Below the pieces are notes generated by a model. That model was not told the DNA's origin and searched no databases. It saw only the letters and a list, made by a program, of their open reading frames with translations. 64,000 nt of DNA from the NCBI GenBank assembly GCA_008933835.1, contig WBUG01000004.1:27005-91004 (forward strand), read 5' to 3'. Each line of letters opens with the position of its first letter. Position 1 is the first letter of the stretch. The DNA is from Bacteroidota bacterium. Its GTDB lineage: Bacteria; Bacteroidota; Ignavibacteria; UBA10030; UBA8401. Shown piece by piece: positions 1 to 64,000 of this stretch. Made by a program: the position numbers and the translations under genes.

Positions 1-1523
1 TCCGCGTTCCCATCCTCTTCGGTATCGACGCGGTGCACGGCCACAACAACGTGAACGGCGCCGTCATCTTCCCGCACAATGTGGGTCTCGGCGCGTCGCG
101 CGATGCGGCGGCGGTGCAGAAGGCCGCCGAGGTCACCGCGCGCGAGATGCGCGGCACCGGCGTCCATTGGGCCTTCGCTCCGTGCGTGGCCGTGGCGCGC
201 AACGAGCGGTGGGGTCGCACCTATGAGAGCTTCGGCGAAGAGCCGGACCTCGTCCGGAAGCTCGGCGCTGCGCACGTGAAAGGACTGCAGGGGGCCTCGC
301 TCGCCGGAAAGAACACGGCGCTCGCCTGCGTGAAGCACTACGTGGGCGACGGCGGCACCACCAACGGAAAGGACCAGGGGAACACCGAGGTCGACGAAGC
401 GACCCTCCGTGCCCTGCACCTTCCCGGGTACATCGACGCCATCGAGGCCGGCGCGCTCTCCGTGATGGTGTCGTACAACAGCTGGAACGGCAACAAGATG
501 CACGGCAACCGGTACCTCATCACCGACGTGCTGAAAGGGGAGCTCAAGTTCCGCGGCCTCGTCGTGTCGGACTGGTCCGGCATCGACCAGCTCTCGCCCA
601 ACTATGCGTACGCGGTTGAGCAGTCCATCAATGCGGGTCTGGACATGGTGATGATCACCACCGGACCGGGACGCCCGAACAACTACGAAACGTTCATCCG
701 CACCCTTGCGAAGCTCGTGAAGGCGAAGACGGTGAGCATGGCCCGCATCGACGACGCCGTGCGCCGCATCCTCACGGTGAAGATGGAGATGGGGCTGTTC
801 GAATCGCGCTACACCGACGCGGCCCTGCTGGCCGAGGTCGGGTCCCCGGCGCACCGCGACGCCGCCCGTGACGCGGTCCGGCGCTCGCTCGTGCTGCTCA
901 AGAACCAGGGAGGCCTGCTGCCGCTCCGGGCGGACGCCCGCCGCATCGTCGTGGCGGGCCGGAGCGCGGACGATATCGGCGCGCAGTGCGGCGGATGGAC
1001 CATCGACTGGCAGGGGAAGCGGGGTCCCGTCGTCACCGGCGGCACCACCGTGCTGCAGGCGGTGAAGCGTTCGGTCTCGAACCCGTCGGCCGTCGTGCAT
1101 TCGCCGGACGGACGACTGGCGGACAGCGGCGACGTCGCCGTCGTGGTGGTGGGAGAGGACCCGTACGCCGAGATGTTCGGTGACCGGGAGGACCTCGCCC
1201 TCGCGCCGGAGGATGTCGCGGTGGTGGAACGCCTGGCGGCGAAGGGTGTGCCGACCGTCGTGGTGCTGTTCTCCGGCCGTCCGATGATCATCGGTCCGGC
1301 GCTGGAGAAGAGCGCGGCGTTCGTCGCCGCATGGCTCCCGGGCACCGAGGGTGACGGCGTGGCGGACGTCCTGTTCGGACGGTACGCGCCGACCGCGAAG
1401 CTCCCGCACTCCTGGCCCCGCAGCATGAAGCAGGTGCCGGTGAACGTGGGGGACAAGCAGTACGACCCGCTCTTCCCGTACGGGTTCGGTCTCACGTACG
1501 ACGGAGCGAAAGCTTTGAAGTGA
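1..1523 (+). CDS. GH3 beta-glucosidase, 5'-truncated by window edge (N-terminal catalytic domain onward)
   Basis: Translation has GH3 hallmarks: the KHYVGDGG region and an SDW catalytic-Asp segment, plus the C-terminal FGLTYDG block; the frame is open to position 1. Confidence 0.85.
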   Translation, partial: RVPILFGIDAVHGHNNVNGAVIFPHNVGLGASRDAAAVQKAAEVTAREMRGTGVHWAFAPCVAVARNERWGRTYESFGEEPDLVRKLGAAHVKGLQGASLAGKNTALACVKHYVGDGGTTNGKDQGNTEVDEATLRALHLPGYIDAIEAGALSVMVSYNSWNGNKMHGNRYLITDVLKGELKFRGLVVSDWSGIDQLSPNYAYAVEQSINAGLDMVMITTGPGRPNNYETFIRTLAKLVKAKTVSMARIDDAVRRILTVKMEMGLFESRYTDAALLAEVGSPAHRDAARDAVRRSLVLLKNQGGLLPLRADARRIVVAGRSADDIGAQCGGWTIDWQGKRGPVVTGGTTVLQAVKRSVSNPSAVVHSPDGRLADSGDVAVVVVGEDPYAEMFGDREDLALAPEDVAVVERLAAKGVPTVVVLFSGRPMIIGPALEKSAAFVAAWLPGTEGDGVADVLFGRYAPTAKLPHSWPRSMKQVPVNVGDKQYDPLFPYGFGLTYDGAKALK

Positions 1524-1604
1524 CCACGGCCCTCCGTCCGTTCCGTGCATCGCGCCGGAAGGGACCGGGGAGGGAGGACGTTTTCCCCATTCATCAGGAG
1601 CACC

Positions 1605-2846
1605 ATGGCCAGCACAGCGGTTCCCACCAACACCCACATCGATCCCTCCAGCGGCGGCGATTACCGCGTTCCGCTGGCGGTGGTCACCATGCTCTTCTTC
1701 ATGTGGGGTTTCCTCACCTGCCTGAACGACATCCTCGTTCCGCATCTGAAGGCGGTCTTCGACCTCACCTACACGCAGGTGATGCTCATCCAGTTCACCT
1801 TCTTCACGGCGTACTTCGTGATGTCCATCCCCTCGGGGAAGGTCATCAACGCGGTCGGATATCAGAAGGGGATCGTCATCGGCCTCGTCACGGCCGGCAT
1901 CGGCACGTTCCTCTTCTATCCGGCGGCGAGCGTCCCGTCCTATCCGCTCTTCCTCACCGCGCTCTTCGTGCTCGCGTCGGGCATCACGCTGCTGCAGGTG
2001 GCGGCCAATCCGTACGTGGCGGTGCTCGGCCGCCCCGAGACCGCCTCCAGCCGTCTCAATCTGACCCAGGCGTTCAATTCGCTCGGCACCACCGTCGCGC
2101 CGTTCTTCGGCGGCCTGCTCATCCTCGGCGGCGCGCAGGCGCTCTCGCCGCAGGAGGAGGCGGCCTCGGTGCAGATGCCGTACGTTGGACTCGGCATCGC
2201 GCTGCTCGTGCTCGCGTTCGCGATGGCGAAGTTCCGGCTTCCGGTCATCGCGACGGTCGAGGACCATCACGCGAAGTCCGGCAAACTCTCTGACGCGCTC
2301 AAACACCGGCATCTGGTGCTCGGCGCGGCCGCCATCTTCGTCTACGTCGGCGCCGAGGTCTCCATCGGCAGCTTCCTCGTGAACTTCCTCGGACAGACCG
2401 AGATCGCGGGACTGGAAGAGGCCGCCGCGGCGGGATTCGTCTCGTATTACTGGGGCGGTGCGATGATCGGCCGGTTCGTCGGTTCGGCGATGCTGCAGAA
2501 GGTGAATCCGGGGAAATTACTCGGTATATTCGCATTGGTGGCCAGCGCGCTCGTTTTCGCGACGGTCGGGCTCACCGGACAGGCCGCGATGTGGACCATC
2601 CTGGCGGTCGGTCTCTTCAATTCCATCATGTTCCCGACCATCTTCACGCTCGGCATCGACGGACTCGGCCGGCTGACCAGTCAGGGGTCGAGCGTGCTCA
2701 TTATGGCCATCGTCGGCGGAGCGGTGATCCCGCTGCTGCAGGGGGCATTGGCCGATGCGTACGGGATCCAGACGGCGTTCCTGCTTCCGGCGGTCTGCTA
2801 CCTGTACATCGTCTACTATGGTTTCGCCGGCTCCCGGCATCAATGA
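1605..2846 (+). CDS. MFS sugar:H+ symporter, FucP (fucose/glucose/galactose permease) family
   Basis: N-terminus aligns to FucP (...LFFMWGFLTCLNDILVPHLK...); about 12 predicted TM helices; ATG at 1605 follows a GGAG-like RBS (the ORF-track start at 1545 is probably too far upstream). Confidence 0.8.
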   Translation: MASTAVPTNTHIDPSSGGDYRVPLAVVTMLFFMWGFLTCLNDILVPHLKAVFDLTYTQVMLIQFTFFTAYFVMSIPSGKVINAVGYQKGIVIGLVTAGIGTFLFYPAASVPSYPLFLTALFVLASGITLLQVAANPYVAVLGRPETASSRLNLTQAFNSLGTTVAPFFGGLLILGGAQALSPQEEAASVQMPYVGLGIALLVLAFAMAKFRLPVIATVEDHHAKSGKLSDALKHRHLVLGAAAIFVYVGAEVSIGSFLVNFLGQTEIAGLEEAAAAGFVSYYWGGAMIGRFVGSAMLQKVNPGKLLGIFALVASALVFATVGLTGQAAMWTILAVGLFNSIMFPTIFTLGIDGLGRLTSQGSSVLIMAIVGGAVIPLLQGALADAYGIQTAFLLPAVCYLYIVYYGFAGSRHQ

Positions 2847-3027
2847 TCTCTTCCGGTCCGGCACGGAGCGGCGCTTCGGCGTCCCTCCGCGCCGCACCGG
2901 ATGAACCGTGGTACGGCCCCATGCCCTTCCGTGCGCACCATATCGATCCGCGAACTCACCCCGGCGCACGGCCTTTCCGGCGCTCCGTTCCATCACCGAC
3001 CAAACACTCCATCGGATCCATCACGCT

Positions 3028-3858
3028 ATGAAGGCTGCCATGATCACATTGTTCTGTACCGCGCTGCTCGGCGCCGCCCTGTTCGGCTGCGGCGGCAAGG
3101 ATGACGACACTCCGAACGGACCGGCCGTACCGCAGGATTCCGTCCCCGCCGTACCGGGATGGACCCTCGTCTGGAACGACGAGTTCAACGGCACATCGGT
3201 GGACCCGAACAAATGGGAGTACGAGGTGAACGGCGACGGCGGCGGGAACAACGAACTGCAGTACTACACCTCGCGGCCGCAGAACTCGTACATCGACAGC
3301 GGCGCGCTCGTCATCTGCGCCCGGGAGGAATCGTACCTCGGCAAGTCCTACACCTCCGCGCGGATGCGGACGAAGTGGCGGGGGGAATGGACGTACGGCC
3401 GATTCGAGGTCCGTGCCAAACTGCCGTACGGCAAGGGACTCTGGCCCGCCATCTGGATGCTGCCGACCGATTGGGAGTACGGCGGATGGCCGATGAGCGG
3501 TGAGATCGACATCATGGAGATGCTGGGACACGAGATCAACAAGGTCTACGGCACCATCCATTACGGTCCCTCCTGGCCGAACAACCAGAAGTCCGGAGGA
3601 TGGTACACGCTTCCGACGGGGAACTTCTGCGAGACCTACCACACGTTCGTCGTCATCTGGACGAAGACCGGCTTCGAATGGTACGTGGACGGCATCAAGT
3701 ACTACAGCGTGTCGAAAGGGACGCCGTTCGACAAACGGTTCCATATGCTGCTCAACGTCGCGGTGGGAGGGAACTGGCCGGGCAGTCCGGACGGATTCAC
3801 CATCTTCCCGCAGCGGATGTACGTCGATTTCGTCCGGGTGTACACGAAAGCCGAATGA
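3028..3858 (+). CDS. GH16 endo-1,3(4)-beta-glucanase (laminarinase-like) lipoprotein
   Basis: Lipoprotein signal LLGAALFGCGG; GH16 catalytic motif GEIDIMEM (ExDxxE); the WNDEFNG and ELQYYT blocks. Confidence 0.85.
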   Translation: MKAAMITLFCTALLGAALFGCGGKDDDTPNGPAVPQDSVPAVPGWTLVWNDEFNGTSVDPNKWEYEVNGDGGGNNELQYYTSRPQNSYIDSGALVICAREESYLGKSYTSARMRTKWRGEWTYGRFEVRAKLPYGKGLWPAIWMLPTDWEYGGWPMSGEIDIMEMLGHEINKVYGTIHYGPSWPNNQKSGGWYTLPTGNFCETYHTFVVIWTKTGFEWYVDGIKYYSVSKGTPFDKRFHMLLNVAVGGNWPGSPDGFTIFPQRMYVDFVRVYTKAE

Positions 3859-3870
3859 ACGGAGAGAACG

Positions 3871-5133
3871 ATGTCCATGCATCCTGACCGCACCGCACCG
3901 ACCTTCCGGCGTTCCGTCATGACCGCCGCCGTGCTGCTCTCGCTCCTCCTTCCGGCCACCGCGGCCGACCAGCAGCGGTTCGTCACCGTCCGGGGCTCCT
4001 CCGTCATCGCACCGGACGGCACGCCGCTCCTCCTGCGCGGCATCAACCTCGGCAACTGGCTGGTGCCTGAGGGATACATGTTCAAGTTCACCCACACGAA
4101 CTCGCCGCGTCGCATCGACGAGGCGTTCCGTCAGCTGCTCGGTCCCGAACGGACCAAACGCTTCTGGGCCGAGTACCGAGACCGGTACATCACGCGGGAG
4201 GACATCCGCTTCATCAGGAAGAGCGGACTGAACTCCGTCCGCGTCCCCTTCAACTACCGCCTCTTCGTCTCCGAGGACCATGACACCCGTTTCGCCGGGC
4301 CGGGCTTCGAGATGCTGGACCGCGTCATCGGCTGGTGCCGCGAGGAAGGACTGTACGTGGTGCTGGACATGCACTGCGCCCCCGGCGGACAGACCGGCGA
4401 TAACATCGACGACAGCGACGGATATCCGTTCCTCTTCGAAAGCCCCGAAGCCCAGCAGCTCACCGTGGACCTCTGGCGGACCATCGCCCGCCGGTACGCA
4501 CGGGAGACCGTCCTCATCGGATACGACCTGCTGAACGAACCGGTCGCCACGTACTTCGACGCCTCCAAGTTCAATCATACGCTGGAACCCCTGTACAAGC
4601 GCATCGTCGCCGCGGTGCGCGAGGCGGACACCAACCACATCGTCTTCCTCGGCGGCGCGCAGTGGAACAACAACTTCTCCGTCTTCGGTCCGCCGTTCGA
4701 CCGGAAGAGCGTCTATACCTTCCATAAGTACTGGTGCGACACCACGCAGGCGATGGTGCAGGAGTACGCCGATTTCATGAAGCGGTACAACGTTCCCATC
4801 TGGATGGGCGAATCGGGCGAGAACACGGACCAATGGATCGATGCCTGGCGGCGGCTCAATGAACGGAACGGGTTCGGCTGGTGCTTCTGGCCGTACAAGA
4901 AGATGGATGCGGCGAGCAACATGGTCTCCATCACGCGGACGGCGGAATGGGATTCGGTCATCGCGTTCGTCAACCGGCCGAGGACCTCGTACAAAGAGGT
5001 CCGTGAGGCCCGTCCTCCGCAGCAGATCATCGACAAAGCGTTCGCCGACTACCTCGAGAACTGTCTCCTCGCCCGGTGCCGCGTCAACGACGGATACCTG
5101 AAGGCGCTCGGTCTTCCCGTGATGAAACCGTGA
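3871..5133 (+). CDS. GH5-family glycoside hydrolase (secreted; beta-glucanase/cellulase-like)
   Basis: Signal peptide; NLGNWLVPEGYMF and LNEP (acid/base Glu) and ESGEN-type nucleophile region typical of GH5. Confidence 0.7.
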   Translation: MSMHPDRTAPTFRRSVMTAAVLLSLLLPATAADQQRFVTVRGSSVIAPDGTPLLLRGINLGNWLVPEGYMFKFTHTNSPRRIDEAFRQLLGPERTKRFWAEYRDRYITREDIRFIRKSGLNSVRVPFNYRLFVSEDHDTRFAGPGFEMLDRVIGWCREEGLYVVLDMHCAPGGQTGDNIDDSDGYPFLFESPEAQQLTVDLWRTIARRYARETVLIGYDLLNEPVATYFDASKFNHTLEPLYKRIVAAVREADTNHIVFLGGAQWNNNFSVFGPPFDRKSVYTFHKYWCDTTQAMVQEYADFMKRYNVPIWMGESGENTDQWIDAWRRLNERNGFGWCFWPYKKMDAASNMVSITRTAEWDSVIAFVNRPRTSYKEVREARPPQQIIDKAFADYLENCLLARCRVNDGYLKALGLPVMKP

Positions 5134-6722
5134 AGAGTACGGTGCGGATACCGCCCCTCGCCGCCGTTCTGGCGGCGCTGCTCACGCTGCCGGCGATGAC
5201 CTCCGCGCAGTACGAGGACACCGGAACGAGGGGGACGCACTTCTCGAAGAAGGCGTACAGCGGAGTCGCCATCCCCCGGTTCGACGCACACCGTGCCGCG
5301 CTGCCGGCCCCCATCCTCCAGAACGATCCGCAGTTCGTCGACCTGTATTGGAAGGCCTGGGCGCTGGCGTTCGACCATTTCAAACGTCCCCCCGCCGGGT
5401 CGCCGTTCGTATCGGACTACATCGATGAGGCGTTCTCCCCGAGCGTCTTCCAGTGGGACACCATCTTCATGCTCATGTTCGCCCGGTACGGGCACGCGGT
5501 GTTCCCCGCCGTCCGCTCGTTGGACAACTTCTACTCCCGGCAATATGAGAACGGTTACATCTGCCGCGAGATCCAGGAGGCGGACGGCGCGGACTTCGTT
5601 TTCGTGGGCCGCGAACACACCGTCAACCCGCCCCTCTTCGCCTGGGCCGAAGTGGAGTCGTACCGCGTCACCGGCGATTCGTCACGCTTCGCCGCCGTCT
5701 TCCCGCCGCTGGTGAAGTACGCGGAATGGATCGAACGCCACCGCCGCACTCCCGGCACCGTCCATGGGTTGTACTGGAACACCGGACTCGGTTCCGGCAT
5801 GGACAACCTGCCGCTCACCGGTTCCGCCTGGGTCGACATGTCCTCCCAGATGATGCTCTTCTACGGGAACCTCTCGTTCATCGCCGGCGTCATCGGACGT
5901 GAGAGCGATGCGCAGCGGTTCCGCGCCATGGCGGACACCATCGGCGCCCGGATGAACCGGTATCTTTGGAACGAAGAGGACGGCTTCTATTATAATGCGG
6001 ACGATCAGGGGCGCCAGCAGCGGCTCCGCTCTGTGGCGGGATTCTGGCCGATGCTCGCCGGTGCGGCGGACGAACGGAAGGCACGGCGCCTGCTGGAACA
6101 CCTGCTCGATCCGGACGAGTTCTGGCGCGCCATGCCGTTCCCCTCGCTCGCGGCGGACGAACCGCAGTACGCACCCGACGGACGCTACTGGCTCGGCGGC
6201 GTCTGGGCACCGACCAATGTGATGATCGTGAAGGGATTGGAACGGTACGGACGGACCGGCGGGAATCCGACGGACCACGGCTTCAATGAGGTCGCGGCGG
6301 AGGCGGCGGAGCGGTACCTGGACGGCCTCGCGGCGGTGTTCCGCAAGACCGGCACGCTGTGGGAGAACTACTCGCCGGACCTGATGATGCGGGGGAGCCC
6401 CTCGCAGAAGGATTTCGTCGGCTGGACCGGATGCGGTCCCGTCCAATTGCTCATCGAGAACGTCATCGGCCTCCGTCCGGACGGCGCACGCCGCGCGCTC
6501 ACCTGGCATCTCCGCCGCATCGACCGCCACGGCATCGAACGGCTCCGCTTCGGCGATGTGACCGCCACCCTCATCGGACAGGCACGGACGAGCGTCGCCG
6601 CGCCGGCGGACCTGCACGTCGTCAGCGACCGTCCCTTCACCCTCACCGTCGTCCGTCCGGACGGCTCATCCGTCACGTTTGCGGTCCGGAGCGGCGCGCA
6701 GCGATTCACCGTCACCTTCTGA
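5130..6722 (+). CDS. Secreted (alpha/alpha)6-barrel glycoside hydrolase, GH63/GH37-like
   Basis: Signal peptide after a GTG start overlapping the upstream stop; trehalase/GH63-like signature RYWLGGVWAPTN; family assignment is tentative. Confidence 0.5.
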   Translation: MKSTVRIPPLAAVLAALLTLPAMTSAQYEDTGTRGTHFSKKAYSGVAIPRFDAHRAALPAPILQNDPQFVDLYWKAWALAFDHFKRPPAGSPFVSDYIDEAFSPSVFQWDTIFMLMFARYGHAVFPAVRSLDNFYSRQYENGYICREIQEADGADFVFVGREHTVNPPLFAWAEVESYRVTGDSSRFAAVFPPLVKYAEWIERHRRTPGTVHGLYWNTGLGSGMDNLPLTGSAWVDMSSQMMLFYGNLSFIAGVIGRESDAQRFRAMADTIGARMNRYLWNEEDGFYYNADDQGRQQRLRSVAGFWPMLAGAADERKARRLLEHLLDPDEFWRAMPFPSLAADEPQYAPDGRYWLGGVWAPTNVMIVKGLERYGRTGGNPTDHGFNEVAAEAAERYLDGLAAVFRKTGTLWENYSPDLMMRGSPSQKDFVGWTGCGPVQLLIENVIGLRPDGARRALTWHLRRIDRHGIERLRFGDVTATLIGQARTSVAAPADLHVVSDRPFTLTVVRPDGSSVTFAVRSGAQRFTVTF

Positions 6723-6752
6723 ACACTTCACGCGAAACCGGGACACACCATC

Positions 6753-8411
6753 ATGAGAAGCATCCTGCTGTTCATCACGCTCACCGTCACGGCGGCGGCG
6801 CAGGGGAGGCCCGCACCGGCCGTCGCCTTCACGTCGTCGAACCTCCCCATCGTGGTCATCAACACCAACGGACAGACCATCGTCAACGAGCCGAAGATCA
6901 CGGCGGACATGGGCATCATCGACAACGGCGCCGGCGTACGCAACAACCTCGCCGATCCGTTCAACGTGTACAACGGCAAGATCGGCATCGAGATCCGAGG
7001 CTCCTCTTCGCAGTCGTTCCCCAAGAAGCAGTACGCCGTCGAAACGCGCGACGCGGCCGGCGAGGACCTCGACGTCTCCCTCTTCGGCATGCCGAAGGAG
7101 GCGGACTGGATCCTCTCGGCGCAGTACAATGACAAGACCCTCATGCGCGATGTGCTGGTCTATACGCTGACCGCGTCGATGGGACGCTACGCCTCCCGCA
7201 CACGCTACTGCGAACTGGTCATCAACGGCGACTATAAGGGGGTCTACATGCTCTTCGAGAAGATCAAACGCGACAAGGGCCGCGTCAACATCTCGAAGAT
7301 GGAGACGACGGACGTGTCGGGCGACGCGCTGACCGGGGGATACATCATCAAGATCGACAAACTGGACGGCAGCGGTACGGACGGATGGTACTCCACGTAC
7401 GCGCCGTACCCCGGCTCGTCGAAGCGCGTCTATTACCAGTACCATGTACCGAAGCCCGAGGACATCGTGGCGGCGCAGAAGACCTACATCAAGAACTTCG
7501 TGCTGTCGTACGAATCGATGCTGAACACGACGATGTTCGCCGATTCCGTGAACGGCTATCCGAAGTACTTCGACGTTCCCTCCATGGTGGACGTGTATCT
7601 GATGAACGAATTGACCCGGAATGTGGACGGGTTCCGGTTGAGCGCGTACCTGCACAAGGACCGCGATTCGGTCGACCCGCGGATGCGGTTCGGACCGGTG
7701 TGGGATTTCAACCACAGCCTCGGCAACAGCGACTACTACGAGGGGGCGAAGACCACCGGCTGGCAGCTCGAGTACTTCCGGACGAACGCGGTCTTCCAGA
7801 ACGACGATTTCGCCGTTCCGTTCTGGTGGTTCAAGGTGGCGGGCGACCCCGCGTTCCGTACGAAAGCGGCCGAGCGGTGGATCCAGCTCCGGAAGGACCG
7901 GCTTTCCCTCGGACGCATCTTCACCATCGTCGATTCCATCGCGGCGCACATCGACGAAGCGAAGCAGCGCAACTTCGAACGCTGGCCCATCCTCGGCACG
8001 TACGTCTGGCCGAACGCGTACGTCGGCGCCACGTACGCGGACGAGATATCGTACCTGAAGACCTGGCTCACGTGGCGCGTCAACTGGATGGATGTGCAGC
8101 TGGCCGGGCAGTCGCTCGGTGTCGGCGACGGCGCATCCTCCGCGCCGTCCGGATACTCCCTCGAACAGAACTTCCCCAATCCGTTCAATCCCGCCACCTC
8201 CGTGCGATTCACGCTCCCGTCGGACGGACATGTCCGGCTCACGCTCACGGACATGCTCGGCCGAACCGTCCGAACCGTGGCGGAAGGGGCGTACGGGGCC
8301 GGAACACACACCGTCCGACTCGACGCCGCCGGCCTCGCATCCGGCGTCTACCTGTACCGCCTGCAGAGCGGTTCCACCACTCTCACCCGAAAGATGACCG
8401 TCACGAAATAG
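6753..8411 (+). CDS. CotH-domain (atypical kinase-like) protein with T9SS C-terminal sorting domain
   Basis: CotH-like blocks (YAVETRD, FDVPSMVDVYLMNELTRNVDG, LSAYLHKDRD) and the C-terminal LEQNFPNPFNPATSVRF...YRLQSG...TVTK T9SS type-A CTD. Confidence 0.6.
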   Translation: MRSILLFITLTVTAAAQGRPAPAVAFTSSNLPIVVINTNGQTIVNEPKITADMGIIDNGAGVRNNLADPFNVYNGKIGIEIRGSSSQSFPKKQYAVETRDAAGEDLDVSLFGMPKEADWILSAQYNDKTLMRDVLVYTLTASMGRYASRTRYCELVINGDYKGVYMLFEKIKRDKGRVNISKMETTDVSGDALTGGYIIKIDKLDGSGTDGWYSTYAPYPGSSKRVYYQYHVPKPEDIVAAQKTYIKNFVLSYESMLNTTMFADSVNGYPKYFDVPSMVDVYLMNELTRNVDGFRLSAYLHKDRDSVDPRMRFGPVWDFNHSLGNSDYYEGAKTTGWQLEYFRTNAVFQNDDFAVPFWWFKVAGDPAFRTKAAERWIQLRKDRLSLGRIFTIVDSIAAHIDEAKQRNFERWPILGTYVWPNAYVGATYADEISYLKTWLTWRVNWMDVQLAGQSLGVGDGASSAPSGYSLEQNFPNPFNPATSVRFTLPSDGHVRLTLTDMLGRTVRTVAEGAYGAGTHTVRLDAAGLASGVYLYRLQSGSTTLTRKMTVTK

Positions 8412-8427
8412 AAAGCACCGCCGCACC

Positions 8428-10398
8428 ATGAAACGATTCAGCATCCTCCTCCTGCTCATCCTCCCGCTCCGCTCCGTTCCGGCGGAGGGTTTCCTCACCG
8501 TCTCCGGCAAGTACATCGTCGACGGCAGCGGCAACGAGATCATCCTCCGCGGCATGGGTCTCGGCGGCTGGATGCTGCCGGAAGGCTACATGTTCCAGAT
8601 GTCCGCGTTCGCCAACGCGCCGTGGGAGATCAAGGCGAAGGTGACCGAGCTGGTCGGCGCGTCCAACGCCGCGCAGTTCTGGCAGGCGTTCCGCTCCAAC
8701 TTCGTCCGCCGCCAGGACATCGAACGCCTGGCGCAGCTCGGCTTCAATTCGGTCCGGCTCGCCATGCACTGGGAGTTCTACATGAACCCCGACGGAACGT
8801 TCCGGGACGAAGGCTTCGCGATCACCGACAGTCTGCTGCAGTGGTGTGCCGACAGCAAGATCTATCTCATCCTGGACCTGCACGCCGCCCCCGGCGGACA
8901 GAGCGCCAACAACATCAGCGACTACAATCCCGCCTACCTCTCGCTCTGGGAGAGCGAGGCCAACAAACAGGGGACCATCGCGCTGTGGAAACGGCTGGCG
9001 GAGCACTATAAGGACGAACCGTGGATCGGCGGATACGACATCCTCAACGAACCGGCATGGAACCTTCCGCCGAACAACCAGCCGCTGCGCGACCTCTCCG
9101 TGGCCATCACCAACGCCATCCGCTCGGTGGACACGAAGCACATCATCTTCGTGGAGGGGAACTGGTACGCCACCGACTTCAACGGCATGACCCCGGCGTG
9201 GGACGCCAACATGGTCTGGAGCTTCCACAAGTACTGGAACTCGAACGACATCGGCGCCATCAATTACCTGCTCACCCTCCGCAACACCACGAACCGACCG
9301 CTGTGGCTCGGCGAATCGGGGGAGAACTCCAACCAGTGGTACGCGGACTGCATCGCCCTGCTCGAAGCGAACAAGATCGGCTGGGCCTGGTGGACCCTGA
9401 AGAAGTTCGGCACCATCAACGGACCGTTCAACGTCCCCCTCACCGCCGAGTACAACGGCGTGCTGAACTACTGGAAGGGCACCGCCGCCAAACCGTCGGT
9501 CACGTACGCGATGAAGGGACTGATGGACATGGCCGAAGGGCTGAAGCTCGAGAACTGCGTGTTCAATGCCGGTGTCATCGATGCGATGATGCGGCAGCCG
9601 TTCACGGCCCAGACGCTCCCCTTCGCGGCGAACGCCATTCCCGGTAAGATCTTCCTGGTGAACTACGACTACGGAAAGAACGGATACGCGTACAAGGACG
9701 CGGTGTTCGCGAACACCGACAACAATTCGGTCTGGAACAACGGATGGACGTACCGGAACGACGGAGTGGACATCGAGAAGTGCTCTGACGCCGTCACCAA
9801 CGGTTACAACGTGGGATGGGTCGAGAACGGCGATTTCCTGCACTTCACGACGGACGTACAGCAGAGCGGGAAGTATGCGCTGACGCTCCGCGCCGCGGTG
9901 AACGCCGGCGGCGGATACGTCGGTCTGTCGTGGGACGGCGGGGCACAGGCACTCACCCCCCTCTCCGCCACCGGCGGATGGCAGTCATGGGCGAACGTCC
10001 CGCTCGGCACGGTGGACCTGCCGGCGGGGAAACATTCGCTGCGGCTCAGTTTCTACTACGGCGGATTCAACCTGAACTACCTCGATGTGCAGTACGTCGG
10101 GCCGATGAGCGCGGGAGAGGCCGTCGTCCCTCCGTCGCAGTTCTCCCTGGACCAGAACTTCCCGAACCCCTTCAATCCTTCGACGAGCATCCGTTTCCGC
10201 ATACCGTCGGACGGCCGCGTGACGGTGACCGTTTCGGACATGCTCGGGCGAGAAGTGCTCACGCTGGCGGACGGGCACCGGAACGCCGGTGAACATACGG
10301 TGCGCTGCGACGCTTCGCACCTCCCCAGCGGCGTCTATTGGTACAGCGTTCGGTTCGGCGGGGAGAGGCTCGTCCGTTCCTTCACACTCGTGAAATGA
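8428..10398 (+). CDS. GH5 glycoside hydrolase with a possible CBM6-like or discoidin-like middle domain and T9SS CTD
   Basis: Signal peptide; GMGLGGWMLPEGYMF, NEP and ESGEN GH5 blocks; C-terminal LDQNFPNPFNPSTSIRF CTD. Confidence 0.75.
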   Translation: MKRFSILLLLILPLRSVPAEGFLTVSGKYIVDGSGNEIILRGMGLGGWMLPEGYMFQMSAFANAPWEIKAKVTELVGASNAAQFWQAFRSNFVRRQDIERLAQLGFNSVRLAMHWEFYMNPDGTFRDEGFAITDSLLQWCADSKIYLILDLHAAPGGQSANNISDYNPAYLSLWESEANKQGTIALWKRLAEHYKDEPWIGGYDILNEPAWNLPPNNQPLRDLSVAITNAIRSVDTKHIIFVEGNWYATDFNGMTPAWDANMVWSFHKYWNSNDIGAINYLLTLRNTTNRPLWLGESGENSNQWYADCIALLEANKIGWAWWTLKKFGTINGPFNVPLTAEYNGVLNYWKGTAAKPSVTYAMKGLMDMAEGLKLENCVFNAGVIDAMMRQPFTAQTLPFAANAIPGKIFLVNYDYGKNGYAYKDAVFANTDNNSVWNNGWTYRNDGVDIEKCSDAVTNGYNVGWVENGDFLHFTTDVQQSGKYALTLRAAVNAGGGYVGLSWDGGAQALTPLSATGGWQSWANVPLGTVDLPAGKHSLRLSFYYGGFNLNYLDVQYVGPMSAGEAVVPPSQFSLDQNFPNPFNPSTSIRFRIPSDGRVTVTVSDMLGREVLTLADGHRNAGEHTVRCDASHLPSGVYWYSVRFGGERLVRSFTLVK

Positions 10399-10415
10399 CC
10401 CGGAAAGGATCCGTC

Positions 10416-12881
10416 ATGTTCCGTCCATTGTTCCTGCTCCTGCTCTTCACCTCCGCCGCGGCGGCGCAGGTGTACACCGACGCCTCCGCCCCCGTGGAAC
10501 GGCGCGTGGACGACCTGCTGAAGCGGATGACGCTGGAAGAGAAGGTGGAGATGCTGAGCGGTACGGGATTCGCCTCCAAACCGCTGGCGCGTCTCGGCAT
10601 TCCGTCGCTGGAGATGGCGGACGGTCCCGTCGGAGTCCGCTGGCAGCCCTCCGTCGCGTTCCCGGCCTCCGTCATGCTCGCCGCCACGTTCGATACGGTG
10701 CTGGCGGGCCGGTACGGATGGGCGCTCGCGCGCGAGACCAAGGCGAAGGGGAGGAACACCATCCTCGGACCGTGCGTGAACATCCACCGCGTGCCGCACG
10801 GCGGACGCAATTTCGAGAGCTTCGGCGAGGACCCGTTCCTCGCCGCACGCATGGCGGTCTCGTACGTGAAGGGGGTGCAGGGCGAAGGGGTGGTGGCGAC
10901 GGTGAAGCACTTCGCGGTGAACAATCAGGAGACGGACCGGATGTTCATCGATGCACGGGTGGACGAACGGACGCTGCACGAGATCTACTTCCCGGCGTTC
11001 AAAGCGGCGGTGCAGGAGGCGAAAGCGCAGGCGGTGATGTGCGCCTATAACAAACTGAACGGCACGTACTGCAGCGAGAACGCGATGCTGCTGAACCGCG
11101 TGCTGAAGGAGGGATGGAAGTTCGACGGTCTCGTGATGTCCGACTGGGGGGCCGTCCACAGCACCGAAGGGGTGGCGGTGAACGGGCTCGATCTGGAGAT
11201 GCCGGACGGCGCGTTCCTCGGCGCCGGGAAACTCCTGCCGCTCGTCCGGGAAGGAAGGGTGAAGGAGACGGTCATCGACGACAAGGTACGGCGGATGCTG
11301 CGGGTGATGTTCCGCATGGGCCGCTTCGATCGGCCGCTCGATACGCCCTCCGTCAATGCGCCTGAACACCGTGCCGTCGCGCTCGATGTGGCGCGGGAGG
11401 GGATCGTGCTGCTGAAGAACGAGCGGGCGCTCCTGCCGGTCGCACCGCTGCGCTACCGTTCCGTGGCGGTCCTCGGTCCGAACGCGGAGAGGCTCCGGAC
11501 GGGAGGCGGAGGGAGTTCGATGGTCGAACCGGCCTCCGTCGAATCGCCGCTCGACGGGATACGGCGGACGTTCGCCGGGGCGGAGGTGCGCTTCGCCGCG
11601 GGTGCGCGGCTCACCGGTGACGTTCCTCCCATCGATCCGAAATACTTTTTCCTCCCCGGCGATTCGCTCGGACGCCGCGGTGTGCGGGCGGAGTACTTTG
11701 CGAACAAGGGACTCTCCGGCGCACCGGTGCTTCGCCGGGTGGATCCGTCCATCTCCTTCCGGTGGGGCGGCGGCGCTCCGGCGGAAGGGATCGGTCCGGA
11801 CGGATTCTCCGTTCGGTGGACCGCGCTGCTGCGTCCCGACGCGAGCGGCACGTACGAATTGACGACCGCGAGCGACGACGGCATCCGGGTGACGGTGGAC
11901 GGGAAACGGGTGATCGACCACTGGAACGATCACGGCGTCGAAGCGCGCACGGCGGCAGTGGAGCTGACCGCCGGACGTTACCATGAACTGATTGTGGAGT
12001 ACTACGAGAACGGCGGCGACGCGGTGGCGATGCTGGGCTGGACCGCTCCGGGGCAGGACGAACTCGCGGCGGCGGTGGAGGCGGCGCGGCGCAGCGAACT
12101 GGCGGTCATCTTCGCCGGCAACTCGCATCATCAGGAGTCCGAGGGGTTCGACCGTCCGGAGATCGGCCTTCCGGCGGCCCAGGTGCGGCTCATCACCGAC
12201 GTGGCGACAGTGAACCCGAACACGGTGGTGGTGCTGCATGCCGGAGCGCCGGTCACCATGCTGCCGTGGGTGGAGAACGTCGCCGCGGTCGTTTGGGCGT
12301 TCTTTCCGGGACAGGAGGGGACGCAGGCGCTCATCGACGTGCTGACCGGCGTGCAGAACCCGTCCGGGAAGCTTCCGTTCACCGTCGGTCGGCGCTGGGA
12401 GGATTATCCGGCGTACGGGCGCTATCCCGGCAGCGACAGTACGGTGGAGTACAGCGAGGGAGTGATGGTCGGTTACCGTCATTTCGATGCGAAGGAGATC
12501 GAACCGCTCTACCCGTTCGGTTTCGGTCTGTCGTACACACGGTTCGGATTGTCGGACCTGGCCGTGACGAAGAAGAAGAACGGCGCGGCGGAGGTGACGG
12601 TGAAGGTCACTAACACCGGAGCGGTGACCGGAACGGAAGTGGTCCAGCTCTATGTCCGCGACCGGCGTCCTGCCGTGGTGCGTCCCCCGAAAGAACTGAA
12701 GGCGTTCGCCCGAGTGTCGCTCGACCCCGGCGAGACGAAGAGCGTGCGGCTGCTGCTCGACCGGTCGTCGTTCGAATACTACGATGCCGTCCGCCATTCC
12801 TGGTCCCGCTCCAAAGGAGGGTACACCATCATGGCAGGTACATCATCACGGCACATCATCCTGCAGCGTGACATACAATAG
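10416..12881 (+). CDS. GH3 beta-glucosidase with inserted PA14 domain
   Basis: GH3 N-domain (KHFAVNNQE, SDWGAV) and C-domain (FGFGLSYT) with a PA14-like insert (AEYFANKGLSGAPV...); start at the signal-peptide Met (MFRPLFLLLLF). Confidence 0.85.
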   Translation: MFRPLFLLLLFTSAAAAQVYTDASAPVERRVDDLLKRMTLEEKVEMLSGTGFASKPLARLGIPSLEMADGPVGVRWQPSVAFPASVMLAATFDTVLAGRYGWALARETKAKGRNTILGPCVNIHRVPHGGRNFESFGEDPFLAARMAVSYVKGVQGEGVVATVKHFAVNNQETDRMFIDARVDERTLHEIYFPAFKAAVQEAKAQAVMCAYNKLNGTYCSENAMLLNRVLKEGWKFDGLVMSDWGAVHSTEGVAVNGLDLEMPDGAFLGAGKLLPLVREGRVKETVIDDKVRRMLRVMFRMGRFDRPLDTPSVNAPEHRAVALDVAREGIVLLKNERALLPVAPLRYRSVAVLGPNAERLRTGGGGSSMVEPASVESPLDGIRRTFAGAEVRFAAGARLTGDVPPIDPKYFFLPGDSLGRRGVRAEYFANKGLSGAPVLRRVDPSISFRWGGGAPAEGIGPDGFSVRWTALLRPDASGTYELTTASDDGIRVTVDGKRVIDHWNDHGVEARTAAVELTAGRYHELIVEYYENGGDAVAMLGWTAPGQDELAAAVEAARRSELAVIFAGNSHHQESEGFDRPEIGLPAAQVRLITDVATVNPNTVVVLHAGAPVTMLPWVENVAAVVWAFFPGQEGTQALIDVLTGVQNPSGKLPFTVGRRWEDYPAYGRYPGSDSTVEYSEGVMVGYRHFDAKEIEPLYPFGFGLSYTRFGLSDLAVTKKKNGAAEVTVKVTNTGAVTGTEVVQLYVRDRRPAVVRPPKELKAFARVSLDPGETKSVRLLLDRSSFEYYDAVRHSWSRSKGGYTIMAGTSSRHIILQRDIQ

Positions 12882-12882
12882 A

Positions 12883-12936
12883 CCGTCCCGTAATCAGGAC
12901 GGACTCAAACCCCGGTAACGCCGGGGTTTTTTATTT
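12883..12936. terminator. Tandem hairpins ending in a T-run; intrinsic terminator of the upstream hydrolase operon
   Basis: CCGTCC-N9-GGACGG, then CCCCGG-taacg-CCGGGG followed by TTTTTTATTTT. Confidence 0.7.
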
Positions 12937-13021
12937 TCTTCTTATATCATGAAAGCGGTTCTACGAAAATCGCATCTTGGACTGAATTTTCGCTTGACAA
13001 ATGGGTTTAAAAGGCATAAAA

Positions 13022-13056
13022 TGTAAACGTTTACATCGAACATGTAATCGTTTACA
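13022..13056. promoter_or_regulatory. Two tandem LacI/GalR-type palindromic operators, 21 bp centre to centre
   Basis: TGTAAACGTTTACA (perfect 14-bp palindrome) and TGTAATCGTTTACA, both matching the TGWAANCGNTNWCA cre/LacI-family consensus, immediately upstream of the LacI gene start. Confidence 0.55.
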
Positions 13057-14097
13057 GTGAAAACCACCATAAAACAGGTCGCAGAGAAGGCCGGCGTCTC
13101 CATCGCCACCGTTTCCCGTGTCATCAACGGCTTCGAAAATGTGAACGCCGAGACGAGGGAGCGCATCATGAAGGTGGTGGCGGAGCTCAAATACACGCCG
13201 AACCTCGCCGCCCGCGGGCTCATCATGAAGCGGACGGAAGCCATCGGTCTGCTGCTGCCGGACCTGCACGGTGAGTTCTTTTCGGAGGTGATCCGGGGGG
13301 TGGACGAAGCGGTCCAGCGTCAGCAATACCATCTTCTGGTCTCCAGTTCGCACAACGACACGAAGGAGATCGAGGCGGCGCTGCGGTTCATGCGGGGACG
13401 GGTCGATGCCATCATCGTGATGTCGCCGCAGGTCGATTCCGACCTCCTCCTCTCCAACCTGCCCAAAGGTCTTCCGGTCGTCCTCCTCAACTGTCATCTC
13501 AACAATCCCCATTTCGACTCCATCGTCATCGACGGCTTCGGCGGCGCGCGGGACATGGTGTCGTACCTGCTCGGCATCGGCCACACGCGCATCGCCGTCA
13601 TCAAGGGGGGAGAGAACAATCTCGAATCGCAGGAGCGTCTGCGCGGGTACCGCACCGCCTTCATCAATCACGGGATGACCTACAACAAGTCGCTCGAGTT
13701 CGACGGCGACTTCACCGAAGCCTCCGGCTACGAGGCGGCGCGCGAAGTGCTCGAACTCGAGGAGCGGCCCACCGCCATCTTCGCCTTCAACGATTCGATG
13801 GCCGTCGGCGCCATCGGCGCCATCCGCGAGGCGGGTCTCCGCATTCCCAACGACATCTCCGTCTGCGGTTTCGACGACATCCCGGTGGCGAAGTACCTCA
13901 GTCCGTCGCTCACCTCCGTACACGTCCCCATCCATGACCTCGGCGTCATGGCGGTGAACCGTGTGTTCGACCGGCTGCAGAACAAGGGGAAGACCAGCGC
14001 AGCGCACATCCTGGTCCCCACCACGCTGCAGATCCGCACCAGCTGCCGAAAGATCACTGTGCAACAGAATCAATCAAAGGAGGAATCGTCCCGGTGA
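13057..14097 (+). CDS. LacI-family transcriptional regulator
   Basis: N-terminal HTH (IKQVAEKAGVSIATVSRVING) plus a periplasmic-binding-fold sugar-binding domain. Confidence 0.85.
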   Translation: MKTTIKQVAEKAGVSIATVSRVINGFENVNAETRERIMKVVAELKYTPNLAARGLIMKRTEAIGLLLPDLHGEFFSEVIRGVDEAVQRQQYHLLVSSSHNDTKEIEAALRFMRGRVDAIIVMSPQVDSDLLLSNLPKGLPVVLLNCHLNNPHFDSIVIDGFGGARDMVSYLLGIGHTRIAVIKGGENNLESQERLRGYRTAFINHGMTYNKSLEFDGDFTEASGYEAAREVLELEERPTAIFAFNDSMAVGAIGAIREAGLRIPNDISVCGFDDIPVAKYLSPSLTSVHVPIHDLGVMAVNRVFDRLQNKGKTSAAHILVPTTLQIRTSCRKITVQQNQSKEESSR

Positions 14098-14165
14098 GGC
14101 AGTTCCGCGCTCCGGGACGGGCGGCTTCCTTCGTTTTTCATTCACAACCAACAAGGAGAGGTGCT

Positions 14166-16124
14166 ATGGTACACAAGAGGTTACTGTTTGCCCTGCTGCT
14201 CGTGTCGCTCGCGGCGTCGTTGACGGCGCAGCCGAAGCGGCCCGATGCGGTGTGGGGCCGTCAGGTGCCGGCCGGAACGATCGTGCTGGACGGCGTCCTG
14301 AACGAAGCGGCGTGGGCGAAGGCCGAATCGCTGCAGATCAAGTACGGCACGAGCCTGGCCGGAGATCCGGGCAGCGGCTGGGTGAAAGAGAACGGCGTCG
14401 ACAGCGTCTATGATCCCATCGACGCGACGGTGAAGTTCCTCATCGGCGCCAACAACAAGATGTACGTTTCGGTCTATGCGAAAGACAAGTCCATCGGCGG
14501 CGGTTTCTGGGCGCAGTTCGACGCCATGCTGATGAACGTCCGCGACAAGAAGAACAAGGACGCCAACACCGGCATCGCGAGCCCGTACGAGTTCTTCTAT
14601 GGATGGGTGGCGGAGGGTTGGGCGGACCCGACCCTGAACGTCGGCCAGAAACATCCCGGTTTCTTCGGGTGGGCCGGCGGTCACCGTGACAGTCTCTGCA
14701 CCGACGCCAACCACGGCGATCTGGGGATCAAGAACAAGGACATCTGGAACGCCGCCACGAAGGTGTACGGCGTGCAGAACAACGACTCGTCGGCCAACTC
14801 GCAGGACACCGCGTGGGTCACCGAGTTCGAGTTCGACCTCGCCCGCCGCGGTTATGATGTGGCGAAGACGGGGGGCGACATCGTCATGTACAACCTCGCC
14901 ATCTTCGACGCGGACTACCGCTGGCCGGTCGACACCAACAAGGTGCGCGGCCACCGCGCCTGGCTGCAGGGTCCGTGGGGCAACGCTTCGGCCTACAGCC
15001 ACCTCCGCATCTTCACCGACCCGGCCGTCGGCCTGAACTCCGCCCTTCCGGCCATGCCGTACGACGTCACCATCTACGACGGCAAGGACCATGCGGCTCC
15101 GACGGTGGACGGCAAACTGGACGAGAACGTATGGAAGAGCACGCCGGGCTTCACCATCAAGTACGGCGACAACGCCGTCCGCGCGGCGTACAAGAACACG
15201 ATGCCGTTCCGCAGCGGACAGTTCCAGCCCTCCGTCTACGGCGTGAAGGCCGACGTGCTGAACCCGGCCGAAGCGGTCGTGAAGATGTTCTTCAAGAACG
15301 ACACCCTCTATGTCGGCGTCGACGTGAAGGACCAGGTGGTGCAGTATCGTCCCGAGTTCGACCGTCAGGACGGCTTCCGCTTCATGCCGAAGAGCCGTTC
15401 CGAGCGCGATGCCGGCGAGAAGTTCCTGATGTCCCGCGAGATCTTCGTGCGGGTCGACACCTCCGCGAAGAAGTACTCCCTGGAAGGCTTCGGTCCGGAA
15501 CTCGTGGCCGACACCAATGCGAACAAGGGGAGCAAGATCGTCCTCGGCCTGAACACCGGCACCACCATCGACACCCTCGGTGCCTCGGCCGATGCCGGAT
15601 ACCAGATCGAGATGAAAATCAACCTGCGCGCCCTCGGCTATGCCGCCGGCCGCAATGACGGTCTGTTCTGGTTCGGCGGTCTGCTGCTCGACGGCGACAC
15701 CTTCGGCAACACCCTGCCGCCGTACGGCAACCGGGTGTGGTTCGGCCAGGAAGGGACCTGGAACGACGGTCCGGCCCTCGCGTACATGGACCCGACCATG
15801 GTCGTCGCCGGCGTGAAGCCGGGTGACGCCGTGGTACCGGGCGAGTTCCAGCTCCATGGCGCGTATCCGAACCCGTTCAACCCCTCGACCACCATCGAGT
15901 TCTCGCTCCCCGCCGCCTCGAACGTGAAGGTGTCGGTGTACGACATGCTCGGCCGCGTGGTCTCCGAACGCTCCATCTTCGGACTCGGTGCGGGACGCCA
16001 GGCCTACCAGTTCAACGCCTCGACGTTCGCCTCCGGTGCGTACATCTACCGGGTGCAGATGCTCGACCTGCGTACCGGAGAGGTCCTCTCCGCGAAGGTC
16101 GGCAAGATGATGCTCACGAAGTAA
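14166..16124 (+). CDS. Secreted protein with two CBM9-like modules and T9SS CTD
   Basis: Two DGxLNE/DExxW blocks (LDGVLNEAAW, VDGKLDENVW) typical of CBM9/DOMON-like folds; C-terminal YPNPFNPSTTIEF CTD; signal peptide at the Met at 14166. Confidence 0.5.
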   Translation: MVHKRLLFALLLVSLAASLTAQPKRPDAVWGRQVPAGTIVLDGVLNEAAWAKAESLQIKYGTSLAGDPGSGWVKENGVDSVYDPIDATVKFLIGANNKMYVSVYAKDKSIGGGFWAQFDAMLMNVRDKKNKDANTGIASPYEFFYGWVAEGWADPTLNVGQKHPGFFGWAGGHRDSLCTDANHGDLGIKNKDIWNAATKVYGVQNNDSSANSQDTAWVTEFEFDLARRGYDVAKTGGDIVMYNLAIFDADYRWPVDTNKVRGHRAWLQGPWGNASAYSHLRIFTDPAVGLNSALPAMPYDVTIYDGKDHAAPTVDGKLDENVWKSTPGFTIKYGDNAVRAAYKNTMPFRSGQFQPSVYGVKADVLNPAEAVVKMFFKNDTLYVGVDVKDQVVQYRPEFDRQDGFRFMPKSRSERDAGEKFLMSREIFVRVDTSAKKYSLEGFGPELVADTNANKGSKIVLGLNTGTTIDTLGASADAGYQIEMKINLRALGYAAGRNDGLFWFGGLLLDGDTFGNTLPPYGNRVWFGQEGTWNDGPALAYMDPTMVVAGVKPGDAVVPGEFQLHGAYPNPFNPSTTIEFSLPAASNVKVSVYDMLGRVVSERSIFGLGAGRQAYQFNASTFASGAYIYRVQMLDLRTGEVLSAKVGKMMLTK

Positions 16125-16132
16125 CGCGGTTC

Positions 16133-16165
16133 CCGCCTCCGGAGGATTGTCTCCTCCGGAGGCGG
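16133..16165. terminator. Perfect 14-bp-arm hairpin (terminator-like, no T-run)
   Basis: CCGCCTCCGGAGGA-ttgtc-TCCTCCGGAGGCGG directly after the stop at 16124. Confidence 0.5.
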
Positions 16166-16249
16166 CTCTGTCGCACCAAACGGCGTCGGCCTGTCGTCCC
16201 ATCCCGTGCCGCCATCCACGTCGCAGCCGTCCATCAGTACGAGGTCACT

Positions 16250-18916
16250 ATGCGCACAATCCACCGTCCGGATGCACCGCTGTTCCCTGCCGCGCTGTCG
16301 TCCGGCGTCCGGCTCCTCCTGTTGCTCATCGTCGGCACCGCGTCCCTCGCCGCGGACACGCGCGGCAAGCTCGCCGGACGCGTGGTGGACGAACGGACGA
16401 ACGAGCCGCTCATCGGCATCAACATCGTCCTCGTCGGCACCTCCACCGGCGCCGCCACGGACTTCGAGGGGAACTACGTCATCCTGAACATCCCCCCCGC
16501 ATCGTACGAGGTGCGGTTCAGCGGTGTGGGCTACGCCGCCAAGGTCATCCGCGAAGTGCGCGTCAGCGCCGGGCAGACCACCACGCTCAACCTCTCCATG
16601 GCCGAAGAGGTGGTGAAGGGGCAGGAGGTCGTCATCATCGCCACGCGTCCCATCGTCGATACGCGCCAGACGAGCGCCGTCAGCATCATGGACAGCAAGG
16701 AGATCGACGCGATGCCGGTGCAGGAACTGAGCGACATCGTGAACCTGCAGGCGGGGGTCGTGGACGGACACTTCCGCGGCGGCCGGATCGGCGAAGTGCA
16801 GTACCAGGTGGACGGTGTCTCCATCAACAATCCCTACGACAACTCCGCCAGCATCCGCATCGACAAGTCCATCATCCAGGAGGTGCAGGTCGTCAGCGGA
16901 ACGTTCGACGCCGAGTACGGCCAGGCGATGTCCGGCGTCGTGAACGCCATCCTCAAGAGCGGCTCCGGCGAACGGTACGACTACGCGGCCGAGGCCTACA
17001 TCGGCCAGTACGTCGGCGATGCGGGGCGGTATCCGTACATCGACCGGTTCCGTCCCTTCACCACACAGAGCTACCAGTTCAGTCTCAGCGGTCCCACGCC
17101 GCTCCCGAACACCACGTTCCTCGTGAGCGGTCGCCGGCTGATGGACGACGGCTACCTCTACGGCGAGCGGCGCTTCTCGCCGTTCGATACGATGGGGACC
17201 GACGCGGCGCTGACGAAGCATCCCACCGGCGACAACGAGATCGTCCCGATGAACTACTTCAACGAATGGTCCGGCCAGGCCAAAGTCTCCACCCGCCTCA
17301 GCGCCGAGATGCAGCTCAGCTACCAGCTCGTCTTCAACCAGAGCGACCAGAAGAACTACTCGTACAGCTGGCGCTTCAATCCGGAGGGGCTCACCGTGCC
17401 GAAACGGAGCTCGTTCGTGCACGGACTCGACTGGACCCACAACCTCTCCCCGACGCTCTTCTACACCGTGAGCGCCCGGCAGAACTCGTTCGACTACAAG
17501 GACTACATGTACGAGGACGTGTTCGATCCGCGCTATGATCAGGCGCGCGACCCGCGGAGCGACGCCAACTATTTCGACGGCGCCGTGGTGCAGGGGGTGA
17601 GCTTCACGCGGTTCATCCAGCGGACCAATTCGTACGTCGCCAAATCGTCGGTCACCTGGCAGGCGGACAACGTCCATCTGCTCAAAGCAGGCATCGAAGG
17701 ACAGCTCGCCACGATCGAGTTCGGCGCGCCGGGTTCGCTGACGATGGTGGCGGACAAGGTGCAGCGCATCACGCTCGACACGCTCAATGCCGCGGTGGTG
17801 ACGTCGCGACCGCGCTGGCTCTCGGGTTACGTGCAGGACAAGATGGAGTTCACCAACATCGTGCTGCGCGGCGGCGTCCGGGTGGAGGCGTTCGACGCCA
17901 ATACCACCGTCCCCGGCGACCTCGCCAACCCGGTGAACGCCATCCCCGGTGCGCCGACCGCGGCGCCGAAGGCGGCCACAATGAAGGTCTCCGTCGCCCC
18001 GCGTCTCGGCATCTCGTACCCCATCACGGACCGCAGTTCGGTCTTCTTTTCCTACGGCCACTTCTATCAGTACCCCGCGCTCGGCAATCTCTTCTCCAAC
18101 GCGAACTACAACGTGCTCCGCTATCTGCAGGAGGGGGGCATCAGCTACGGCGTGATGGGCAATCCGGACCTTGAACCGGAACGGACCATCCAGTACGAGT
18201 TCGGATACAAAGGGGCGGTCACCGACATGTTCGGCGTCGATGTGAGCGTCTTCTATAAGGACATCCGCGACCTGCTCGGCGTCGAGTTCATCTCCACGTA
18301 CACCGCCGCGGAGTACGCCCGGTTCACCAACGTGGACTTCGGCGGTGTGACCGGCTCGACCATCGCGCTGGACTACCGGGCGGGGACGTTCAGCGCGTCG
18401 ATGGACTATACGTTCCAGGTCGCGCTGGGCAATTCGTCCGACCCGCGTGAGACCGCGAACCGCGCGGCCGCCGGCGAGGACCCCCGCCCGCGTGTGGTGC
18501 CGCTCGGCTGGGACCAGCGCCATACCATGAACGTGATCCTCGGACTGTCGGAGCCGGACGACTACGGCGTCTCGCTCATCATGCGTCTGCAGAGCGGACA
18601 GCCGTACACCCCCGAACTGACCCCCGGGTTCAACGGCGAGATCGAGACGAACTCCGGCGCCAAACCCGGCTCGTTCGTGACCGACCTGCGCGTGGAGAAG
18701 TTCCTGACCCTGGGCGGGCTACGGTTCTCCGTCTTCACCCGGGTGAGCAACCTGTTCGGCACGCACTACTCCAACGGGTTCGTCTTCGCCAACACCGGGT
18801 CGGTGGACTACAGCCTGAACCCGTACGTATCGCGCACCACCCTTGCGGACCCGTCACGGTACTATGCGCCGCGGAAGATCGAAGCGGGCATTTCGCTGAA
18901 CGGCATGTTCGAGTGA
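16250..18916 (+). CDS. TonB-dependent outer-membrane receptor, SusC-like, with N-terminal carboxypeptidase-regulatory-like domain
   Basis: CarbopepD_reg-like N-terminus (GRVVDERTNEPLIGINIV...GNYVILNIPP), a plug region and a long beta-barrel ending ...GISLNGMFE. Confidence 0.8.
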   Translation: MRTIHRPDAPLFPAALSSGVRLLLLLIVGTASLAADTRGKLAGRVVDERTNEPLIGINIVLVGTSTGAATDFEGNYVILNIPPASYEVRFSGVGYAAKVIREVRVSAGQTTTLNLSMAEEVVKGQEVVIIATRPIVDTRQTSAVSIMDSKEIDAMPVQELSDIVNLQAGVVDGHFRGGRIGEVQYQVDGVSINNPYDNSASIRIDKSIIQEVQVVSGTFDAEYGQAMSGVVNAILKSGSGERYDYAAEAYIGQYVGDAGRYPYIDRFRPFTTQSYQFSLSGPTPLPNTTFLVSGRRLMDDGYLYGERRFSPFDTMGTDAALTKHPTGDNEIVPMNYFNEWSGQAKVSTRLSAEMQLSYQLVFNQSDQKNYSYSWRFNPEGLTVPKRSSFVHGLDWTHNLSPTLFYTVSARQNSFDYKDYMYEDVFDPRYDQARDPRSDANYFDGAVVQGVSFTRFIQRTNSYVAKSSVTWQADNVHLLKAGIEGQLATIEFGAPGSLTMVADKVQRITLDTLNAAVVTSRPRWLSGYVQDKMEFTNIVLRGGVRVEAFDANTTVPGDLANPVNAIPGAPTAAPKAATMKVSVAPRLGISYPITDRSSVFFSYGHFYQYPALGNLFSNANYNVLRYLQEGGISYGVMGNPDLEPERTIQYEFGYKGAVTDMFGVDVSVFYKDIRDLLGVEFISTYTAAEYARFTNVDFGGVTGSTIALDYRAGTFSASMDYTFQVALGNSSDPRETANRAAAGEDPRPRVVPLGWDQRHTMNVILGLSEPDDYGVSLIMRLQSGQPYTPELTPGFNGEIETNSGAKPGSFVTDLRVEKFLTLGGLRFSVFTRVSNLFGTHYSNGFVFANTGSVDYSLNPYVSRTTLADPSRYYAPRKIEAGISLNGMFE

Positions 18917-18950
18917 CCGGCGCCGCCGGTCGTCACCACCAACTTTCAGA

Positions 18951-21900
18951 GTGTACGGAGACCCTCCACCTATGAACAGCACACCACTCTTCCGCACGGC
19001 GCTCGCGCTCGTCCTGCTCGCCGCCTCCGCAGCAGCCCAGCCCCGGCCCACCGTCACGCCGGACCGCCGCGGCGACCTCTCGTACGAGCGGACCGGACAG
19101 CACGACGCCAACAACATCCGCACCGAGTTCCTGAACTACGGCATGGTGGGGAACTACTTCGGCGGCGACGCCGACTTCAGCGTGAAGCACTCGATGGAAG
19201 TGCCGAAGGGGAGCGGAACGAACTACACCGACGGGGCGACCCCCTTCATCCTCGCGCGCGTCATCCAGAACGACGCCACGCCGAAGGACATCATGCTCAC
19301 CGGCTACCGTGAGCGGCAGGAAGGGGAGCCGTTCGGACGCTGGGTCATGCGCTTCGAACCGCGTCCGGGCTACTTCCAGGCGGACCCGACCATCAACCGC
19401 GGACGCTCCATCGCCATCAGCAACGATTCGCGCACCTGGCCGTACCAATGGTACGACAAACTGACCGACGTCACCGATCCGGGGTGGAAAGGGTCGTGGT
19501 ACGGATACTTCGGGAAGCGGCCGGCGGCGGACCAGGAGAGCTTCTTCGTCATGGACGACAACTACTACACCAACATGAGCTTCAACCCCGACGTCCGCGA
19601 CGTCACGCGGCGCGGACTGGCGACCTCCATGGAAGTGCGCGGGTTCCAGTGGTCCAATCCCCAGGCGGGCAACGTGCTGTTCTACCACTACGACGTCGTC
19701 AACGAAGGGACGACCGATTACAACGACAACATCTTCTTCGGCATCTACGTCGACTCCGGCGTCGGCGGCTCCACCATCTCGTGCGACGGCGTCTATGAAT
19801 CCGACGACGACAACGCGTACTTCGATCCGAAATCGTTCGGTCTCAACCTGAACCTCACCTATACCTGGGATTCGCACAGCACCGGCGTGTCGCTCACCAG
19901 CAACTGCGTGAAGACCGGCTATCTCGGCTACGCCTACCTCGAAACGCCGGGGAATCCGTTCGACGCGAAGGACAACGACCTGGACGGCATCACGGACGAG
20001 AAGCGCGACGGCGGTCCCGGCACGCTCATCCAGGGTGCGAACGCCATCCGCACCCATGTGAACGCCAACTACAACCGGACCCTCTTCGACACCACCTACG
20101 GCGCGCTCGAACTGCAACCGGCGTTCGGGACCGAGTACTGGTGGACGGGGGATGAGGACCTGGACTGGACCGCCGAGTTCGACGACACCGGCGTGGACGG
20201 TATCTTCGGCACCAACGACACCGGTGAGAAGGACGGCATGCCGACCGCGGGCGAGACGAACTTCGACCGGACGGACGTCGACGAGTCGGACCAGATCGGA
20301 CTGACCGGCTTCAAGATGAACCGTATCGCGGCCGGACAGGGGGCGAGCAGCACGGAGGTGGACGGCATCGTCTTCTATAATAACGGCATCAAGAACTGGC
20401 CGAAGCTGTTGTACGACATGTGGACCGATCCCATCGAAGCCAACCGATACTCGCCGCCGCTGGTGCTGAACTATAACATCGGATTCTTCTTCACCTCCGG
20501 CACCTTCAAACTGCAGGTCGGCAAGCAGGAACGGTTCAGTCTCGCCCTGGCGTACGGCGGGGGCCTCTCCGAGCTGCGCACCGTGGTGAAAGTGGTCCAG
20601 AAGATCTACGTCTCCAACTATCAGTTCGTCGTTCCGCCGCTGCTGCCGGCGTTGACGGCACAGGTGGACGACCGGAAAGTGAAGCTCACCTGGAGCGACT
20701 ACTCCGAACGAAGCCCCGATCCGGTGACGAAGAAGCTCGACTTCGAAGGCTACAAGGTGTACCGTTCCACCGATCCGGACTTCAACGACATCCGGACCAT
20801 CTCCAACGGACAGGGGACCGGCAAGCTCCCCTTCGGCACCCCCATCGCGCAGTTCGACCTGGACAACGCGTACGACGGCTTCTCGTCCATCACCGTGGAC
20901 GGCGTCGGATACTACCTCGGCGAGAACACCGGTATCACGCACACCTTCACCGACACCACGGTGAAGAACGGGTTCACGTACTATTACGCGGTGGTGGCGT
21001 ACGACCATGGCGACGACAATCTGGGATACTATCCTTCGGAGAACGCCGTCACCGTCTCGCGCACCGCGCGGGGCGGCACCATCCTTCCCAAGAACGTGGT
21101 GGAGGTGCGTCCCAACCCGCGGGCGTCGGGCTTCGTCGAAGCCGCGGCCGGCACCGTGCGGAAGAAGAACGGCTCCGGCACCGGTTCCGTGGCGGTGAAC
21201 GTCGTCAACTCCTCCGACGTGCCGGACGGACGGACGATGCTGCTGCGGATGAAGACCATCGCCCCCGAGAACGTGCGGGCGGACTACTATCAGCTCGTGG
21301 ACAGCGCCAGCGGCACGGTCTACATCGAGCGCGGCTCGGACTTCGAGGCGACGGGCAAGGGGGAGGTGGGGGCCGGACTGATCCCGTTGGTGAGCACCAT
21401 CCCGAACGTCCAGATCGACGCGGACAATTCCGGATTCCTCGCCGGCAGCCAGGGCACCGTGCGGATGAACGTCACGTACGCGCTCGGCGCACCCTCCATC
21501 AATCACAAGCGCCCGGGATTCCCGTTCGACATGGAGATCGAGTTCTTCGCGACCTCTGTGGACACCTCGCTGCCGCTGAACTTCCTCATCCCCGGACGTC
21601 CGGTGAAGTACAAGGTGTGGGCGCTCACCCCGCAGGGGAAGCTGCCGCTCAAGACCTTCTTCACCGACGGTTCGCTGAGCAAGGACAGCACGCTCAACTC
21701 TCCCGACGACATCATGTACATCGCCACCGATTCGGCGAAGCAGACGTGGTCCGTGAAGGTCGACACGACGGCCGTCACCGGGGCCATCGTTCCTCCCCAG
21801 CCGGGTGACGTATACCGCATCGCGCTCCGTCATCCCTTTGCGGACGGCGAAGAGTTCGCCTTCCGCACGACGGGTCAGCGCATCGACGCAGCGAAAGCGG

Positions 21901-22223
21901 GTGAGGACGGGCTCTATCAGCCGTACGTCGTTCCGAATCCCTACGTCGCCGCAGCGGCGTTCGAGCCGGAACGGTTCGCGGTCTCGGGCCGCGGCATCCG
22001 GCGCATCGAGTTCCGCGGACTCCCGTCCACCTGCACCCTCCGCATCTACACCGTGCGCGGGGAACTGGTGCAGACACTGCGGCAGGAGAACTCGCTGGAA
22101 GGATACCTCGCCTGGAACCTCCGCACGAAGGACAATCTGGAGGTCGCCCCCGGGCTGTACATCTTCCATGTGGACGGCGGCCCGCTCGGTGAGAAGACGG
22201 GCAAATTCGCCATCATCAAATAG
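18951..22223 (+). CDS. Very large secreted surface protein with Asp-rich Ca-binding-like repeats, an FN3-like module and a probable T9SS CTD
   Basis: Signal peptide (probable start at ATG 18972); DNDLDGITDE / DEDLDW / DTGVDGIFG repeats; the C-terminal ...GLYIFHVDGGPLGEKTGKFAIIK resembles a T9SS sorting domain. Confidence 0.5.
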   Translation: MYGDPPPMNSTPLFRTALALVLLAASAAAQPRPTVTPDRRGDLSYERTGQHDANNIRTEFLNYGMVGNYFGGDADFSVKHSMEVPKGSGTNYTDGATPFILARVIQNDATPKDIMLTGYRERQEGEPFGRWVMRFEPRPGYFQADPTINRGRSIAISNDSRTWPYQWYDKLTDVTDPGWKGSWYGYFGKRPAADQESFFVMDDNYYTNMSFNPDVRDVTRRGLATSMEVRGFQWSNPQAGNVLFYHYDVVNEGTTDYNDNIFFGIYVDSGVGGSTISCDGVYESDDDNAYFDPKSFGLNLNLTYTWDSHSTGVSLTSNCVKTGYLGYAYLETPGNPFDAKDNDLDGITDEKRDGGPGTLIQGANAIRTHVNANYNRTLFDTTYGALELQPAFGTEYWWTGDEDLDWTAEFDDTGVDGIFGTNDTGEKDGMPTAGETNFDRTDVDESDQIGLTGFKMNRIAAGQGASSTEVDGIVFYNNGIKNWPKLLYDMWTDPIEANRYSPPLVLNYNIGFFFTSGTFKLQVGKQERFSLALAYGGGLSELRTVVKVVQKIYVSNYQFVVPPLLPALTAQVDDRKVKLTWSDYSERSPDPVTKKLDFEGYKVYRSTDPDFNDIRTISNGQGTGKLPFGTPIAQFDLDNAYDGFSSITVDGVGYYLGENTGITHTFTDTTVKNGFTYYYAVVAYDHGDDNLGYYPSENAVTVSRTARGGTILPKNVVEVRPNPRASGFVEAAAGTVRKKNGSGTGSVAVNVVNSSDVPDGRTMLLRMKTIAPENVRADYYQLVDSASGTVYIERGSDFEATGKGEVGAGLIPLVSTIPNVQIDADNSGFLAGSQGTVRMNVTYALGAPSINHKRPGFPFDMEIEFFATSVDTSLPLNFLIPGRPVKYKVWALTPQGKLPLKTFFTDGSLSKDSTLNSPDDIMYIATDSAKQTWSVKVDTTAVTGAIVPPQPGDVYRIALRHPFADGEEFAFRTTGQRIDAAKAGEDGLYQPYVVPNPYVAAAAFEPERFAVSGRGIRRIEFRGLPSTCTLRIYTVRGELVQTLRQENSLEGYLAWNLRTKDNLEVAPGLYIFHVDGGPLGEKTGKFAIIK

Positions 22224-22241
22224 CCGACCGGGAGCGCACAC

Positions 22242-23255
22242 ATGAAAACGACCAATCTCCTCCTCCTCGCCGCCTTCCTGATGACGGCGGCCGTTCCCGC
22301 CGCGGCCCAGACCAACGTCGGCACCACGCTCGGCCAGTTCCTCCTCATCGAGCCGAGCGGACGCATCGGCGCCATGGGGAACGCCGGAACCGCCGTCACC
22401 AACGAACCGATGGCGGCCTACTTCAATCCGGCCGCGCTCGCGCAGCAGACCCTCATGGGGGCGCAGGTGACGCACAGCGATTGGCTGGTGGGCATCTCGT
22501 ACGACTACGCCGTCGTGAACGTGCCGGTCGGCACCGGCGCAGGGTTGATGCTCAACGTCACTTCCCTCCAGTCCGGCGACATCGACGTCCGGACGACGGA
22601 CCTGCCGCACGGTACGGGCGAGAAGTACAGCGTTTCAGACATCGCCTTCGGACTCGGATACGGCATGAAACTCACCGACCGTGTGGCGGTTGGTCTTCAG
22701 GCGACGTACATTACGGAGCGCATCTGGCACAGCAGCGTCTCCCTCTTCGCCATCAATTTCGGGACGCAGTACCAGCTCACCGACGGCGGCATCATGCTCG
22801 GAGCGAGCCTCTCGAATTTCGGCACGCGGGACAGCTATTCGGGCCGCGACCTCCGGGTCCGGTACGACCAGAACAAGGACGTCGCCGGGGACAACAGCTC
22901 GCTCCCGGCCGAACTGTACACGGAGGAGTTCGGTCTGCCGACCATCTTCCGCGTCGGCGTCACCGTGCCGGTGACGCTGGCCGAAGGGCACGAACTGCTG
23001 GCGGCGGTGGACGCCGTCCATCCCAATAACAACACCGAGAGCATCAACATCGGCGCGGAGTACACCTTTTCGCAGCTCTTCTCCCTTCGGGCGGGATATC
23101 AGAACCTGTTCGAGACCGATGCGGAAGTGGGGTACACGGCCGGCGCCGGCGTCCTCTTCGAGGCCTCCGGTGTCGACTTCCGGGTCGATTACGCCTGGAC
23201 GGAGTACGGACGCCTCCTCTCGGTCCAGCGCCTGACCTTGTCGTTCGCGTTCTGA
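22242..23255 (+). CDS. FadL/OmpP1-family outer-membrane beta-barrel (PorV-like)
   Basis: Signal peptide, then GRIGAMGNAGTAVTNEPMAAYFNPAALA matching the FadL/PorV N-terminal G..G.A....NPA.L motif; alternating beta-strand pattern; ends in F. Confidence 0.45.
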   Translation: MKTTNLLLLAAFLMTAAVPAAAQTNVGTTLGQFLLIEPSGRIGAMGNAGTAVTNEPMAAYFNPAALAQQTLMGAQVTHSDWLVGISYDYAVVNVPVGTGAGLMLNVTSLQSGDIDVRTTDLPHGTGEKYSVSDIAFGLGYGMKLTDRVAVGLQATYITERIWHSSVSLFAINFGTQYQLTDGGIMLGASLSNFGTRDSYSGRDLRVRYDQNKDVAGDNSSLPAELYTEEFGLPTIFRVGVTVPVTLAEGHELLAAVDAVHPNNNTESINIGAEYTFSQLFSLRAGYQNLFETDAEVGYTAGAGVLFEASGVDFRVDYAWTEYGRLLSVQRLTLSFAF

Positions 23256-23295
23256 ACGGCGCATCATCACGTAGCACAGGAACCACGAACCCCTT

Positions 23296-25716
23296 ATGAA
23301 CACCGATCCATCGCAGTCCGGATTCCCCTTCCGGTCGCCGTACGGCCATTTTGACGACGACGGCTGGAGCTTTCGCATCACCACCCCCCGCACTCCGCGC
23401 CCCTGGACCAACGTCATCAGCAACGGCTCCGCCGGGCTCATCGTTTCGCAGGCCGGCGGCGGGTACAGCTGGCGCGAGAACGCGCAGCTCAACCGCATCA
23501 CCCGCTGGGAGCAGGACCTCATCAAGGACGAATGGGGGAAGTTCCTCTACCTGCGCGACACCGCCACCGGACGGTACTGGTCCGCCGGATGGAAGCCCGT
23601 GTGCGCGGAACCGGAGCACTACCACTGCGTGCACGGCATCGGGTACACGCGCATCGAGAACCGCACGGACGGGATCGAGTCGCACTGGACGATGTTCGTG
23701 CCGGAGAAGGACCCGGTCGAGGTCTGGCTCGTGACCCTCACGAACCGCTCGTCCGTTCCCCGCACGCTCCAGGCCGTCACCTATTTCGAATGGAACCTCG
23801 GCGCGGCGCCGGACTGGCACCGCGAGTTCCATCGCACCTTCATCGAAACGTCGTTCGACCGCACGCTCAACGCGATGCTCGCCACCAAACGGATGTGGGA
23901 AGTGCCGTCGGACAAGGGGCATTGGAACCGCGACTGGGAGTACACCGCCTTCAACGGATGCTCGGACACGGTCGCGTCCTATGACGGTGACAAGGAATCG
24001 TTCATGGGGATGTACCGCAGCGAACGGAACCCGAAAGCGGTGGAGGAGGGACGGCTCGCACAGCGGACCGGCAACTGGCTCGACGCCGTCTCGGCCCTGC
24101 AGAGCGACATCACGCTGGCGCCGGGCGAATCGCGTACGCTCGTGTACACGCTCGGCGCCGCGAAGGACCGCGCCGAAGCGGCGCGGCTCGTGAAGCGGTA
24201 CGGCACCGTCGAAGGAGCGTCCGCCGCTCTGGACGGGGTCCGCACCATGTGGAAGGACCTTCTCACCCGGTTCGCCGCCCGAACGCCGGACGACACGGTG
24301 AACACCATCCTGCAGCCGTGGCTCCAGTATCAATCCATCGCGGGACGGCTCTGGGGCCGCACGGGGTACTACCAGACCGGCGGAGCGTACGGCTTCCGCG
24401 ACCAGCTGCAGGACAGCCAGATCTTCCTCCCGCTCGACCCGGCGCAGACCGCCGCTCAGATCCGGCTCCACGCACGGCACCAGTTCAAGGACGGCACGGT
24501 GTACCATTGGTGGCATCCGCTCTCCGAACTCGGCCACCCCACGGACATGACGGACGACCTGCTGTGGCTTCCATACCTCGTCGGCATCTACCTCGACGAG
24601 ACCGGCGATCTCTCGCTGCTCAAAGCGAAGGAACCGTTCGTGGACGAAGCGAAAGGGGCGACCATCTACGACCATAGCGCGCGCGCCATCGACCGCGTGC
24701 TGAAGCGTCTCAGCAAACGCGGGATCCCGCTCATCGGCGCCGGCGACTGGAACGACGGGCTCAGCGCCGTCGGCCTGAAATGGAAGGGGGAGTCCATCTG
24801 GCTCGGACAGTTCCTCCACCGCATCCTGCTCGACTTCGCCGTCGTGGCGGAACGGGCCAAGGACGCGCCGCGCGCCCGGAAGTACCGCGCGGCCGCGGTG
24901 AAACTGCGGAAGGCCGTCAACACAAAGGGATGGGACGGGAAGTACTATTACGGAGCGACGAAGGACAACGGTGAGAGGCTCGGCAGCGCCTCGTGCCGTC
25001 AGGGGAAGGTCTGGCTCAATACGCAGACCTGGGCCATCCTCGGGGACGTCGCCGATGCGAAGAGGGCGGAGCAGGTCTTCCGCGTGGTCGAGACCGAACT
25101 GGAAGGGAAGAACGGCACGCTGCTGGTGAAGCCGGCGTACTCGGTCCCCGACCGCGAAGTGGGATATCTCACCCGTTATGCGGCCGGCATGCGCGAGAAC
25201 GGCGGCGTCTACACCCACGCCGCCACGTGGTCCGTGCTCGCCGCCGCGAAGCTCGGCAAGGCCGAGGCGGCGCTCCGGCTCTTCTCCAAGATCAATCCGG
25301 TGGTGAACGGGTTCAACGCGGACGAGTACGTCGCGGAACCGTACGTCACGCCGGGGAACATCGAAGGACCCGACTCACGGTTCTACGGCAAGGGGGGCTG
25401 GACGTGGTACTCCGGTTCCGCCGCCTGGCTCTTCAAGGGGGCGGTGGAAGGGATCCTTGGCGTCAAGGCGTCGTACGACGGGCTCGTCGTCGAACCGTGC
25501 ATACCCTCCCGGTGGGACGGCTATACGGTGAAACGGACGTTCCGCGGCGCTGTCTATCATATCACGGTGGAGAATCCCGCCCGCGTGGAAGGCGGGGTCG
25601 CCGCGGTTTCGGTGGACGGCCGGACGTTGAAGGTCGCCGCCGGTTCCCGTGCGGTGCTCCTGCCGGTGTTCCCCAAAGGGACCGAACATCAGGTCCGCAT
25701 CACCATGGGTGAATGA
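23296..25716 (+). CDS. GH94 glycoside phosphorylase (cellobiose/laminaribiose/beta-1,2-oligoglucan phosphorylase family)
   Basis: Conserved GH94 block YQTGGAYGFRDQLQDS; about 800 aa; no signal peptide (cytoplasmic). Confidence 0.8.
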   Translation: MNTDPSQSGFPFRSPYGHFDDDGWSFRITTPRTPRPWTNVISNGSAGLIVSQAGGGYSWRENAQLNRITRWEQDLIKDEWGKFLYLRDTATGRYWSAGWKPVCAEPEHYHCVHGIGYTRIENRTDGIESHWTMFVPEKDPVEVWLVTLTNRSSVPRTLQAVTYFEWNLGAAPDWHREFHRTFIETSFDRTLNAMLATKRMWEVPSDKGHWNRDWEYTAFNGCSDTVASYDGDKESFMGMYRSERNPKAVEEGRLAQRTGNWLDAVSALQSDITLAPGESRTLVYTLGAAKDRAEAARLVKRYGTVEGASAALDGVRTMWKDLLTRFAARTPDDTVNTILQPWLQYQSIAGRLWGRTGYYQTGGAYGFRDQLQDSQIFLPLDPAQTAAQIRLHARHQFKDGTVYHWWHPLSELGHPTDMTDDLLWLPYLVGIYLDETGDLSLLKAKEPFVDEAKGATIYDHSARAIDRVLKRLSKRGIPLIGAGDWNDGLSAVGLKWKGESIWLGQFLHRILLDFAVVAERAKDAPRARKYRAAAVKLRKAVNTKGWDGKYYYGATKDNGERLGSASCRQGKVWLNTQTWAILGDVADAKRAEQVFRVVETELEGKNGTLLVKPAYSVPDREVGYLTRYAAGMRENGGVYTHAATWSVLAAAKLGKAEAALRLFSKINPVVNGFNADEYVAEPYVTPGNIEGPDSRFYGKGGWTWYSGSAAWLFKGAVEGILGVKASYDGLVVEPCIPSRWDGYTVKRTFRGAVYHITVENPARVEGGVAAVSVDGRTLKVAAGSRAVLLPVFPKGTEHQVRITMGE

Positions 25717-27323
25717 TGAAAAAAACGATCCTCCTCTTCCTGCTCATCATCACCGCCGTTGTGGCGGAGGCGGGACAGCCGTTGTCGTCCATCTCCGCAA
25801 CGGACAGCACCTTCCTGCGGATGGTGCAGCGGAAGGCGTTCGATTTCTTCTGGCTGGAGGCCAATCCGGCCAACGGCCTCATCAAGGACCGTTCCGCCTC
25901 CTGGGCGCCGAGCAGCATCGCGTCGGTCGGCTTCGGACTGTCGAGCATCTGCGTCGCGTCGGACTACGGCTGGGTGACCCGCACAGCGGCAGCGGACCGC
26001 GTGCTGACCACGCTGAAGACCTTCTGGAACGGTCCGCAGGGCTACGCTGCTACCGGCATGATGGGACGCATCGGCTTCTTCTACCACTTCCTGCACATGG
26101 ACACCAAGGTGCGCGAGTGGAACTCCGAGCTCTCCACCATCGATTCGGCGCTCCTCCTGGCGGGCATCATCCATGCGATGGAGTACTTCGACGGCGGTGC
26201 GCAGGCCGAGCAGGACATCCGCGCGTACGCCGACTCCATCTACCGCCGCGTCAATTTCGAAGCGGCGCGCAACAACGGCATCGCCCTCAACATGGGGTGG
26301 CATCCGGAGTCCGGCTGGCTGAACTCCTGGTGGATCGGGTACAACGAAGCGATGATCCTGTACATCCTCGCCCTCGGTTCGCCGACCTATCCCATCGAGC
26401 CCGCACTCTGGGACAATTGGTGCGGTGGCTATAATTTCTCGACGCAGTACGGTTACCAGTACGTCATCTTTCCGCCCCTGTTCGGCCATCAGTACTCCCA
26501 CTGTTGGATCGATTTCCGTGGCATCCGTGACAAAGCGATGACGCAGTACGGCCTGGACTACTTCGAGAACTCGCGCCGCGCCACGCTCGCCCAGCGGGCG
26601 TACTGCGACGCCAACCCGAAGGGGTTCGCGGCGTACTCGGACAGTCTGTGGGGCATCACCGCGTCCGACGTGCAAGGCGGCTATGCGGCGCGCGGAGCAC
26701 CGCCGGCGCAGGGCGACGACGGCACGCTCAATCCGACCGCACCGGGAGGCTCCATGCCGTTCGCTCCCGAGGAATGTCTGCAGGCGCTGAAGGCGATGTA
26801 CAACAACTACTGCACCGGCAGCGAGACGAGACTGTGGGGGCCGTACGGATTCCGCGACGCGTTCAATCCGGCGAAGAACTGGTTCGGCACGGACTACATC
26901 GGCATCGACCAGGGTCCTATCGTGCTGATGATCGAGAACTATCTGACGCAGCGGGTGTGGGAGACGTTCATGAAGAGTCCCTACATCCAGACCGGACTGC
27001 AGCGCGCCGGATTCACGAAAGTGACCGGCGTGAACGGCATGCCGGCCGCACCGCGGCGTTTCGGACTGCAGCAGAACTTCCCGAACCCGTTCAATCCCTC
27101 CACCACCATCGTGTTCGACCTTCCGTCCGAAGGACGCGTCCGGCTCACGGTGACCGACCTGCTGGGGAAGGAAGTGGCGATGCTGGCGGACGAACGGCGG
27201 CCCGCCGGAACGCACGAAGTGCGGTTCGACGCGGCATCGCTGTCGCTCCCGAGCGGCGTATACTTCTACACGCTCGCCGCGGGGGGAAGCGTCCAATCCC
27301 GCAAGATGGTGCTCACGAAATGA
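25713..27323 (+). CDS. DUF3131/GH144-like putative beta-glucanase with T9SS CTD
   Basis: Signal peptide; blocks shared with the next gene (MILYILALGSPT, FGHQYSHCWIDFRGI); C-terminal LQQNFPNPFNPSTTIVF CTD. Confidence 0.5.
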   Translation: MMKKTILLFLLIITAVVAEAGQPLSSISATDSTFLRMVQRKAFDFFWLEANPANGLIKDRSASWAPSSIASVGFGLSSICVASDYGWVTRTAAADRVLTTLKTFWNGPQGYAATGMMGRIGFFYHFLHMDTKVREWNSELSTIDSALLLAGIIHAMEYFDGGAQAEQDIRAYADSIYRRVNFEAARNNGIALNMGWHPESGWLNSWWIGYNEAMILYILALGSPTYPIEPALWDNWCGGYNFSTQYGYQYVIFPPLFGHQYSHCWIDFRGIRDKAMTQYGLDYFENSRRATLAQRAYCDANPKGFAAYSDSLWGITASDVQGGYAARGAPPAQGDDGTLNPTAPGGSMPFAPEECLQALKAMYNNYCTGSETRLWGPYGFRDAFNPAKNWFGTDYIGIDQGPIVLMIENYLTQRVWETFMKSPYIQTGLQRAGFTKVTGVNGMPAAPRRFGLQQNFPNPFNPSTTIVFDLPSEGRVRLTVTDLLGKEVAMLADERRPAGTHEVRFDAASLSLPSGVYFYTLAAGGSVQSRKMVLTK

Positions 27324-27348
27324 CCGACGTACGATCCGGAACGACCGC

Positions 27349-28740
27349 ATGATGAAGACCAGCACCGCCATGTTGTACACCCACCTCGTCCTGCTGCTGG
27401 CGCTCCCGCTGAGCGCGCAGCCGGCGAAGCAGTGGGACCCGTTCCTCGATACGCTGCAGCAGCGGACCCTCCAGTGGTTCCTCGATGTCACGCCGAAAGA
27501 GAACGGTCTCACGCCGGACCGGTGGCCCACCTTATGGTCCCCGGCGAGCATCGCCGCGTCGGGTTTCGCCTTTACGGCGTTCCCTGTCGCCGCGGAGCGC
27601 GGACTCATCTCCCGTGCGGAGGCCGCAGGCCGAACCCTGAATGCCCTGCGATACTTCCGCGCACTTCCGCAGAGCGCGGACCGCGTGAACACCGCCGGGT
27701 ACAAGGGTTTCTACTATCACTTCCTTAAACGGAGCGACGGCCTCCGGGAATGGAAGTGCGAGCTCTCCACCATCGACACCGGCCTGCTCATCGCCGGGAT
27801 GCTCTTCGCCCAGTCGTACTTTGACCGGTCGACGCCGGACGAGAAGGAGATCCGCGACATTGCGGACGAACTGTACCGCCGGGTGGACTGGCGCTGGGCG
27901 ATGGACGGACGCGCCGGCATCACGATGGGATGGAAGCCGGAGGAGGGGTTCCATCAGTGGATATGGTTCGGTTACACCGAAGCGATGATCCTGTACATCC
28001 TGGCGCTCGGTTCACCAACGCATCCCGTTCCCGAGAGCGCATGGGAGGAGTTCAACCGCCGGTACCTGTGGACGGAGCACTACGGGCAGGAACACCTCAA
28101 TTTCATGCCGCTGTTCGGACATCAGTACTCGCATGTGTGGATCGACTTCCGCGGCATCCAGGACCGGTACATGAAGGGGAAGGGGATCGACTACTTCGAG
28201 AACTCCCGGCGGGCCACCTACGTGCACCGCACGTATGCGGCGCAGAACCCGCACCGGTGGATCGGCTACTCGGATTCCATCTGGGGGATGTCCGCCTGTG
28301 ACGGACCGAAGGACACGTCGTTCGTGGTGAACGGCATCAGGCGGAACTTCCGTTCGTACTCCGCCCGCGGCACGGGGGCGGAGGAGGAAGTCGACGACGG
28401 AACCCTCGCACCGACGGCGGCCGGAGGCTCCGTTCCGTTCGCGCCGGAGATCTGCATCCCGGCCCTGAAGGCGATGCGCAACACGTACGGCGACCGGCTC
28501 TGGACGAAGTACGGTTTCGTGGACGCGTTCAATCCCACGTACATCACTCCCGCCACGCCGGACGGCTGGTTCGACACCGACTACCTCGGCATCGACCAGG
28601 GGCCCATCGCCCTGATGATCGAGAACCACCGGAGCGGTCTCATCTGGGAGACGATGAAGAAGAACCCGTACATCGTCAACGGTCTGCGCCGCGCCGGATT
28701 CACCGGCGGGTGGCTCGACCGGACCAACGCTAAACCGTGA
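27349..28740 (+). CDS. DUF3131/GH144-like paralog without CTD (periplasmic)
   Basis: Paralog of the 25713 gene (MILYILALGSPTHP, FGHQYSHVWIDFRGI); signal peptide; no sorting domain. Confidence 0.5.
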   Translation: MMKTSTAMLYTHLVLLLALPLSAQPAKQWDPFLDTLQQRTLQWFLDVTPKENGLTPDRWPTLWSPASIAASGFAFTAFPVAAERGLISRAEAAGRTLNALRYFRALPQSADRVNTAGYKGFYYHFLKRSDGLREWKCELSTIDTGLLIAGMLFAQSYFDRSTPDEKEIRDIADELYRRVDWRWAMDGRAGITMGWKPEEGFHQWIWFGYTEAMILYILALGSPTHPVPESAWEEFNRRYLWTEHYGQEHLNFMPLFGHQYSHVWIDFRGIQDRYMKGKGIDYFENSRRATYVHRTYAAQNPHRWIGYSDSIWGMSACDGPKDTSFVVNGIRRNFRSYSARGTGAEEEVDDGTLAPTAAGGSVPFAPEICIPALKAMRNTYGDRLWTKYGFVDAFNPTYITPATPDGWFDTDYLGIDQGPIALMIENHRSGLIWETMKKNPYIVNGLRRAGFTGGWLDRTNAKP

Positions 28741-28746
28741 CCCCCC

Positions 28747-31398
28747 GTGCACCGCAACACCTTCACGCTCGACCCGGCCGCATCGCGCACCACCATTTCG
28801 CTGAACGGCGAATGGCAGCTCGCCGGCGGTTCCGCCGCCGGACTGCCGGCGGAGTACACCTCGACGGTCCCCGTACCGGCGCTGGTGGACACCGCCGAAC
28901 CGCCGTATGAGTGGCGCTCCTGCGACCACCATTACCACCGCACCTTCTTCACGCTGCACGGCCTATCCCACGACGACAACGTCTTCCTCCGCATCGAACA
29001 GAGCATGTTCGGCACCGACGTATGGCTGAACGGCCGCCGGGTCGGCGGGACCATCGCCTGTTACACGTCGCATGAATACCACCTGAACGAGCACCTCCGC
29101 CGCGACGGCGTGAACGAGCTCGTCGTCCGGGTGGGGATGCGCGCCGGACTTCCGCCCGAGAGCGCCGCGGGGCGGGACCAGGAGCGCGAACTCTACATCC
29201 CGGGGATCTGGGGTGACGTGTCGCTCATCTGTACGAAAGGGGCGCGCGTCCGGCTGGTGCAGGTCATCCCGCACCTCGCCGAGGGCGCCGCGGAGGTCCG
29301 GGCGTGGGTGGACAACCTGCACTTCCGCCGCGAGGCGATGCTCATCTCCGCCCGCATCTTCGAGAAACGGTCGGACGAGGCGGTCTCCGCCATCCACGAT
29401 GCGGTGACGACGGCCGAGGATCACGGCGTCGCGGAGGTACGGTTCGTCATCCCCATCGACAACGTGGTGCAGTGGTCACCGGACCGTCCCTTCCTGTACG
29501 AGGTGGAGGTGACCGTGCAGGAAGGGGAGCGCGAACTGGACTGCCGCCGCGTCACCTTCGGCATGCGCGAGTTCACGGTGCGCGGAGCGGACTTCTTCCT
29601 CAACGGACAGAAAGTGCTGCTGCGGGGCGGGAACATCGCGTTCCACCGGTTCCTGTCCGACCCGCAGCGGAAGCTCCTCCCGTGGAACGAGGCGTGGATC
29701 AAAAAGGCGCTCATCGACATCCCCAAGGCGCATCACTTCAATTTCTTCCGCAACCACCTCGGACAGATGTACAACCGATGGTACGACATCGCGGACGAGT
29801 ACGGCATGCTCCTGCAGAACGAATGGCAGTTCTGGTGCGCCACCGGTACGGACGCGCAGATCCGCGCCGAGTTCACCGCCTGGCTGCAGGACAACTGGAA
29901 CCACCCCTCCATCGTCATCTGGGACCCGCTCAACGAATCGTCCGACGAGACCGTGCAGCGCGAGATCGTGCCGGCGATGAAGGCGCTCGATCCGACGCGT
30001 CCGTGGGAATCGGTGGACTTCCTGGAGGAGCATCCGTACATCTACTCCCTCGGCATGGTGCTGAACGACCGGAAGTTCGGTTTCGCCCGCGCGCTGGAAG
30101 AGATCGAACGGCTGCCGGTCCCCTCCATGCTCAACGAGTTTCTCTGGTGGTGGCTGAACGACCGGTGGGAACCGACCGTGCTCACGAAGATGATCGTGGA
30201 ACGCTGGCTCGGCCGACGGTACACCGCGGACGACCTCATCGAACGGCAGTCCTTCCTCGCCCATGAGCTCATCGGCCTCTTCCGCCGGATGCGGGTGAAG
30301 GCCATCCAGCCGTTCGTCTACATCAGCAACAACGACGGTCCGACCGCGCATTGGTTCCTGGGCGACATCAAGGACCTGACGCCGAAGCCGGTCCTCGCCG
30401 CGGTGAAGAACGCCTTCGCCCCCTTCGGCGTCAGCATCGAACTGTGGGACCGGCACTTCTTCTGCGGCGAACGGCGGGCGTTCCGCGTCTTCGTCTTCAA
30501 CGATTCCAATACGCTCCGCTCCGGCGTGTTGCGCTGGGGTTTCCGGGATGCCGGCGGCGACGTTCACGATGTGTCGATGCGGGAGGTCTCCGTTGCGCCG
30601 GTGTCGGACAGTGTCGTGGAAGTGTCGGTCCTTCTCCCGAACGCTCCGGTGAACGGCTCCTTGTTCGCGGAACTGTCGGAAGCGGGGACCGTGCCGGCCG
30701 TCAGCAGCGTCGCAGCGCATGTCTTCGCCCCTCCGCTCCTCGACGTTCCGTTGCGTCCGGTGATGTTCGACGATCCCTCCGGAGAGCTCGCCGGGTTCGC
30801 GGAGCAAGCGGGGGTGGACGTCCGCCCGTTCACGCCGGAGGGACTGGCTGGCGTCTCGGCGGTCATCGTCCACGGACATCTTCCGTCCCGAACGGCGCTT
30901 CTTGCCGCTCGGAACGCGCTGACCGAATTCGTCCGCAACGGCGGCACGCTCGTGCTGGTGGAGCCGGAGCACCGGGTGGTCGGCAAAGGGGAGGCGGAGG
31001 TCGTTGAGGGAGTGACCGTGTCGATGTCGCACCGCCCCGATACGGAGACCGGCGGGTATGATTCGTACGTCTTTGCGGAGGACCATGCGCATCCGCTCTG
31101 GTCTTCGCTGGAGCCCGACCATTTGAAGATGTTCAACGGTGCGTACGGCGGAGAAGCGGTCTCTCAGTACGATGTGGAACTGTCTCCGGAGCCGGTCCGG
31201 CTCGCATCGTGCGGCATGGGACTGAAAGTGACCGCCGCGTCGGAATCGGCGTACGGAGCGGGGCGCATCCTCCTGTACCGTATCCAGCTGCGCGGCCGTC
31301 TGATGCCCTCCGGACTGCCGGACACGCTCTTCGCCCGGCGTCCCGATCCGGTCGCCCAGCGTTTGTTCCTGAACCTTCTCACCACCGTAGCACAATAA
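28747..31398 (+). CDS. GH2-like glycoside hydrolase
   Basis: GH2-type N-terminal sugar-binding domain (LNGEWQL...YHRTFF...DVWLNGRRVGG...YHL) and NHPSIVIWDPLNE (cf. the GH2 WSIGNE block); probable GTG start. Confidence 0.55.
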   Translation: MHRNTFTLDPAASRTTISLNGEWQLAGGSAAGLPAEYTSTVPVPALVDTAEPPYEWRSCDHHYHRTFFTLHGLSHDDNVFLRIEQSMFGTDVWLNGRRVGGTIACYTSHEYHLNEHLRRDGVNELVVRVGMRAGLPPESAAGRDQERELYIPGIWGDVSLICTKGARVRLVQVIPHLAEGAAEVRAWVDNLHFRREAMLISARIFEKRSDEAVSAIHDAVTTAEDHGVAEVRFVIPIDNVVQWSPDRPFLYEVEVTVQEGERELDCRRVTFGMREFTVRGADFFLNGQKVLLRGGNIAFHRFLSDPQRKLLPWNEAWIKKALIDIPKAHHFNFFRNHLGQMYNRWYDIADEYGMLLQNEWQFWCATGTDAQIRAEFTAWLQDNWNHPSIVIWDPLNESSDETVQREIVPAMKALDPTRPWESVDFLEEHPYIYSLGMVLNDRKFGFARALEEIERLPVPSMLNEFLWWWLNDRWEPTVLTKMIVERWLGRRYTADDLIERQSFLAHELIGLFRRMRVKAIQPFVYISNNDGPTAHWFLGDIKDLTPKPVLAAVKNAFAPFGVSIELWDRHFFCGERRAFRVFVFNDSNTLRSGVLRWGFRDAGGDVHDVSMREVSVAPVSDSVVEVSVLLPNAPVNGSLFAELSEAGTVPAVSSVAAHVFAPPLLDVPLRPVMFDDPSGELAGFAEQAGVDVRPFTPEGLAGVSAVIVHGHLPSRTALLAARNALTEFVRNGGTLVLVEPEHRVVGKGEAEVVEGVTVSMSHRPDTETGGYDSYVFAEDHAHPLWSSLEPDHLKMFNGAYGGEAVSQYDVELSPEPVRLASCGMGLKVTAASESAYGAGRILLYRIQLRGRLMPSGLPDTLFARRPDPVAQRLFLNLLTTVAQ

Positions 31399-31402
31399 TA
31401 AC

Positions 31403-32122
31403 ATGAACAAGCTCATCCTTCTCGTCAGTATGGCCACACTCGTCGGTTGTTCCTCGTCCCGTGAATGGGCCGTAGCGCCCGGACAGCATCCACAGCGTTT
31501 CGAACGGGAGATCACCCTCAACGCGCGGTACGATCTGCTCGTGTACACGCCCGAGGCGTACGATCCGTCCCGGCGCTGGCCGCTCATCATCTTCCTCCAC
31601 GGTTCCGGAGAGCGCGGAAGCGACCCGAACCGTCTGAAAGTTCACAGCCTCCCGAAACTCGCAGAAACGCGCGGCGACTTCCCCTTCATCATCGTCTCGC
31701 CGCAGTGTCCGGAGGGCCAGCGGTGGAACGCCGTCACGCTCAACGCGATGCTGGACGACGTCATCGCCAGGATGCCGGTGGACACCTCGCGCATATACCT
31801 GACAGGACTCAGCATGGGAGGCTACGGCGCGTGGAAGTTCGCCATCGCCGCCCCCGAGCGGTTCGCTGCCGTCGCGCCGGTGTGCGGCTGGGGTCAACTG
31901 GAGGATGTCGAAAAGCTGAAGAACACGCCGGTGTGGGTCTTTCACGGCGCGCTGGACGACGTCGTCCCTTCGTCCGAGAGCGAAAAGATGGTCGCCTTCC
32001 TGAAGAAGCACGGCAGCACCTCCGTCCGTTACACGCTCTATCCGGACGCCAATCATAACGCGTGGGACCGGACGTACGCGAACCCCGAACTGTACGAATG
32101 GTTCCTGCAGCACACGAAATAA
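31403..32122 (+). CDS. Alpha/beta-hydrolase esterase lipoprotein (phospholipase/carboxylesterase family)
   Basis: Lipobox LVGCSSS; nucleophile elbow GLSMGGYGAW; HGSGERG. Confidence 0.7.
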   Translation: MNKLILLVSMATLVGCSSSREWAVAPGQHPQRFEREITLNARYDLLVYTPEAYDPSRRWPLIIFLHGSGERGSDPNRLKVHSLPKLAETRGDFPFIIVSPQCPEGQRWNAVTLNAMLDDVIARMPVDTSRIYLTGLSMGGYGAWKFAIAAPERFAAVAPVCGWGQLEDVEKLKNTPVWVFHGALDDVVPSSESEKMVAFLKKHGSTSVRYTLYPDANHNAWDRTYANPELYEWFLQHTK

Positions 32123-32134
32123 ACCACTGACCGC

Positions 32135-34378
32135 ATGAGACACCGTACCGCCCTGGCCCTCATCCTCCTTGTCCTGCTCACCGCTGGACTCACCTCACAA
32201 TCGCCGGTCCGCACGCTCGCACCGGCGGTCGAAGCGAAGATCGATTCCATCATCCGTCTGATGACGCTCGACGAGAAGCTCGGACAGCTCAACCAGATCG
32301 GCGGAACGTGGTACGATACGAAGACCGAGCGGCTCAATGAGGAACAGACGGCGCTGTTGAAGGCGGGAAGCATCGGCTCGTTCCTCGGCGTGACGGGCGC
32401 GGCCGAGACCGGCCGCATCCAGCGCATCGCGGTGGAGCAGACCCGCATGAAGATACCGGTACTGTTCAGCGCGGACATCATCCACGGATTCCACACCATC
32501 ACCCCCATCCCGCTGGCGGAGGCGAGCTCGTGGAACCCGGCACTGGTGGAGCGTTCCGCCCGCGTGGCGGCGATGGAAGGCGCCGCATCGGGGGTGCATT
32601 GGAACTACGCGCCGATGGTGGACATCGCCCGTGATCCCCGCTGGGGACGCATCGCCGAGGGGTCCGGCGAGGACCCGTACCTCGGCTCGGTGATGGCAGC
32701 GGCCCGCGTGCGCGGTTTCCAGGGGAACGACCTGCGGGCGTTCGGTTCGCTGCTGGCGTGCGCGAAACACTTCGCGGCGTACGGCGGAGCCGAAGCAGGA
32801 CGCGATTACAATACCGTCGACATGTCCGAACGGACGCTGCGGGAGACGTTCCTTCCGCCGTACAAAGCGGCGATCGACGCCGGCGCCTGGACGCTGATGA
32901 GCGCGTTCAACGAGATCGGCGGCGTTCCCAGTTCCGGAAGCCCGTGGCTCATGACCGATCTGCTCCGTACCGAGTGGGGCTTCAAAGGGATGGTGGTGAG
33001 CGACTACACCGCCGTGATGGAACTGATGAACCACCGCATCGCCGCCGACAGCACCGAAGCGGGCATCATCGGACTGTCGTCGGGCGTTGACATCGATATG
33101 GTGAGCCGCATCTACCTCCGCAAGCTGCCGGAGGCGGTCCGCACCGGACGGCTGAGCATGGCGGTGGTGGACGAAGCGGTCCGGCGCGTGCTGCGCGTGA
33201 AGTTCGCCTACGGCCTGTTCGACGATCCGTACCGCCACGCCCGGCCGGAGAAGGAGAAGGAACTGCTCCTGTCGAAGGAGCACCGCGCCGTCGCGCTCGC
33301 GATGGCGCATCAGTCCGTCGTGCTGCTCAAGAACGAGAAAGCGCTCCTGCCCATCTCGCCGACGATGAAGACGGTGGCGCTCATCGGACCGCTCGCCGGG
33401 AGCGAGAACCGCCGCGACCTGGTCGGCGCGTGGGCCTGGGCGCAGCGGCCCGAGGATGTCGTCTCGGTCATCGACGGGCTGCGCTCGAAACTGCCCGCCG
33501 GCACGCGTCTGCTCTATGACCGCGGCTGCGAGATCTCGTCCGATTCCGGTTACCGCGCCGAACAGGCGGTGAAGCTCGCGAAGCAGGCGGACGTGGTCAT
33601 CGCCGTCCTCGGCGAATCGCAGCGGCTGAGCGGTGAGGCCGCCAGCCGGTCAGACATTGGTCTGCCAGGACGCCAATTGGAGCTGCTCAAAGCGCTGAAG
33701 AGCGCCGGCAAACCGGTGGTGCTCGTGGTGATGAACGGCCGTCCGCTCACGCTGCAGTGGGAGGCGGACAACATCCCCGCCATCGTCGAAGCGTGGCATC
33801 TCGGCGTCGAAGCGGGGAACGCCCTGGCGGACATCCTCACCGGCGCGGTCAACCCGAGCGGCAAGCTGCCCGTCACCTTCCCCCGCAACCTCGGCCAGGT
33901 GCCGCTCTATTACAACCATAAGTCCACCGGACGCCCCTTCTCGGTGAAGGACCATTACACGACCCGCTACCTCGACGTTCCGAACACGCCGCTCTTCCCG
34001 TTCGGGCACGGTCTGTCGTACACCACGTTCGCTTACAGCGCGCTCACGGTCGCGAAGAACGAGATCACGGCCGGGTCCACCCTTGACGTCAGCGTCACCG
34101 TCGCCAACACCGGCACGCGTGCCGGCGACGAGGTGGTGCAGCTGTACCTGCGGGACGATGTCGCGTCCGTCACGCGGCCGGTGAAGGAATTGAAAGCGTT
34201 CCGGCGCGTGTCGCTTGCCCCCGGAGAGAGGACGACCGTCACGTTCACGCTGACGCCGGTCGATCTCACGTTCCTGGGTCCGGACCTGAAGCCCCGCATC
34301 GAACCGGGCACCTTCACGCTCTTCGCCGGCGGCAGTTCCGACGCCGCGCTGGAGACGCACTTCGCCGTCGTTCCATGA
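32135..34378 (+). CDS. GH3 beta-glucosidase (periplasmic, BglX-like)
   Basis: KHFAAYGG, SDYTAV and FGHGLSYTTF GH3 blocks; signal peptide. Confidence 0.85.
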   Translation: MRHRTALALILLVLLTAGLTSQSPVRTLAPAVEAKIDSIIRLMTLDEKLGQLNQIGGTWYDTKTERLNEEQTALLKAGSIGSFLGVTGAAETGRIQRIAVEQTRMKIPVLFSADIIHGFHTITPIPLAEASSWNPALVERSARVAAMEGAASGVHWNYAPMVDIARDPRWGRIAEGSGEDPYLGSVMAAARVRGFQGNDLRAFGSLLACAKHFAAYGGAEAGRDYNTVDMSERTLRETFLPPYKAAIDAGAWTLMSAFNEIGGVPSSGSPWLMTDLLRTEWGFKGMVVSDYTAVMELMNHRIAADSTEAGIIGLSSGVDIDMVSRIYLRKLPEAVRTGRLSMAVVDEAVRRVLRVKFAYGLFDDPYRHARPEKEKELLLSKEHRAVALAMAHQSVVLLKNEKALLPISPTMKTVALIGPLAGSENRRDLVGAWAWAQRPEDVVSVIDGLRSKLPAGTRLLYDRGCEISSDSGYRAEQAVKLAKQADVVIAVLGESQRLSGEAASRSDIGLPGRQLELLKALKSAGKPVVLVVMNGRPLTLQWEADNIPAIVEAWHLGVEAGNALADILTGAVNPSGKLPVTFPRNLGQVPLYYNHKSTGRPFSVKDHYTTRYLDVPNTPLFPFGHGLSYTTFAYSALTVAKNEITAGSTLDVSVTVANTGTRAGDEVVQLYLRDDVASVTRPVKELKAFRRVSLAPGERTTVTFTLTPVDLTFLGPDLKPRIEPGTFTLFAGGSSDAALETHFAVVP

Positions 34379-34396
34379 GCCGGTGACCGCCGCACG

Positions 34397-35674
34397 ATGA
34401 ACCGTCTGCGCGCCATAACGCCCGTTCTGCTGCTCCTCGCCGGCATCTCCTGCGGGCCGCAGCAGGAGCGTGTCACCGTTCTCAAGTTCTGGGGATTCGG
34501 GAACGAAGGGGAGATGGTGCAGCCGCTCATCCGGGAGTTCGAACGCATGCATCCGGACATCCGGGTGGAGGTGCAGCAGATCCCCTGGACCGCCGCGCAT
34601 GAAAAGCTCCTCACGGCGTACGCCGGCGGTTCCACGCCGGACGTCTGTCAGCTGGGGAACACCTGGATCCCCGAGTTCACCGTGCTGAACGCGCTCGAAC
34701 CGCTGGACCGTTTCGCCGGCGCCTCGGCGACGCTGCAGCTGGACGACATCTTCCCCGGCGTGCTCCGGACGAACATCATCGACTCGGCGCTGTACGGTGT
34801 CCCCTGGTACGTCGATACGCGAGTGGTGTACTACCGGAAGGATATCCTGCAGCAGGCGGGGTACGAGGAGTTCCCCGCAACCTGGAGCGGTGTGCTCAAG
34901 GCGTCGGAGGCCATCCAGCGGATCGCGGCGGCGAAGAAGAAGGTCGCGTATCCGTTCTTCCTCCCGACCAACGAATGGGTGCCGGCCATCGCCCTCGGCA
35001 TGCAGAGCGGCGGGAACTTCCTGAAGAACTCCGGCGCCAACGGGAACTTCAGCGGTCCGGAGTTCACCCGCGCGTTCACGCTCCTCTCCGAATTCTATGC
35101 GAAGCGGTATTCACCCTCCGGGATGCAGCTCATCACCAATCTCTACAATTCGTTCTCGGACGGCGTCATCGTCATGTACATCACCGGACCGTGGAACATC
35201 GGCGAGTTCACCCGCCGCATCCCACCGCATCAGCAGAAGCTGTGGATGACCGCGCCGCTTCCCTCCATGGACTCGCTCACGCCGGGCATCTCGCTGCCGC
35301 TCGGCACCAGTCTGGTGATGTTCCGCGAGAGCCGTCACAAGGAGGCGGCCTGGAAGCTCATCGAGTACCTCTCGTCGGTCGAGACCTCCGTCCGGTTCTA
35401 CGGCATGACCGGCAATCTTCCGCCGCGCCGGTCGGCGTGGCGGGACAGTGCGCTCGCCTCCAACGTGTACGCCGCGGCGTTCTACCGGCAGCTTCAGCGC
35501 GTGGACCCGCTGCCGCAGATCCCCGAGTGGGAGCAGATCGTCATCCGGCTGCAGACCTACGTCGAGTACGTCGCCACCGGCACGCTCGCGGTACCGGAGG
35601 CGCTGCGGCGGTTCGACGGCGAAGTGGACGTCATCCTTGAGAAGCGCCGGTGGATGGTGGAGAACGCCCGATGA
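34397..35674 (+). CDS. ABC transporter sugar-binding lipoprotein (family 1 SBP)
   Basis: Lipoprotein signal LLLLAGISCG; SBP_bac_1-like sequence. Confidence 0.75.
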   Translation: MNRLRAITPVLLLLAGISCGPQQERVTVLKFWGFGNEGEMVQPLIREFERMHPDIRVEVQQIPWTAAHEKLLTAYAGGSTPDVCQLGNTWIPEFTVLNALEPLDRFAGASATLQLDDIFPGVLRTNIIDSALYGVPWYVDTRVVYYRKDILQQAGYEEFPATWSGVLKASEAIQRIAAAKKKVAYPFFLPTNEWVPAIALGMQSGGNFLKNSGANGNFSGPEFTRAFTLLSEFYAKRYSPSGMQLITNLYNSFSDGVIVMYITGPWNIGEFTRRIPPHQQKLWMTAPLPSMDSLTPGISLPLGTSLVMFRESRHKEAAWKLIEYLSSVETSVRFYGMTGNLPPRRSAWRDSALASNVYAAAFYRQLQRVDPLPQIPEWEQIVIRLQTYVEYVATGTLAVPEALRRFDGEVDVILEKRRWMVENAR

Positions 35675-36555
35675 ACGCCGCCCCCCGCGCCGCCGCAGCC
35701 TGGATCTTCCTGTCGCCCGCCCTGGCGGTCATCGGCATCTTCTTCGTGCTGCCGGTGCTCGCCGCGTTCGCGCTCAGCTTCACGGACTTCGACATCTACG
35801 CGCTCGGGAACTGGGACTACTTCCGCTTCGTGGGGTTCCAGAACTACGTCCGCATCTTCGAGACCCCGCTGTTCTGGACCGCGCTGCGCAACACCTTCTA
35901 CTTCGTCCTCGCGGGCGGACCGCTCTCCGTGGCGGTGTCGCTCGGCACCGCGCTCATGCTCCATTCCAAACTGGCGCGGTTCCGCACCTTCTACCGTACC
36001 GTCTTCTTCCTGCCGGTCGTCTCGAGCCTCATCGCCGTCGCCATCATCTGGCGCTACCTGTACCATCCCGCCCACGGTCTGCTGAACTACGCCCTCTCGT
36101 TCGCCGGCATCGGTCCGGTGGACTGGCTCGGCGACACCGCGGTGGCGATGCCGGCCATCATCGTGATGGCGGTATGGAAGAACTTCGGCTACAATATGCT
36201 CATCTTCCTCGCCGGACTGCAGAACATTCCGGACGACCTCTACGAGGCGGCGCACCTGGACGGCGCCAGCGGGTGGCAGCAGTTCCGCAGCATCACGCTG
36301 CCGATGCTGAAGCCGACCACGGTGTTCGTGGTGATGATCACGGTCATCGGCTACTTCCAGCTCTTCGCCGAACCGTACGTGATGACGCAGGGGGGACCAC
36401 TGAACTCCACCACGAGCATCGTGTACCTGATGTACGAACAGGGATTCCGATGGTGGAGCATGGGCTTCGCCGCCGCCATCGCGTTCGTCCTCTTCGCCAT
36501 CATCCTCGCGTTCACGCTCGTGCAGATGCTGCTGCAAAGGAGCGTGAAGCGATGA
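35671..36555 (+). CDS. ABC sugar permease (MalF/UgpA-like)
   Basis: EAA-loop region (LYEAAHLDGASGWQQFRSITLP); ATG overlaps the upstream stop (ATGA). Confidence 0.8.
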   Translation: MNAAPRAAAAWIFLSPALAVIGIFFVLPVLAAFALSFTDFDIYALGNWDYFRFVGFQNYVRIFETPLFWTALRNTFYFVLAGGPLSVAVSLGTALMLHSKLARFRTFYRTVFFLPVVSSLIAVAIIWRYLYHPAHGLLNYALSFAGIGPVDWLGDTAVAMPAIIVMAVWKNFGYNMLIFLAGLQNIPDDLYEAAHLDGASGWQQFRSITLPMLKPTTVFVVMITVIGYFQLFAEPYVMTQGGPLNSTTSIVYLMYEQGFRWWSMGFAAAIAFVLFAIILAFTLVQMLLQRSVKR

Positions 36556-37373
36556 AACGCCGGACGATGTCCCTGCTGCTCAACTCGGGCCTGTTTCTGA
36601 TCGGCCTCACCACGCTGGCGCCGGTGCTCTGGATGCTCTCCGCGTCGTTCATGCCCTCCGGGGAGGCGGGCACCTTCCCGCCGCCGCTGTTCCCCTCCGC
36701 GCCGACGCTGGAGCATTACGCGGCGCTGACGGAGCGGCTGAGCATGATGCGGTACTTCCTCAACAGCTTCATCATCGCCGGTTCGGTGACGGTCGTCTCG
36801 ACGCTCCTCAATTCCATGGCCGGATTCGCCTTCGCCAAGTACCAGTTCGCGGGGCGGGACCGGCTATTCGGCGCGCTGCTCAGCGGCATGGTGGTGCCGG
36901 CGCAGGTGACGATGCTCCCGCTCTTCCTCATGATGAAGGAGATGGGCTTCGTGAACACGTACGTCGGAGCCGTCATCCCCGGCATGGCGAGCATCTTCGG
37001 TATCTTCCTCATCCGCCAGTTCGTGTCCGCCATCCCGGACAGCCTCATCGAAGCGGCGCGCATCGACGGCGGAAGCGAGTTCCGCATCTACCGCACCGTC
37101 ATCCTTCCGCTCTGCAAGCCGATCCTGCTCACGCTCGCGCTCTTCACGTTCATGGGAACGTGGAACGATTTCATGTGGCCCCTCATCATCATGACGGACC
37201 AGTCCAACTACACCCTGCAGGTGGGTCTGGCGAACCTGATGGGGGAGCATGTGCTGGACCTCGAACTGATGATGGCCGGCTCGGTGGTCACCATCATCCC
37301 CGTGCTGGCGCTCTTCCTCGTGTTCCAGAAGCATTACGTCCGCGGTATCATGGTCGGCGGCGTCAAAGAATGA
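36552..37373 (+). CDS. ABC sugar permease (MalG/UgpE-like)
   Basis: EAA-loop (LIEAARIDGGSEFRIYRTVILP); ATGA overlap with the upstream gene; the track ORF 35448..37373 is an in-frame run-on. Confidence 0.8.
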   Translation: MKRRTMSLLLNSGLFLIGLTTLAPVLWMLSASFMPSGEAGTFPPPLFPSAPTLEHYAALTERLSMMRYFLNSFIIAGSVTVVSTLLNSMAGFAFAKYQFAGRDRLFGALLSGMVVPAQVTMLPLFLMMKEMGFVNTYVGAVIPGMASIFGIFLIRQFVSAIPDSLIEAARIDGGSEFRIYRTVILPLCKPILLTLALFTFMGTWNDFMWPLIIMTDQSNYTLQVGLANLMGEHVLDLELMMAGSVVTIIPVLALFLVFQKHYVRGIMVGGVKE

Positions 37374-37414
37374 CGCTGCCGTTCTCCTCCTCCTGAATCA
37401 TTCACGGTGACGGT

Positions 37415-40400
37415 ATGCAGCAGATCCTTCTTCTTCTCTCCCTCATTTCGCTCCTCTCCGCGCAGGCGCCGCGGTCGTCCAGGGTGCTCGACGACGGCAG
37501 CGACGCGTCGCGCTGGACCCCGTTCCAATCCCTCGGCGTTCAGGTGACCCGCCGGGGAGAGGAGGGGGCGGTGCGGTTCGACATCGATTTCCGCAAGGGG
37601 TCCGGTTACGGCGGCATCGTACGCACCTTCGCGGACGAACTGCCGGAGAACTACGAGCTATCGTTCCGCATGCGGGCGACCGTTCCGGTGAACAACTTCG
37701 AAGTGAAGGTGAGCGGCGACAGTGCCGGCGAGAACATCTGGTGGGTGAACCGGAAGAACTACATGTATCCCACCGAATGGAAACGCATCGTCCTCAAGAA
37801 GCGTCACCTCGGGTACGCATGGGGGACGCGGTATGCGGCGAATCCGCCCCGGCTCTCCCGGCTGGAGATCGTCGTCACCGCGGGGACCGGCGGCTCCGGA
37901 AGCGTCTGGATCGACGACGTGACGCTGACCGCGCTGCCGTCCCCACCATCCGTCATCCCCGAACCGACCGTCACCGCGTCGTCGTTCGTGAAGGGCGGCG
38001 AGCCCATCAACGTTCGTACCGGAACAGCGGGCCCCTGGCGGAGCAAAGGGAAGGGGAGCGAATGGTTGGAACTGGACCTGAAGTATGAAAAAGAGTTCGG
38101 CGCGCTGAAACTGGAGTGGGATCCCTCCCTTCGGACGGTGTCGTACGACGTGCTCACCTCGTTCGACCGGAAGACGTATGAAACGATACGCTCGGTGGAG
38201 CACGGGAAGACCGGTGTCACTTTTCTGTACCTCCCCGAATCGGAGGCGCGCTATGTGCGCATCGCGATGAAGAAGAACGGGGGCGGAAATGCGTACCGGC
38301 TGAACGAATTGGAGGTCATCGGAAGCGATGCGGTCTCTTCCCCCAACCAGTACTTCGAACAGGTCGCCGCGGCGGCGCCGAAGGGGATGTATCCGCGGTA
38401 CTTCCTGAAACAGCAGCCGTATTGGACCGTGGTCGGCGTTCCGTCGGACACGCGCGAAGCGCTCTTCGGCGAGGACGGCGCGTTGGAGACCGACCGGCAG
38501 AAATTCTCGCTGGAACCGTTCATCGTCCTGGATGGACCGAACCGAGTATTGCATTGGGAGAATGCGGTGACCGAACAGTCTCTCGACGCACGGTACCTGC
38601 CGGTGCCGACCGTGGTGCGCGTGTATGACGGCATGACGCTCACCGTGACGGCCCTGGCGACGGGCGAGCCGGAGCGTTCCGCGGCGATGCTCCGGTATGT
38701 CGTGAAGAACACCTCCGCAACGCGCATGAACGGTTCGTTCTACCTTGCCCTGCGTCCGTTCCAGGTCAATCCGTCGTCCCAATGGCTCAATTATGACGGC
38801 GGCTTCGCGTTCACGCGATCCATATCTTTCGCCGGTTCCCGCGCCGTCGTCGACGGTCATCCCGTCATCGTCTCCGGCACCCCCGCATCGGCGGGCGCGG
38901 TCGCATCGGACCAGGGGGACATCACGGACGCTATTTCATCGAACACCATTCCCCCCGCCGCCGCGGCGGAGGACCGTAACGGCATGGTCTCCGGCGCGTT
39001 CCGGTACACCTACTCGCTCGCTCCGGGCGATTCGATGACGGTGGTCGCCGCGTCACCGTTCACGGCGGAAGGGGACCGGTGGACCGCCGCATCTCCGACG
39101 CCGGAAGAGTTCGAACGGGTGCTGCAGGAAGTGCGTTCGTTCTGGACGGCAAGACTCACGACGGTCGAATTCTCCGTGAACGCCGAAGCGCAGCGGTACG
39201 TGGACCTCATCCGTTCCAATCTCGCGTACATCCTCATCAACAAGGACCGGTTCGGGTTCCAGCCGGGCTCCCGTTCGTACGAACGGTCATGGATCCGTGA
39301 CGGTTCGATGACCTCCGACGCGCTGCTGAAGCTCGGCATCACCGAGGAACCGAAACGGTACCTGGAATGGTATTCCGGACATCAGTACGAATCCGGTGCG
39401 GTCCCCTGTGTGGTCGACACGCGTGGTCCGGACCCCGTGCCGGAGCATGACAGCCATGGTCAGCTCATCTTCGCCATCATGGAATACTTCCGGTTCACCG
39501 GCGATACAGCCTTCCTGCGTTCGCGGTGGAAGAACATCACGGCGGCGGTCGGTTACATTCAATCGCTCCGTGCGCAACGGATGACGCCGGAATACCGCGA
39601 CGGCGGTGACGAGAAACGGGCGTTCTACGGCCTGGTCACCGAATCCATCAGCCATGAAGGATACTCCGACAAACCGATGCACTCCTACTGGGACAATTTC
39701 TTCGTCCTGAAAGGGCTGAAGGACGCCGCCGCCGCGGCCGCGGCGCTCGGTCTGCGAACGGACGCGGCCCGGTACGACAGCCTTGCGAAGGCGTTCCGTA
39801 CCGACCTGTACGCTTCCATCGCGCTGGCGATGAAGAACCGGAAGGTCGACTATGTGCCGGGATGCGTCGAGAAGGGGGATTTCGACGCGACCTCCACCTC
39901 CATCGCCCTCTTCCCGAACGGCGAGATGAATCACGTGCCGCAGCCGGCGTATCAGCGGACGTTCGACCGCTACTACGACTGGTTCATGCAGCGCGCGAAG
40001 GGGGAGCTCACCTGGGACGCGTACACACCGTACGAAGTGCGGAACGTCGGCACGTACGTGTACCTCGGACAGAAGCAGCGGGCGCACGACGTGCTCGAGT
40101 TCCTGATGAAGGACCAGCGTCCCCGCGGATGGAACCATTGGGCCGAGGTCGTGGCGAACGGCTACCGCACCGTCCGGTTCATCGGCGACATGCCGCACAC
40201 CTGGGTCGGCTCGGACTACGTGAACGCCGTTCGCGCCATGTTCGTCTATGAGATCGACGACGATCACACCGTCGTGCTCGGCGCCGGATTGAAGGATGCG
40301 TGGGTGAAGGAAGGACTCTCGGTCCGCGGACTGCCGACGCATTACGGAACGGTATCCTATGCCATCGCGCCGCAATCCGGCGGCGTCGTATCGGTCCGGG

Positions 40401-40561
40401 TGACCGGCACCATCGACGCTTCACGCACCCCGCTGCTCGTTCCGTCGTCGCTTCTCTCTACCGGTCTGAAATCGGCGGCGGTGAACGGCGTGCCGGTTGT
40501 CCCCAAAAATGGCTATATTCATCTGTCGTCCCTGCCGGCGACCGTCGAACTCACCTATTGA
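37415..40561 (+). CDS. Large secreted protein: N-terminal discoidin/CBM-like domain plus C-terminal GH15-like (alpha/alpha)6 domain
   Basis: Signal peptide; YERSWIRDGSMTSDALL resembles the glucoamylase W.RD.A motif; the domain call is tentative. Confidence 0.4.
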   Translation: MQQILLLLSLISLLSAQAPRSSRVLDDGSDASRWTPFQSLGVQVTRRGEEGAVRFDIDFRKGSGYGGIVRTFADELPENYELSFRMRATVPVNNFEVKVSGDSAGENIWWVNRKNYMYPTEWKRIVLKKRHLGYAWGTRYAANPPRLSRLEIVVTAGTGGSGSVWIDDVTLTALPSPPSVIPEPTVTASSFVKGGEPINVRTGTAGPWRSKGKGSEWLELDLKYEKEFGALKLEWDPSLRTVSYDVLTSFDRKTYETIRSVEHGKTGVTFLYLPESEARYVRIAMKKNGGGNAYRLNELEVIGSDAVSSPNQYFEQVAAAAPKGMYPRYFLKQQPYWTVVGVPSDTREALFGEDGALETDRQKFSLEPFIVLDGPNRVLHWENAVTEQSLDARYLPVPTVVRVYDGMTLTVTALATGEPERSAAMLRYVVKNTSATRMNGSFYLALRPFQVNPSSQWLNYDGGFAFTRSISFAGSRAVVDGHPVIVSGTPASAGAVASDQGDITDAISSNTIPPAAAAEDRNGMVSGAFRYTYSLAPGDSMTVVAASPFTAEGDRWTAASPTPEEFERVLQEVRSFWTARLTTVEFSVNAEAQRYVDLIRSNLAYILINKDRFGFQPGSRSYERSWIRDGSMTSDALLKLGITEEPKRYLEWYSGHQYESGAVPCVVDTRGPDPVPEHDSHGQLIFAIMEYFRFTGDTAFLRSRWKNITAAVGYIQSLRAQRMTPEYRDGGDEKRAFYGLVTESISHEGYSDKPMHSYWDNFFVLKGLKDAAAAAAALGLRTDAARYDSLAKAFRTDLYASIALAMKNRKVDYVPGCVEKGDFDATSTSIALFPNGEMNHVPQPAYQRTFDRYYDWFMQRAKGELTWDAYTPYEVRNVGTYVYLGQKQRAHDVLEFLMKDQRPRGWNHWAEVVANGYRTVRFIGDMPHTWVGSDYVNAVRAMFVYEIDDDHTVVLGAGLKDAWVKEGLSVRGLPTHYGTVSYAIAPQSGGVVSVRVTGTIDASRTPLLVPSSLLSTGLKSAAVNGVPVVPKNGYIHLSSLPATVELTY

Positions 40562-40641
40562 TACCGGCCTTCGCGGCTCGGACCGATGGTCATGCCGGTG
40601 CTCGGCATGACCATCACGTTGTACACGCGCACCGGAACCTG

Positions 40642-42483
40642 ATGAAGACCATCCTGCTTCTCCTTTCATTCGCCGTTCTGACAGCGGACGCCCAGTACCG
40701 CACCATCGAAGCGGCGGACGATACGCTCGCTCGCATGGACGACCGCGTCGTGACGACGCAGGACCTCTACGAACGCATCGCACTGATGCCGTACGCGGAC
40801 CGGCTCACCGAACGCGACCACCGCGCCCTGAAGCGGAAGGCGGTCGCCTCCATCGTCGGCGAATACATTCTGGCGGCGGACGACATTCCGGCGGAAGCGA
40901 TGCCGTGGCGGGAACCGTACACCCGTTCCGTCCTCCGCAGTCTCTTCCTTCGCGACGCCCTCTTCAAACGTGAGATACGCGAACGGGTCACCGTTTCGGA
41001 GAAGGAGGTGACGGAGGGTCTGAAACGCTTCGCGAAACGGCGGCATCTGCTCGCCGTGCGGGTCCGCAGCGGGGAGGCCGGCCGGTCCCTCGCCGCCCGG
41101 TGGACGGAGCTGAAGCGGCGGGGGACGCCGAACGCGTCCGCCGAACGTCTCCTCGGCGTCCGCTTCGATTCCGTCGCGGTCGCGTTCGGCTCGGCGGATT
41201 CCGTTCTCGAAGAGGCAGCGTACCGGCTGAAGGACACCCTCTCCGTCGCCGGACCGCTGCGTTCACAGTTCTACGGCCTGATGGTGGTGACGTTCGTCCG
41301 TGAGGACGCGAACCCCGCCGCGGCCGGCCTTTCCATCACCGACCGCCGTACGAGCGTCCGGAACGCCGTGCGGGACCGGAAAGAATCGCAGCTGCAGGTA
41401 CGTTTCTTCGATACGGTGCTCCGAGGTCATACGATGAGCGTGGACAGCGCGCTCTTCGCTCCGGTCGCCGCTGCGTTGCGCGCGTACATCCTGCGCGATA
41501 CGGCCGCACGGAGCGTGCCGGCAGGATTCCGCTACATTCCGACCGACATCCACGACCTGATGACAGTGTTCCGTTCCCGGCTCGATTCCCCGTTCGTGAG
41601 CGGTACCTTCGGCTCCATCTCCCTCGGCCGGTTCCTCGAGCATCTTTTCTACTACGACTTCAGCGCGCCGTCCCTTCGTCCGGAACGCTTCACCGCATCG
41701 TTCCTCCAGATGGTGCGGGCCATCGTCGAAGGGGAGATGGCCTCCGCCGAAGCGGAACGCCGCGGTCTGCAGTACGATCCGGAGGTCCGCCGCGACATTG
41801 CGGTCTGGAACGGTCACACCCGTTCCCGTGTGGCTGAATACCTGATGGCGGACACGGTCCGGGGGGAGGAATGGGAGCCGTACTGGTCCCTCTGGCGCCG
41901 CGCCCCGGCGCTCGTCGAACGTCATCTGCAGATATCCGTGCAGGAGGTCCTGGTGACGGATTCGTCCGATGCTCGACGGATCGAACTCGCGCTCCGGGGC
42001 GGTGCGGCGATGGATTCGGTCGCGCGGGAACGGACGCTGCGCACCGGTTGGCGGAAGGAGGGAGGTCGTTCCGGATGGTTCCCCTTCGCGAAGTACCCCG
42101 CACTGGCGGCGAAGACGATGATGGTCTCCGCCGGTACGCTCTCGCCGCCGGTGCGGCTTCCCGAAGGATTCTCCCTCTTCCGCGTGCTCGGCCGCCGTTT
42201 CGACGGCGATACGCTGATGCTCGATTCGCTGCTGCAGCGCGAGCGGCTGCGGACCGACACGCAGCGCCGTTCCGCCGCGGTGACGGCGGCGGTCGCCGCG
42301 AAGGCGCTGAACCGCCGCGTGGAGTTCTATGATGACCGTATCGACCGGGCGGAAGTCCCCGACATCGCGATGGTGACCCGGCGCATCATCGGGTTCGGCG
42401 GGCGCCTCAACGCGGCCCCTGAGCTCTATCCACAGTGGCAATGGGTGGAACGGTGGAAACGGATGAAAGAAATGAACCCGTGA
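40642..42483 (+). CDS. Periplasmic SurA/PpiD-like chaperone or peptidyl-prolyl isomerase (tentative)
   Basis: Signal peptide MKTILLLLSFAVLTADA; SurA-like N-terminal region; start moved to the Met with the signal peptide. Confidence 0.35.
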   Translation: MKTILLLLSFAVLTADAQYRTIEAADDTLARMDDRVVTTQDLYERIALMPYADRLTERDHRALKRKAVASIVGEYILAADDIPAEAMPWREPYTRSVLRSLFLRDALFKREIRERVTVSEKEVTEGLKRFAKRRHLLAVRVRSGEAGRSLAARWTELKRRGTPNASAERLLGVRFDSVAVAFGSADSVLEEAAYRLKDTLSVAGPLRSQFYGLMVVTFVREDANPAAAGLSITDRRTSVRNAVRDRKESQLQVRFFDTVLRGHTMSVDSALFAPVAAALRAYILRDTAARSVPAGFRYIPTDIHDLMTVFRSRLDSPFVSGTFGSISLGRFLEHLFYYDFSAPSLRPERFTASFLQMVRAIVEGEMASAEAERRGLQYDPEVRRDIAVWNGHTRSRVAEYLMADTVRGEEWEPYWSLWRRAPALVERHLQISVQEVLVTDSSDARRIELALRGGAAMDSVARERTLRTGWRKEGGRSGWFPFAKYPALAAKTMMVSAGTLSPPVRLPEGFSLFRVLGRRFDGDTLMLDSLLQRERLRTDTQRRSAAVTAAVAAKALNRRVEFYDDRIDRAEVPDIAMVTRRIIGFGGRLNAAPELYPQWQWVERWKRMKEMNP

Positions 42484-42498
42484 ACGGAGGCTGAACCG

Positions 42499-44238
42499 AT
42501 GAGGACCATCATCGTACTGCTCGCCGCCCTGATGGCGGCGGAGACCATGACGGCGCAGCAGCGCACGTACTGCAACCCGCTCAATATCGACTACGGGTAC
42601 GGCGCCATCCCGAACTTCACGGCGATGGGGAAGCACCGTACGACGGCGGACCCGGCCATCACGCTCTTCAAGGGGAAGTACTATCTCTTCTCCACCAATC
42701 AGTACGGATACTGGTGGAGCGGCGACATGCTCTCCTGGAACTTCATCCCGAGGCTCTTCCTGAAGCCGTATCACAAGGTGTACGATGAACTGTGCGCTCC
42801 CGCCGCCGGCGTCATCGGCGACACGCTGCTCCTGCTCGGGTCCACCCACACCACCTCGTTCCCGATTTGGATGAGCAAGGACCCGACGCGCGACGCGTGG
42901 ACCGAAGCGGTCGATTCCCTTCAGGTCGGCGCATGGGACCCGGCGTTCTTCACGGACGACGACGGCCGGCTGTATCTCTACTGGGGGTCGAGCAACGATA
43001 GACCGCTCTACGGACAGGAGATCGACCGTCGCACGTTCGTTCCCATCGGCACGAAACAGGAGCTCATCCGGCTGCACGACGACGTGCATGGCTGGGAGCG
43101 GTTCGGTGAACATGCGGACAACACCTTCCTCCGCCCGTTCATCGAAGGGGCGTGGATGAACAAGCACGACGGACGGTACTATCTGCAGTACGCCGCACCG
43201 GGAACGGAGTTCAGCGGATACGGCGACGGGGTGTACGTTTCGGACCGCCCCCTCGGTCCGTTCACCTATCAGTCCCACAATCCCTTCGCGGTGAAACCGG
43301 GCGGATTCGCCCGCGGCGCCGGCCACGGGGCGACGTTCCAGGACCTGCATGGCAACTGGTGGCACATCGGCACCATCGCCATTTCCGTGAAGAACAATTT
43401 CGAACGGCGTCTCGGTTACTGGCCCGCCGGTTTCGACGAGGACGGCATCCTGTACTGCACCACCGCGTACGGCGATTATCCGCACCGCATGCCCGACGGC
43501 CCGCTCGCGCCCGGGACGACCGGCTTCGCCGGTTGGATGCTCCTGAACTATCAGCGGCCGGTGAGCGCATCGTCCACCCTCGGCGGATACGCCCCCAATT
43601 TCGCGGCGGACGAGGACATCAAGACATACTGGAGCGCGCGTTCAGGCGACGCCGGGGAATGGTTCCAGAGCGACCTCGGTTCCCTCTGCACCGTCCGCGC
43701 CCTGCAGGTGAACTATGCGGACCAGAACGCCGGACTGATGGGAAAGCAGAACGGCATCCGGCACCGGTACCGCATCCGTCATTCGAAGGACGGGGTGCGG
43801 TGGAGCACGCTGGTGGACAAGAGCCGTAACACGAAGGACGTGCCGCACGACTACGTGGAGCTGCCGAACGGCGTGGAGACACGGTACCTGCGCATCGAAA
43901 ACATCGAAGTGCCGACCGGTACGTTCGCGCTCAGCGGATTCCGGGTGTTCGGACACCGGCCCGGCGCCGCGCCGGACACCGTGACGGACTTCATCGCGCT
44001 GCGGGGCGACAGCGAACGCCGGAACGCATGGCTCAAGTGGCGTCAGCAGGACGAAGCGGACGGATATGTCATCTACTGGGGGACGGCGCCGGAGAAGCTC
44101 TACAACAGCGTGATGGTCTACGGCGCGAACGAGTATTACCTCCGGATGCTGGACCGAGACCGGCCGTACTACCTCCGCATCGAGGCGTTCAACGGTTCCG
44201 GGATCGGTGCGAAAAGCTCCGTCCTGGAATGCCCGTGA
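42499..44238 (+). CDS. GH43 glycoside hydrolase with C-terminal discoidin/FN3-like domains
   Basis: ADPAITLFKGKYYLFST (GH43 catalytic Asp block); 5-bladed-propeller-like repeats; signal peptide. Confidence 0.75.
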   Translation: MRTIIVLLAALMAAETMTAQQRTYCNPLNIDYGYGAIPNFTAMGKHRTTADPAITLFKGKYYLFSTNQYGYWWSGDMLSWNFIPRLFLKPYHKVYDELCAPAAGVIGDTLLLLGSTHTTSFPIWMSKDPTRDAWTEAVDSLQVGAWDPAFFTDDDGRLYLYWGSSNDRPLYGQEIDRRTFVPIGTKQELIRLHDDVHGWERFGEHADNTFLRPFIEGAWMNKHDGRYYLQYAAPGTEFSGYGDGVYVSDRPLGPFTYQSHNPFAVKPGGFARGAGHGATFQDLHGNWWHIGTIAISVKNNFERRLGYWPAGFDEDGILYCTTAYGDYPHRMPDGPLAPGTTGFAGWMLLNYQRPVSASSTLGGYAPNFAADEDIKTYWSARSGDAGEWFQSDLGSLCTVRALQVNYADQNAGLMGKQNGIRHRYRIRHSKDGVRWSTLVDKSRNTKDVPHDYVELPNGVETRYLRIENIEVPTGTFALSGFRVFGHRPGAAPDTVTDFIALRGDSERRNAWLKWRQQDEADGYVIYWGTAPEKLYNSVMVYGANEYYLRMLDRDRPYYLRIEAFNGSGIGAKSSVLECP

Positions 44239-44279
44239 TAACGGTTTCTTTTTCAGGTAAATAGCGGTATAATGCGCCC

Positions 44280-45158
44280 ATGGCCTCGGAACATGCACAT
44301 CTGGAGCAGGAGATACGCAAGCTCGCGTCGTTCGTCCCCATTTCGGCGACGGTCGCGAACATCATCCGTTATGAACTGAAGGGCGAAGCGGCCAACCGGC
44401 GTCTCCGCTCCCACATCGAAGCGGACAACGCCATCACCGTGATGGTGCTGCAGGCGGCGAACTCCTCCTTCTACGGGTTCCGCGGCCAGGTCGTCACGGT
44501 GGCCCACGCCGTGATGCTCATCGGGTTCGAAGAGATCAGCCGCATCGTACTGATGCACGAGCTCCGGCAGCGCATCATCGCGCTGAATCCGGCCCAGCAG
44601 GAATCCGTGAAGCGGCTCTGGATCCATAGCATCACCACCGCGACCCTCTCCCGCATCCTCTGCCGCGAACTCGGTCTGCACACCAGCGGCGAAGAGTTCA
44701 CCGGCGGACTCCTCCACGACCTTGGCAAGCTCTTCTTCATCCAGAACGTACCGGACCTCGCCGGCCGCATCGCGCAGCGCATCGCGGAAGGAACGGACGA
44801 CGTCGAAGCCGAACGCGAGATCGCCCGTTGGCCGCACACCGACATCGGCGCGCTGCTGGGACTGCAATGGGACCTTCCGCCGGTGCTCTGCGACGTGATG
44901 AAACTGCATCATCTTTCCGACCCTCTCGAGGAGGGACAGTCCATCGTCGCCGTCATCCGGCTGGCGGACCTGTTCTGCGAGAAGTGGGGATACGGCATCG
45001 GTGAAGGGAATGCGCCGGACCGCATCTCGGAAGACCCCTGCTGGGACCACCTGCGGCGGAGCGTCGCCGGATTGAACGGCCGTACGGCCGAAGAGATCGA
45101 AGGGGTCGTGAAGCCGGAATTCGACACCCATACGGAGTTCCGCGAACTCTTCCATTGA
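44280..45158 (+). CDS. Stand-alone HDOD-domain signalling protein
   Basis: HDOD hallmarks: ...VLQAANSSFYGF..., LLHDLGKL. Confidence 0.7.
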   Translation: MASEHAHLEQEIRKLASFVPISATVANIIRYELKGEAANRRLRSHIEADNAITVMVLQAANSSFYGFRGQVVTVAHAVMLIGFEEISRIVLMHELRQRIIALNPAQQESVKRLWIHSITTATLSRILCRELGLHTSGEEFTGGLLHDLGKLFFIQNVPDLAGRIAQRIAEGTDDVEAEREIARWPHTDIGALLGLQWDLPPVLCDVMKLHHLSDPLEEGQSIVAVIRLADLFCEKWGYGIGEGNAPDRISEDPCWDHLRRSVAGLNGRTAEEIEGVVKPEFDTHTEFRELFH

Positions 45159-45172
45159 CGGAGGCTACGGCC

Positions 45173-46042
45173 ATGCGCGACATCCGCAACGAGATCCAGA
45201 ACATCGGCGACGTCATCCCCATCCCCTCCATGGTGACGATGATCCTCACCCAGACGCTGACGGGAGAGACCGCGGGACGCAAGCTCATCGCCATCATCGA
45301 GTCCGACGCGTCGCTCACCGCCATGGTGCTCCGGGCCGCCAATTCCGCCTTCTACGGCATCCGCTCCGGCGTCTCCACCGTCTCGCACGCCGTGATGGTG
45401 CTCGGTCACCAGGAGATCAACCGGCTGGTCCTCACCTACGAACTGAAGCAGCGCATCCTCTCCCTCAACACCGAGCAGCGTGATTTCCTGAACCGTCTCT
45501 GGATCCACAGCGTGTCGGTCGCCACCGCCTCCCGCATCGTCGCCAAAGCGGCCGGTGTGCGGACCTCGGGCGAGGAGTTCACCGCCGGTCTTCTGCACGA
45601 TATGGGGAAGATCGTGCTCGTCCAGCATTTCCCCGACATGTTCGTCCGCGCCGCCGCCATGGGGACCGACCTCGGTCTTCCCGACGTGCAGGCGGAAGAA
45701 CAGGTCTTCGCCATATCGCATGACGAGGTCGGCGGCATGCTGGCCGAACAATGGAACCTCCCTGCCTCCATCGCCGATACGATGCGGTTCCACCACCGAT
45801 GCGGTTCCGCGACCGCCGACGTTCCGCTCACCTGCGTCGTCCGGCTTGCTGACCTCCTGGTCGAACGCTGGGGTATCGGCATCGACGAAGGGACCGCCGA
45901 CGGCGCCGTCACGGACAATGAGTGCTGGAAGATCCTGTCGGACCGTTTCCCCTCCATTGCGTCGGTCGACGTTCAGGAGTTCGAAGAGGGGGTCCGCATG
46001 GAATTCGAGAACAATCAGGCCTTCTCCGAACTCTTCACCTGA
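45173..46042 (+). CDS. Stand-alone HDOD-domain signalling protein (paralog)
   Basis: Same architecture (VLRAANSAFYGI, LLHDMGKI); GGAGG RBS before ATG 45173. Confidence 0.7.
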   Translation: MRDIRNEIQNIGDVIPIPSMVTMILTQTLTGETAGRKLIAIIESDASLTAMVLRAANSAFYGIRSGVSTVSHAVMVLGHQEINRLVLTYELKQRILSLNTEQRDFLNRLWIHSVSVATASRIVAKAAGVRTSGEEFTAGLLHDMGKIVLVQHFPDMFVRAAAMGTDLGLPDVQAEEQVFAISHDEVGGMLAEQWNLPASIADTMRFHHRCGSATADVPLTCVVRLADLLVERWGIGIDEGTADGAVTDNECWKILSDRFPSIASVDVQEFEEGVRMEFENNQAFSELFT

Positions 46043-46196
46043 TCCGACCGCAATACCGCCCTTGTCCGGAACGTCACGTCACGTATTCCGGACCGTTCTC
46101 TCCGCATCCTCACAAGCCACGTGCATAAAATTAGCCACCCGCATCTTTCTGCCGTTAAATTTCGCCGGATTTCCTCTTTTTTTTCAGGCACGGTAT

Positions 46197-46222
46197 TTGT
46201 CGAAATAGTCCCAGACTATAAT
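46197..46222 (+). promoter_or_regulatory. AT-rich sigma-70-like promoter candidate (TTGTCG / TATAAT) ahead of the sugar-nucleotide and GT genes
   Basis: The only AT-rich patch in about 2 kb; perfect TATAAT 14 nt upstream of the ATG; -35 and spacing are weak. Confidence 0.3.
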
Positions 46223-46235
46223 ATGACGAGTACCG

Positions 46236-47306
46236 ATGACCATTGCGACCATCACCGGCATCCGTCCGGACTTCATCCGGATGAGCAAAGTGTTCGAACA
46301 GCTGGACAAGCACTTCGAACACATCATGATCCATACGGGCCAGCACTACGACGATGAGCTGAGCCGCATCTTCTTCCGCGAACTGAAGATACGGCAGCCC
46401 GATTACACCCTCGACACGGGGCGGAACAGCCGGAACCACTACGAACAGCTCTCCTACCTCTCCACAGAGGTCATCGGACTGCTCAAACGGCATCGCATCG
46501 ATCCCGCGATGGTGCTCTTCCTCGGCGATTCGAACTCGGCGCTCGCCAGCGTGCCGCTGTTCAAGGAGGGGTACCGCATCGGCCATATCGAAGGGGGCAT
46601 GCGCTCCTACGACCGCCGGATGCCGGAGGAGGTGAACCGCGTGTTGTGCGATTACGTCTCGGACCAGGTGTTCGTCTACACGAAACTGTACAAGGAACGG
46701 CTGGTCCGCGAGAACAAGGATCCCCGCCGTATCCACGTGGTCGGCAACACCATCGTGGAAGTGGTGCGGCAGTACATGCCCACCGGCCGCCGGAGCCGCG
46801 ACTTCATCCTGGCGGACATCCACCGCAGCGAGAACCTCGCCGACGCCCGGCAGTTCGCCCACATTCTGAACTTTTTAGAACGGCTCGGAAAGAAGACCGG
46901 ACTGCCGGTCCGTCTCGTCCGCTTCCGCCGGGCGGAACGGCTCATCGAAGAGCACGGACTCCTCGACGACAAGAAACACATCGAACTCGCCGGACCGTAC
47001 GGTTTTCTGCAGTACCTCGACCTCCAGTACAACGCCTACGGCGTGGTCTCCGATTCCGGTACCTGTCAGGAAGAATGCCCGCTGCTGGGAGTTCCGGTGG
47101 CGGTGCCGAGGAACGCGACCGAACGGCCGGAATCGGTGGAGAACGGCAACAGCATCCTGCTGGGCGAAACGGCCCCGGTCGAGACCATGGTGAAGAAGAC
47201 CCTCAGGTTCTTCGAAGGATATTCCGTCACGCCGGCGCAGCGGCGCTGGCTCGGGAACGGACGAACGTCGGAAACGATCGCGAACATACTCAGAAAGGAA
47301 CTGTGA
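46236..47306 (+). CDS. UDP-N-acetylglucosamine 2-epimerase (non-hydrolysing, WecB/NeuC-like)
   Basis: N-terminal ITGIRPDFIRMSKVF...HTGQHYD; GT-B-like epimerase fold. Confidence 0.75.
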   Translation: MTIATITGIRPDFIRMSKVFEQLDKHFEHIMIHTGQHYDDELSRIFFRELKIRQPDYTLDTGRNSRNHYEQLSYLSTEVIGLLKRHRIDPAMVLFLGDSNSALASVPLFKEGYRIGHIEGGMRSYDRRMPEEVNRVLCDYVSDQVFVYTKLYKERLVRENKDPRRIHVVGNTIVEVVRQYMPTGRRSRDFILADIHRSENLADARQFAHILNFLERLGKKTGLPVRLVRFRRAERLIEEHGLLDDKKHIELAGPYGFLQYLDLQYNAYGVVSDSGTCQEECPLLGVPVAVPRNATERPESVENGNSILLGETAPVETMVKKTLRFFEGYSVTPAQRRWLGNGRTSETIANILRKEL

Positions 47307-47307
47307 C

Positions 47308-48273
47308 ATGAAGAACGTGCTCATCGTCGGAGGGGCCGGCTACGTCGGCGGCGCCATCACGGACCTCGTGGCGGACCAGAAGTACAACGTCCGCGTGTAC
47401 GACTCTCTGCTGTACGAGGATTCGTACCGTAAAGAGATCGACTTCGTCTTCGGCGACGTCCGCGATACCGAACGGCTCCGCCCGCACCTCCGGTGGGCCG
47501 ATACCGTCGTCTGGCTCGCCGCCATCGTCGGCGACGGCGCCTGCCAGCTCAAGCCCGAACTCACCGTGGCGGTGAACGAGGAGCCGCTGAAATGGCTGGC
47601 GGCCAACTATGACGGCCGCATCATCTTCATGTCCACCTGCTCCGTGTACGGAGCGCAGGACCGGGAACTGGACGAAGATTCTCCGACCAGTCCGCTCTCC
47701 CTCTACGCCTCCACCAAGCTTCGGGCGGAATCGTTCCTGAAACAGAAGAACGCGATGATCTTCCGGCTGGGGACCCTCTTCGGCGTGGGGGACCTGTACG
47801 CCCGGATCCGGATGGACCTCGTCGTCAACGCCCTGACCGTCCGCGCTCACACGCAGGGGATGCTGAGCGTGTTCGGCGGCGACCAGTTCCGTCCGCTCCT
47901 CCACGTCAAGGACGTGGCCCGCGCCGTGGTCCAGAACCTCCGGTCCGAGCACACGGGCATCTTCAATCTCCACCGTCAGAACGTCCGCATCGTGGACCTG
48001 GCGTACCAGGTGCGGAACCACTTCCCGGACTGCATCATCGAACGGTCCGAGATGCCGTTCCAGGACACCCGGAACTACCGCGTGAGCAGCCGGAAGGCGC
48101 GCGAGGTGTTCGGGTTCAACCCCGTCCATTCCATCGACGACGGCATCATGGAACTGAAGTTCCTCGTCGAAACGGGCCGCATCAAGGACGTGAACGCGAA
48201 ACGGTACTCCAATCAGGCGTTCCTCTCCACCCAGCTGCAGGAGGAGAAGAAGGCGGAACTCGTGGCGGCATGA
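47308..48273 (+). CDS. NAD-dependent sugar epimerase/dehydratase (SDR family)
   Basis: MKNVLIVGGAGYVGG Rossmann motif; YxxxK region. Confidence 0.75.
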   Translation: MKNVLIVGGAGYVGGAITDLVADQKYNVRVYDSLLYEDSYRKEIDFVFGDVRDTERLRPHLRWADTVVWLAAIVGDGACQLKPELTVAVNEEPLKWLAANYDGRIIFMSTCSVYGAQDRELDEDSPTSPLSLYASTKLRAESFLKQKNAMIFRLGTLFGVGDLYARIRMDLVVNALTVRAHTQGMLSVFGGDQFRPLLHVKDVARAVVQNLRSEHTGIFNLHRQNVRIVDLAYQVRNHFPDCIIERSEMPFQDTRNYRVSSRKAREVFGFNPVHSIDDGIMELKFLVETGRIKDVNAKRYSNQAFLSTQLQEEKKAELVAA

Positions 48274-48719
48274 CCATGAACGACGAACCTCGGCTCATCA
48301 AAGGGGGCATCGCGGTGGACGACCGCGGCTCCGTCAGTTTCACCAACGACTTCCACTTCGAAGGCGTGAAGCGGTACTACATGATCCGGAACCACCGGCA
48401 GGGATTCATCCGCGCGTGGCACGGTCACCGGTTCGAAGGGAAGTACTTCACGGTCGTCAAAGGCTCCGCCCTCGTCTGCGGCGTGAAGATCGACGATTGG
48501 GCGAACCCGTCGCGAAGCCTGCCGGTGCACCGGTACGTCCTGACGGACATCGCCCCTTCGGTCCTCTACCTGCCGGGCGGCTACGCCAACGGCGAGATGT
48601 CGCTCACCGAAGATGCGCAGATCATGGTCTTCTCGACCTCGACACTGCAGGAGAGCGTCAACGATGACGTGCGGTGGGACCAGAACCACTGGAATCCCTG
48701 GACGATCGAATCACGATAG
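48270..48719 (+). CDS. WxcM/FdtA-like cupin (sugar 3,4-ketoisomerase-like)
   Basis: About 149 aa with an RAWHGHR...VVKGSALV cupin core; ATGA overlap with the upstream gene. Confidence 0.5.
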   Translation: MTMNDEPRLIKGGIAVDDRGSVSFTNDFHFEGVKRYYMIRNHRQGFIRAWHGHRFEGKYFTVVKGSALVCGVKIDDWANPSRSLPVHRYVLTDIAPSVLYLPGGYANGEMSLTEDAQIMVFSTSTLQESVNDDVRWDQNHWNPWTIESR

Positions 48720-48727
48720 GAGACGGT

Positions 48728-49564
48728 ATGGAATCGGTTGCGGTCATCGGCGCGGGCGGCATGCTCGGATACGCCGTTTCGGAGTTCTTCGCGCAGCGCG
48801 GGTACGGTGTGCGGCGCATCACCCGGAAGGAGTACGACATCACGAAGCACCCGTTCGCGGCGCTCGAGCGGCTTCTCGCGGACGTGAACGTCGTCATCAA
48901 CTGCGCCGGCGTCATCAAACCGCAGATCGCGGCGAACAGCACGGAGGACGTCATGCGGGTCAACGCGGTCTTCCCGCGCAACCTCGCGACCTTTTGCAAA
49001 GGGATGAACATCAAGTGCTTCCACGTCACGACGGACTGCGTCTACTCCGGTTCGAAGGGCCGGTACAGCGAGGACGACGTGTTCGACGCCGAGGACCTGT
49101 ACGGACTCTCCAAGAACGCCGGCGAACCGATGAACTGCATGACGCTCCGCACCTCCATCATCGGCGAGGAACGGGGACAGTCGCGCTCCCTCGTGGAATG
49201 GGCCCGCAGCCAGCAGGGGAACGGGGTGAACGGGTTCGTCAATCACTTCTGGAACGGCGTCACCACGCTCCACCTCGCCGAGGTCATCGAGAAGATCATC
49301 CGGCACGACATGTACACCGAGGGGATCTACCATCTGCATTCCCCGAACGCGCTCTCCAAGAAGGAACTGCTCGAAGCCATCGACATGGTGTACGAGCTCG
49401 GCCTGACCGTCCGTCCGGCCGAGGCGCCGCAGTTCTGCGACCGCACCCTCGGCAGCATCTACTCGTTCAGCACGCTGCTGTGCACCAAGACCATCCAGAT
49501 GCAGCTCTTCGAGATGAAGGAGTTCTTCGAACTGGCGAACGCCCCGAGCCTGGCAGAACTGTGA
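48728..49564 (+). CDS. RmlD-like NAD(P)-dependent sugar-nucleotide reductase/epimerase
   Basis: MESVAVIGAGGMLG Rossmann N-terminus and RmlD-like size; start moved to ATG 48728. Confidence 0.6.
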   Translation: MESVAVIGAGGMLGYAVSEFFAQRGYGVRRITRKEYDITKHPFAALERLLADVNVVINCAGVIKPQIAANSTEDVMRVNAVFPRNLATFCKGMNIKCFHVTTDCVYSGSKGRYSEDDVFDAEDLYGLSKNAGEPMNCMTLRTSIIGEERGQSRSLVEWARSQQGNGVNGFVNHFWNGVTTLHLAEVIEKIIRHDMYTEGIYHLHSPNALSKKELLEAIDMVYELGLTVRPAEAPQFCDRTLGSIYSFSTLLCTKTIQMQLFEMKEFFELANAPSLAEL

Positions 49565-49615
49565 CCCTGCCGGGCACCGCTCCCGTCCGCCGCCACGACA
49601 TCCACTGAGGAATCC

Positions 49616-52600
49616 ATGTTCTTCCGACGATCCGCCGAACGCCCCGACACCTTTTTCGTCTCCCGCGAGCTCTTCCTCGATGCCGCCCGGCTGTTCATCC
49701 GGCCCGCGGCCACCGTGGCGGACATCGGCTGCGGCATCCGTCCGCAGCGGTACATCGTTCCGCAGACGCATTACTGCGTCGACGCACACCGGCAGTACCT
49801 CGAACACTACCGGCAGCGGGGCGCCGGATTCGCCGGAACGGACTACGTCTTCATCAACGCCCTGTGGGGAGATGCCCTCAACGATCCTCGGCTGGCGGAC
49901 GTGGAGACCATCTTCGCCCTGGACGTGATCGAGCATATCGAGAAGGAGGAGGGGAAGCGGCTGCTGGAACGGACCGTCGCCGCGGCCAAGGAGCAGGTGG
50001 TCATCTTCACCCCGCTGGGCTTCGTGCCGCAGCACCATGAGGACGGGAAGGACGCCTGGGGTCTCGACGGCGGGAAATGGCAGGAACATCTCTCCGGCTG
50101 GCTGCCGGAGGAGTTTGCGGGGGACTGGACGTTCCTCGTCTGCGAGGATTTCCACACCCACGACAACATGCAGCACCGGCATGAGAAACCGGTCGGTGCC
50201 TTCTTCGCGTTCCTCAACAAGCGGGTACCTCCTCCGGCTCCTTCGCCGGACCTCTGTTTCCGGTTCACCGGTCTCGGCGATATCGCGGCCGATGCCGAAA
50301 CGCTCATCAGTCTGGCGAACCAGCGGAGCGGCGGCTGGGAAGCGGTCGTCAGCGACGGCGTTCCCGGAGACGAACTCCGCCATCTCGTCGAGGCGCTCTC
50401 CACCCGTTCATCCTCCTTCCAGCACCGGAACGACGGCCAGTACCGAACGACGGCCCCGACGGTCATCCGCCTGGCGGCGGGGGACCGTCTGTTGCCCGAC
50501 GCCGTCGACACCGTCCGCGCGTCGTTGACCGATACGGCCGGTGAATCGGTGGTGATCTTCACGGACCGCACGCCGGAACCGGGCGGTTCGCTGAAGCGCT
50601 CCGTCCAGCAGACCAGAACGGTTCCGGCGGGATTCGCCGCCCCGGCGATGATGTACGAAGACCTGACACGCCGCGGCTTCACGGCGATGCCGAGAAGCGT
50701 CGCCGAAAGGGTCGAATCGCGTCCTCTGCAGTTCCTGCAGACCGTCAAGGCCGAAGCCCTCTTCCGGGCGATGCCGGTACCGGCACGGATCGTGGAACAG
50801 GCGGTGCTGCAACCGGCCGCCATCGATGCAGATGCCGCCCGTTATGTTCGCATCATGGAATACACCTGGCTGCTGCACCGGTGGATGCGCAATGTGAGCT
50901 TCTCCGAAGCGTACCGCGCGGCGGATATCGATTCTCCTGACGGCAGTCAATCGTTCATTCAGTACTTCTTCGACGGTGCGACGGACGAAGGGAGTCCCGT
51001 CCACAACGCCCTCATCTGGGACGATTACATCGCCTGGCTGACCGCCGGTTTGGCGTCGCTCAACCGGGGGACCAAGAAGCGCATCCTGCAGCACGGCCGG
51101 AAGGTCTTCTCGTCCCTCCGGAACCTCCGTCCGATGTTCGAGCGGTATCATGCCTTCTTTTCGCGGCCGGACTTCGCCGTGCCGGCCGCGGCACGCGCCG
51201 TACCGGTCCCGGTTCCCGCCGACCGGAAGGAGGATGCAGAATACACCGCACTGCTCCACCGTCACATCGAACGGCGTCTCAAGGAGTCCGACCACGACGG
51301 GGCGCAGCTGGCGGTCGAGTTCCTCGTCCGTGCCACCGGAACGCTGGACAGCGCCGTGCTGAACCGTTTCGCAGAATCGGCGATGGTGAACGGCAACCTC
51401 CGCTCCCTGCGTGCGGTGGTCGAACGGCTCGGCGCCTTCGCGCAGCTGTCCGACGCCGGGAAGGCGGCGAGTCTGGCGGCCGGAGACGCTCCGCCGGAGT
51501 CGGGAATCGCGTCCATCGGTGATCCGGTCATCCGCGAGAACCTGCGGCGACATCTCGCCGGCGCCGCCATGCCGTTCGTGACCGACGACATCTCCGCCTG
51601 GACGTGCGATGCGGACGTGCATCGGAACGTGATGGTCCACTCGGTGAAGGCCTCCTGCCGGGAGTGCGGAACCCCGCTGCAGCGCACCGTCACGCTGCCC
51701 ATCGGCGGCGCACCCGGGAACGCCCCCGTGCTCTGCCACTCCTGCGCCGCGCCGTACACCCTTACGGACCGGCTCTTCCGGGAATGGGTCGAACGGCGGA
51801 ACGCCGCGCTGCCGGCCGCACCGCCGGTCCGCGCTTCGGGCCCCCGCGTGGCGCTGGTGATGCGCTATTCGAGCGTCATCAGCGGCGGCGTGAACATGAT
51901 CTTCCAGTACGCGGAATGGCTCCGCGAACTCGGCTGCACCGTCACCGTCCATTCCAACGAACCGAACTCGCCCCTCCGGAAGTTCACCGGCACCTTCAGC
52001 ATGGTGAAGAACGCCGGCGAGGTCCCCGCCGGGAAGTACGACGCCGTCTTCTGCATGTGCGCCGCGGACGTCCCGGTGATGCTGCAGAAGTATCCGAAGG
52101 AACGGGTCGCCCTCATCTGTCAGGGATACGAGGGGTATCACTACGGCCACACCTATGAGGAGCTCCGTGCGGACAAGTACATCTTCGACGAGATCCATGC
52201 ACTTCCGGCGGCGAAGTTCGCCGTCTCTCGCCATCTCACGCATCTCTTCGCGGAGAAGTTCGGCCAGCAGGCGTACTACATCCCCAACGGCACGGACCGG
52301 TCCGTGTTCCGTCCGGACCTGAGCATACGCCGAACGTCCCCTTCCGTACTGTTCGTCGGCAATCCGTACCAGCAGCTGAAGGGGGCCGATATGCTCCTTT
52401 CGGCCCTCTCATCGCTCCAGGCGAGCCGGTACGCGATGCCCGGCCTGACCCTCCATATCGCCATCGGAGGGGGGGCGGAGAAGATGGACCACCGCATCCA
52501 GACCGACCGGTTCGCGGTGCAGTACCATGTGGGGCTCGGCCGGAAGGAGATGGCCGCGCTGATGAACAGCGTCGACCTCGTCGTCAACACGTCGTGGTAC

Positions 52601-54502
52601 GAAGGATTCTCCCTGCCGATGCTCGAGGCGATGGCGTGCGGCACGCCGGTCATCACCACGCGCAACATGGGGGCGGAGAGCTTCTGCGAGCACGGGAAGA
52701 ACGCGTTCGTCGTTCCGTACGGCGACGTCTCCGGACTCGCCACCGCGATGCTCGCCGTGCTCAGCGGCGCTGAAGACCTCGCCCCGATGCTGCGCGAGGC
52801 GCAGAAGACCGCCGATGAGTATTCCACGGAGCGTTCGGTCCGCGCATTCGTGAACGAGACGGAACGGTTCCTCGGCGTCTCGTTCTCGCGGAGCCGGGTC
52901 GAACCGCTTGTCCGGCGTGCGGCGCATGCCGCTCCGTCGTCCGCGCGCGACCGCTCCGACCGTCCGAAGTTCACCGTGCTCGTGCCGACCTACAATCAGG
53001 CGGGGTACATCCCCGATACGCTCGACAGCCTGCGCCGTCAGACGGTGGAGGACTGGGAGGCGGTGGTGGTGAACGACGGCTCCACGGACAACACCCGCCG
53101 CGTCATCGAGCGGTACGCCCTGGCGGACGACCGCATCCGGACCTTCCATAAATCGAACGGCGGCGTCGCGTCCGCGCTCAACGAGGCGCTCCGTCAGGCA
53201 CGCGGCGAATGGATCCTCTGGCTCTCGTCCGACGACCTCTTTGAGGCGGACAAGCTGAAGGTCCACGAACGCCATTTCGCCGCCCACCCGGAGGCGCGAT
53301 TCTTCTACACCAACTACAGTCTGCTCTACCAGCAGACGCAGCAGAAGGTCCCCGGGTATCCCGGCATCGCCGCGGACGAGGACCGGGTGCTGAGCTTCTT
53401 CTACACCAACTACATCAACGGCATCAGCATCTGCATCCACCGCTCGGTCTTCTCGTCGGTCGGCTTCTTCAACGAGATCCTCCGCGATGGTCAGGACTAC
53501 GATATGTGGCTGCGCATCGCCCGTCAGTTTCCGTTGCAGTACATCGACGCCCGGACCTGCACGTACCGTGTCCACCCGGAGCAGGGCGCCAGCAAGTTCC
53601 CCGAGGCGGGCATCTACGATTCGGCGCTGTCGTGCGCGCAGTTCCTCAACACCCATCCGTACGCCGCCATCTTTCCGAAGCTCGATCCGGCGGACCCGGT
53701 CTCGGTGGACACGGCGGTGAAGAAGACCTTCTCCATCGTGATGGACCAGAACTCCTTCATCAACAAGCTCGGGTTCGGCCCGCTCCTCATCGACCGGCTG
53801 CACGAATGGGTCTCCGCCGGTTCGCCCCCCGGATACCGCACCGAACTGAACGCCAAGATCCGGCAGTACATCGTGGCCGTCCTGGGACAGGAACAGTCCG
53901 AGCCGGTGCGGGAGATGTTCGCGACGCTCTACAACGCCGGAACGGACGATTTCCGCTACCGTCCCCGCGACGTCTTCGCGCATGCGCACCGCTTCATCCT
54001 CGAACGGAAGCGGACCGTTGCGCCGGCCGAGGCGGAGAAGTACGACCGGTACATGAAACGGTTCGATGCCATCGTCGCGCTCCGGACCGAGGGACGGAAG
54101 CATGTGGCGCTGGCGGTACAGGCGATGGAGCGCCGGTCGTACGACGAAGCGCTCCGGCACATCGCCGCGGCGGAAGGGGCTGACCTGCACGACGTGCAGG
54201 AAGAACTGAGCGTGATGAAGGGGTGTGCACACCTCGGTCTGCAGGACCTCCCGAAGGCGCGGGAGGCGTTCGAAGAGACCCTTGCACGGAATCCCGAATC
54301 GTCCGAAGCGTGTGCCGGCCTCGGCGAGGTCTTCTTCCTGGCCGGCATGGACCGGGAGTCCAAGACGATGTTCGAATGGGCGGTCCGGTACGATGCGTCG
54401 AACCAGAGTGCGATGAACGGACTGTGCCGCGCCAATACGGAGCTCGGACTCCCCGAGGACGACAATGCTCTCCGGACGGTATCGGAGGAGGTGCCCGCAT
54501 GA
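49616..54502 (+). CDS. Giant fusion protein: class-I SAM methyltransferase + unknown ~500-aa region + GT4 + GT2 + C-terminal TPR
   Basis: MTase motif I VADIGCGIRPQ and post-motif II ALDVIEHIEKEEGKRLL; GT4 signature EGFSLPMLEAMACGTPVITT; GT2 signature FTVLVPTYNQAGYIPDTLDSLRRQT...NDGSTDNT...SSDD; TPR-like C-terminus. Confidence 0.7.
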   Translation: MFFRRSAERPDTFFVSRELFLDAARLFIRPAATVADIGCGIRPQRYIVPQTHYCVDAHRQYLEHYRQRGAGFAGTDYVFINALWGDALNDPRLADVETIFALDVIEHIEKEEGKRLLERTVAAAKEQVVIFTPLGFVPQHHEDGKDAWGLDGGKWQEHLSGWLPEEFAGDWTFLVCEDFHTHDNMQHRHEKPVGAFFAFLNKRVPPPAPSPDLCFRFTGLGDIAADAETLISLANQRSGGWEAVVSDGVPGDELRHLVEALSTRSSSFQHRNDGQYRTTAPTVIRLAAGDRLLPDAVDTVRASLTDTAGESVVIFTDRTPEPGGSLKRSVQQTRTVPAGFAAPAMMYEDLTRRGFTAMPRSVAERVESRPLQFLQTVKAEALFRAMPVPARIVEQAVLQPAAIDADAARYVRIMEYTWLLHRWMRNVSFSEAYRAADIDSPDGSQSFIQYFFDGATDEGSPVHNALIWDDYIAWLTAGLASLNRGTKKRILQHGRKVFSSLRNLRPMFERYHAFFSRPDFAVPAAARAVPVPVPADRKEDAEYTALLHRHIERRLKESDHDGAQLAVEFLVRATGTLDSAVLNRFAESAMVNGNLRSLRAVVERLGAFAQLSDAGKAASLAAGDAPPESGIASIGDPVIRENLRRHLAGAAMPFVTDDISAWTCDADVHRNVMVHSVKASCRECGTPLQRTVTLPIGGAPGNAPVLCHSCAAPYTLTDRLFREWVERRNAALPAAPPVRASGPRVALVMRYSSVISGGVNMIFQYAEWLRELGCTVTVHSNEPNSPLRKFTGTFSMVKNAGEVPAGKYDAVFCMCAADVPVMLQKYPKERVALICQGYEGYHYGHTYEELRADKYIFDEIHALPAAKFAVSRHLTHLFAEKFGQQAYYIPNGTDRSVFRPDLSIRRTSPSVLFVGNPYQQLKGADMLLSALSSLQASRYAMPGLTLHIAIGGGAEKMDHRIQTDRFAVQYHVGLGRKEMAALMNSVDLVVNTSWYEGFSLPMLEAMACGTPVITTRNMGAESFCEHGKNAFVVPYGDVSGLATAMLAVLSGAEDLAPMLREAQKTADEYSTERSVRAFVNETERFLGVSFSRSRVEPLVRRAAHAAPSSARDRSDRPKFTVLVPTYNQAGYIPDTLDSLRRQTVEDWEAVVVNDGSTDNTRRVIERYALADDRIRTFHKSNGGVASALNEALRQARGEWILWLSSDDLFEADKLKVHERHFAAHPEARFFYTNYSLLYQQTQQKVPGYPGIAADEDRVLSFFYTNYINGISICIHRSVFSSVGFFNEILRDGQDYDMWLRIARQFPLQYIDARTCTYRVHPEQGASKFPEAGIYDSALSCAQFLNTHPYAAIFPKLDPADPVSVDTAVKKTFSIVMDQNSFINKLGFGPLLIDRLHEWVSAGSPPGYRTELNAKIRQYIVAVLGQEQSEPVREMFATLYNAGTDDFRYRPRDVFAHAHRFILERKRTVAPAEAEKYDRYMKRFDAIVALRTEGRKHVALAVQAMERRSYDEALRHIAAAEGADLHDVQEELSVMKGCAHLGLQDLPKAREAFEETLARNPESSEACAGLGEVFFLAGMDRESKTMFEWAVRYDASNQSAMNGLCRANTELGLPEDDNALRTVSEEVPA

Positions 54503-55752
54503 ACCCGTCCGCCTCCCGCCGGCGCCCGACCATCGCGCTGTGCATGATCGTGAAGAACGAGGAGCGCTACCTCCGCGGCTGCCTCGAATCCGCCCGGCCG
54601 TATGTGGACGAGATCGTCGTCGTGGACACCGGTTCCACCGACGCGACCGTCTCCATCGCCGAAGAGTTCGGCGCCGTCGTCCGGCATTTCGCCTGGAACG
54701 GGAATTTTTCCGACGCCCGCAACGAATCGCTCCGCAGCGCCTCGTCCGACTGGGTGCTGTACCTGGACGCCGACGAACGCCTTCTCACCGGCGATGCGCT
54801 CCGCGCCATCGATCCGCCGAAGAACGCCGGCGCGTACAACGTCTCCATCCGGAGCCGGCACATCCTCCCGAGCGGCGTGGTGGACCAGGTGAACCAGTAC
54901 CAGCGTTTCTTCCGGCGTTCACCCTCCGTCCGGTTCGAAGGGATGGTGCACGAACAGGTGATGCCGTCGGTGCTCCGGAGCGGGAAGAATATCCTTCCCA
55001 GCGCCGTCGTCATCGAACATCTCGGGTACGGTGAGAGTCTCGAGAAGATCATGCAGAAGTGCGACCGCAATGCGGAGCTGCTCCGCCGCCAGCTGGCGGC
55101 CAATCCGGACGACCACTACGCACGGTATCAGCTCGGCAATACGCTCGGCGTGATGCAACGCTACGACGAAGCGGAGCCCCACCTGCTGGCGGCGGTGGAG
55201 AAGGACCGGAACGCGAGCATCCGGGCATCGGCATGCAACATCCTCGTCGAGGTGGCGATGCACCGTCAGGATCTGGCGGCCGCCGAATCGTGGTGCCGTC
55301 GTTCCATCACGCTCGTGCCGGACCAGGTGATGGCGTACTGGTTCCTCTCCGGCATCCTCGCGTTCCGACACCGTTACGCGGAAGGGATCGATCTCCTCTC
55401 GACGATCAGGAAACAGGCAGGGAAAGAGACCGGTCTGGCGCACGACATGGCGCTGTCCGAACCGGAGTTGCAGCAGCGCGCCGCCCTTTGCTTTGAGGGA
55501 CTGGCGAACGACGCGATGACCTCCAAGGATATGGCCGGCGTGCAGGCGGCGGTGGGGGCGGCGGAAGCGTACGGCGTCCGGACGGTGAAGCTACAGACCG
55601 CCGGAGCACAGTCGGCCATGGCGCTGAACGACCTCCGCGTGGCGGCGGGGCGCATCGACTATGTCATCCGCCACCTGCCGGAAGACGCTGTCGTTCAAAA
55701 GGAGCGGTTCCTCGCTGTGAAGAAACGTATCGAAGCGTTGGAGCCCGTGTAG
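54499..55752 (+). CDS. GT2 glycosyltransferase with C-terminal TPR repeats
   Basis: IALCMIVKNEERYL...VVDTGSTD...FAWNGNFSDARNE...YLDADE (GT2, SunS/flagellin-GT-like); TPR C-terminus; ATGA overlap with the upstream gene. Confidence 0.7.
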   Translation: MNPSASRRRPTIALCMIVKNEERYLRGCLESARPYVDEIVVVDTGSTDATVSIAEEFGAVVRHFAWNGNFSDARNESLRSASSDWVLYLDADERLLTGDALRAIDPPKNAGAYNVSIRSRHILPSGVVDQVNQYQRFFRRSPSVRFEGMVHEQVMPSVLRSGKNILPSAVVIEHLGYGESLEKIMQKCDRNAELLRRQLAANPDDHYARYQLGNTLGVMQRYDEAEPHLLAAVEKDRNASIRASACNILVEVAMHRQDLAAAESWCRRSITLVPDQVMAYWFLSGILAFRHRYAEGIDLLSTIRKQAGKETGLAHDMALSEPELQQRAALCFEGLANDAMTSKDMAGVQAAVGAAEAYGVRTVKLQTAGAQSAMALNDLRVAAGRIDYVIRHLPEDAVVQKERFLAVKKRIEALEPV

Positions 55753-55833
55753 CACAATATTGTGCAGGTGTCCGGCATTTCGCACTTCCGTCCGCCAACC
55801 CCCCTGTTCCGCGGGAAGTAGAGGGACATGATT

Positions 55834-55849
55834 TGGCACGGTAATTGTC
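55834..55849 (+). promoter_or_regulatory. Sigma-54-like -24/-12 element (TGGCACG-N4-TTGT) upstream of flagellin copy 1
   Basis: TTGGCACGgtaaTTGTC has the GG-N10-G(T) spacing of RpoN promoters with one mismatch in -12 GC; no sigma-28 motif in this leader. Confidence 0.3.
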
Positions 55850-55943
55850 GGATAAGGACCTATAGTCGATTCACACCGTTCAGGGAAGAACGGTCCGTTC
55901 GTTGCGGCATGGATGCCATCACCGATCATTCTGTGAGGTCTAT

Positions 55944-56765
55944 ATGGCATTCTCGACCGGCGGTCGCATCAACACCAACATCGGTGCGGACCAGGCCTAC
56001 GCCGCCCTGAACGATATCACGCGCGATCTCGGAGTCCATCAGCTCCGGCTCGCGACCGGCAAGCGCATCAATTCCGCCTCCGACGACGCTTCGGGCTACG
56101 TCATTTCGAAGAAGATGGAGGGGCGCATCCGCGCGATGACCGCGGCGCTGGACAACGTCGGCGACGCGCAGAGCGTGTACGGCGTGGCCGAAGGGGCGCT
56201 GCAGACCATCGCCGACATCCTGACGACGATCCAGGAGAAGCAGACCCGCGCCGCGAACGGCGCGATGGGGACCGAAGAGAAATCGGCCATCGTGTCCGAG
56301 ATCAACTCGCTCCTCTCCGAGATCGACGACATCACCGGTCAGACGAAGTTCAACGGCACGACGCTCCTCTCCGGCGGATACGCACAGGGGTTCCAGGTGG
56401 GAGAGAGCGCGTCGAGCATCCTCACCGTCTCCTTCAATTCGGTCGACACCGCGGCCCTGCTGGGCGTGGCGGCCGGCTCCGTCACCACCTCCAACATCGG
56501 TTCCCTCACCGTCGAACAGGCCCTCTCTTCGATCAACACCGAGATCGGCAAGATCGGGGCGTACGTCAACCGGCTGCAGACCAAGGAATCGAACATCACC
56601 ACCGCCATCACGAACACCGAGGCGGCGAAGAGCCGCATCATGGACGCGGATGTCGCCAAGGAACAGATCTTCGCATCGAAGCTGCAGATCCTGCAGCAGA
56701 CGGCCACGGCCCAGCTGGCCCAGGCCAATGCGTCGCCGCAATCATTCTTATCTCTCTTCAAGTGA
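55944..56765 (+). CDS. fliC: Flagellin (copy 1 of 5)
   Basis: Conserved flagellin N-terminus (RINTNIGA...LRLATGKRINSASDDASGY) and C-terminus (DADVAKEQ...ILQQT..AQLAQAN.SPQ..LSLF); 273 aa. Confidence 0.9.
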   Translation: MAFSTGGRINTNIGADQAYAALNDITRDLGVHQLRLATGKRINSASDDASGYVISKKMEGRIRAMTAALDNVGDAQSVYGVAEGALQTIADILTTIQEKQTRAANGAMGTEEKSAIVSEINSLLSEIDDITGQTKFNGTTLLSGGYAQGFQVGESASSILTVSFNSVDTAALLGVAAGSVTTSNIGSLTVEQALSSINTEIGKIGAYVNRLQTKESNITTAITNTEAAKSRIMDADVAKEQIFASKLQILQQTATAQLAQANASPQSFLSLFK

Positions 56766-56781
56766 CACATCCCCCATACGG

Positions 56782-56811
56782 CACCGGAACGGCCTGAACG
56801 GCGTTCCGGTG
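56782..56811. terminator. Perfect 10-bp-arm hairpin after flagellin 1
   Basis: CACCGGAACG-N10-CGTTCCGGTG. Confidence 0.5.
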
Positions 56812-56858
56812 CCTCCTTCCTTCCGCTCCGTGCGAGCGGTGTTCCGTCATTTTTCCCC

Positions 56859-56885
56859 TCAAGAACCGCCGTGAGGTGCCGATAA
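56859..56885 (+). promoter_or_regulatory. Sigma-28 (FliA) promoter for flagellin 2
   Basis: TCAAGAAC-N11-GCCGATAA; -10 matches the GCCGATAA consensus perfectly. Confidence 0.6.
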
Positions 56886-56969
56886 CCTTTATGGCAGGCC
56901 GAACGCAGGCCTGTCCCACACATCTCGGGCAAGGACGCCCGACCCACTTATAATTACACGGAGGTAATT

Positions 56970-57803
56970 ATGGCATTCTCAACAGGCGGCAGGATCAACA
57001 CCAACATCGGCGCGAACCAGGCGTACAGCGCGCTGAACACCATCAGCCGCGAGCTCGGCGTGCACCAGCTGCGTCTGGCCACCGGCAAGCGCATCAATTC
57101 CGCGGCGGACGACGCCTCCGGATACGTGATCTCCAAGAAGATGGAAGGACGCATGCGCTCGATGAGCGCCGCTCTGGACAACGTCGGCGACGCGCAGAGC
57201 GTGTACGGCGTGGCCGAAGGGGCGTATCAGACGGTCGCGGACATCCTGACCACCATCAAGGAGAAGCAGACCCGGGCGGCCAACGGCGCCATGGGAGGGG
57301 ACGAGAAGGACGCCATCGCGGCCGAGATCAACTCCCTCATGAACGAGATCACCGACATCGCCAACCAGACGAAGTTCAACGGCACCACGCTGCTCACCGG
57401 CGCCTCGAACTACTCCACCTCGTTCCAGGTCGGCGAAGCGTCGACGGACACGCTGACCGTGTCGTTCGCGAAGATCACCACCGCGTCCGGCGGACTGCTG
57501 TCGGTCGCCGCCGGTTCCGTGACCTCGGTGAACATCAGCGATCTGAGCGTCGATACGGCGTTGACCACCATCAACACCGAGATCGGGAAGATCGGTGCGC
57601 ACGTGAACCGGCTCCAGACCAAGGAGGCGAACATCACGACCGCCATCACCAACACCGAAGCCGCCAAGAGCCGCATCATGGACGCCGACGTCGCCAAGGA
57701 ACAGATCCTGGCGTCGAAGCTCTCCATCCTGCAGCAGACGTCCACGGCGCAGCTGGCCCAGGCCAACTCCTCGCCGCAGGCGTTCCTCTCGTTGTTTCGT
57801 TAA
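56970..57803 (+). CDS. fliC: Flagellin (copy 2 of 5)
   Basis: As copy 1; GGAGG RBS; 277 aa. Confidence 0.9.
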   Translation: MAFSTGGRINTNIGANQAYSALNTISRELGVHQLRLATGKRINSAADDASGYVISKKMEGRMRSMSAALDNVGDAQSVYGVAEGAYQTVADILTTIKEKQTRAANGAMGGDEKDAIAAEINSLMNEITDIANQTKFNGTTLLTGASNYSTSFQVGEASTDTLTVSFAKITTASGGLLSVAAGSVTSVNISDLSVDTALTTINTEIGKIGAHVNRLQTKEANITTAITNTEAAKSRIMDADVAKEQILASKLSILQQTSTAQLAQANSSPQAFLSLFR

Positions 57804-57825
57804 CGGAGTGATCGAGTGAGCGGAC

Positions 57826-57847
57826 GGGATGCCCGTACGGGCATCCC
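57826..57847. terminator. Perfect palindrome GGGATGCCCGTACGGGCATCCC after flagellin 2
   Basis: 9-bp arms with a GTAC loop followed by a C-run; terminator-like. Confidence 0.45.
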
Positions 57848-57963
57848 CCCGCCGCTGTGATCGCTCCCGGACCGGACGCGGGACCGCGGCATCATGACAC
57901 AGTTCTCATCCACACCAGGACGGGCAAGGACGCCCGTTCTCCCATCCACACAAGGAGGTAGTT

Positions 57964-58788
57964 ATGGCATTCTCAACAGGCGGTAGGATCAACACCAACA
58001 TCGGCGCGAACCAGGCGTACAGCGCGCTGAACACCATCAGCCGCGAGCTCGGCGTGCACCAGCTGCGTCTGGCCACCGGCAAACGCATCAATTCCGCGGC
58101 GGACGACGCCTCCGGATACGTGATCTCCAAGAAGATGGAAGGACGCATGCGCTCGATGAGCGCCGCTCTGGACAACGTCGGTGACGCGCAGAGCGTCTAC
58201 GGCGTGGCCGAAGGGGCGTATCAGACGGTCGCGGACATCCTGACCACCGTCAAGGAGAAGCAGACCCGGGCGGCCAACGGCGCCATGGGCAGCGAGGAGA
58301 AGGACGCCATCGCGGCCGAGATCAACTCGCTGATGAGCGAGATCGACGACATCTCCAACCAGACGAAGTTCAACGGCACGACGCTGCTCTCCGGCACGGC
58401 GTACTCGAAGAGCTTCCAGGTCGGTGAAGGCTCGTCCGACACGCTCACGGTGGCGTTCTCGCTCGTCAGCGCCGGCGGACTGCTCGGCGTGGCGGCCGGT
58501 TCGGTCACCTCGGCCAACATCGCCAGCCTCACCGTCGATGCGGGTCTCACCACGGTGAACACCGAGATCGGAAAGATCGGTGCGCACGTGAACCGGCTCC
58601 AGACCAAGGAGTCGAACATCACGACGGCCATCACCAACACCGAGGCCGCGAAGAGCCGCATCATGGACGCCGACGTCGCCAAGGAACAGATCATGGCATC
58701 GAAGCTCTCCATCCTGCAGCAGACGTCCACGGCGCAGCTGGCCCAGGCCAACTCCTCGCCGCAGGCGTTCCTGTCGCTCTTCCGCTGA
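57964..58788 (+). CDS. fliC: Flagellin (copy 3 of 5)
   Basis: As above; 274 aa; no obvious sigma-28 motif upstream. Confidence 0.9.
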   Translation: MAFSTGGRINTNIGANQAYSALNTISRELGVHQLRLATGKRINSAADDASGYVISKKMEGRMRSMSAALDNVGDAQSVYGVAEGAYQTVADILTTVKEKQTRAANGAMGSEEKDAIAAEINSLMSEIDDISNQTKFNGTTLLSGTAYSKSFQVGEGSSDTLTVAFSLVSAGGLLGVAAGSVTSANIASLTVDAGLTTVNTEIGKIGAHVNRLQTKESNITTAITNTEAAKSRIMDADVAKEQIMASKLSILQQTSTAQLAQANSSPQAFLSLFR

Positions 58789-58892
58789 TAACAGCATGAC
58801 GCCCGGGCGGCGGTCCTGACCGGACCCCGCCCGGCGGATTCTGAACCCCGCCCCGAGGGCCGACCCCCGAGGGGAGGGGTGTTTTTTGTCCT

Positions 58893-58918
58893 CAAGATTC
58901 CTCCGGAAATGCCGATAC
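58893..58918 (+). promoter_or_regulatory. Sigma-28 (FliA) promoter for flagellin 4
   Basis: TCAAGATT-N11-GCCGATAC. Confidence 0.6.
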
Positions 58919-58982
58919 ATAATATGTAAAACTCACGGGCACGGATGCCCAGAGCATTCACATATCATACACGGAGGTAGTT

Positions 58983-59807
58983 ATGGCTTTCTCAACAGGC
59001 GGTAGGATCAACACGAACATTGGCGCCAACCAGGCGTACAGTGCTCTCAACTCGGTCAGTCGCGAACTCGGAGTGTACCAGCTCCGGCTGGCGACCGGCA
59101 AGCGCATCAACCAGGCGTCGGATGATGCGTCCGGGTACGTGATCTCCAAGAAGATGGAAGGGCGCATCCGCTCCATGTCGGCGGCCCTGGACAACGTCGG
59201 CGACGCGCAGAGCGTCTACGGCGTGGCCGAAGGGGCCTATCAGACGGTCGCGGACATCCTGACCACCATCAAGGAGAAACAGACCCGGGCGGCGAACGGC
59301 GCCATGGGAAGCGAGGAGAAGGACGCCATCGCGGCGGAGATCAACTCGCTGATGGGCGAGATCGGGGACATCGCCAACCAGACGAAGTTCAACGGTACGA
59401 CGCTGCTGTCGGGCACGGCGTACTCGCAGACCTTCCAGGTCGGCGAAGGAACGACCGACACCCTCACGGTGGCATTCTCGCTGGTCAGCGCCGGCGGACT
59501 GCTCGGCGTGGCGGCCGGTTCGGTCACCTCGGCCAACATCGCCAGTCTCACCGTCGATGCGGGTCTGACCACGATCAATACCGAGATCGGGAAGATCGGT
59601 GCGCACGTGAACCGGCTCCAGACCAAGGAGGCGAACATCACGACCGCCATCACCAACACCGAAGCGGCCAAAAGCCGGATCCTGGATGCGGATGTCGCCA
59701 AGGAGCAGATCCAAACGTCCAAGCTGTCCATCCTGCAGCAGACGTCGACCGCTCAATTGGCACAGGCCAACTCGTCACCCCAATCGTTCTTGTCGCTGTT
59801 CCGGTAA
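58983..59807 (+). CDS. fliC: Flagellin (copy 4 of 5)
   Basis: As above; 274 aa; nearly identical to copy 3. Confidence 0.9.
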   Translation: MAFSTGGRINTNIGANQAYSALNSVSRELGVYQLRLATGKRINQASDDASGYVISKKMEGRIRSMSAALDNVGDAQSVYGVAEGAYQTVADILTTIKEKQTRAANGAMGSEEKDAIAAEINSLMGEIGDIANQTKFNGTTLLSGTAYSQTFQVGEGTTDTLTVAFSLVSAGGLLGVAAGSVTSANIASLTVDAGLTTINTEIGKIGAHVNRLQTKEANITTAITNTEAAKSRILDADVAKEQIQTSKLSILQQTSTAQLAQANSSPQSFLSLFR

Positions 59808-59925
59808 GAACGGGAGAGACCATCGAAGCGGGGGGTTCCTGACCGGAGCCCGCCGCTTTTTTTATTCCGTCCCCTTTTTTCGTCCGTTTTCGGCACCTCG
59901 GCCAGACGGATGTCCCCCGTCCATC

Positions 59926-59952
59926 CTCAAGATTACCGGTACCGTGCCGATA
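59926..59952 (+). promoter_or_regulatory. Sigma-28 (FliA) promoter for flagellin 5
   Basis: TCAAGATT-N11-GCCGATAT. Confidence 0.6.
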
Positions 59953-60029
59953 TATAGGTAGGAGGATTCCCGCACATCCTCCCGGAACGGATTCCAAGAC
60001 TCATCGTTGTTCACTACAAGGAGGTAACC

Positions 60030-60851
60030 ATGGCATTCTCAACAGGCGGCAGGATCAACACCAACATCGGCGCCAACCAGGCGTACGGTGCACTGAACAC
60101 CATCAGCCGCGAGCTCGGCGTGCACCAGCTGCGGCTGGCCACCGGCAAACGCATCAATTCCGCAGCGGATGACGCTTCGGGATACGTGATCTCCAAGAAG
60201 ATGGAAGGCCGCATTCGGTCCATGAGCGCAGCTCTGGACAACGTCGGCGACGCGCAGAGCGTCTACGGCGTGGCCGAAGGGGCGTATCAGACCATCGCGG
60301 ACATCCTCACCACCATCAAGGAGAAACAGACCCGGGCGGCCAACGGCGCCATGGGAGGGGACGAGAAGGACGCCATCGCGGCGGAGATCAACTCGCTGAT
60401 GAGCGAGATCAACGACATCTCCAACCAGACGAAGTTCAACGGAACGGCACTGCTCTCAGCGAGCTTCTCCACGTCGTTCCAGGTCGGCGACGGCACCTCG
60501 GACACGCTCTCCGTCTCGTTTGCGTCGGTCGGCGCCACCGGACTTCTCGGCGTGGCGGCCGGTTCGGTCACCTCGGCGAACATCTCGAGCCTGACGGTCG
60601 ACACCGGACTCACCACGGTGAACACCGAGATCGGGAAGATCGGCGCCAACGTCAACCGCCTCCAGACCAAGGAAGCGAACCTGACGACCGCCATCACCAA
60701 CACCGAAGCGGCGAAGAGCCGCATCATGGACGCCGACGTCGCGAAGGAACAGATCATGACGTCCAAGCTCTCCATCCTGCAGCAGACGTCGACGGCGCAG
60801 CTGGCCCAGGCCAACTCCTCGCCGCAGGCGTTCCTGTCGCTCTTCCGGTGA
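60030..60851 (+). CDS. fliC: Flagellin (copy 5 of 5)
   Basis: As above; 273 aa. Confidence 0.9.
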   Translation: MAFSTGGRINTNIGANQAYGALNTISRELGVHQLRLATGKRINSAADDASGYVISKKMEGRIRSMSAALDNVGDAQSVYGVAEGAYQTIADILTTIKEKQTRAANGAMGGDEKDAIAAEINSLMSEINDISNQTKFNGTALLSASFSTSFQVGDGTSDTLSVSFASVGATGLLGVAAGSVTSANISSLTVDTGLTTVNTEIGKIGANVNRLQTKEANLTTAITNTEAAKSRIMDADVAKEQIMTSKLSILQQTSTAQLAQANSSPQAFLSLFR

Positions 60852-60924
60852 TCCACAGTTCCATCGGAGGGGGGGCCGTTACCGGGTCCTCCTCCGCTAC
60901 ACAGGGCATGAACAACGATAGCGT

Positions 60925-61296
60925 ATGGGAGCGGATATGTTCGCGTACAAACAGCAGTCAGCCGAGACCGAAACGGGCGTGATGACCGGACCGGCGCCGT
61001 CGCTGGCCACCACGAGGTACCGGCGGGAAGACTCGATGAACCTCACTCCGGTGCAGGTCATCCAGCGGCTCTATGACGTCGCCATCATGGCCATCCGGAA
61101 GGACGACCGGGACCTGGCGCGCCGGGCCATCAACGAGCTCATCTCGGCGCTGAACTTCGAGCACCGCGAGGTCGCGCTCGGCCTCTTCAAGCTGTACGAT
61201 TACTCCAAGACGATGCTGCGCCAGGGGAAGAACGACGAAGCGCTCACCGTGCTCCTCGAACTCCGTTCCGCCTGGGTCGAAGCGTTCAAGCTCTGA
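60925..61296 (+). CDS. fliS: Flagellar export chaperone FliS (probable true start at ATG 60937)
   Basis: FliS-like core (LYDVAIMAIRKDDRDLARRAINELISALN...LFKLYDYSKTML...LLELRSAWVEA). Confidence 0.7.
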   Translation: MGADMFAYKQQSAETETGVMTGPAPSLATTRYRREDSMNLTPVQVIQRLYDVAIMAIRKDDRDLARRAINELISALNFEHREVALGLFKLYDYSKTMLRQGKNDEALTVLLELRSAWVEAFKL

Positions 61297-61317
61297 ACCA
61301 TCACAAGGACCGGCACC

Positions 61318-62748
61318 ATGTCATCGGTATCCGACATCTCCACCATCGATCAGCTCGTCGCGCAGTACCGGCTGAGCAAGCGCAAGCCCGCGCAGACGCT
61401 GGAGACCAAGCGGTCCGCCCTCAACATCCGGCTCGCCGTGCTGTCGGACCTCAAGACGAAACTGAAGACGCTGAAGACCACCGCCGAGGGGCTCGCCAAG
61501 ACCGGCACCCTCTCCGCGTTCAATACGTTCACCGTGTCGTCCACGAACTCCTCCATCGTCGCCGGCACCGCCTCCACCACGGCCGACATCGGCACCCACT
61601 CCGTCCGCGTGTCGCGCCTCGCGAAGAACGATACGCTGCTGTCGGACCGGCTCACCGCCGCCGCGACCGGCGTCGCGGACGCCGAAGGAGCCGGCACGAA
61701 GACCTTCCGCATCACCATCAACGGCGAAACGACCGACGTTTCCGTCGACGTGACGGCGGGGGAGACGAACAAGGACCTCCTCTCCAGGATCGCGACGGCC
61801 ATCAACGATTCCGACGCCGGGGTGACCGCCTCGTCGGTGGGGGACACCTCCTCCACGAACCGTCTGGTGCTCATCTCCAAGACCACCGGCGCCTCCCAGG
61901 CGGTCTCCGTGACGGACGTCAGCGGAACCCTGATGGAAAAGCTCGGGTATACGTCGTCCGTCATCTCCGGACGCACCGCCTCCGGCACCGCAACGGCCGG
62001 GTACGCGCAGAGCTCCCTGTCGGACCTGAACGCCGCCATGACCATCGACGGCATCGATGTGGAGAAGGAAAGCAACACCGTCACCGACGTGCTGAAAGGG
62101 GTCACGCTCGAACTGAAGGGACTGCAGACGGCCGCGGACGCGCCGGTCACCGTGTCGGTGGGGGTGAACAAGGACGCCGTCAAGGAGAAGGTGCAGAAGT
62201 TCCTCAACGACTACAACGCCGCGCTGAGCTACCTCACCGCCAAGACGGCCTACGATCCGGTGACGAAGACGCGGGAGGCGCTCTCCGGGGACACGGTCTT
62301 CACCACGCTCCGCTACAACCTCCGGATGACCGTCGCCGCGAAGGTCGAGACGGTGAACGCGGGCTTTCCGTCGCTCCTCTCCGACATCGGCATCACTGCC
62401 GGACGCGACGGTTCGCTCTCCATCACCGACACGGACGCGTTCACCGACGCGCTCGACGGCGGCGTCGCGAAGGTGGAGCAGCTCTTCAACACCTCCGGCG
62501 GCATCGCGAACACGCTCGTCTCGCTCATCGACGGGATGACGAACTCGGCCACCGGCAAGATCGGTGCGGCGAAGGACGCGCTGGACTCCCAGGTGCTGGG
62601 ACTGACCAACCGCATCACCCGGTTCGATGAGACATTGAACCGACACGTGGAGAAGTACCGGAACGATTTCCTGAGGCTCCAGGCGACGTACAATCAGATC
62701 CTGGCGCAGCAACAGACCATCTCGACCATCACGTCGTACTACTATTGA
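61318..62748 (+). CDS. fliD: Flagellar filament cap protein FliD
   Basis: FliD N-terminal (IDQLVAQYRLSKRKP...LNIRLAVLSDLKTKL) and C-terminal coiled-coil regions; 476 aa. Confidence 0.8.
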   Translation: MSSVSDISTIDQLVAQYRLSKRKPAQTLETKRSALNIRLAVLSDLKTKLKTLKTTAEGLAKTGTLSAFNTFTVSSTNSSIVAGTASTTADIGTHSVRVSRLAKNDTLLSDRLTAAATGVADAEGAGTKTFRITINGETTDVSVDVTAGETNKDLLSRIATAINDSDAGVTASSVGDTSSTNRLVLISKTTGASQAVSVTDVSGTLMEKLGYTSSVISGRTASGTATAGYAQSSLSDLNAAMTIDGIDVEKESNTVTDVLKGVTLELKGLQTAADAPVTVSVGVNKDAVKEKVQKFLNDYNAALSYLTAKTAYDPVTKTREALSGDTVFTTLRYNLRMTVAAKVETVNAGFPSLLSDIGITAGRDGSLSITDTDAFTDALDGGVAKVEQLFNTSGGIANTLVSLIDGMTNSATGKIGAAKDALDSQVLGLTNRITRFDETLNRHVEKYRNDFLRLQATYNQILAQQQTISTITSYYY

Positions 62749-62777
62749 ACGGACGGACGGCGGCGGGATATCGCATC

Positions 62778-63110
62778 ATGACGACGAAGATCGAACATAT
62801 CGACACAGCGGTCCAGGCGGTACCCTTCATCCAGGAGCCGGCGCAGGATCAGGAGCGCTCCGCCGCGCTGAAACGTCAGCGCGAGGAGAACCGGAAGCTC
62901 CGCGATGCGGCATCGGAGCTCAACAAGAAGATGGCGGAGGCGCATACGAAGCTGACGTTCGTGGTGGACGAGGAATCGAACAAGGCGATCGTGAAGGTGG
63001 TGGACGCCGAGACCAACAAGGTCATCCGGCAGATCCCTTCCGAGGATTCGGTGCGCGTCGCGAAGAACATCTCACGGATGATGGGGATCCTCTATGACGA
63101 ATCGGTGTGA
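62778..63110 (+). CDS. flaG: FlaG-family flagellar protein
   Basis: FlaG signature LTFVVDEESNKAIVKVVDAETNKVIRQIPSE. Confidence 0.65.
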   Translation: MTTKIEHIDTAVQAVPFIQEPAQDQERSAALKRQREENRKLRDAASELNKKMAEAHTKLTFVVDEESNKAIVKVVDAETNKVIRQIPSEDSVRVAKNISRMMGILYDESV

Positions 63111-63444
63111 AGCGAGGCCGGACGACGCGGTCGTGCCGGCGTTGAACGACCTCATCGGCTCCACGGAGTCGATGATCGCGGCGCTCGACCGTGGGGACTA
63201 TGACGAGCTGACCATGCTCGCCGGGGTCCGGCAGGGACAGGTGGAAGGGCTCGAGCGTCGCCGAACGGCTCCCGGGGGGAGCGCCCGCGGCGGTCCGGAC
63301 GTGCAGGCGGCGGTCGTACGTCTGCAGGAACGCACGGAGGAACTGAAAGACCGGATGCGGGAACGGAGCGCGTCGATCATGTCGGCCATCCAGGCGCTGC
63401 AGAAGCGGCGGTTCTACGATGCCGGCACACAACGAAGGGAGTGA
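63094..63444 (+). CDS. Small hypothetical protein in the flagellar locus (possibly FliT-like)
   Basis: ORF only, in operon context between flaG and flgM; no recognisable motif. Confidence 0.3.
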   Translation: MTNRCEARPDDAVVPALNDLIGSTESMIAALDRGDYDELTMLAGVRQGQVEGLERRRTAPGGSARGGPDVQAAVVRLQERTEELKDRMRERSASIMSAIQALQKRRFYDAGTQRRE

Positions 63445-63448
63445 CACC

Positions 63449-63709
63449 ATGGATGTCCGAAAGATTTCACAGCCGCAGAACGCGTATGATACGGTACGGG
63501 TCCGGAAGGAAAAGGCCGTCGAGGAGAAGCAACGGCGGCGCACCGACGATACGGCGGAACTCTCGCCCGAAGCGGTGAAACTGTTCCAGGCCGAGGAGAA
63601 CCGGAAGATCGACATGGTCACCGAACGGATCCAGACGGGATACTATTTCCGTCAGGAAGTGGTCGAGAAGGTGGCCGACGAACTTCTCCAGCAATTCACC
63701 CATCCGTAA
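63449..63709 (+). CDS. flgM: Anti-sigma-28 factor FlgM
   Basis: About 87 aa; FlgM-like C-terminus RIQTGYYFRQEVVEKVADELL; GGGAG RBS. Confidence 0.6.
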   Translation: MDVRKISQPQNAYDTVRVRKEKAVEEKQRRRTDDTAELSPEAVKLFQAEENRKIDMVTERIQTGYYFRQEVVEKVADELLQQFTHP

Positions 63710-63729
63710 ACTCGAACAGCGGGACCATC

Positions 63730-64000
63730 ATGCTGCACGATCAAGAGGCGCTGGTCCGCGGCGTCCAGATCCATCGTCGCATCAACGACCTGAGCAAGCT
63801 CTGGGCGGACCGGAACATGCCCCAGCAGACCGTCGTTCTCTCGCAGGAGCTTTATTTCGCCCTGCTGGAGTACACGGTGCTGATGAACGAAAGCGCCGTC
63901 AACCGCGACCTGCTGCTGTGGGAACTGTTCCACCGCGACGAACTCTTCTTTGATACCGGCGAACTTCAGCTCCGCGTCCGGGTCGATTTCTTCCTTCCGC
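63730..64000 (+). CDS. 3'-truncated ORF downstream of flgM, possibly an FlgN-like chaperone
   Basis: Open frame from ATG 63730 to the window end; the flgM-flgN gene order is common; weak sequence support. Confidence 0.25.
   Translation, partial: MLHDQEALVRGVQIHRRINDLSKLWADRNMPQQTVVLSQELYFALLEYTVLMNESAVNRDLLLWELFHRDELFFDTGELQLRVRVDFFLP

Follow-up and report, generated by a model that had tools for sequence, protein, structure and literature searches.

A tandem array of two flagellin classes with predicted sigma-54-type and sigma-28 promoters in an uncultured member of the Bacteroidota

In Vibrio cholerae the flagellin gene flaA is a class III gene controlled by FlrC and sigma-54, whilst flaBCDE belong to sigma-28-dependent class IV (PMC6504787). 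Tandem or paired paralogues are likewise split by sigma factor in Campylobacter jejuni and Helicobacter pylori, with flaB under sigma-54 and FlgSR and flaA under sigma-28. Flagellin leaders are a further point of control: the flaA leader of C. jejuni contains GGA and is a target of CsrA and FliW (PMC4894983), and the Bacillus hag leader has two GGA stem-loops bound by CsrA (PMC13443453). Our literature search turned up no work on how flagellin promoters are controlled in Ignavibacteria/Kapabacteria-like Bacteroidota, and for this reason the suggestion of an earlier, sequence-only reading that differential sigma-factor control would be new for the lineage is fair.

Here we analysed a 64-kb stretch of DNA, referred to as the window, in which the known Vibrio/Campylobacter two-class design would now extend to another phylum, in uncultured Ignavibacteria/Kapabacteria-like Bacteroidota. 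As in V. cholerae, there are five flagellin paralogues, one of them distinct and preceded by a sigma-54-type promoter and the rest assigned to sigma-28; a two-component kinase and an activator of the NtrC type are likewise present, and fliS, fliD and flaG lie in the neighbourhood. Unlike in V. cholerae, the five genes form a single tandem array, the flagellins are short (273-277 aa), one class-B gene has no promoter of its own, the -12 element reads TTGA/TTGT rather than TTGC, and the candidate enhancer is on the upstream side, FlrC typically having its sites beyond the start. The array shares with C. jejuni and H. pylori a cytoplasmic kinase plus sigma-54 activator and glycosyltransferase genes adjoining the flagellins, but has four class-B copies instead of one. 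The explanation that we consider probable as a whole is a two-class array, in which class A (fla1) would be transcribed by sigma-54 and class B (fla2-fla5) by sigma-28, with GGA-containing leaders.

Array layout and flagellin classes

Five flagellin genes lie head-to-tail on the + strand at 55944-60851, in agreement with the sequence-only reading: fla1 (55944-56765, 273 aa), fla2 (56970-57803, 277 aa), fla3 (57964-58788, 274 aa), fla4 (58983-59807, 274 aa) and fla5 (60030-60851, 273 aa), separated by spacers of 204, 160, 194 and 222 nt in array order. Pfam scans were run on fla1 and fla2, where both Flagellin_N and Flagellin_C were detected, and fla3-fla5 were assigned by their 79-93 % identity to these two genes. 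A possible fla1 start at TTG 55902 was rejected, the true start being the ATG of MAFSTGG. The fla1 clade was monophyletic in 100/100 bootstraps of the flagellin tree; judged by its sequence, fla1 is a distinct, old and separately evolving paralogue.

Copies 3 and 4 had been described as near-identical and as evidence of recent duplication or gene conversion. Pairwise comparison, however, gave 88.1 % nucleotide and 92.7 % protein identity for fla3 and fla4, and the closest pair overall was fla2/fla3 (90.4 % nucleotide identity). The latter two are 97-99 % identical across nt 1-300, whilst fla3 and fla4 are 89-97 % identical across nt ~350-650, such that fla3 resembles fla2 in its 5' third and fla4 in its centre. 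The flagellin genes are mosaics with differing identity tracts, which makes gene conversion plausible, although the tracts are not those originally proposed.

Leaders with GGA-loop hairpins

A conserved GGA-hairpin leader, missed in the sequence-only reading, precedes every flagellin gene. Folding of the fla1 leader (+ strand) gave two hairpins with a GGA loop, CCGTTC-AGGGAA-GAACGG at 55876-55893, which is conserved with stem changes in three orthologous loci (L003, L058 and L060), and GGCA-TGGA-TGCC at 55906-55917. The fla1 Shine-Dalgarno sequence is GAGG at 55935-55938, and as TGT directly precedes it, no GGA overlaps this element. In copies 2-5, also on the + strand, a second GGA does overlap the Shine-Dalgarno sequence, which is GGAGG throughout: hairpin CGGGC-AAGGAC-GCCCG precedes both fla2 (56926-56941, Shine-Dalgarno 56960-56964) and fla3 (57921-57936, Shine-Dalgarno 57954-57958), GGGC-ACGGAT-GCCC precedes fla4 (58937-58950, Shine-Dalgarno 58973-58977) and GGAA-CGGA-TTCC precedes fla5 (59984-59995, Shine-Dalgarno 60020-60024).

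Across 33 leaders, the 5-bp stem was paired in 91 % of cells and four of its five pairs showed compensatory changes; in 500 shuffles neither the pairing nor the covariation score came up to that of the real leaders, and slid controls peaked at 43 % pairing. The loop contained GGA in 31 of the 33, with GGU in the other two, and the hairpin lay 23-37 nt from the Shine-Dalgarno sequence. The class-B leader has a CsrA-type two-site architecture, for which CsrA would be the presumed binder; in Bacillus and Campylobacter, CsrA uses this layout to repress the translation of flagellin and is antagonised by FliW. As in Bacillus subtilis hag, one GGA sits in a leader hairpin loop and the second overlaps the Shine-Dalgarno sequence, downstream of a sigma-28 (SigD-type) promoter. 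The array differs from hag in that several flagellin genes are present and a separate leader precedes each of them, and in that fla1-class leaders have both GGA sites in hairpins and none at the Shine-Dalgarno sequence. Neither csrA nor fliW, which act in the Bacillus and C. jejuni systems, was found in the sequence available.

There is a considerable, if minority, chance that the GGA-loop hairpin is not a CsrA site and instead stabilises the 5' end, acts in translation or is bound by another, perhaps lineage-specific, RNA-binding protein. The replacement of GGA by GGU in two leaders would fit such a role, but a loop that stays invariant while its stems covary suggests that the loop is recognised by its sequence, and the 23-37 nt between the loop and Shine-Dalgarno GGAs reproduces the arrangement in hag (PMC13443453). 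No csrA was found in the ~450 kb of flagellar loci examined, and few Bacteroidota are reported to have the gene (PMC13443453), which again favours a different binder; the minority of Bacteroidota that do carry CsrA could, however, be their flagellated members.

Class-B promoters and transcription units

The motif TCAAGA-N13-GCCGATA occurs exactly three times in the 64-kb window, each time as a perfect match upstream of one of the copies for which sigma-28 promoters (TCAAGAnn-N11-GCCGATA) had been proposed; allowing up to two mismatches added no other site in the window. On the + strand, these predicted promoters are TCAAGAAC-N11-GCCGATAA for fla2 (56859-56885), TCAAGATT-N11-GCCGATAC for fla4 (58892-58918) and TCAAGATT-N11-GCCGATAT for fla5 (59927-59953). 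TAAAG/TCAAG-N-GCCGATAA also precedes flagellins at ~25 related loci, including single-flagellin relatives, with its -10 end mostly 62-87 nt before the ATG, and putative sigma-28 motifs are the norm upstream of flagellins throughout the wider lineage.

Each of the five copies is followed, as had been noted, by a stable GC-rich hairpin of its own (-23 to -30 kcal/mol; all coordinates on the + strand). Those after fla1 (56781-56812, -23 kcal/mol) and fla5 (60865-60896, -25 kcal/mol) have no T-run, and nor does the perfect 22-bp palindrome GGGATGCCCGTACGGGCATCCC (9-bp stem, 4-nt loop) at 57826-57847 in the fla2-fla3 spacer, which the sequence-only reading had correctly placed before a copy 3 devoid of promoter motifs. 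Hairpin-plus-T-run terminators were found behind fla3 and fla4 only: the former is trailed by a hairpin (58800-58836) and then a canonical intrinsic terminator (stem 58863-58880, T6 at 58882-58887), and the latter by a GC-rich stem followed by T7 (59825-59863). The hairpin behind fla5 is probably a partial stop before fliS; in L003 the last flagellin is also trailed by a comparable T-less hairpin.

The claim that every copy is an independent transcription unit did not hold up. Neither a sigma-28 nor a sigma-54 motif occurs in the 160-nt spacer before fla3, the hairpin in this spacer lacks a U-tract, and both features are kept in the orthologous spacer of L057, which is promoter-less and carries an equivalent GGATGC..GCATCC hairpin. 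Since no copy other than fla3 and fla4 is trailed by a canonical terminator, fla3 is probably co-transcribed with fla2. The 22-bp palindrome probably serves in stabilisation, processing or weak pausing and does not act as a full terminator. It is rather unlikely that fla3 instead has its own unrecognisable promoter, for example a lineage-specific housekeeping one, to give five separate units. Such a promoter could go unnoticed if the primary sigma factor of this lineage has a consensus of its own, and the hairpin between fla2 and fla3 is stable (-26 kcal/mol); nevertheless, that hairpin has no U-tract, a sigma-70-like site was not found in the fla3 spacer, and five promoter-less spacers share only the leader hairpin and Shine-Dalgarno sequence. 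Under the co-transcription model, sigma-28 would transcribe class B from three promoters, with fla2-fla3, fla4 and fla5 as predicted units, the last possibly reading through into fliS-fliD. From transcription by sigma-28 it would follow that class B is expressed late, after hook completion.

The fla1 promoter, its candidate activator and neighbouring genes

The sigma-54-like element TGGCAC-N5-TTGT described before copy 1 was found at 55834 (TGGCACGGTAATTGT, 55834-55848), within the candidate promoter TGGCACGGTAATTGTC (55834-55849, + strand). Its -24 GG lies at 55835-55836 and the transcription start is predicted near 55860. The -12 element is non-canonical, which the first reading overlooked: it is GT rather than GC. 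A C at this position is kept in >90 % of known sigma-54 promoters. Among five independent fla1 orthologues (the window, L003, L057, L058 and L060; locus GC 50-64 %), TGGCAC-N5-TTG is kept in all, 95-150 nt before the ATG, within spacer sequence that has otherwise diverged, and it was found nowhere else in close-clade loci. The -12 element is TTGT in the window and TTGA in the orthologues, with canonical TTGC in none of the five. As the match is at chance level in the window alone (~3 expected per 64 kb at ≤ 1 mismatch), its weight comes from position and orthologue conservation rather than single-window statistics.

Upstream of this element, a 14-bp palindrome, GCACAATATTGTGC (55752-55765), may serve a sigma-54 activator as its enhancer (UAS); it sits 80 nt upstream of the fla1 -24 element, its core ACAATATTGT is unique within the window, and all five orthologues have a GTnCAATAT element that precedes TGGCAC by 62-79 nt. 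A locus 100 % identical to the window at 60806-64000 (L008) contains genes for a REC-PAS-HisKA-HATPase kinase and for a sigma-54-dependent response regulator that combines REC, Sigma54_activat and HTH_8 domains and has a GAFTGA motif; this puts the two genes ~3 kb beyond the downstream end of the array. The regulator matched generic NtrC/AtoC-type models only, under every curated cut-off. Synteny of the pair extends to L003 and L020; in L020 it is also linked to the flagellin locus, yet both flagellins there have sigma-28 promoters, so the linkage is not specific to fla1. FlgR of Campylobacter and Helicobacter is not known to need an enhancer, whereas the present activator possesses a DNA-binding domain (HTH_8) and there is a candidate site for it upstream.

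The mixed sigma-28/sigma-54-like assignment is backed by phylogenetic footprinting, lineage-wide sigma-28 motifs and a nearby sigma-54-dependent activator. We consider it improbable that TGGCAC-N5-TTGT is the binding site of another regulator, with fla1 depending on the housekeeping sigma factor, on an unrecognised one or on transcripts that run on from the glycosyltransferase genes. The missing -12 C in all five orthologues, the chance-level match in the window and the failure to see rpoN in ~70 kb of this genome's sequence would fit that reading, but it leaves the exact register kept in five divergent spacers and nowhere else there, and the GAFTGA-motif regulator linked to the locus, to be explained, and no sigma-70-like or sigma-28-like promoter was detectable upstream of fla1. 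In the favoured sigma-54 model, the likely activator of fla1 would be the NtrC-family regulator encoded downstream, probably bound to the conserved palindrome, and expression of fla1 would coincide with that of the sigma-54 middle genes; by Vibrio, Helicobacter and Campylobacter precedent, its product may make up a separate section of the filament, either close to the hook or serving as a scaffold. That the array is instead one or two long polycistronic transcripts, with processing or stability hairpins and relic GCCGATA boxes, is very improbable, for although U-tracts are missing after fla1, fla2 and fla5 and promoters are missing for fla3 and for copies 3 and 4 of L003 and L057, the sigma-28 boxes are perfect and lineage-conserved, mostly 62-87 nt from the ATG, and canonical hairpin-plus-T-run terminators stand directly 5' of the fla4 and fla5 promoters.

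Pfam searches of the region immediately upstream of the array identified genes for a 1628-aa multidomain glycosyltransferase (49616-54502, + strand) and a GT2+TPR protein (54496-55752, + strand); both also precede fla1 in L058, L060 and L020, and the pair is probably a flagellin glycosylation module. Downstream, a filament-assembly block on the + strand (60925-63709) contains, by Pfam, fliS (60925/60937-61296), fliD (61318-62748), flaG (62745-63110) and a fliT-like gene (63094-63444), followed by a 96-aa ORF (63419-63709) whose likeness to FlgM is one of position only and which gave no match in family and structure searches. Unlike in V. cholerae, the host phylum is Bacteroidota, and T9SS cargo genes lie in the same window.

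Promoters of the tandem flagellin array

The five flagellin genes of the window lie head to tail on the + strand, as the sequence-only reading had described, and encode proteins of 273–277 aa: fla1 (55944–56765, 273 aa), fla2 (56970–57803, 277 aa), fla3 (57964–58788, 274 aa), fla4 (58983–59807, 274 aa) and fla5 (60030–60851, 273 aa), separated from fla1 to fla5 by spacers of 204, 160, 194 and 222 nt. A Pfam scan of fla1 and fla2 returned Flagellin_N (E = 8e-32 and 5e-32) and Flagellin_C (E = 3e-18 and 1e-17), and fla3, fla4 and fla5 are 79–93 % identical to these two scanned proteins, which identifies all five as bacterial flagellins (FliC/Hag/Fla). A protein identical to fla1 is recorded in NCBI as 'flagellin [Bacteroidetes bacterium]', and the GC content of the host is 64 %. 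The array is followed by fliS, fliD, flaG, a fliT-like gene and a 96-aa ORF, with the closest FliD relatives found in Bacteroidota and Ignavibacteriae MAGs. The host is accordingly read as an uncultured, Ignavibacteria/Kapabacteria-like member of the Bacteroidota.

A sigma-54-like motif had been proposed for the first copy, and TGGCACGGTAATTGT is indeed present at 55834, before fla1. Within the window alone this match is no better than chance, since 64 kb should contain ∼3 such matches when one mismatch is allowed; the case for sigma-54 rests on comparison with relatives. Using a protein search and contig look-ups, we obtained four fla1 orthologues, and in all five of these class A genes TGGCAC-N5-TTG occurs in the same register, 95–150 nt 5' of the ATG (window, TGGCACGGTAATTGTC; L003, TGGCACACATCTTGAA; L057, TGGCACATCACTTGAA; L058, TGGCACAACTATTGAA; L060, TGGCACAGATATTGAC), with no other occurrence in the class A loci. 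The −24 GG and the exact spacing to the −12 element agree with the sigma-54 model TGGCAC-N5-TTGC, whilst at −12 the window has the dinucleotide GT and the four orthologues have GA, with GC in none of the five. The five spacers align with a mean column identity of 54 %, and the promoter block is one of few conserved islands among them. A second, GTnCAATAT, lies 62–79 nt 5' of TGGCAC in all five orthologues, and its window form is the palindrome GCACAATATTGTGC (55752–55765), located 80 nt 5' of the −24 element and with a core unique within 64 kb; we regard this palindrome as a candidate upstream activator sequence or enhancer. A match to ACAATATTGT in the related locus L020 falls within the coding region of a kinase gene and was set aside as a chance occurrence. 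Separately, TGGCAC-N5-TTG was observed 5' of flagellin genes, on the same strand, in four distant loci (L045, L047, L050 and L053).

The sigma-28 motifs reported before the second, fourth and fifth copies were borne out: TCAAGA-N13-GCCGATA has exactly three matches in the window, all of them perfect and situated before fla2, fla4 and fla5, and allowing two mismatches yielded no extra match there. Each of these sites (TCAA-N15-GCCGATA(A/C/T) at 56859, 58892 and 59927) has the canonical FliA/SigD geometry of a TAAA-like −35 box, 15-nt spacing and the −10 element GCCGATAA. In related loci with flagellin identities of 45–94 % (∼25 loci), the flagellin gene has this motif in front of it as TAAAG or TCAAG plus GCCGATAA, the −10 end being mostly 62–87 nt 5' of the ATG. 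The loci with the motif include those of one- and two-flagellin relatives (L004, L005, L006, L009, L015–L020, L024, L026, L028 and L030), and slight variants exist in L017, L022, L025, L031–33 and L042. Its distribution across relatives, including these one- and two-flagellin loci, indicates that sigma-28 control is the ancestral state of flagellins in the lineage. A scan of 55000–64000 for sigma-70-type promoters detected no sites. The registers conserved in relatives thus uphold the interpretation of mixed sigma factor usage, and we consider it fairly probable, on this comparative basis, that transcription follows a two-class model, with class A under sigma-54 and class B (fla2–fla5) under sigma-28.

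Transcription units and relationships among the copies

As previously described, every flagellin gene has a hairpin behind it, and the third copy carries neither a sigma-28 nor a sigma-54 motif in its spacer and sits behind a perfect palindrome (GGGATGCCCGTACGGGCATCCC, 57826–57847). The folding energies of the hairpins are −23 to −30 kcal/mol. The accompanying claim that every copy forms an independent unit was judged wrong, given the lack of a promoter for fla3 and the restriction of Rho-independent terminators, defined as a GC-rich hairpin with a T-run, to the 3' sides of fla3 (58863–58887) and fla4 (59825–59863). No adjacent T-run accompanies the hairpins after fla1 (56781–56812), fla2 (57826–57847) or fla5 (60865–60896). 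The L057 spacer orthologous to that between fla2 and fla3 is promoter-less too and retains an equivalent GGATGC..GCATCC hairpin, and L003 and L057 each contain two promoter-less internal copies. Such spacers could conceal a promoter of unrecognised type, so that fla3 would be transcribed on its own; we think this rather unlikely. A search for a promoter common to them (fla3; copies 3 and 4 of L003; copies 3 and 4 of L057) found only the leader hairpin and the Shine-Dalgarno sequence to be conserved. The most economical arrangement would be four units, namely fla1 from a sigma-54 promoter, and fla2–fla3, fla4 and fla5 each from a sigma-28 promoter, with partial read-through from the fla5 unit into fliS–fliD. 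Unusually long internal spacers with no recognisable promoter were also observed in L003 (5059–5479, 421 nt) and L057 (3506–3997, 492 nt); the latter includes an extra GGA-loop hairpin, CACGGGCAGGGAGGCCCG, far 5' of the real leader, which may be what is left of a flagellin copy that was lost by deletion.

At the nucleotide level fla1 is the outlier of the array, with 78–80 % identity to the other four genes. Copies 3 and 4 had been called near-identical, pointing to recent duplication or gene conversion, a description that fails at 88.1 % nucleotide identity, with fla2 and fla3 forming the closest pair (90.4 %). In sliding windows, fla2 and fla3 are 97–99 % identical over the first ∼300 nt, whilst fla3 and fla4 are 89–97 % identical over nt ∼350–650 and only 78–86 % identical at the 5' end. 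This mosaic identity makes recombination or gene conversion among class B copies plausible; that part of the proposal survives, although along tracts other than those originally suggested.

Phylogenetically, fla1 and the first array genes of L003, L057, L058 and L060/L061 are monophyletic in 100/100 bootstraps, and class A is separate from class B throughout. Every class A orthologue follows a GT2-TPR gene, in genomes with locus GC contents of 50–64 %, and a metagenome scan with fla1 retrieved 48 loci, none with a further fla1 orthologue. L009 has a single flagellin gene on a contig of 8.7 kb, with a sigma-28 promoter, and this flagellin falls outside the group formed by class A and class B; the sigma-54 promoter was therefore most likely gained by one flagellin copy after duplication. 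Within class B, copies partially cluster by genome (copies 2–4 of L057; copies 2 and 6 of L003; fla3 with fla4), which, together with the mosaicism, indicates that duplication and conversion may be continuing. In a distant organism whose flagellins are ∼30 % identical to those of the window, a 386-kb contig carries a tandem run of eight flagellin genes (L056, 5816–14133). Moreover, two contigs of GCA_943364975.1, an assembly labelled 'Synechococcus sp. UW140' (CALRIY020000068.1, L001; CALRIY020000023.1, L060), carry flagellin, FliD and glycosyltransferase loci 71–86 % identical to the window, and this bin is probably contaminated or mislabelled.

The GGA-loop leader of the flagellin mRNAs

All flagellin leaders contain a short hairpin with the loop ANGGAN, 23–37 nt 5' of the Shine-Dalgarno sequence and in every case 3' of the predicted transcription start. 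Across 33 aligned leaders, 91 % of the cells in the five-pair stem were paired, compared with ≤ 43 % in slid controls, and compensatory changes were present in four of the five pairs; none of 500 shuffles equalled the observed pairing or covariation score. The loop is GGA in 31 of the 33. In class B genes the Shine-Dalgarno sequence is uniformly ACAnGGAGGTA and so supplies a second GGA, giving fla2–fla5 and 29 related leaders a two-GGA layout of loop plus Shine-Dalgarno overlap. The fla1-class leaders instead have two GGA hairpins in four of five cases (55876–55893 and 55906–55917 in the window). Their Shine-Dalgarno sequences are weaker (TGAGGTC, ATGAGGTT and ACGAGGTT) and lack GGA in four of the five orthologues (TGAGG, CGAGG and AGAGG), the exception being L057 with AGAGGA. 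The window regions compared were 55930–55946 for fla1 and 56955–56972, 57950–57966, 58968–58985 and 60015–60032 for class B. Given this Shine-Dalgarno difference, translation of the two classes is probably also controlled differently, in addition to their contrast in promoter type.

The leader layout matches that of the CsrA-repressed hag leader, in which two GGA stem-loops block ribosome binding (PMC13443453), as well as that of the C. jejuni flaA mRNA, which is under CsrA/FliW control (PMC4894983). No csrA match was returned from the window and 55 loci by tblastn with B. subtilis and E. coli CsrA sequences, and CsrA is scarce in Bacteroidota (PMC13443453); any binder is for these reasons a putative one, and by analogy with these systems we see a CsrA-type reading as evenly balanced between right and wrong. 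An Rfam scan of 55500–64000 at E ≤ 1 detected no known RNA family, including none fitting the leader.

Linked regulators, comparison with known systems and neighbouring genes

Three regulatory genes lie ∼3 kb past the array on L008, a contig that is 100 % identical to window positions 60806–64000. Their products are a response regulator of the LuxR type, a kinase with the architecture REC-PAS-HisKA-HATPase and a regulator composed of REC, Sigma54_activat and HTH_8. The last of these (L008 5699–7123) has GAFTGA at residue 220 and is accordingly an AAA+ enhancer-binding protein. Closer naming of the activator was not adopted, as only generic AtoC/NtrC/FlbD/FlgR-like NCBIfam matches were obtained, all below cut-offs. 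The synteny of kinase and activator is the same in L003 and L020, and L020 has the pair although both of its flagellins use sigma-28. We infer that the activator may act on fla1 specifically; it is likely that the kinase–activator pair has a broader flagellar regulon, into which fla1 was drawn.

Our literature search yielded no paper on how flagellin promoters are controlled in this lineage and, to our knowledge, the sigma-54/sigma-28 division of flagellin paralogues has been studied almost wholly in Proteobacteria and Campylobacterota. The design described here resembles that of V. cholerae, where flaA is a class III gene under FlrC and sigma-54 and flaBCDE are class IV genes under sigma-28 (PMC6504787), and that of the flaB/flaA pair of Campylobacter and Helicobacter. 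Unlike these systems, it occurs in a different phylum and as a single tandem array, with a non-canonical −12 element, an upstream palindromic candidate enhancer and promoter-less internal copies. Conservation across five genomes provides a footprint of the design in an uncultured Bacteroidota clade whose single-flagellin relatives are sigma-28 only; its occurrence there suggests that a programme of an early scaffold flagellin and late bulk flagellins has evolved more than once. A more far-reaching proposal, which we hold to be distinctly improbable, is that, once its flagellin gene had duplicated, a flagellated Bacteroidota lineage independently recruited one paralogue into the sigma-54 regulon via a lineage-specific −12 variant (TTGA/TTGT in place of TTGC) and the new enhancer GCACAATATTGTGC, with all flagellin mRNAs controlled through the GGA-loop hairpin by a CsrA-like or non-CsrA protein, in a phylum with little CsrA. 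If true, it would mean that the two-class filament programme of Vibrio and Campylobacter arose convergently here and that a post-transcriptional regulator not yet described is at work. The two-class array offers a clean comparative system of a stable class A versus a duplicating, converting class B, and provides three testable elements in a lineage without genetics: a sigma-54 promoter whose −12 element is non-canonical, the candidate enhancer and the covarying leader with its GGA hairpin. For annotation, the flagellin regulons of MAGs become predictable from promoter and leader motifs.

Beyond the fliT-like gene, the 96-aa ORF (63419–63709) precedes the response-regulator gene and is followed by a 97-aa ORF (63730–64000) that is cut by the window end and runs on as L008 2925–3218; both are conserved in L003 and L020. 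The 96-aa product resembles FlgM in position and C-terminal pattern only. BLASTP against a FlgM sequence of the Salmonella/E. coli type showed no similarity, nor was there any Pfam, NCBIfam or PDB match, and the ORF is therefore not named FlgM here; the 97-aa ORF had no significant Pfam match.

Directly 5' of the flagellins (49616–55752) are genes for a 1628-aa multidomain glycosyltransferase (GT4 + GT2 + TPR) and then a GT2+TPR protein, which probably constitute a flagellin glycosylation module. The glycosyltransferase–flagellin synteny is kept in L058, L060 and L020, and the L058 orthologue of the 1628-aa protein has methyltransferase domains too. A few kb further 5', two tandem HDOD-domain proteins (HD-related signalling output; 44280–46042) may be linked to motility signalling. 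The remainder of the window encodes glycoside hydrolases, several of which end in a C-terminal sorting domain for the T9SS: a large polysaccharide-utilisation-type cluster (33–44238) encodes GH3, GH5, GH16, GH94, GH2, GH43 and glucoamylase-like enzymes, in addition to a TonB-dependent receptor, a LacI regulator and an ABC sugar transporter, and the Por_Secre_tail (T9SS) sorting domain was detected in five of its scanned proteins, including a CotH-kinase-like protein (6753–8411).

Follow-up and report, generated by a model that had tools for sequence, protein, structure and literature searches.

Conserved CsrA-type sites in the leaders of five tandem flagellin genes of a flagellated Bacteroidota genome

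Five tandem flagellin genes in a flagellated Bacteroidota genome each carry conserved CsrA-type sites in the 5' leader. We propose, with a probability of about 0.72, that each of these leaders acts in cis as a translational operator to which a CsrA dimer binds, which would make the leaders the RNA half of a flagellin-FliW-CsrA homeostasis circuit. The CsrA/FliW flagellin circuit itself is already known and has not been described in this lineage. The features observed directly are the motif, its structure, covariation and spacing, its specificity for flagellin leaders, and the co-occurrence of fliW and csrA in related lineages. The genes and promoters, the latter read from the sequence, lie in the window, i.e., the whole 64-kb stretch of DNA that was analyzed:

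55944..56765, plus strand: flagellin copy 1 (273 aa), Pfam Flagellin_N and Flagellin_C
56970..57803, plus strand: flagellin copy 2 (277 aa), from a Pfam search
57964..58788, plus strand: flagellin copy 3 (274 aa)
58983..59807, plus strand: flagellin copy 4 (274 aa)
60030..60851, plus strand: flagellin copy 5 (273 aa)
55833..55848, plus strand: sigma-54-like promoter of copy 1 (TTGGCACGGTAATTGT)
56858..56885, plus strand: sigma-28-type promoter of copy 2, CTCAAGA-N13-GCCGATAA
58892..58918, plus strand: sigma-28-type promoter of copy 4, TCAAGA...GCCGATAC
59927..59953, plus strand: sigma-28-type promoter of copy 5, TCAAGA...GCCGATAT

The copy 2 promoter matches the FliA/SigD consensus TAAA-N15-GCCGATAA, and, as at copy 2, a C[TA]AAG...GCCGATAA pattern precedes most homologous leaders. 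Copies 2-5 would be transcribed from sigma-28 promoters; for copy 3, upstream of which a promoter of its own is not recognizable, this probably occurs by read-through from copy 2. The copy 1 promoter matches the sigma-54 -24/-12 consensus TGGCAC-N5-TTGC. In loci L011, L014, L015, L017 and L019, whose first flagellin is orthologous to copy 1, TTGGCAC-N5-TTG is kept upstream of that gene and the -12 C varies. Conserved families in the flagellin neighborhood are FliS, FliD, FlaG, FliT-like and FlgM-like proteins, a glycosyltransferase, a kinase and response regulators.

The first-pass annotation had quoted six hairpins with GGA in the loop and placed at least one in every flagellin leader. All six are present in the sequence, and each of the five leaders has such a hairpin between -33 and -41 of the ATG. 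When hairpins with GGA in the loop, a stem of at least 4 bp and a loop of 4-7 nt were counted on the plus strand of the 64-kb window, 122 were found against 60-93 in shuffled sequences; about 0.03 are expected per 16-nt interval. The pattern GGCA.GGA[ATC]GCC occurs four times on the two strands of the window, in leaders 1-4 only, and the four occurrences of ACA.GGAGGTA in the window are confined to the Shine-Dalgarno sites of copies 2-5. The GGA hairpins were correctly observed, and chance falls far short of explaining them.

Leaders 2-5 contain the following elements:

56893..56915, plus strand: 5'-terminal stem-loop of copy 2, from the fold, at the predicted transcript start
56925..56942, plus strand: copy 2 site 1, UCGGGC-AAGGAC-GCCCGA, GGA at -37, pair probabilities 0.85-1.0
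56950..56971, plus strand: copy 2 site 2, AUAAUUAC-ACGGAG-GUAAUUAU, from the fold
57917..57940, plus strand: copy 3 site 1, AGGACGGGC-AAGGAC-GCCCGUUCU, GGA at -36, pair probabilities 0.99-1.0
57950..57960, plus strand: copy 3 site 2, ACAAGGAGGUA over the Shine-Dalgarno
58937..58950, plus strand: copy 4 site 1, GGGCA-CGGA-UGCCC, GGA at -40, pair probabilities 0.69-1.0
58969..58979, plus strand: copy 4 site 2, ACACGGAGGUA over the Shine-Dalgarno
59960..59982, plus strand: 5'-terminal stem-loop of copy 5, GGAGGAU...AUCCUCC, from the fold
59984..59995, plus strand: copy 5 site 1, weak hairpin GGAA-CGGA-UUCC, GGA at -41, pair probability about 0.34
60016..60026, plus strand: copy 5 site 2, ACAAGGAGGUA over the Shine-Dalgarno

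In leaders 2-5, site 1 and site 2 alike are C-ANGGAN-G hexaloop hairpins, and the GGA-GGA spacing in the window is 26-31 nt. Site 1 of copy 3 has a 9-bp stem and a 16-mer core identical to that of copy 2. In copy 2, the hexaloop of site 2 displays the Shine-Dalgarno GGA and the hairpin extends into the AUG. Several related leaders have, as judged by eye, stem-loops of other sequence at the position of the 5'-terminal stem-loop of copy 2. The GGAGG Shine-Dalgarno that had been ascribed to every leader is found in copies 2-5, as part of ACA-N-GGAGGUA, but not in copy 1 (GUGAGGU) or its orthologues, where GGA is absent from this position. All five leaders contain at least two GGA motifs, i.e., a hairpin plus the Shine-Dalgarno in copies 2-5 and two hairpins in copy 1.

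A covariance model, R1, was built from other genomes with the window sequences left out of training. In the window it matches leaders 2-5 only, at 56922-56972 (copy 2, E 4.6e-19), 57917-57966 (copy 3, E 1.6e-16), 58932-58985 (copy 4, E 4.5e-19) and 59978-60032 (copy 5, E 7.6e-9), besides a local match to the proximal hairpin of copy 1 (E 0.13). On 570 kb of other loci, R1 gave nothing below E 0.03. An Rfam search of 55700-61000 with E values up to 10 returned no relevant match, the sole match being a chance one inside a coding region.

The leader of copy 1 is a variant, with these elements:

55875..55894, plus strand: distal hairpin ACCGUUC-AGGGAA-GAACGGU, GGA in the loop, at -60 from the ATG
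55906..55917, plus strand: proximal hairpin GGCA-UGGA-UGCC, GGA at -33 from the ATG
55935..55938, plus strand: Shine-Dalgarno GAGG, without GGA

The proximal GGA lies 27 nt downstream of the distal one. The distal hairpin is present in the minimum-free-energy fold of the whole leader, with its GGA unpaired at a probability of 1.0; in orthologues a CGGA loop is closed there by another stem (CAUUGUUUA/UAAACAAUG) that shows compensatory pairs. The proximal hairpin is kept in orthologues as GGC-ANGGAW-GCC. In whole-leader folds of copy 1 its pair probability is about 0: it is displaced by pairing between GGAUGCCAU and the start region AUGGCAUUC. Whole-leader folding bears out the annotated hairpins of copies 2, 3 and 4 (pair probability about 1.0) and the distal hairpin of copy 1, but not those of copy 5 and the proximal position of copy 1; that two of the six are not robust counts against the CsrA reading. 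The architecture of CsrA sites BS1/BS2, which had been suggested for all leaders, applies to leaders 2-5 in hexaloops, Shine-Dalgarno overlap, spacing and covariation. Copy 1 has no GGA at its Shine-Dalgarno, as is the case in all its class-1 orthologues (GAGG), and therefore falls outside this model. It carries the same two-site module displaced about 24 nt upstream of the GGA-less Shine-Dalgarno, and is probably under weaker or indirect control, or titrates CsrA.

The comparison set comprised about 57 distinct homologous leaders, drawn from 36 other loci in about 30 assemblies. They share the order sigma-28 promoter, 5' stem-loop, GGGC-ANGGAW-GCCC hairpin, G-poor spacer and UAC-ANGGAG-GUA over the Shine-Dalgarno, and the element persists across genomic GC contents of 37-64%, whereas the leader sequence on either side of it diverges. 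At site 1, the A two bases before GGA and the GG itself occur in 57/57 leaders and the A of GGA in 55/57; a C-G pair closes the loop and the core stem pairs are nearly always retained. Compensatory changes in this stem include G-C to A-U (five leaders) and C-G to A-U (three leaders), and the fifth pair is C-G, U-A or G-C; the covariation exceeds that of all 500 shuffles and of all slid registers. Site 2 is UACA-N-GGAGGUA, with ACA in all 58 leaders. Its short stem varies at the third pair (U-A in 47 leaders, A-U in 4) and the fourth (A-U in 16, C-G in 7, U-A in 7, U-G in 4). The GGA-GGA spacing ranges from 21 to 44 nt (median 31, 58 leaders), and the spacer between the sites is unstructured and contains 6% G.

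In the mechanism that we infer, the genome would encode both CsrA and FliW, and one CsrA dimer would bind and span the two C-ANGGAN-G hexaloop hairpins, which are about 26-31 nt apart with site 1 the upstream one. The Shine-Dalgarno itself is site 2, and a dimer bridging both sites is therefore proposed to block 30S binding. When flagellin accumulates, it would sequester FliW and CsrA would repress; while flagellin is being exported, free FliW would bind CsrA and translation would resume. A CsrA dimer bridges sites about 10-63 nt apart. The intersite distances in the window and in the 58 leaders are compatible with one bridging dimer; the optimum for bridging is about 18 nt (PMC4894983).

Outside the window, fliW and csrA occur together in several flagellated MAGs labelled 'Bacteroidota bacterium' (57-66% GC, type IX secretion neighbor gene), in the order flgL-motAB-fliW-csrA. 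Among solved structures, their CsrA is best matched by 5DMB, the FliW-bound CsrA complex. The tetranucleotide usage of these csrA-bearing loci correlates with that of the window at r 0.95-0.965, and that of confirmed flagellin-locus relatives at r 0.945. In the sister lineage Calditrichia (L045), flgK-flgL-fliW-csrA is followed by three flagellins with the same two-site leaders. Locus L085 also has both genes, next to a flagellin with an AGGU-AAGGAA-ACCU hairpin plus CAAGGAGGA in its leader.

We consider it unlikely that the leaders are operators for another RNA-binding protein, a reading invoked because the lineage is supposed to have lost csrA; the likeness to CsrA sites would then reflect shared ancestry and takeover, or convergence. 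Gene distribution speaks for it: neither csrA nor fliW turned up at any flagellin-linked locus examined in the clade, with none in the window or in contig positions 23.7-100.7 kb (77 kb read) and none within 10 kb of any of 36 related flagellin loci, and among the loci compared the leader motif and csrA were not found together in any single Bacteroidota genome. These absences count against the CsrA reading, as does the reported scarcity of CsrA in Bacteroidota (PMC13443453). In the flagellated Bacteroidota lineage L117-L119, fliW-csrA is missing after flgL-motAB, where L074-L077 have it, and the literature searched contains no link between Ignavibacteria and fliW and only a passing co-mention of Ignavibacteria and csrA. 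On the other hand, CsrA specificity is matched position by position at both sites, the same architecture occurs in lineages with csrA beside flagellins, and the flagellin neighborhood has no conserved candidate RNA-binding gene.

Action without a protein is likewise improbable. Hairpin 1 would then stabilize the mRNA or act as a ribosome standby site or enhancer showing a Shine-Dalgarno-like GGA, and the Shine-Dalgarno stem would tune initiation. GGA does belong to the Shine-Dalgarno core, the unstructured spacer with its 6% G resembles translational enhancers, and the leaders have 5'-terminal stem-loops typical of stable mRNAs. However, a standby Shine-Dalgarno should favor GGAG and only one of 57 leaders has G after the loop GGA, whereas the A that stands without exception two bases ahead of GGA at both sites is a CsrA signature without a role in anti-Shine-Dalgarno pairing. 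Copy 1, moreover, keeps the two-site spacing though its module is displaced off the Shine-Dalgarno. Mere shared ancestry of duplicated genes, combined with GGA hairpins that a GC-rich genome yields by chance, would suit five recent paralogues of which copies 2 and 3 have an identical 16-mer. We give it next to no credence: it is refuted by conservation in about 57 distinct leaders across 37-64% GC while the flanks diverge, by the compensatory stem changes and by the restriction of the R1 matches in the window to the flagellin leaders, and the motif is missing from the rest of the window.

As putative CsrA operators, the leaders can be compared with known systems. FlbT/FlaF control in Caulobacter is similar in that flagellin is repressed post-transcriptionally via the 5' UTR and tied to flagellar assembly. 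FlbT and FlaF are unrelated proteins without GGA-hexaloop logic, and the small proteins encoded in the flagellar cluster of the window include no match to either. The Calditrichia locus (OZ245730.1) has flagellins whose identity to the window flagellin is 50% over their full length and 57-66% in the N-terminal 60 residues, and it shares the hairpin plus ACAAGGAGGU leader layout and an upstream glycosyltransferase-TPR gene; its fliW-csrA adjoin the flagellins. It differs in the stem GAGAA/UUCUC of two of its three leaders and, being known from sequence alone, is a comparison and not a reference. The B. subtilis hag leader carries a 5'-terminal stem-loop, as the leaders here do, and its promoter is likewise of the sigma-D/sigma-28 type. 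There, fliW-csrA lies directly upstream of hag, whereas it is not found within 10 kb here; the phylum is another one, and here several flagellin paralogues have one operator each. Like the leaders here, that of hag has two GGA stem-loops (BS1/BS2), at which CsrA blocks ribosome binding and is antagonized by FliW (PMC13443453).

In C. jejuni, flaA is under CsrA and FliW control and its leader measures 45 nt; the present leaders measure about 70-85 nt and include an additional 5' stem-loop, the flagellin genes number five in tandem, and csrA and fliW are postulated. In both systems, a sigma-28 major flagellin stands beside a sigma-54 flagellin, although the sigma-54 copy here has two upstream hairpins and a GGA-less Shine-Dalgarno. 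The flaA leader has two stem-loops with ANGGA loops (SL1/SL2), the second over the ribosome-binding site (PMC4894983), at an intersite spacing of 21 nt, compared to 26-31 nt here. The apical hexaloop CANGGANG is a high-affinity CsrA/RsmE motif (PMC4894983); flaA has hexaloops of this type, and both sites of leaders 2-5 are identical to it. As in flaA, compensatory changes back the structure (PMC4894983).

The five tandem flagellin genes of the window (copies 1-5) all carry a GGA-in-loop hairpin in the 5' leader, at -33 to -41 relative to the ATG. The first-pass annotation had described such hairpins in every leader, together with a GGAGG Shine-Dalgarno sequence (SD), and had read them as CsrA/FliW-type control sites. 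All the hairpins it quoted were found in the sequence, and the observation of GGA hairpins in all window flagellin leaders is confirmed. The GGAGG SD is present in copies 2-5 (ACA.GGAGGTA) but not in copy 1, whose SD reads GUGAGGU. Whole-leader folding gave the GGA hairpin a pair probability of about 1.0 in copies 2-4 and placed the distal hairpin of copy 1 in the minimum-free-energy fold, whereas values were only about 0.34 for copy 5 and about 0 for the proximal hairpin of copy 1. In copy 1, GGAUGCCAU (proximal hairpin loop and 3' stem, 55910-55918) is complementary to the start region AUGGCAUUC (55944-55952), and the predicted folds favour this pairing over the proximal hairpin, which would hide both GGA and AUG; copy 5 has a weaker version of it. 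This pairing may have a function or may be a by-product of the shared GGCA. GGA-in-loop hairpins as such are not rare, numbering 122 on the + strand of the window against 60-93 in shuffles (about 0.03 per 16 nt), yet each of the five leaders has one at -33 to -41. The motifs GGCA.GGA[ATC]GCC and ACA.GGAGGTA occur four times each on both window strands together, in flagellin leaders only.

The window (64% GC) comes from a 112.7-kb MAG contig (ENA ERZ24907662, 'Bacteroidota_g_SpSt_333_contig_626'). Its proteins are deposited at NCBI as KAB2925625-42 (locus tags F9K22_, labelled 'Bacteroidetes/Bacteroidota bacterium'), and every called gene lies on the + strand.

Window, + strand: glycoside hydrolases with type IX secretion tails
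Window, + strand: two HDOD genes
46236-55752, + strand: sugar-nucleotide genes and a 1628-aa multi-domain glycosyltransferase, then a GT2-TPR protein, immediately upstream of the flagellins
ATGs at 55944, 56970, 57964, 58983 and 60030, + strand: five tandem flagellins
Window, + strand: fliS, fliD, flaG, a FliT-like gene, an FlgM-like gene and a 97-aa ORF
Downstream of the window: GerE-type response regulator, histidine kinase and sigma-54 activator

The block at 46236-55752 is probably a flagellin glycosylation island; its GT2-TPR gene adjoins flagellins in 23 loci, in Calditrichia and in L085, a locus with a type IX secretion neighbour gene. Directly downstream of the flagellin cluster, the receiver-domain sigma-54 activator, histidine kinase and GerE-type regulator are kept in 18-20 loci (L001 13056-14480). 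An 86-aa protein (63449-63709, F9K22_02985, hypothetical at NCBI), kept in 23 loci, resembles an anti-sigma-28 factor in its position and C-terminal pattern, with a sub-threshold match to Pfam FlgM (E 0.21). The 97-aa ORF directly 3' of this FlgM-like gene (63730-64000; L001 10282-10575) is shared by 10 related loci and could be assigned to no Pfam family (best match DUF7238, E 0.019). It was rejected as a hidden CsrA or FliW, being unsupported by Pfam or by CsrA/FliW HMMs.

A flagellin query against GTDB species representatives returned 60 loci, 36 of them from Ignavibacteria-type relatives (62-92% identity); the nearest outgroup was Calditrichia, at 50%. Extraction of all flagellin starts in the scanned loci gave about 57 distinct leaders with a single architecture. 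It opens with a sigma-28-type promoter, C[TA]AAG...GCCGATAA, followed in several leaders, as judged by eye, by a 5' stem-loop of variable sequence. The 3' part consists of a hairpin GGGC-A-N-GGA-W-GCCC (site 1), a G-poor spacer, and UACA-N-GGAGGUA over the SD (site 2), followed by 4 nt and the AUG. In 68 leaders the spacer was 43% A, 25% U, 25% C and 6% G; the G depletion (e.g. 58951-58968) is present even in a 64% GC genome, and ACAUUCA is frequent there.

Both sites are sharply constrained. At site 1, the A two bases 5' of GGA is found in 57/57 leaders, GG never varies, and GGA keeps its A in 55/57. The four core pairs are nearly always retained, with compensatory changes from G-C to A-U in five leaders and from C-G to A-U in three, and the fifth pair varies (C-G 15, U-A 10, G-C 3). 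In covariation score, percentage of paired cells and number of double-changed cells, site 1 exceeded all 500 shuffles, and on all measures it exceeded every slid register. At site 2, ACA is present in 58/58 leaders, and the flanking bases pair in a short stem (C-G, A-U, U-A); four leaders have A-U in place of U-A as the third pair, and the fourth is A-U (16), C-G (7), U-A (7) or U-G (4). The SD GGA therefore also lies in an A-N-G-G-A-G hexaloop, so that both sites are C-ANGGAN-G hexaloop hairpins. The CsrA SELEX consensus is RUACARGGAUGU, and site 2 agrees with it at 10 of 12 positions. The leader element is most likely a CsrA-type flagellin operator.

A covariance model (R1), trained on 41 leaders that all came from other genomes, recovered leaders 2-5 of the window with E-values of 4.5e-19, 4.6e-19, 1.6e-16 and 7.6e-9. 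Apart from a local match to the proximal hairpin of copy 1 (E 0.13), it had no other notable hit in 128 kb, and in 570 kb of outgroup and fliW-csrA loci it gave no match below E 0.03. No Rfam family matches the element, which defines a cis-regulatory RNA family of about 57 distinct, sharply conserved and covarying members. The operator is absent from some flagellin paralogues of the clade. Flagellins directly 3' of flgE in two low-GC relatives (L027 6217; L051 10001) have a very different, AU-rich leader that contains UAAGGAGAU and lacks the hairpin.

Conservation across genomes of 37-64% GC and the compensatory changes exclude paralogy or chance as the source of this pattern. A standby site or stabiliser acting independently of any protein is disfavoured: G almost never follows the loop GGA (1/57 leaders at site 1), and the invariant A at -2 is irrelevant to anti-Shine-Dalgarno pairing.

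Two leader classes can be distinguished by promoter. Copies 2, 4 and 5 have sigma-28-type promoters. Upstream of copy 3 (57804-57963) no recognisable sigma-28, sigma-54 or sigma-70 promoter was found, nor was a sigma-70 promoter found anywhere in the flagellin region. The hairpin after copy 2 (GGGAUGCCCGUACGGGCAUCCC) has no T tract either, and copy 3 is therefore probably transcribed by read-through from copy 2; the two leaders share an identical 16-mer. Copy 1 is preceded by a sigma-54-like TTGGCAC-N5-TTG (55833-55848), kept in five orthologues (L011, L014, L015, L017, L019). Leaders of this class 1 have two GGA hairpins and an SD, GAGG, that lacks GGA, and their distal stem differs wholly between genomes (ACCGUUC/GAACGGU vs CAUUGUUUA/UAAACAAUG). 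The GGA-GGA distance of the two hairpins is 27 nt in copy 1, 26 nt in the five orthologues, and three looser, class-1-like leaders (L016, L026, L031) have 19-22 nt; from hairpin to SD GGA it is 26-31 nt in copies 2-5 and 21-44 nt (median 31) family-wide. The sigma-54 class is a variant with its two-site module clear of the SD. The two-site geometry is kept even there, which points to a dimeric ligand. One locus thereby offers a natural comparison of sigma-28 leaders with a site over the SD and a sigma-54 leader with the module displaced from it.

By tblastn and profile HMM, csrA and fliW were found neither in the window nor elsewhere in contig 23.7-100.7 kb, and no Ignavibacteria-type flagellin locus has them within 10 kb; among the window and 70 loci, the sole match was a Calditrichia locus (L045). 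There, flgK-flgL-fliW-csrA is followed by three flagellins with matching two-site leaders. L085 has the order flgK-csrA-flgL-fliW-GT/TPR-flagellin, with an AGGU-AAGGAA-ACCU hairpin and CAAGGAGGA in the flagellin leader. The C-terminal Asn of flagellin is implicated in FliW binding; it was rejected as a test for FliW because flagellins from bacteria that lack FliW conserve it as well.

A FlgK search identified fliW-csrA in 'Bacteroidota bacterium' MAGs, at 57% GC (L074/L075) and at 66% GC with a type IX secretion neighbour gene (L076/L077). Here the flagellar cluster ends flgN-flgK-flgL-motAB-fliW-csrA-motAB, in some cases with a response regulator after the second motAB. Four CsrA proteins of such loci are named at NCBI (MGA9121600.1, HUI09971.1, HUI64442.1, HTY01229.1). 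The CsrA of these loci has its best solved-structure match in 5DMB, the FliW-bound CsrA complex, and their FliW is 46% identical to that of Calditrichia. Tetranucleotide usage of the csrA loci correlates with that of the window at r 0.95-0.965, compared with 0.945 for confirmed flagellin-locus relatives and 0.86 for an unrelated locus of matching GC. We infer that csrA is encoded in the window's genome.

The FlgK search found no Bacteroidota genome with both motif and csrA: P0227 and P0231 lie on short contigs, and P0205 (L117) lacks fliW-csrA. When the csrA loci were scanned for the leader motif with a loose regular expression, only background appeared. A JGI metagenome scan with this FliW type yielded 31 further loci, 0/31 with a window-type flagellin within 10 kb. 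Calditrichia CsrA gave 20 protein matches, none recognisable as the window clade (the contexts L071 and L072 are of other lineages), and the best 120 of at least 8000 candidates from a CsrA profile search were from Bacillus, Borrelia and Gammaproteobacteria. The I. album genome paper mentions neither csrA nor fliW, and CsrA is reported to be scarce in Bacteroidota (PMC13443453). In one JGI contig (L102, ~1293), fliW is preceded by ACAAGGAGG, the ACA-N-GGAGG context of the flagellin SD site, which might reflect feedback on fliW-csrA or chance.

We consider it improbable that the clade, or part of it, lost csrA and kept near-invariant CANGGANG hexaloop operators on its flagellin mRNAs, with the CsrA code read by a different, undescribed RNA-binding protein. 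Consistent with such a loss, csrA and fliW are absent from every flagellin locus examined in the clade, and three loci of one lineage at 52% GC (L117-L119; DPLS01/L117) have the same cluster without fliW-csrA after the first motAB, the syntenic position being empty in L117 (13799-14234, against L074 13795-14466). With a CsrA-type operator as the preferred reading, the RNA half of the flagellin-FliW-CsrA checkpoint would reach the flagellated Bacteroidota of the Ignavibacteria-type clade, very probably together with the rest of the circuit. In the literature searched, no paper links the two, and the leaders would represent the first CsrA-type flagellin operator family described from flagellated Bacteroidota and Calditrichota.

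To a specialist the surprise would be modest because Bacillus, Campylobacter and others are already known to use this mechanism. In B. subtilis hag, CsrA acts at two GGA stem-loops to block ribosome binding and is antagonised by FliW (PMC13443453). In C. jejuni flaA, ANGGA is displayed by two stem-loops, of which the second lies over the ribosome-binding site, with CANGGANG-like hexaloops 21 nt apart, close to the 18-nt optimum of the CsrA dimer (PMC4894983). The window-family leaders match flaA and hag in motif, layout and spacing. The CsrA/FliW-type interpretation is partly supported, strongly so on its RNA side. The sigma-54-like first flagellin beside sigma-28 copies likewise parallels Campylobacter flaB/flaA.
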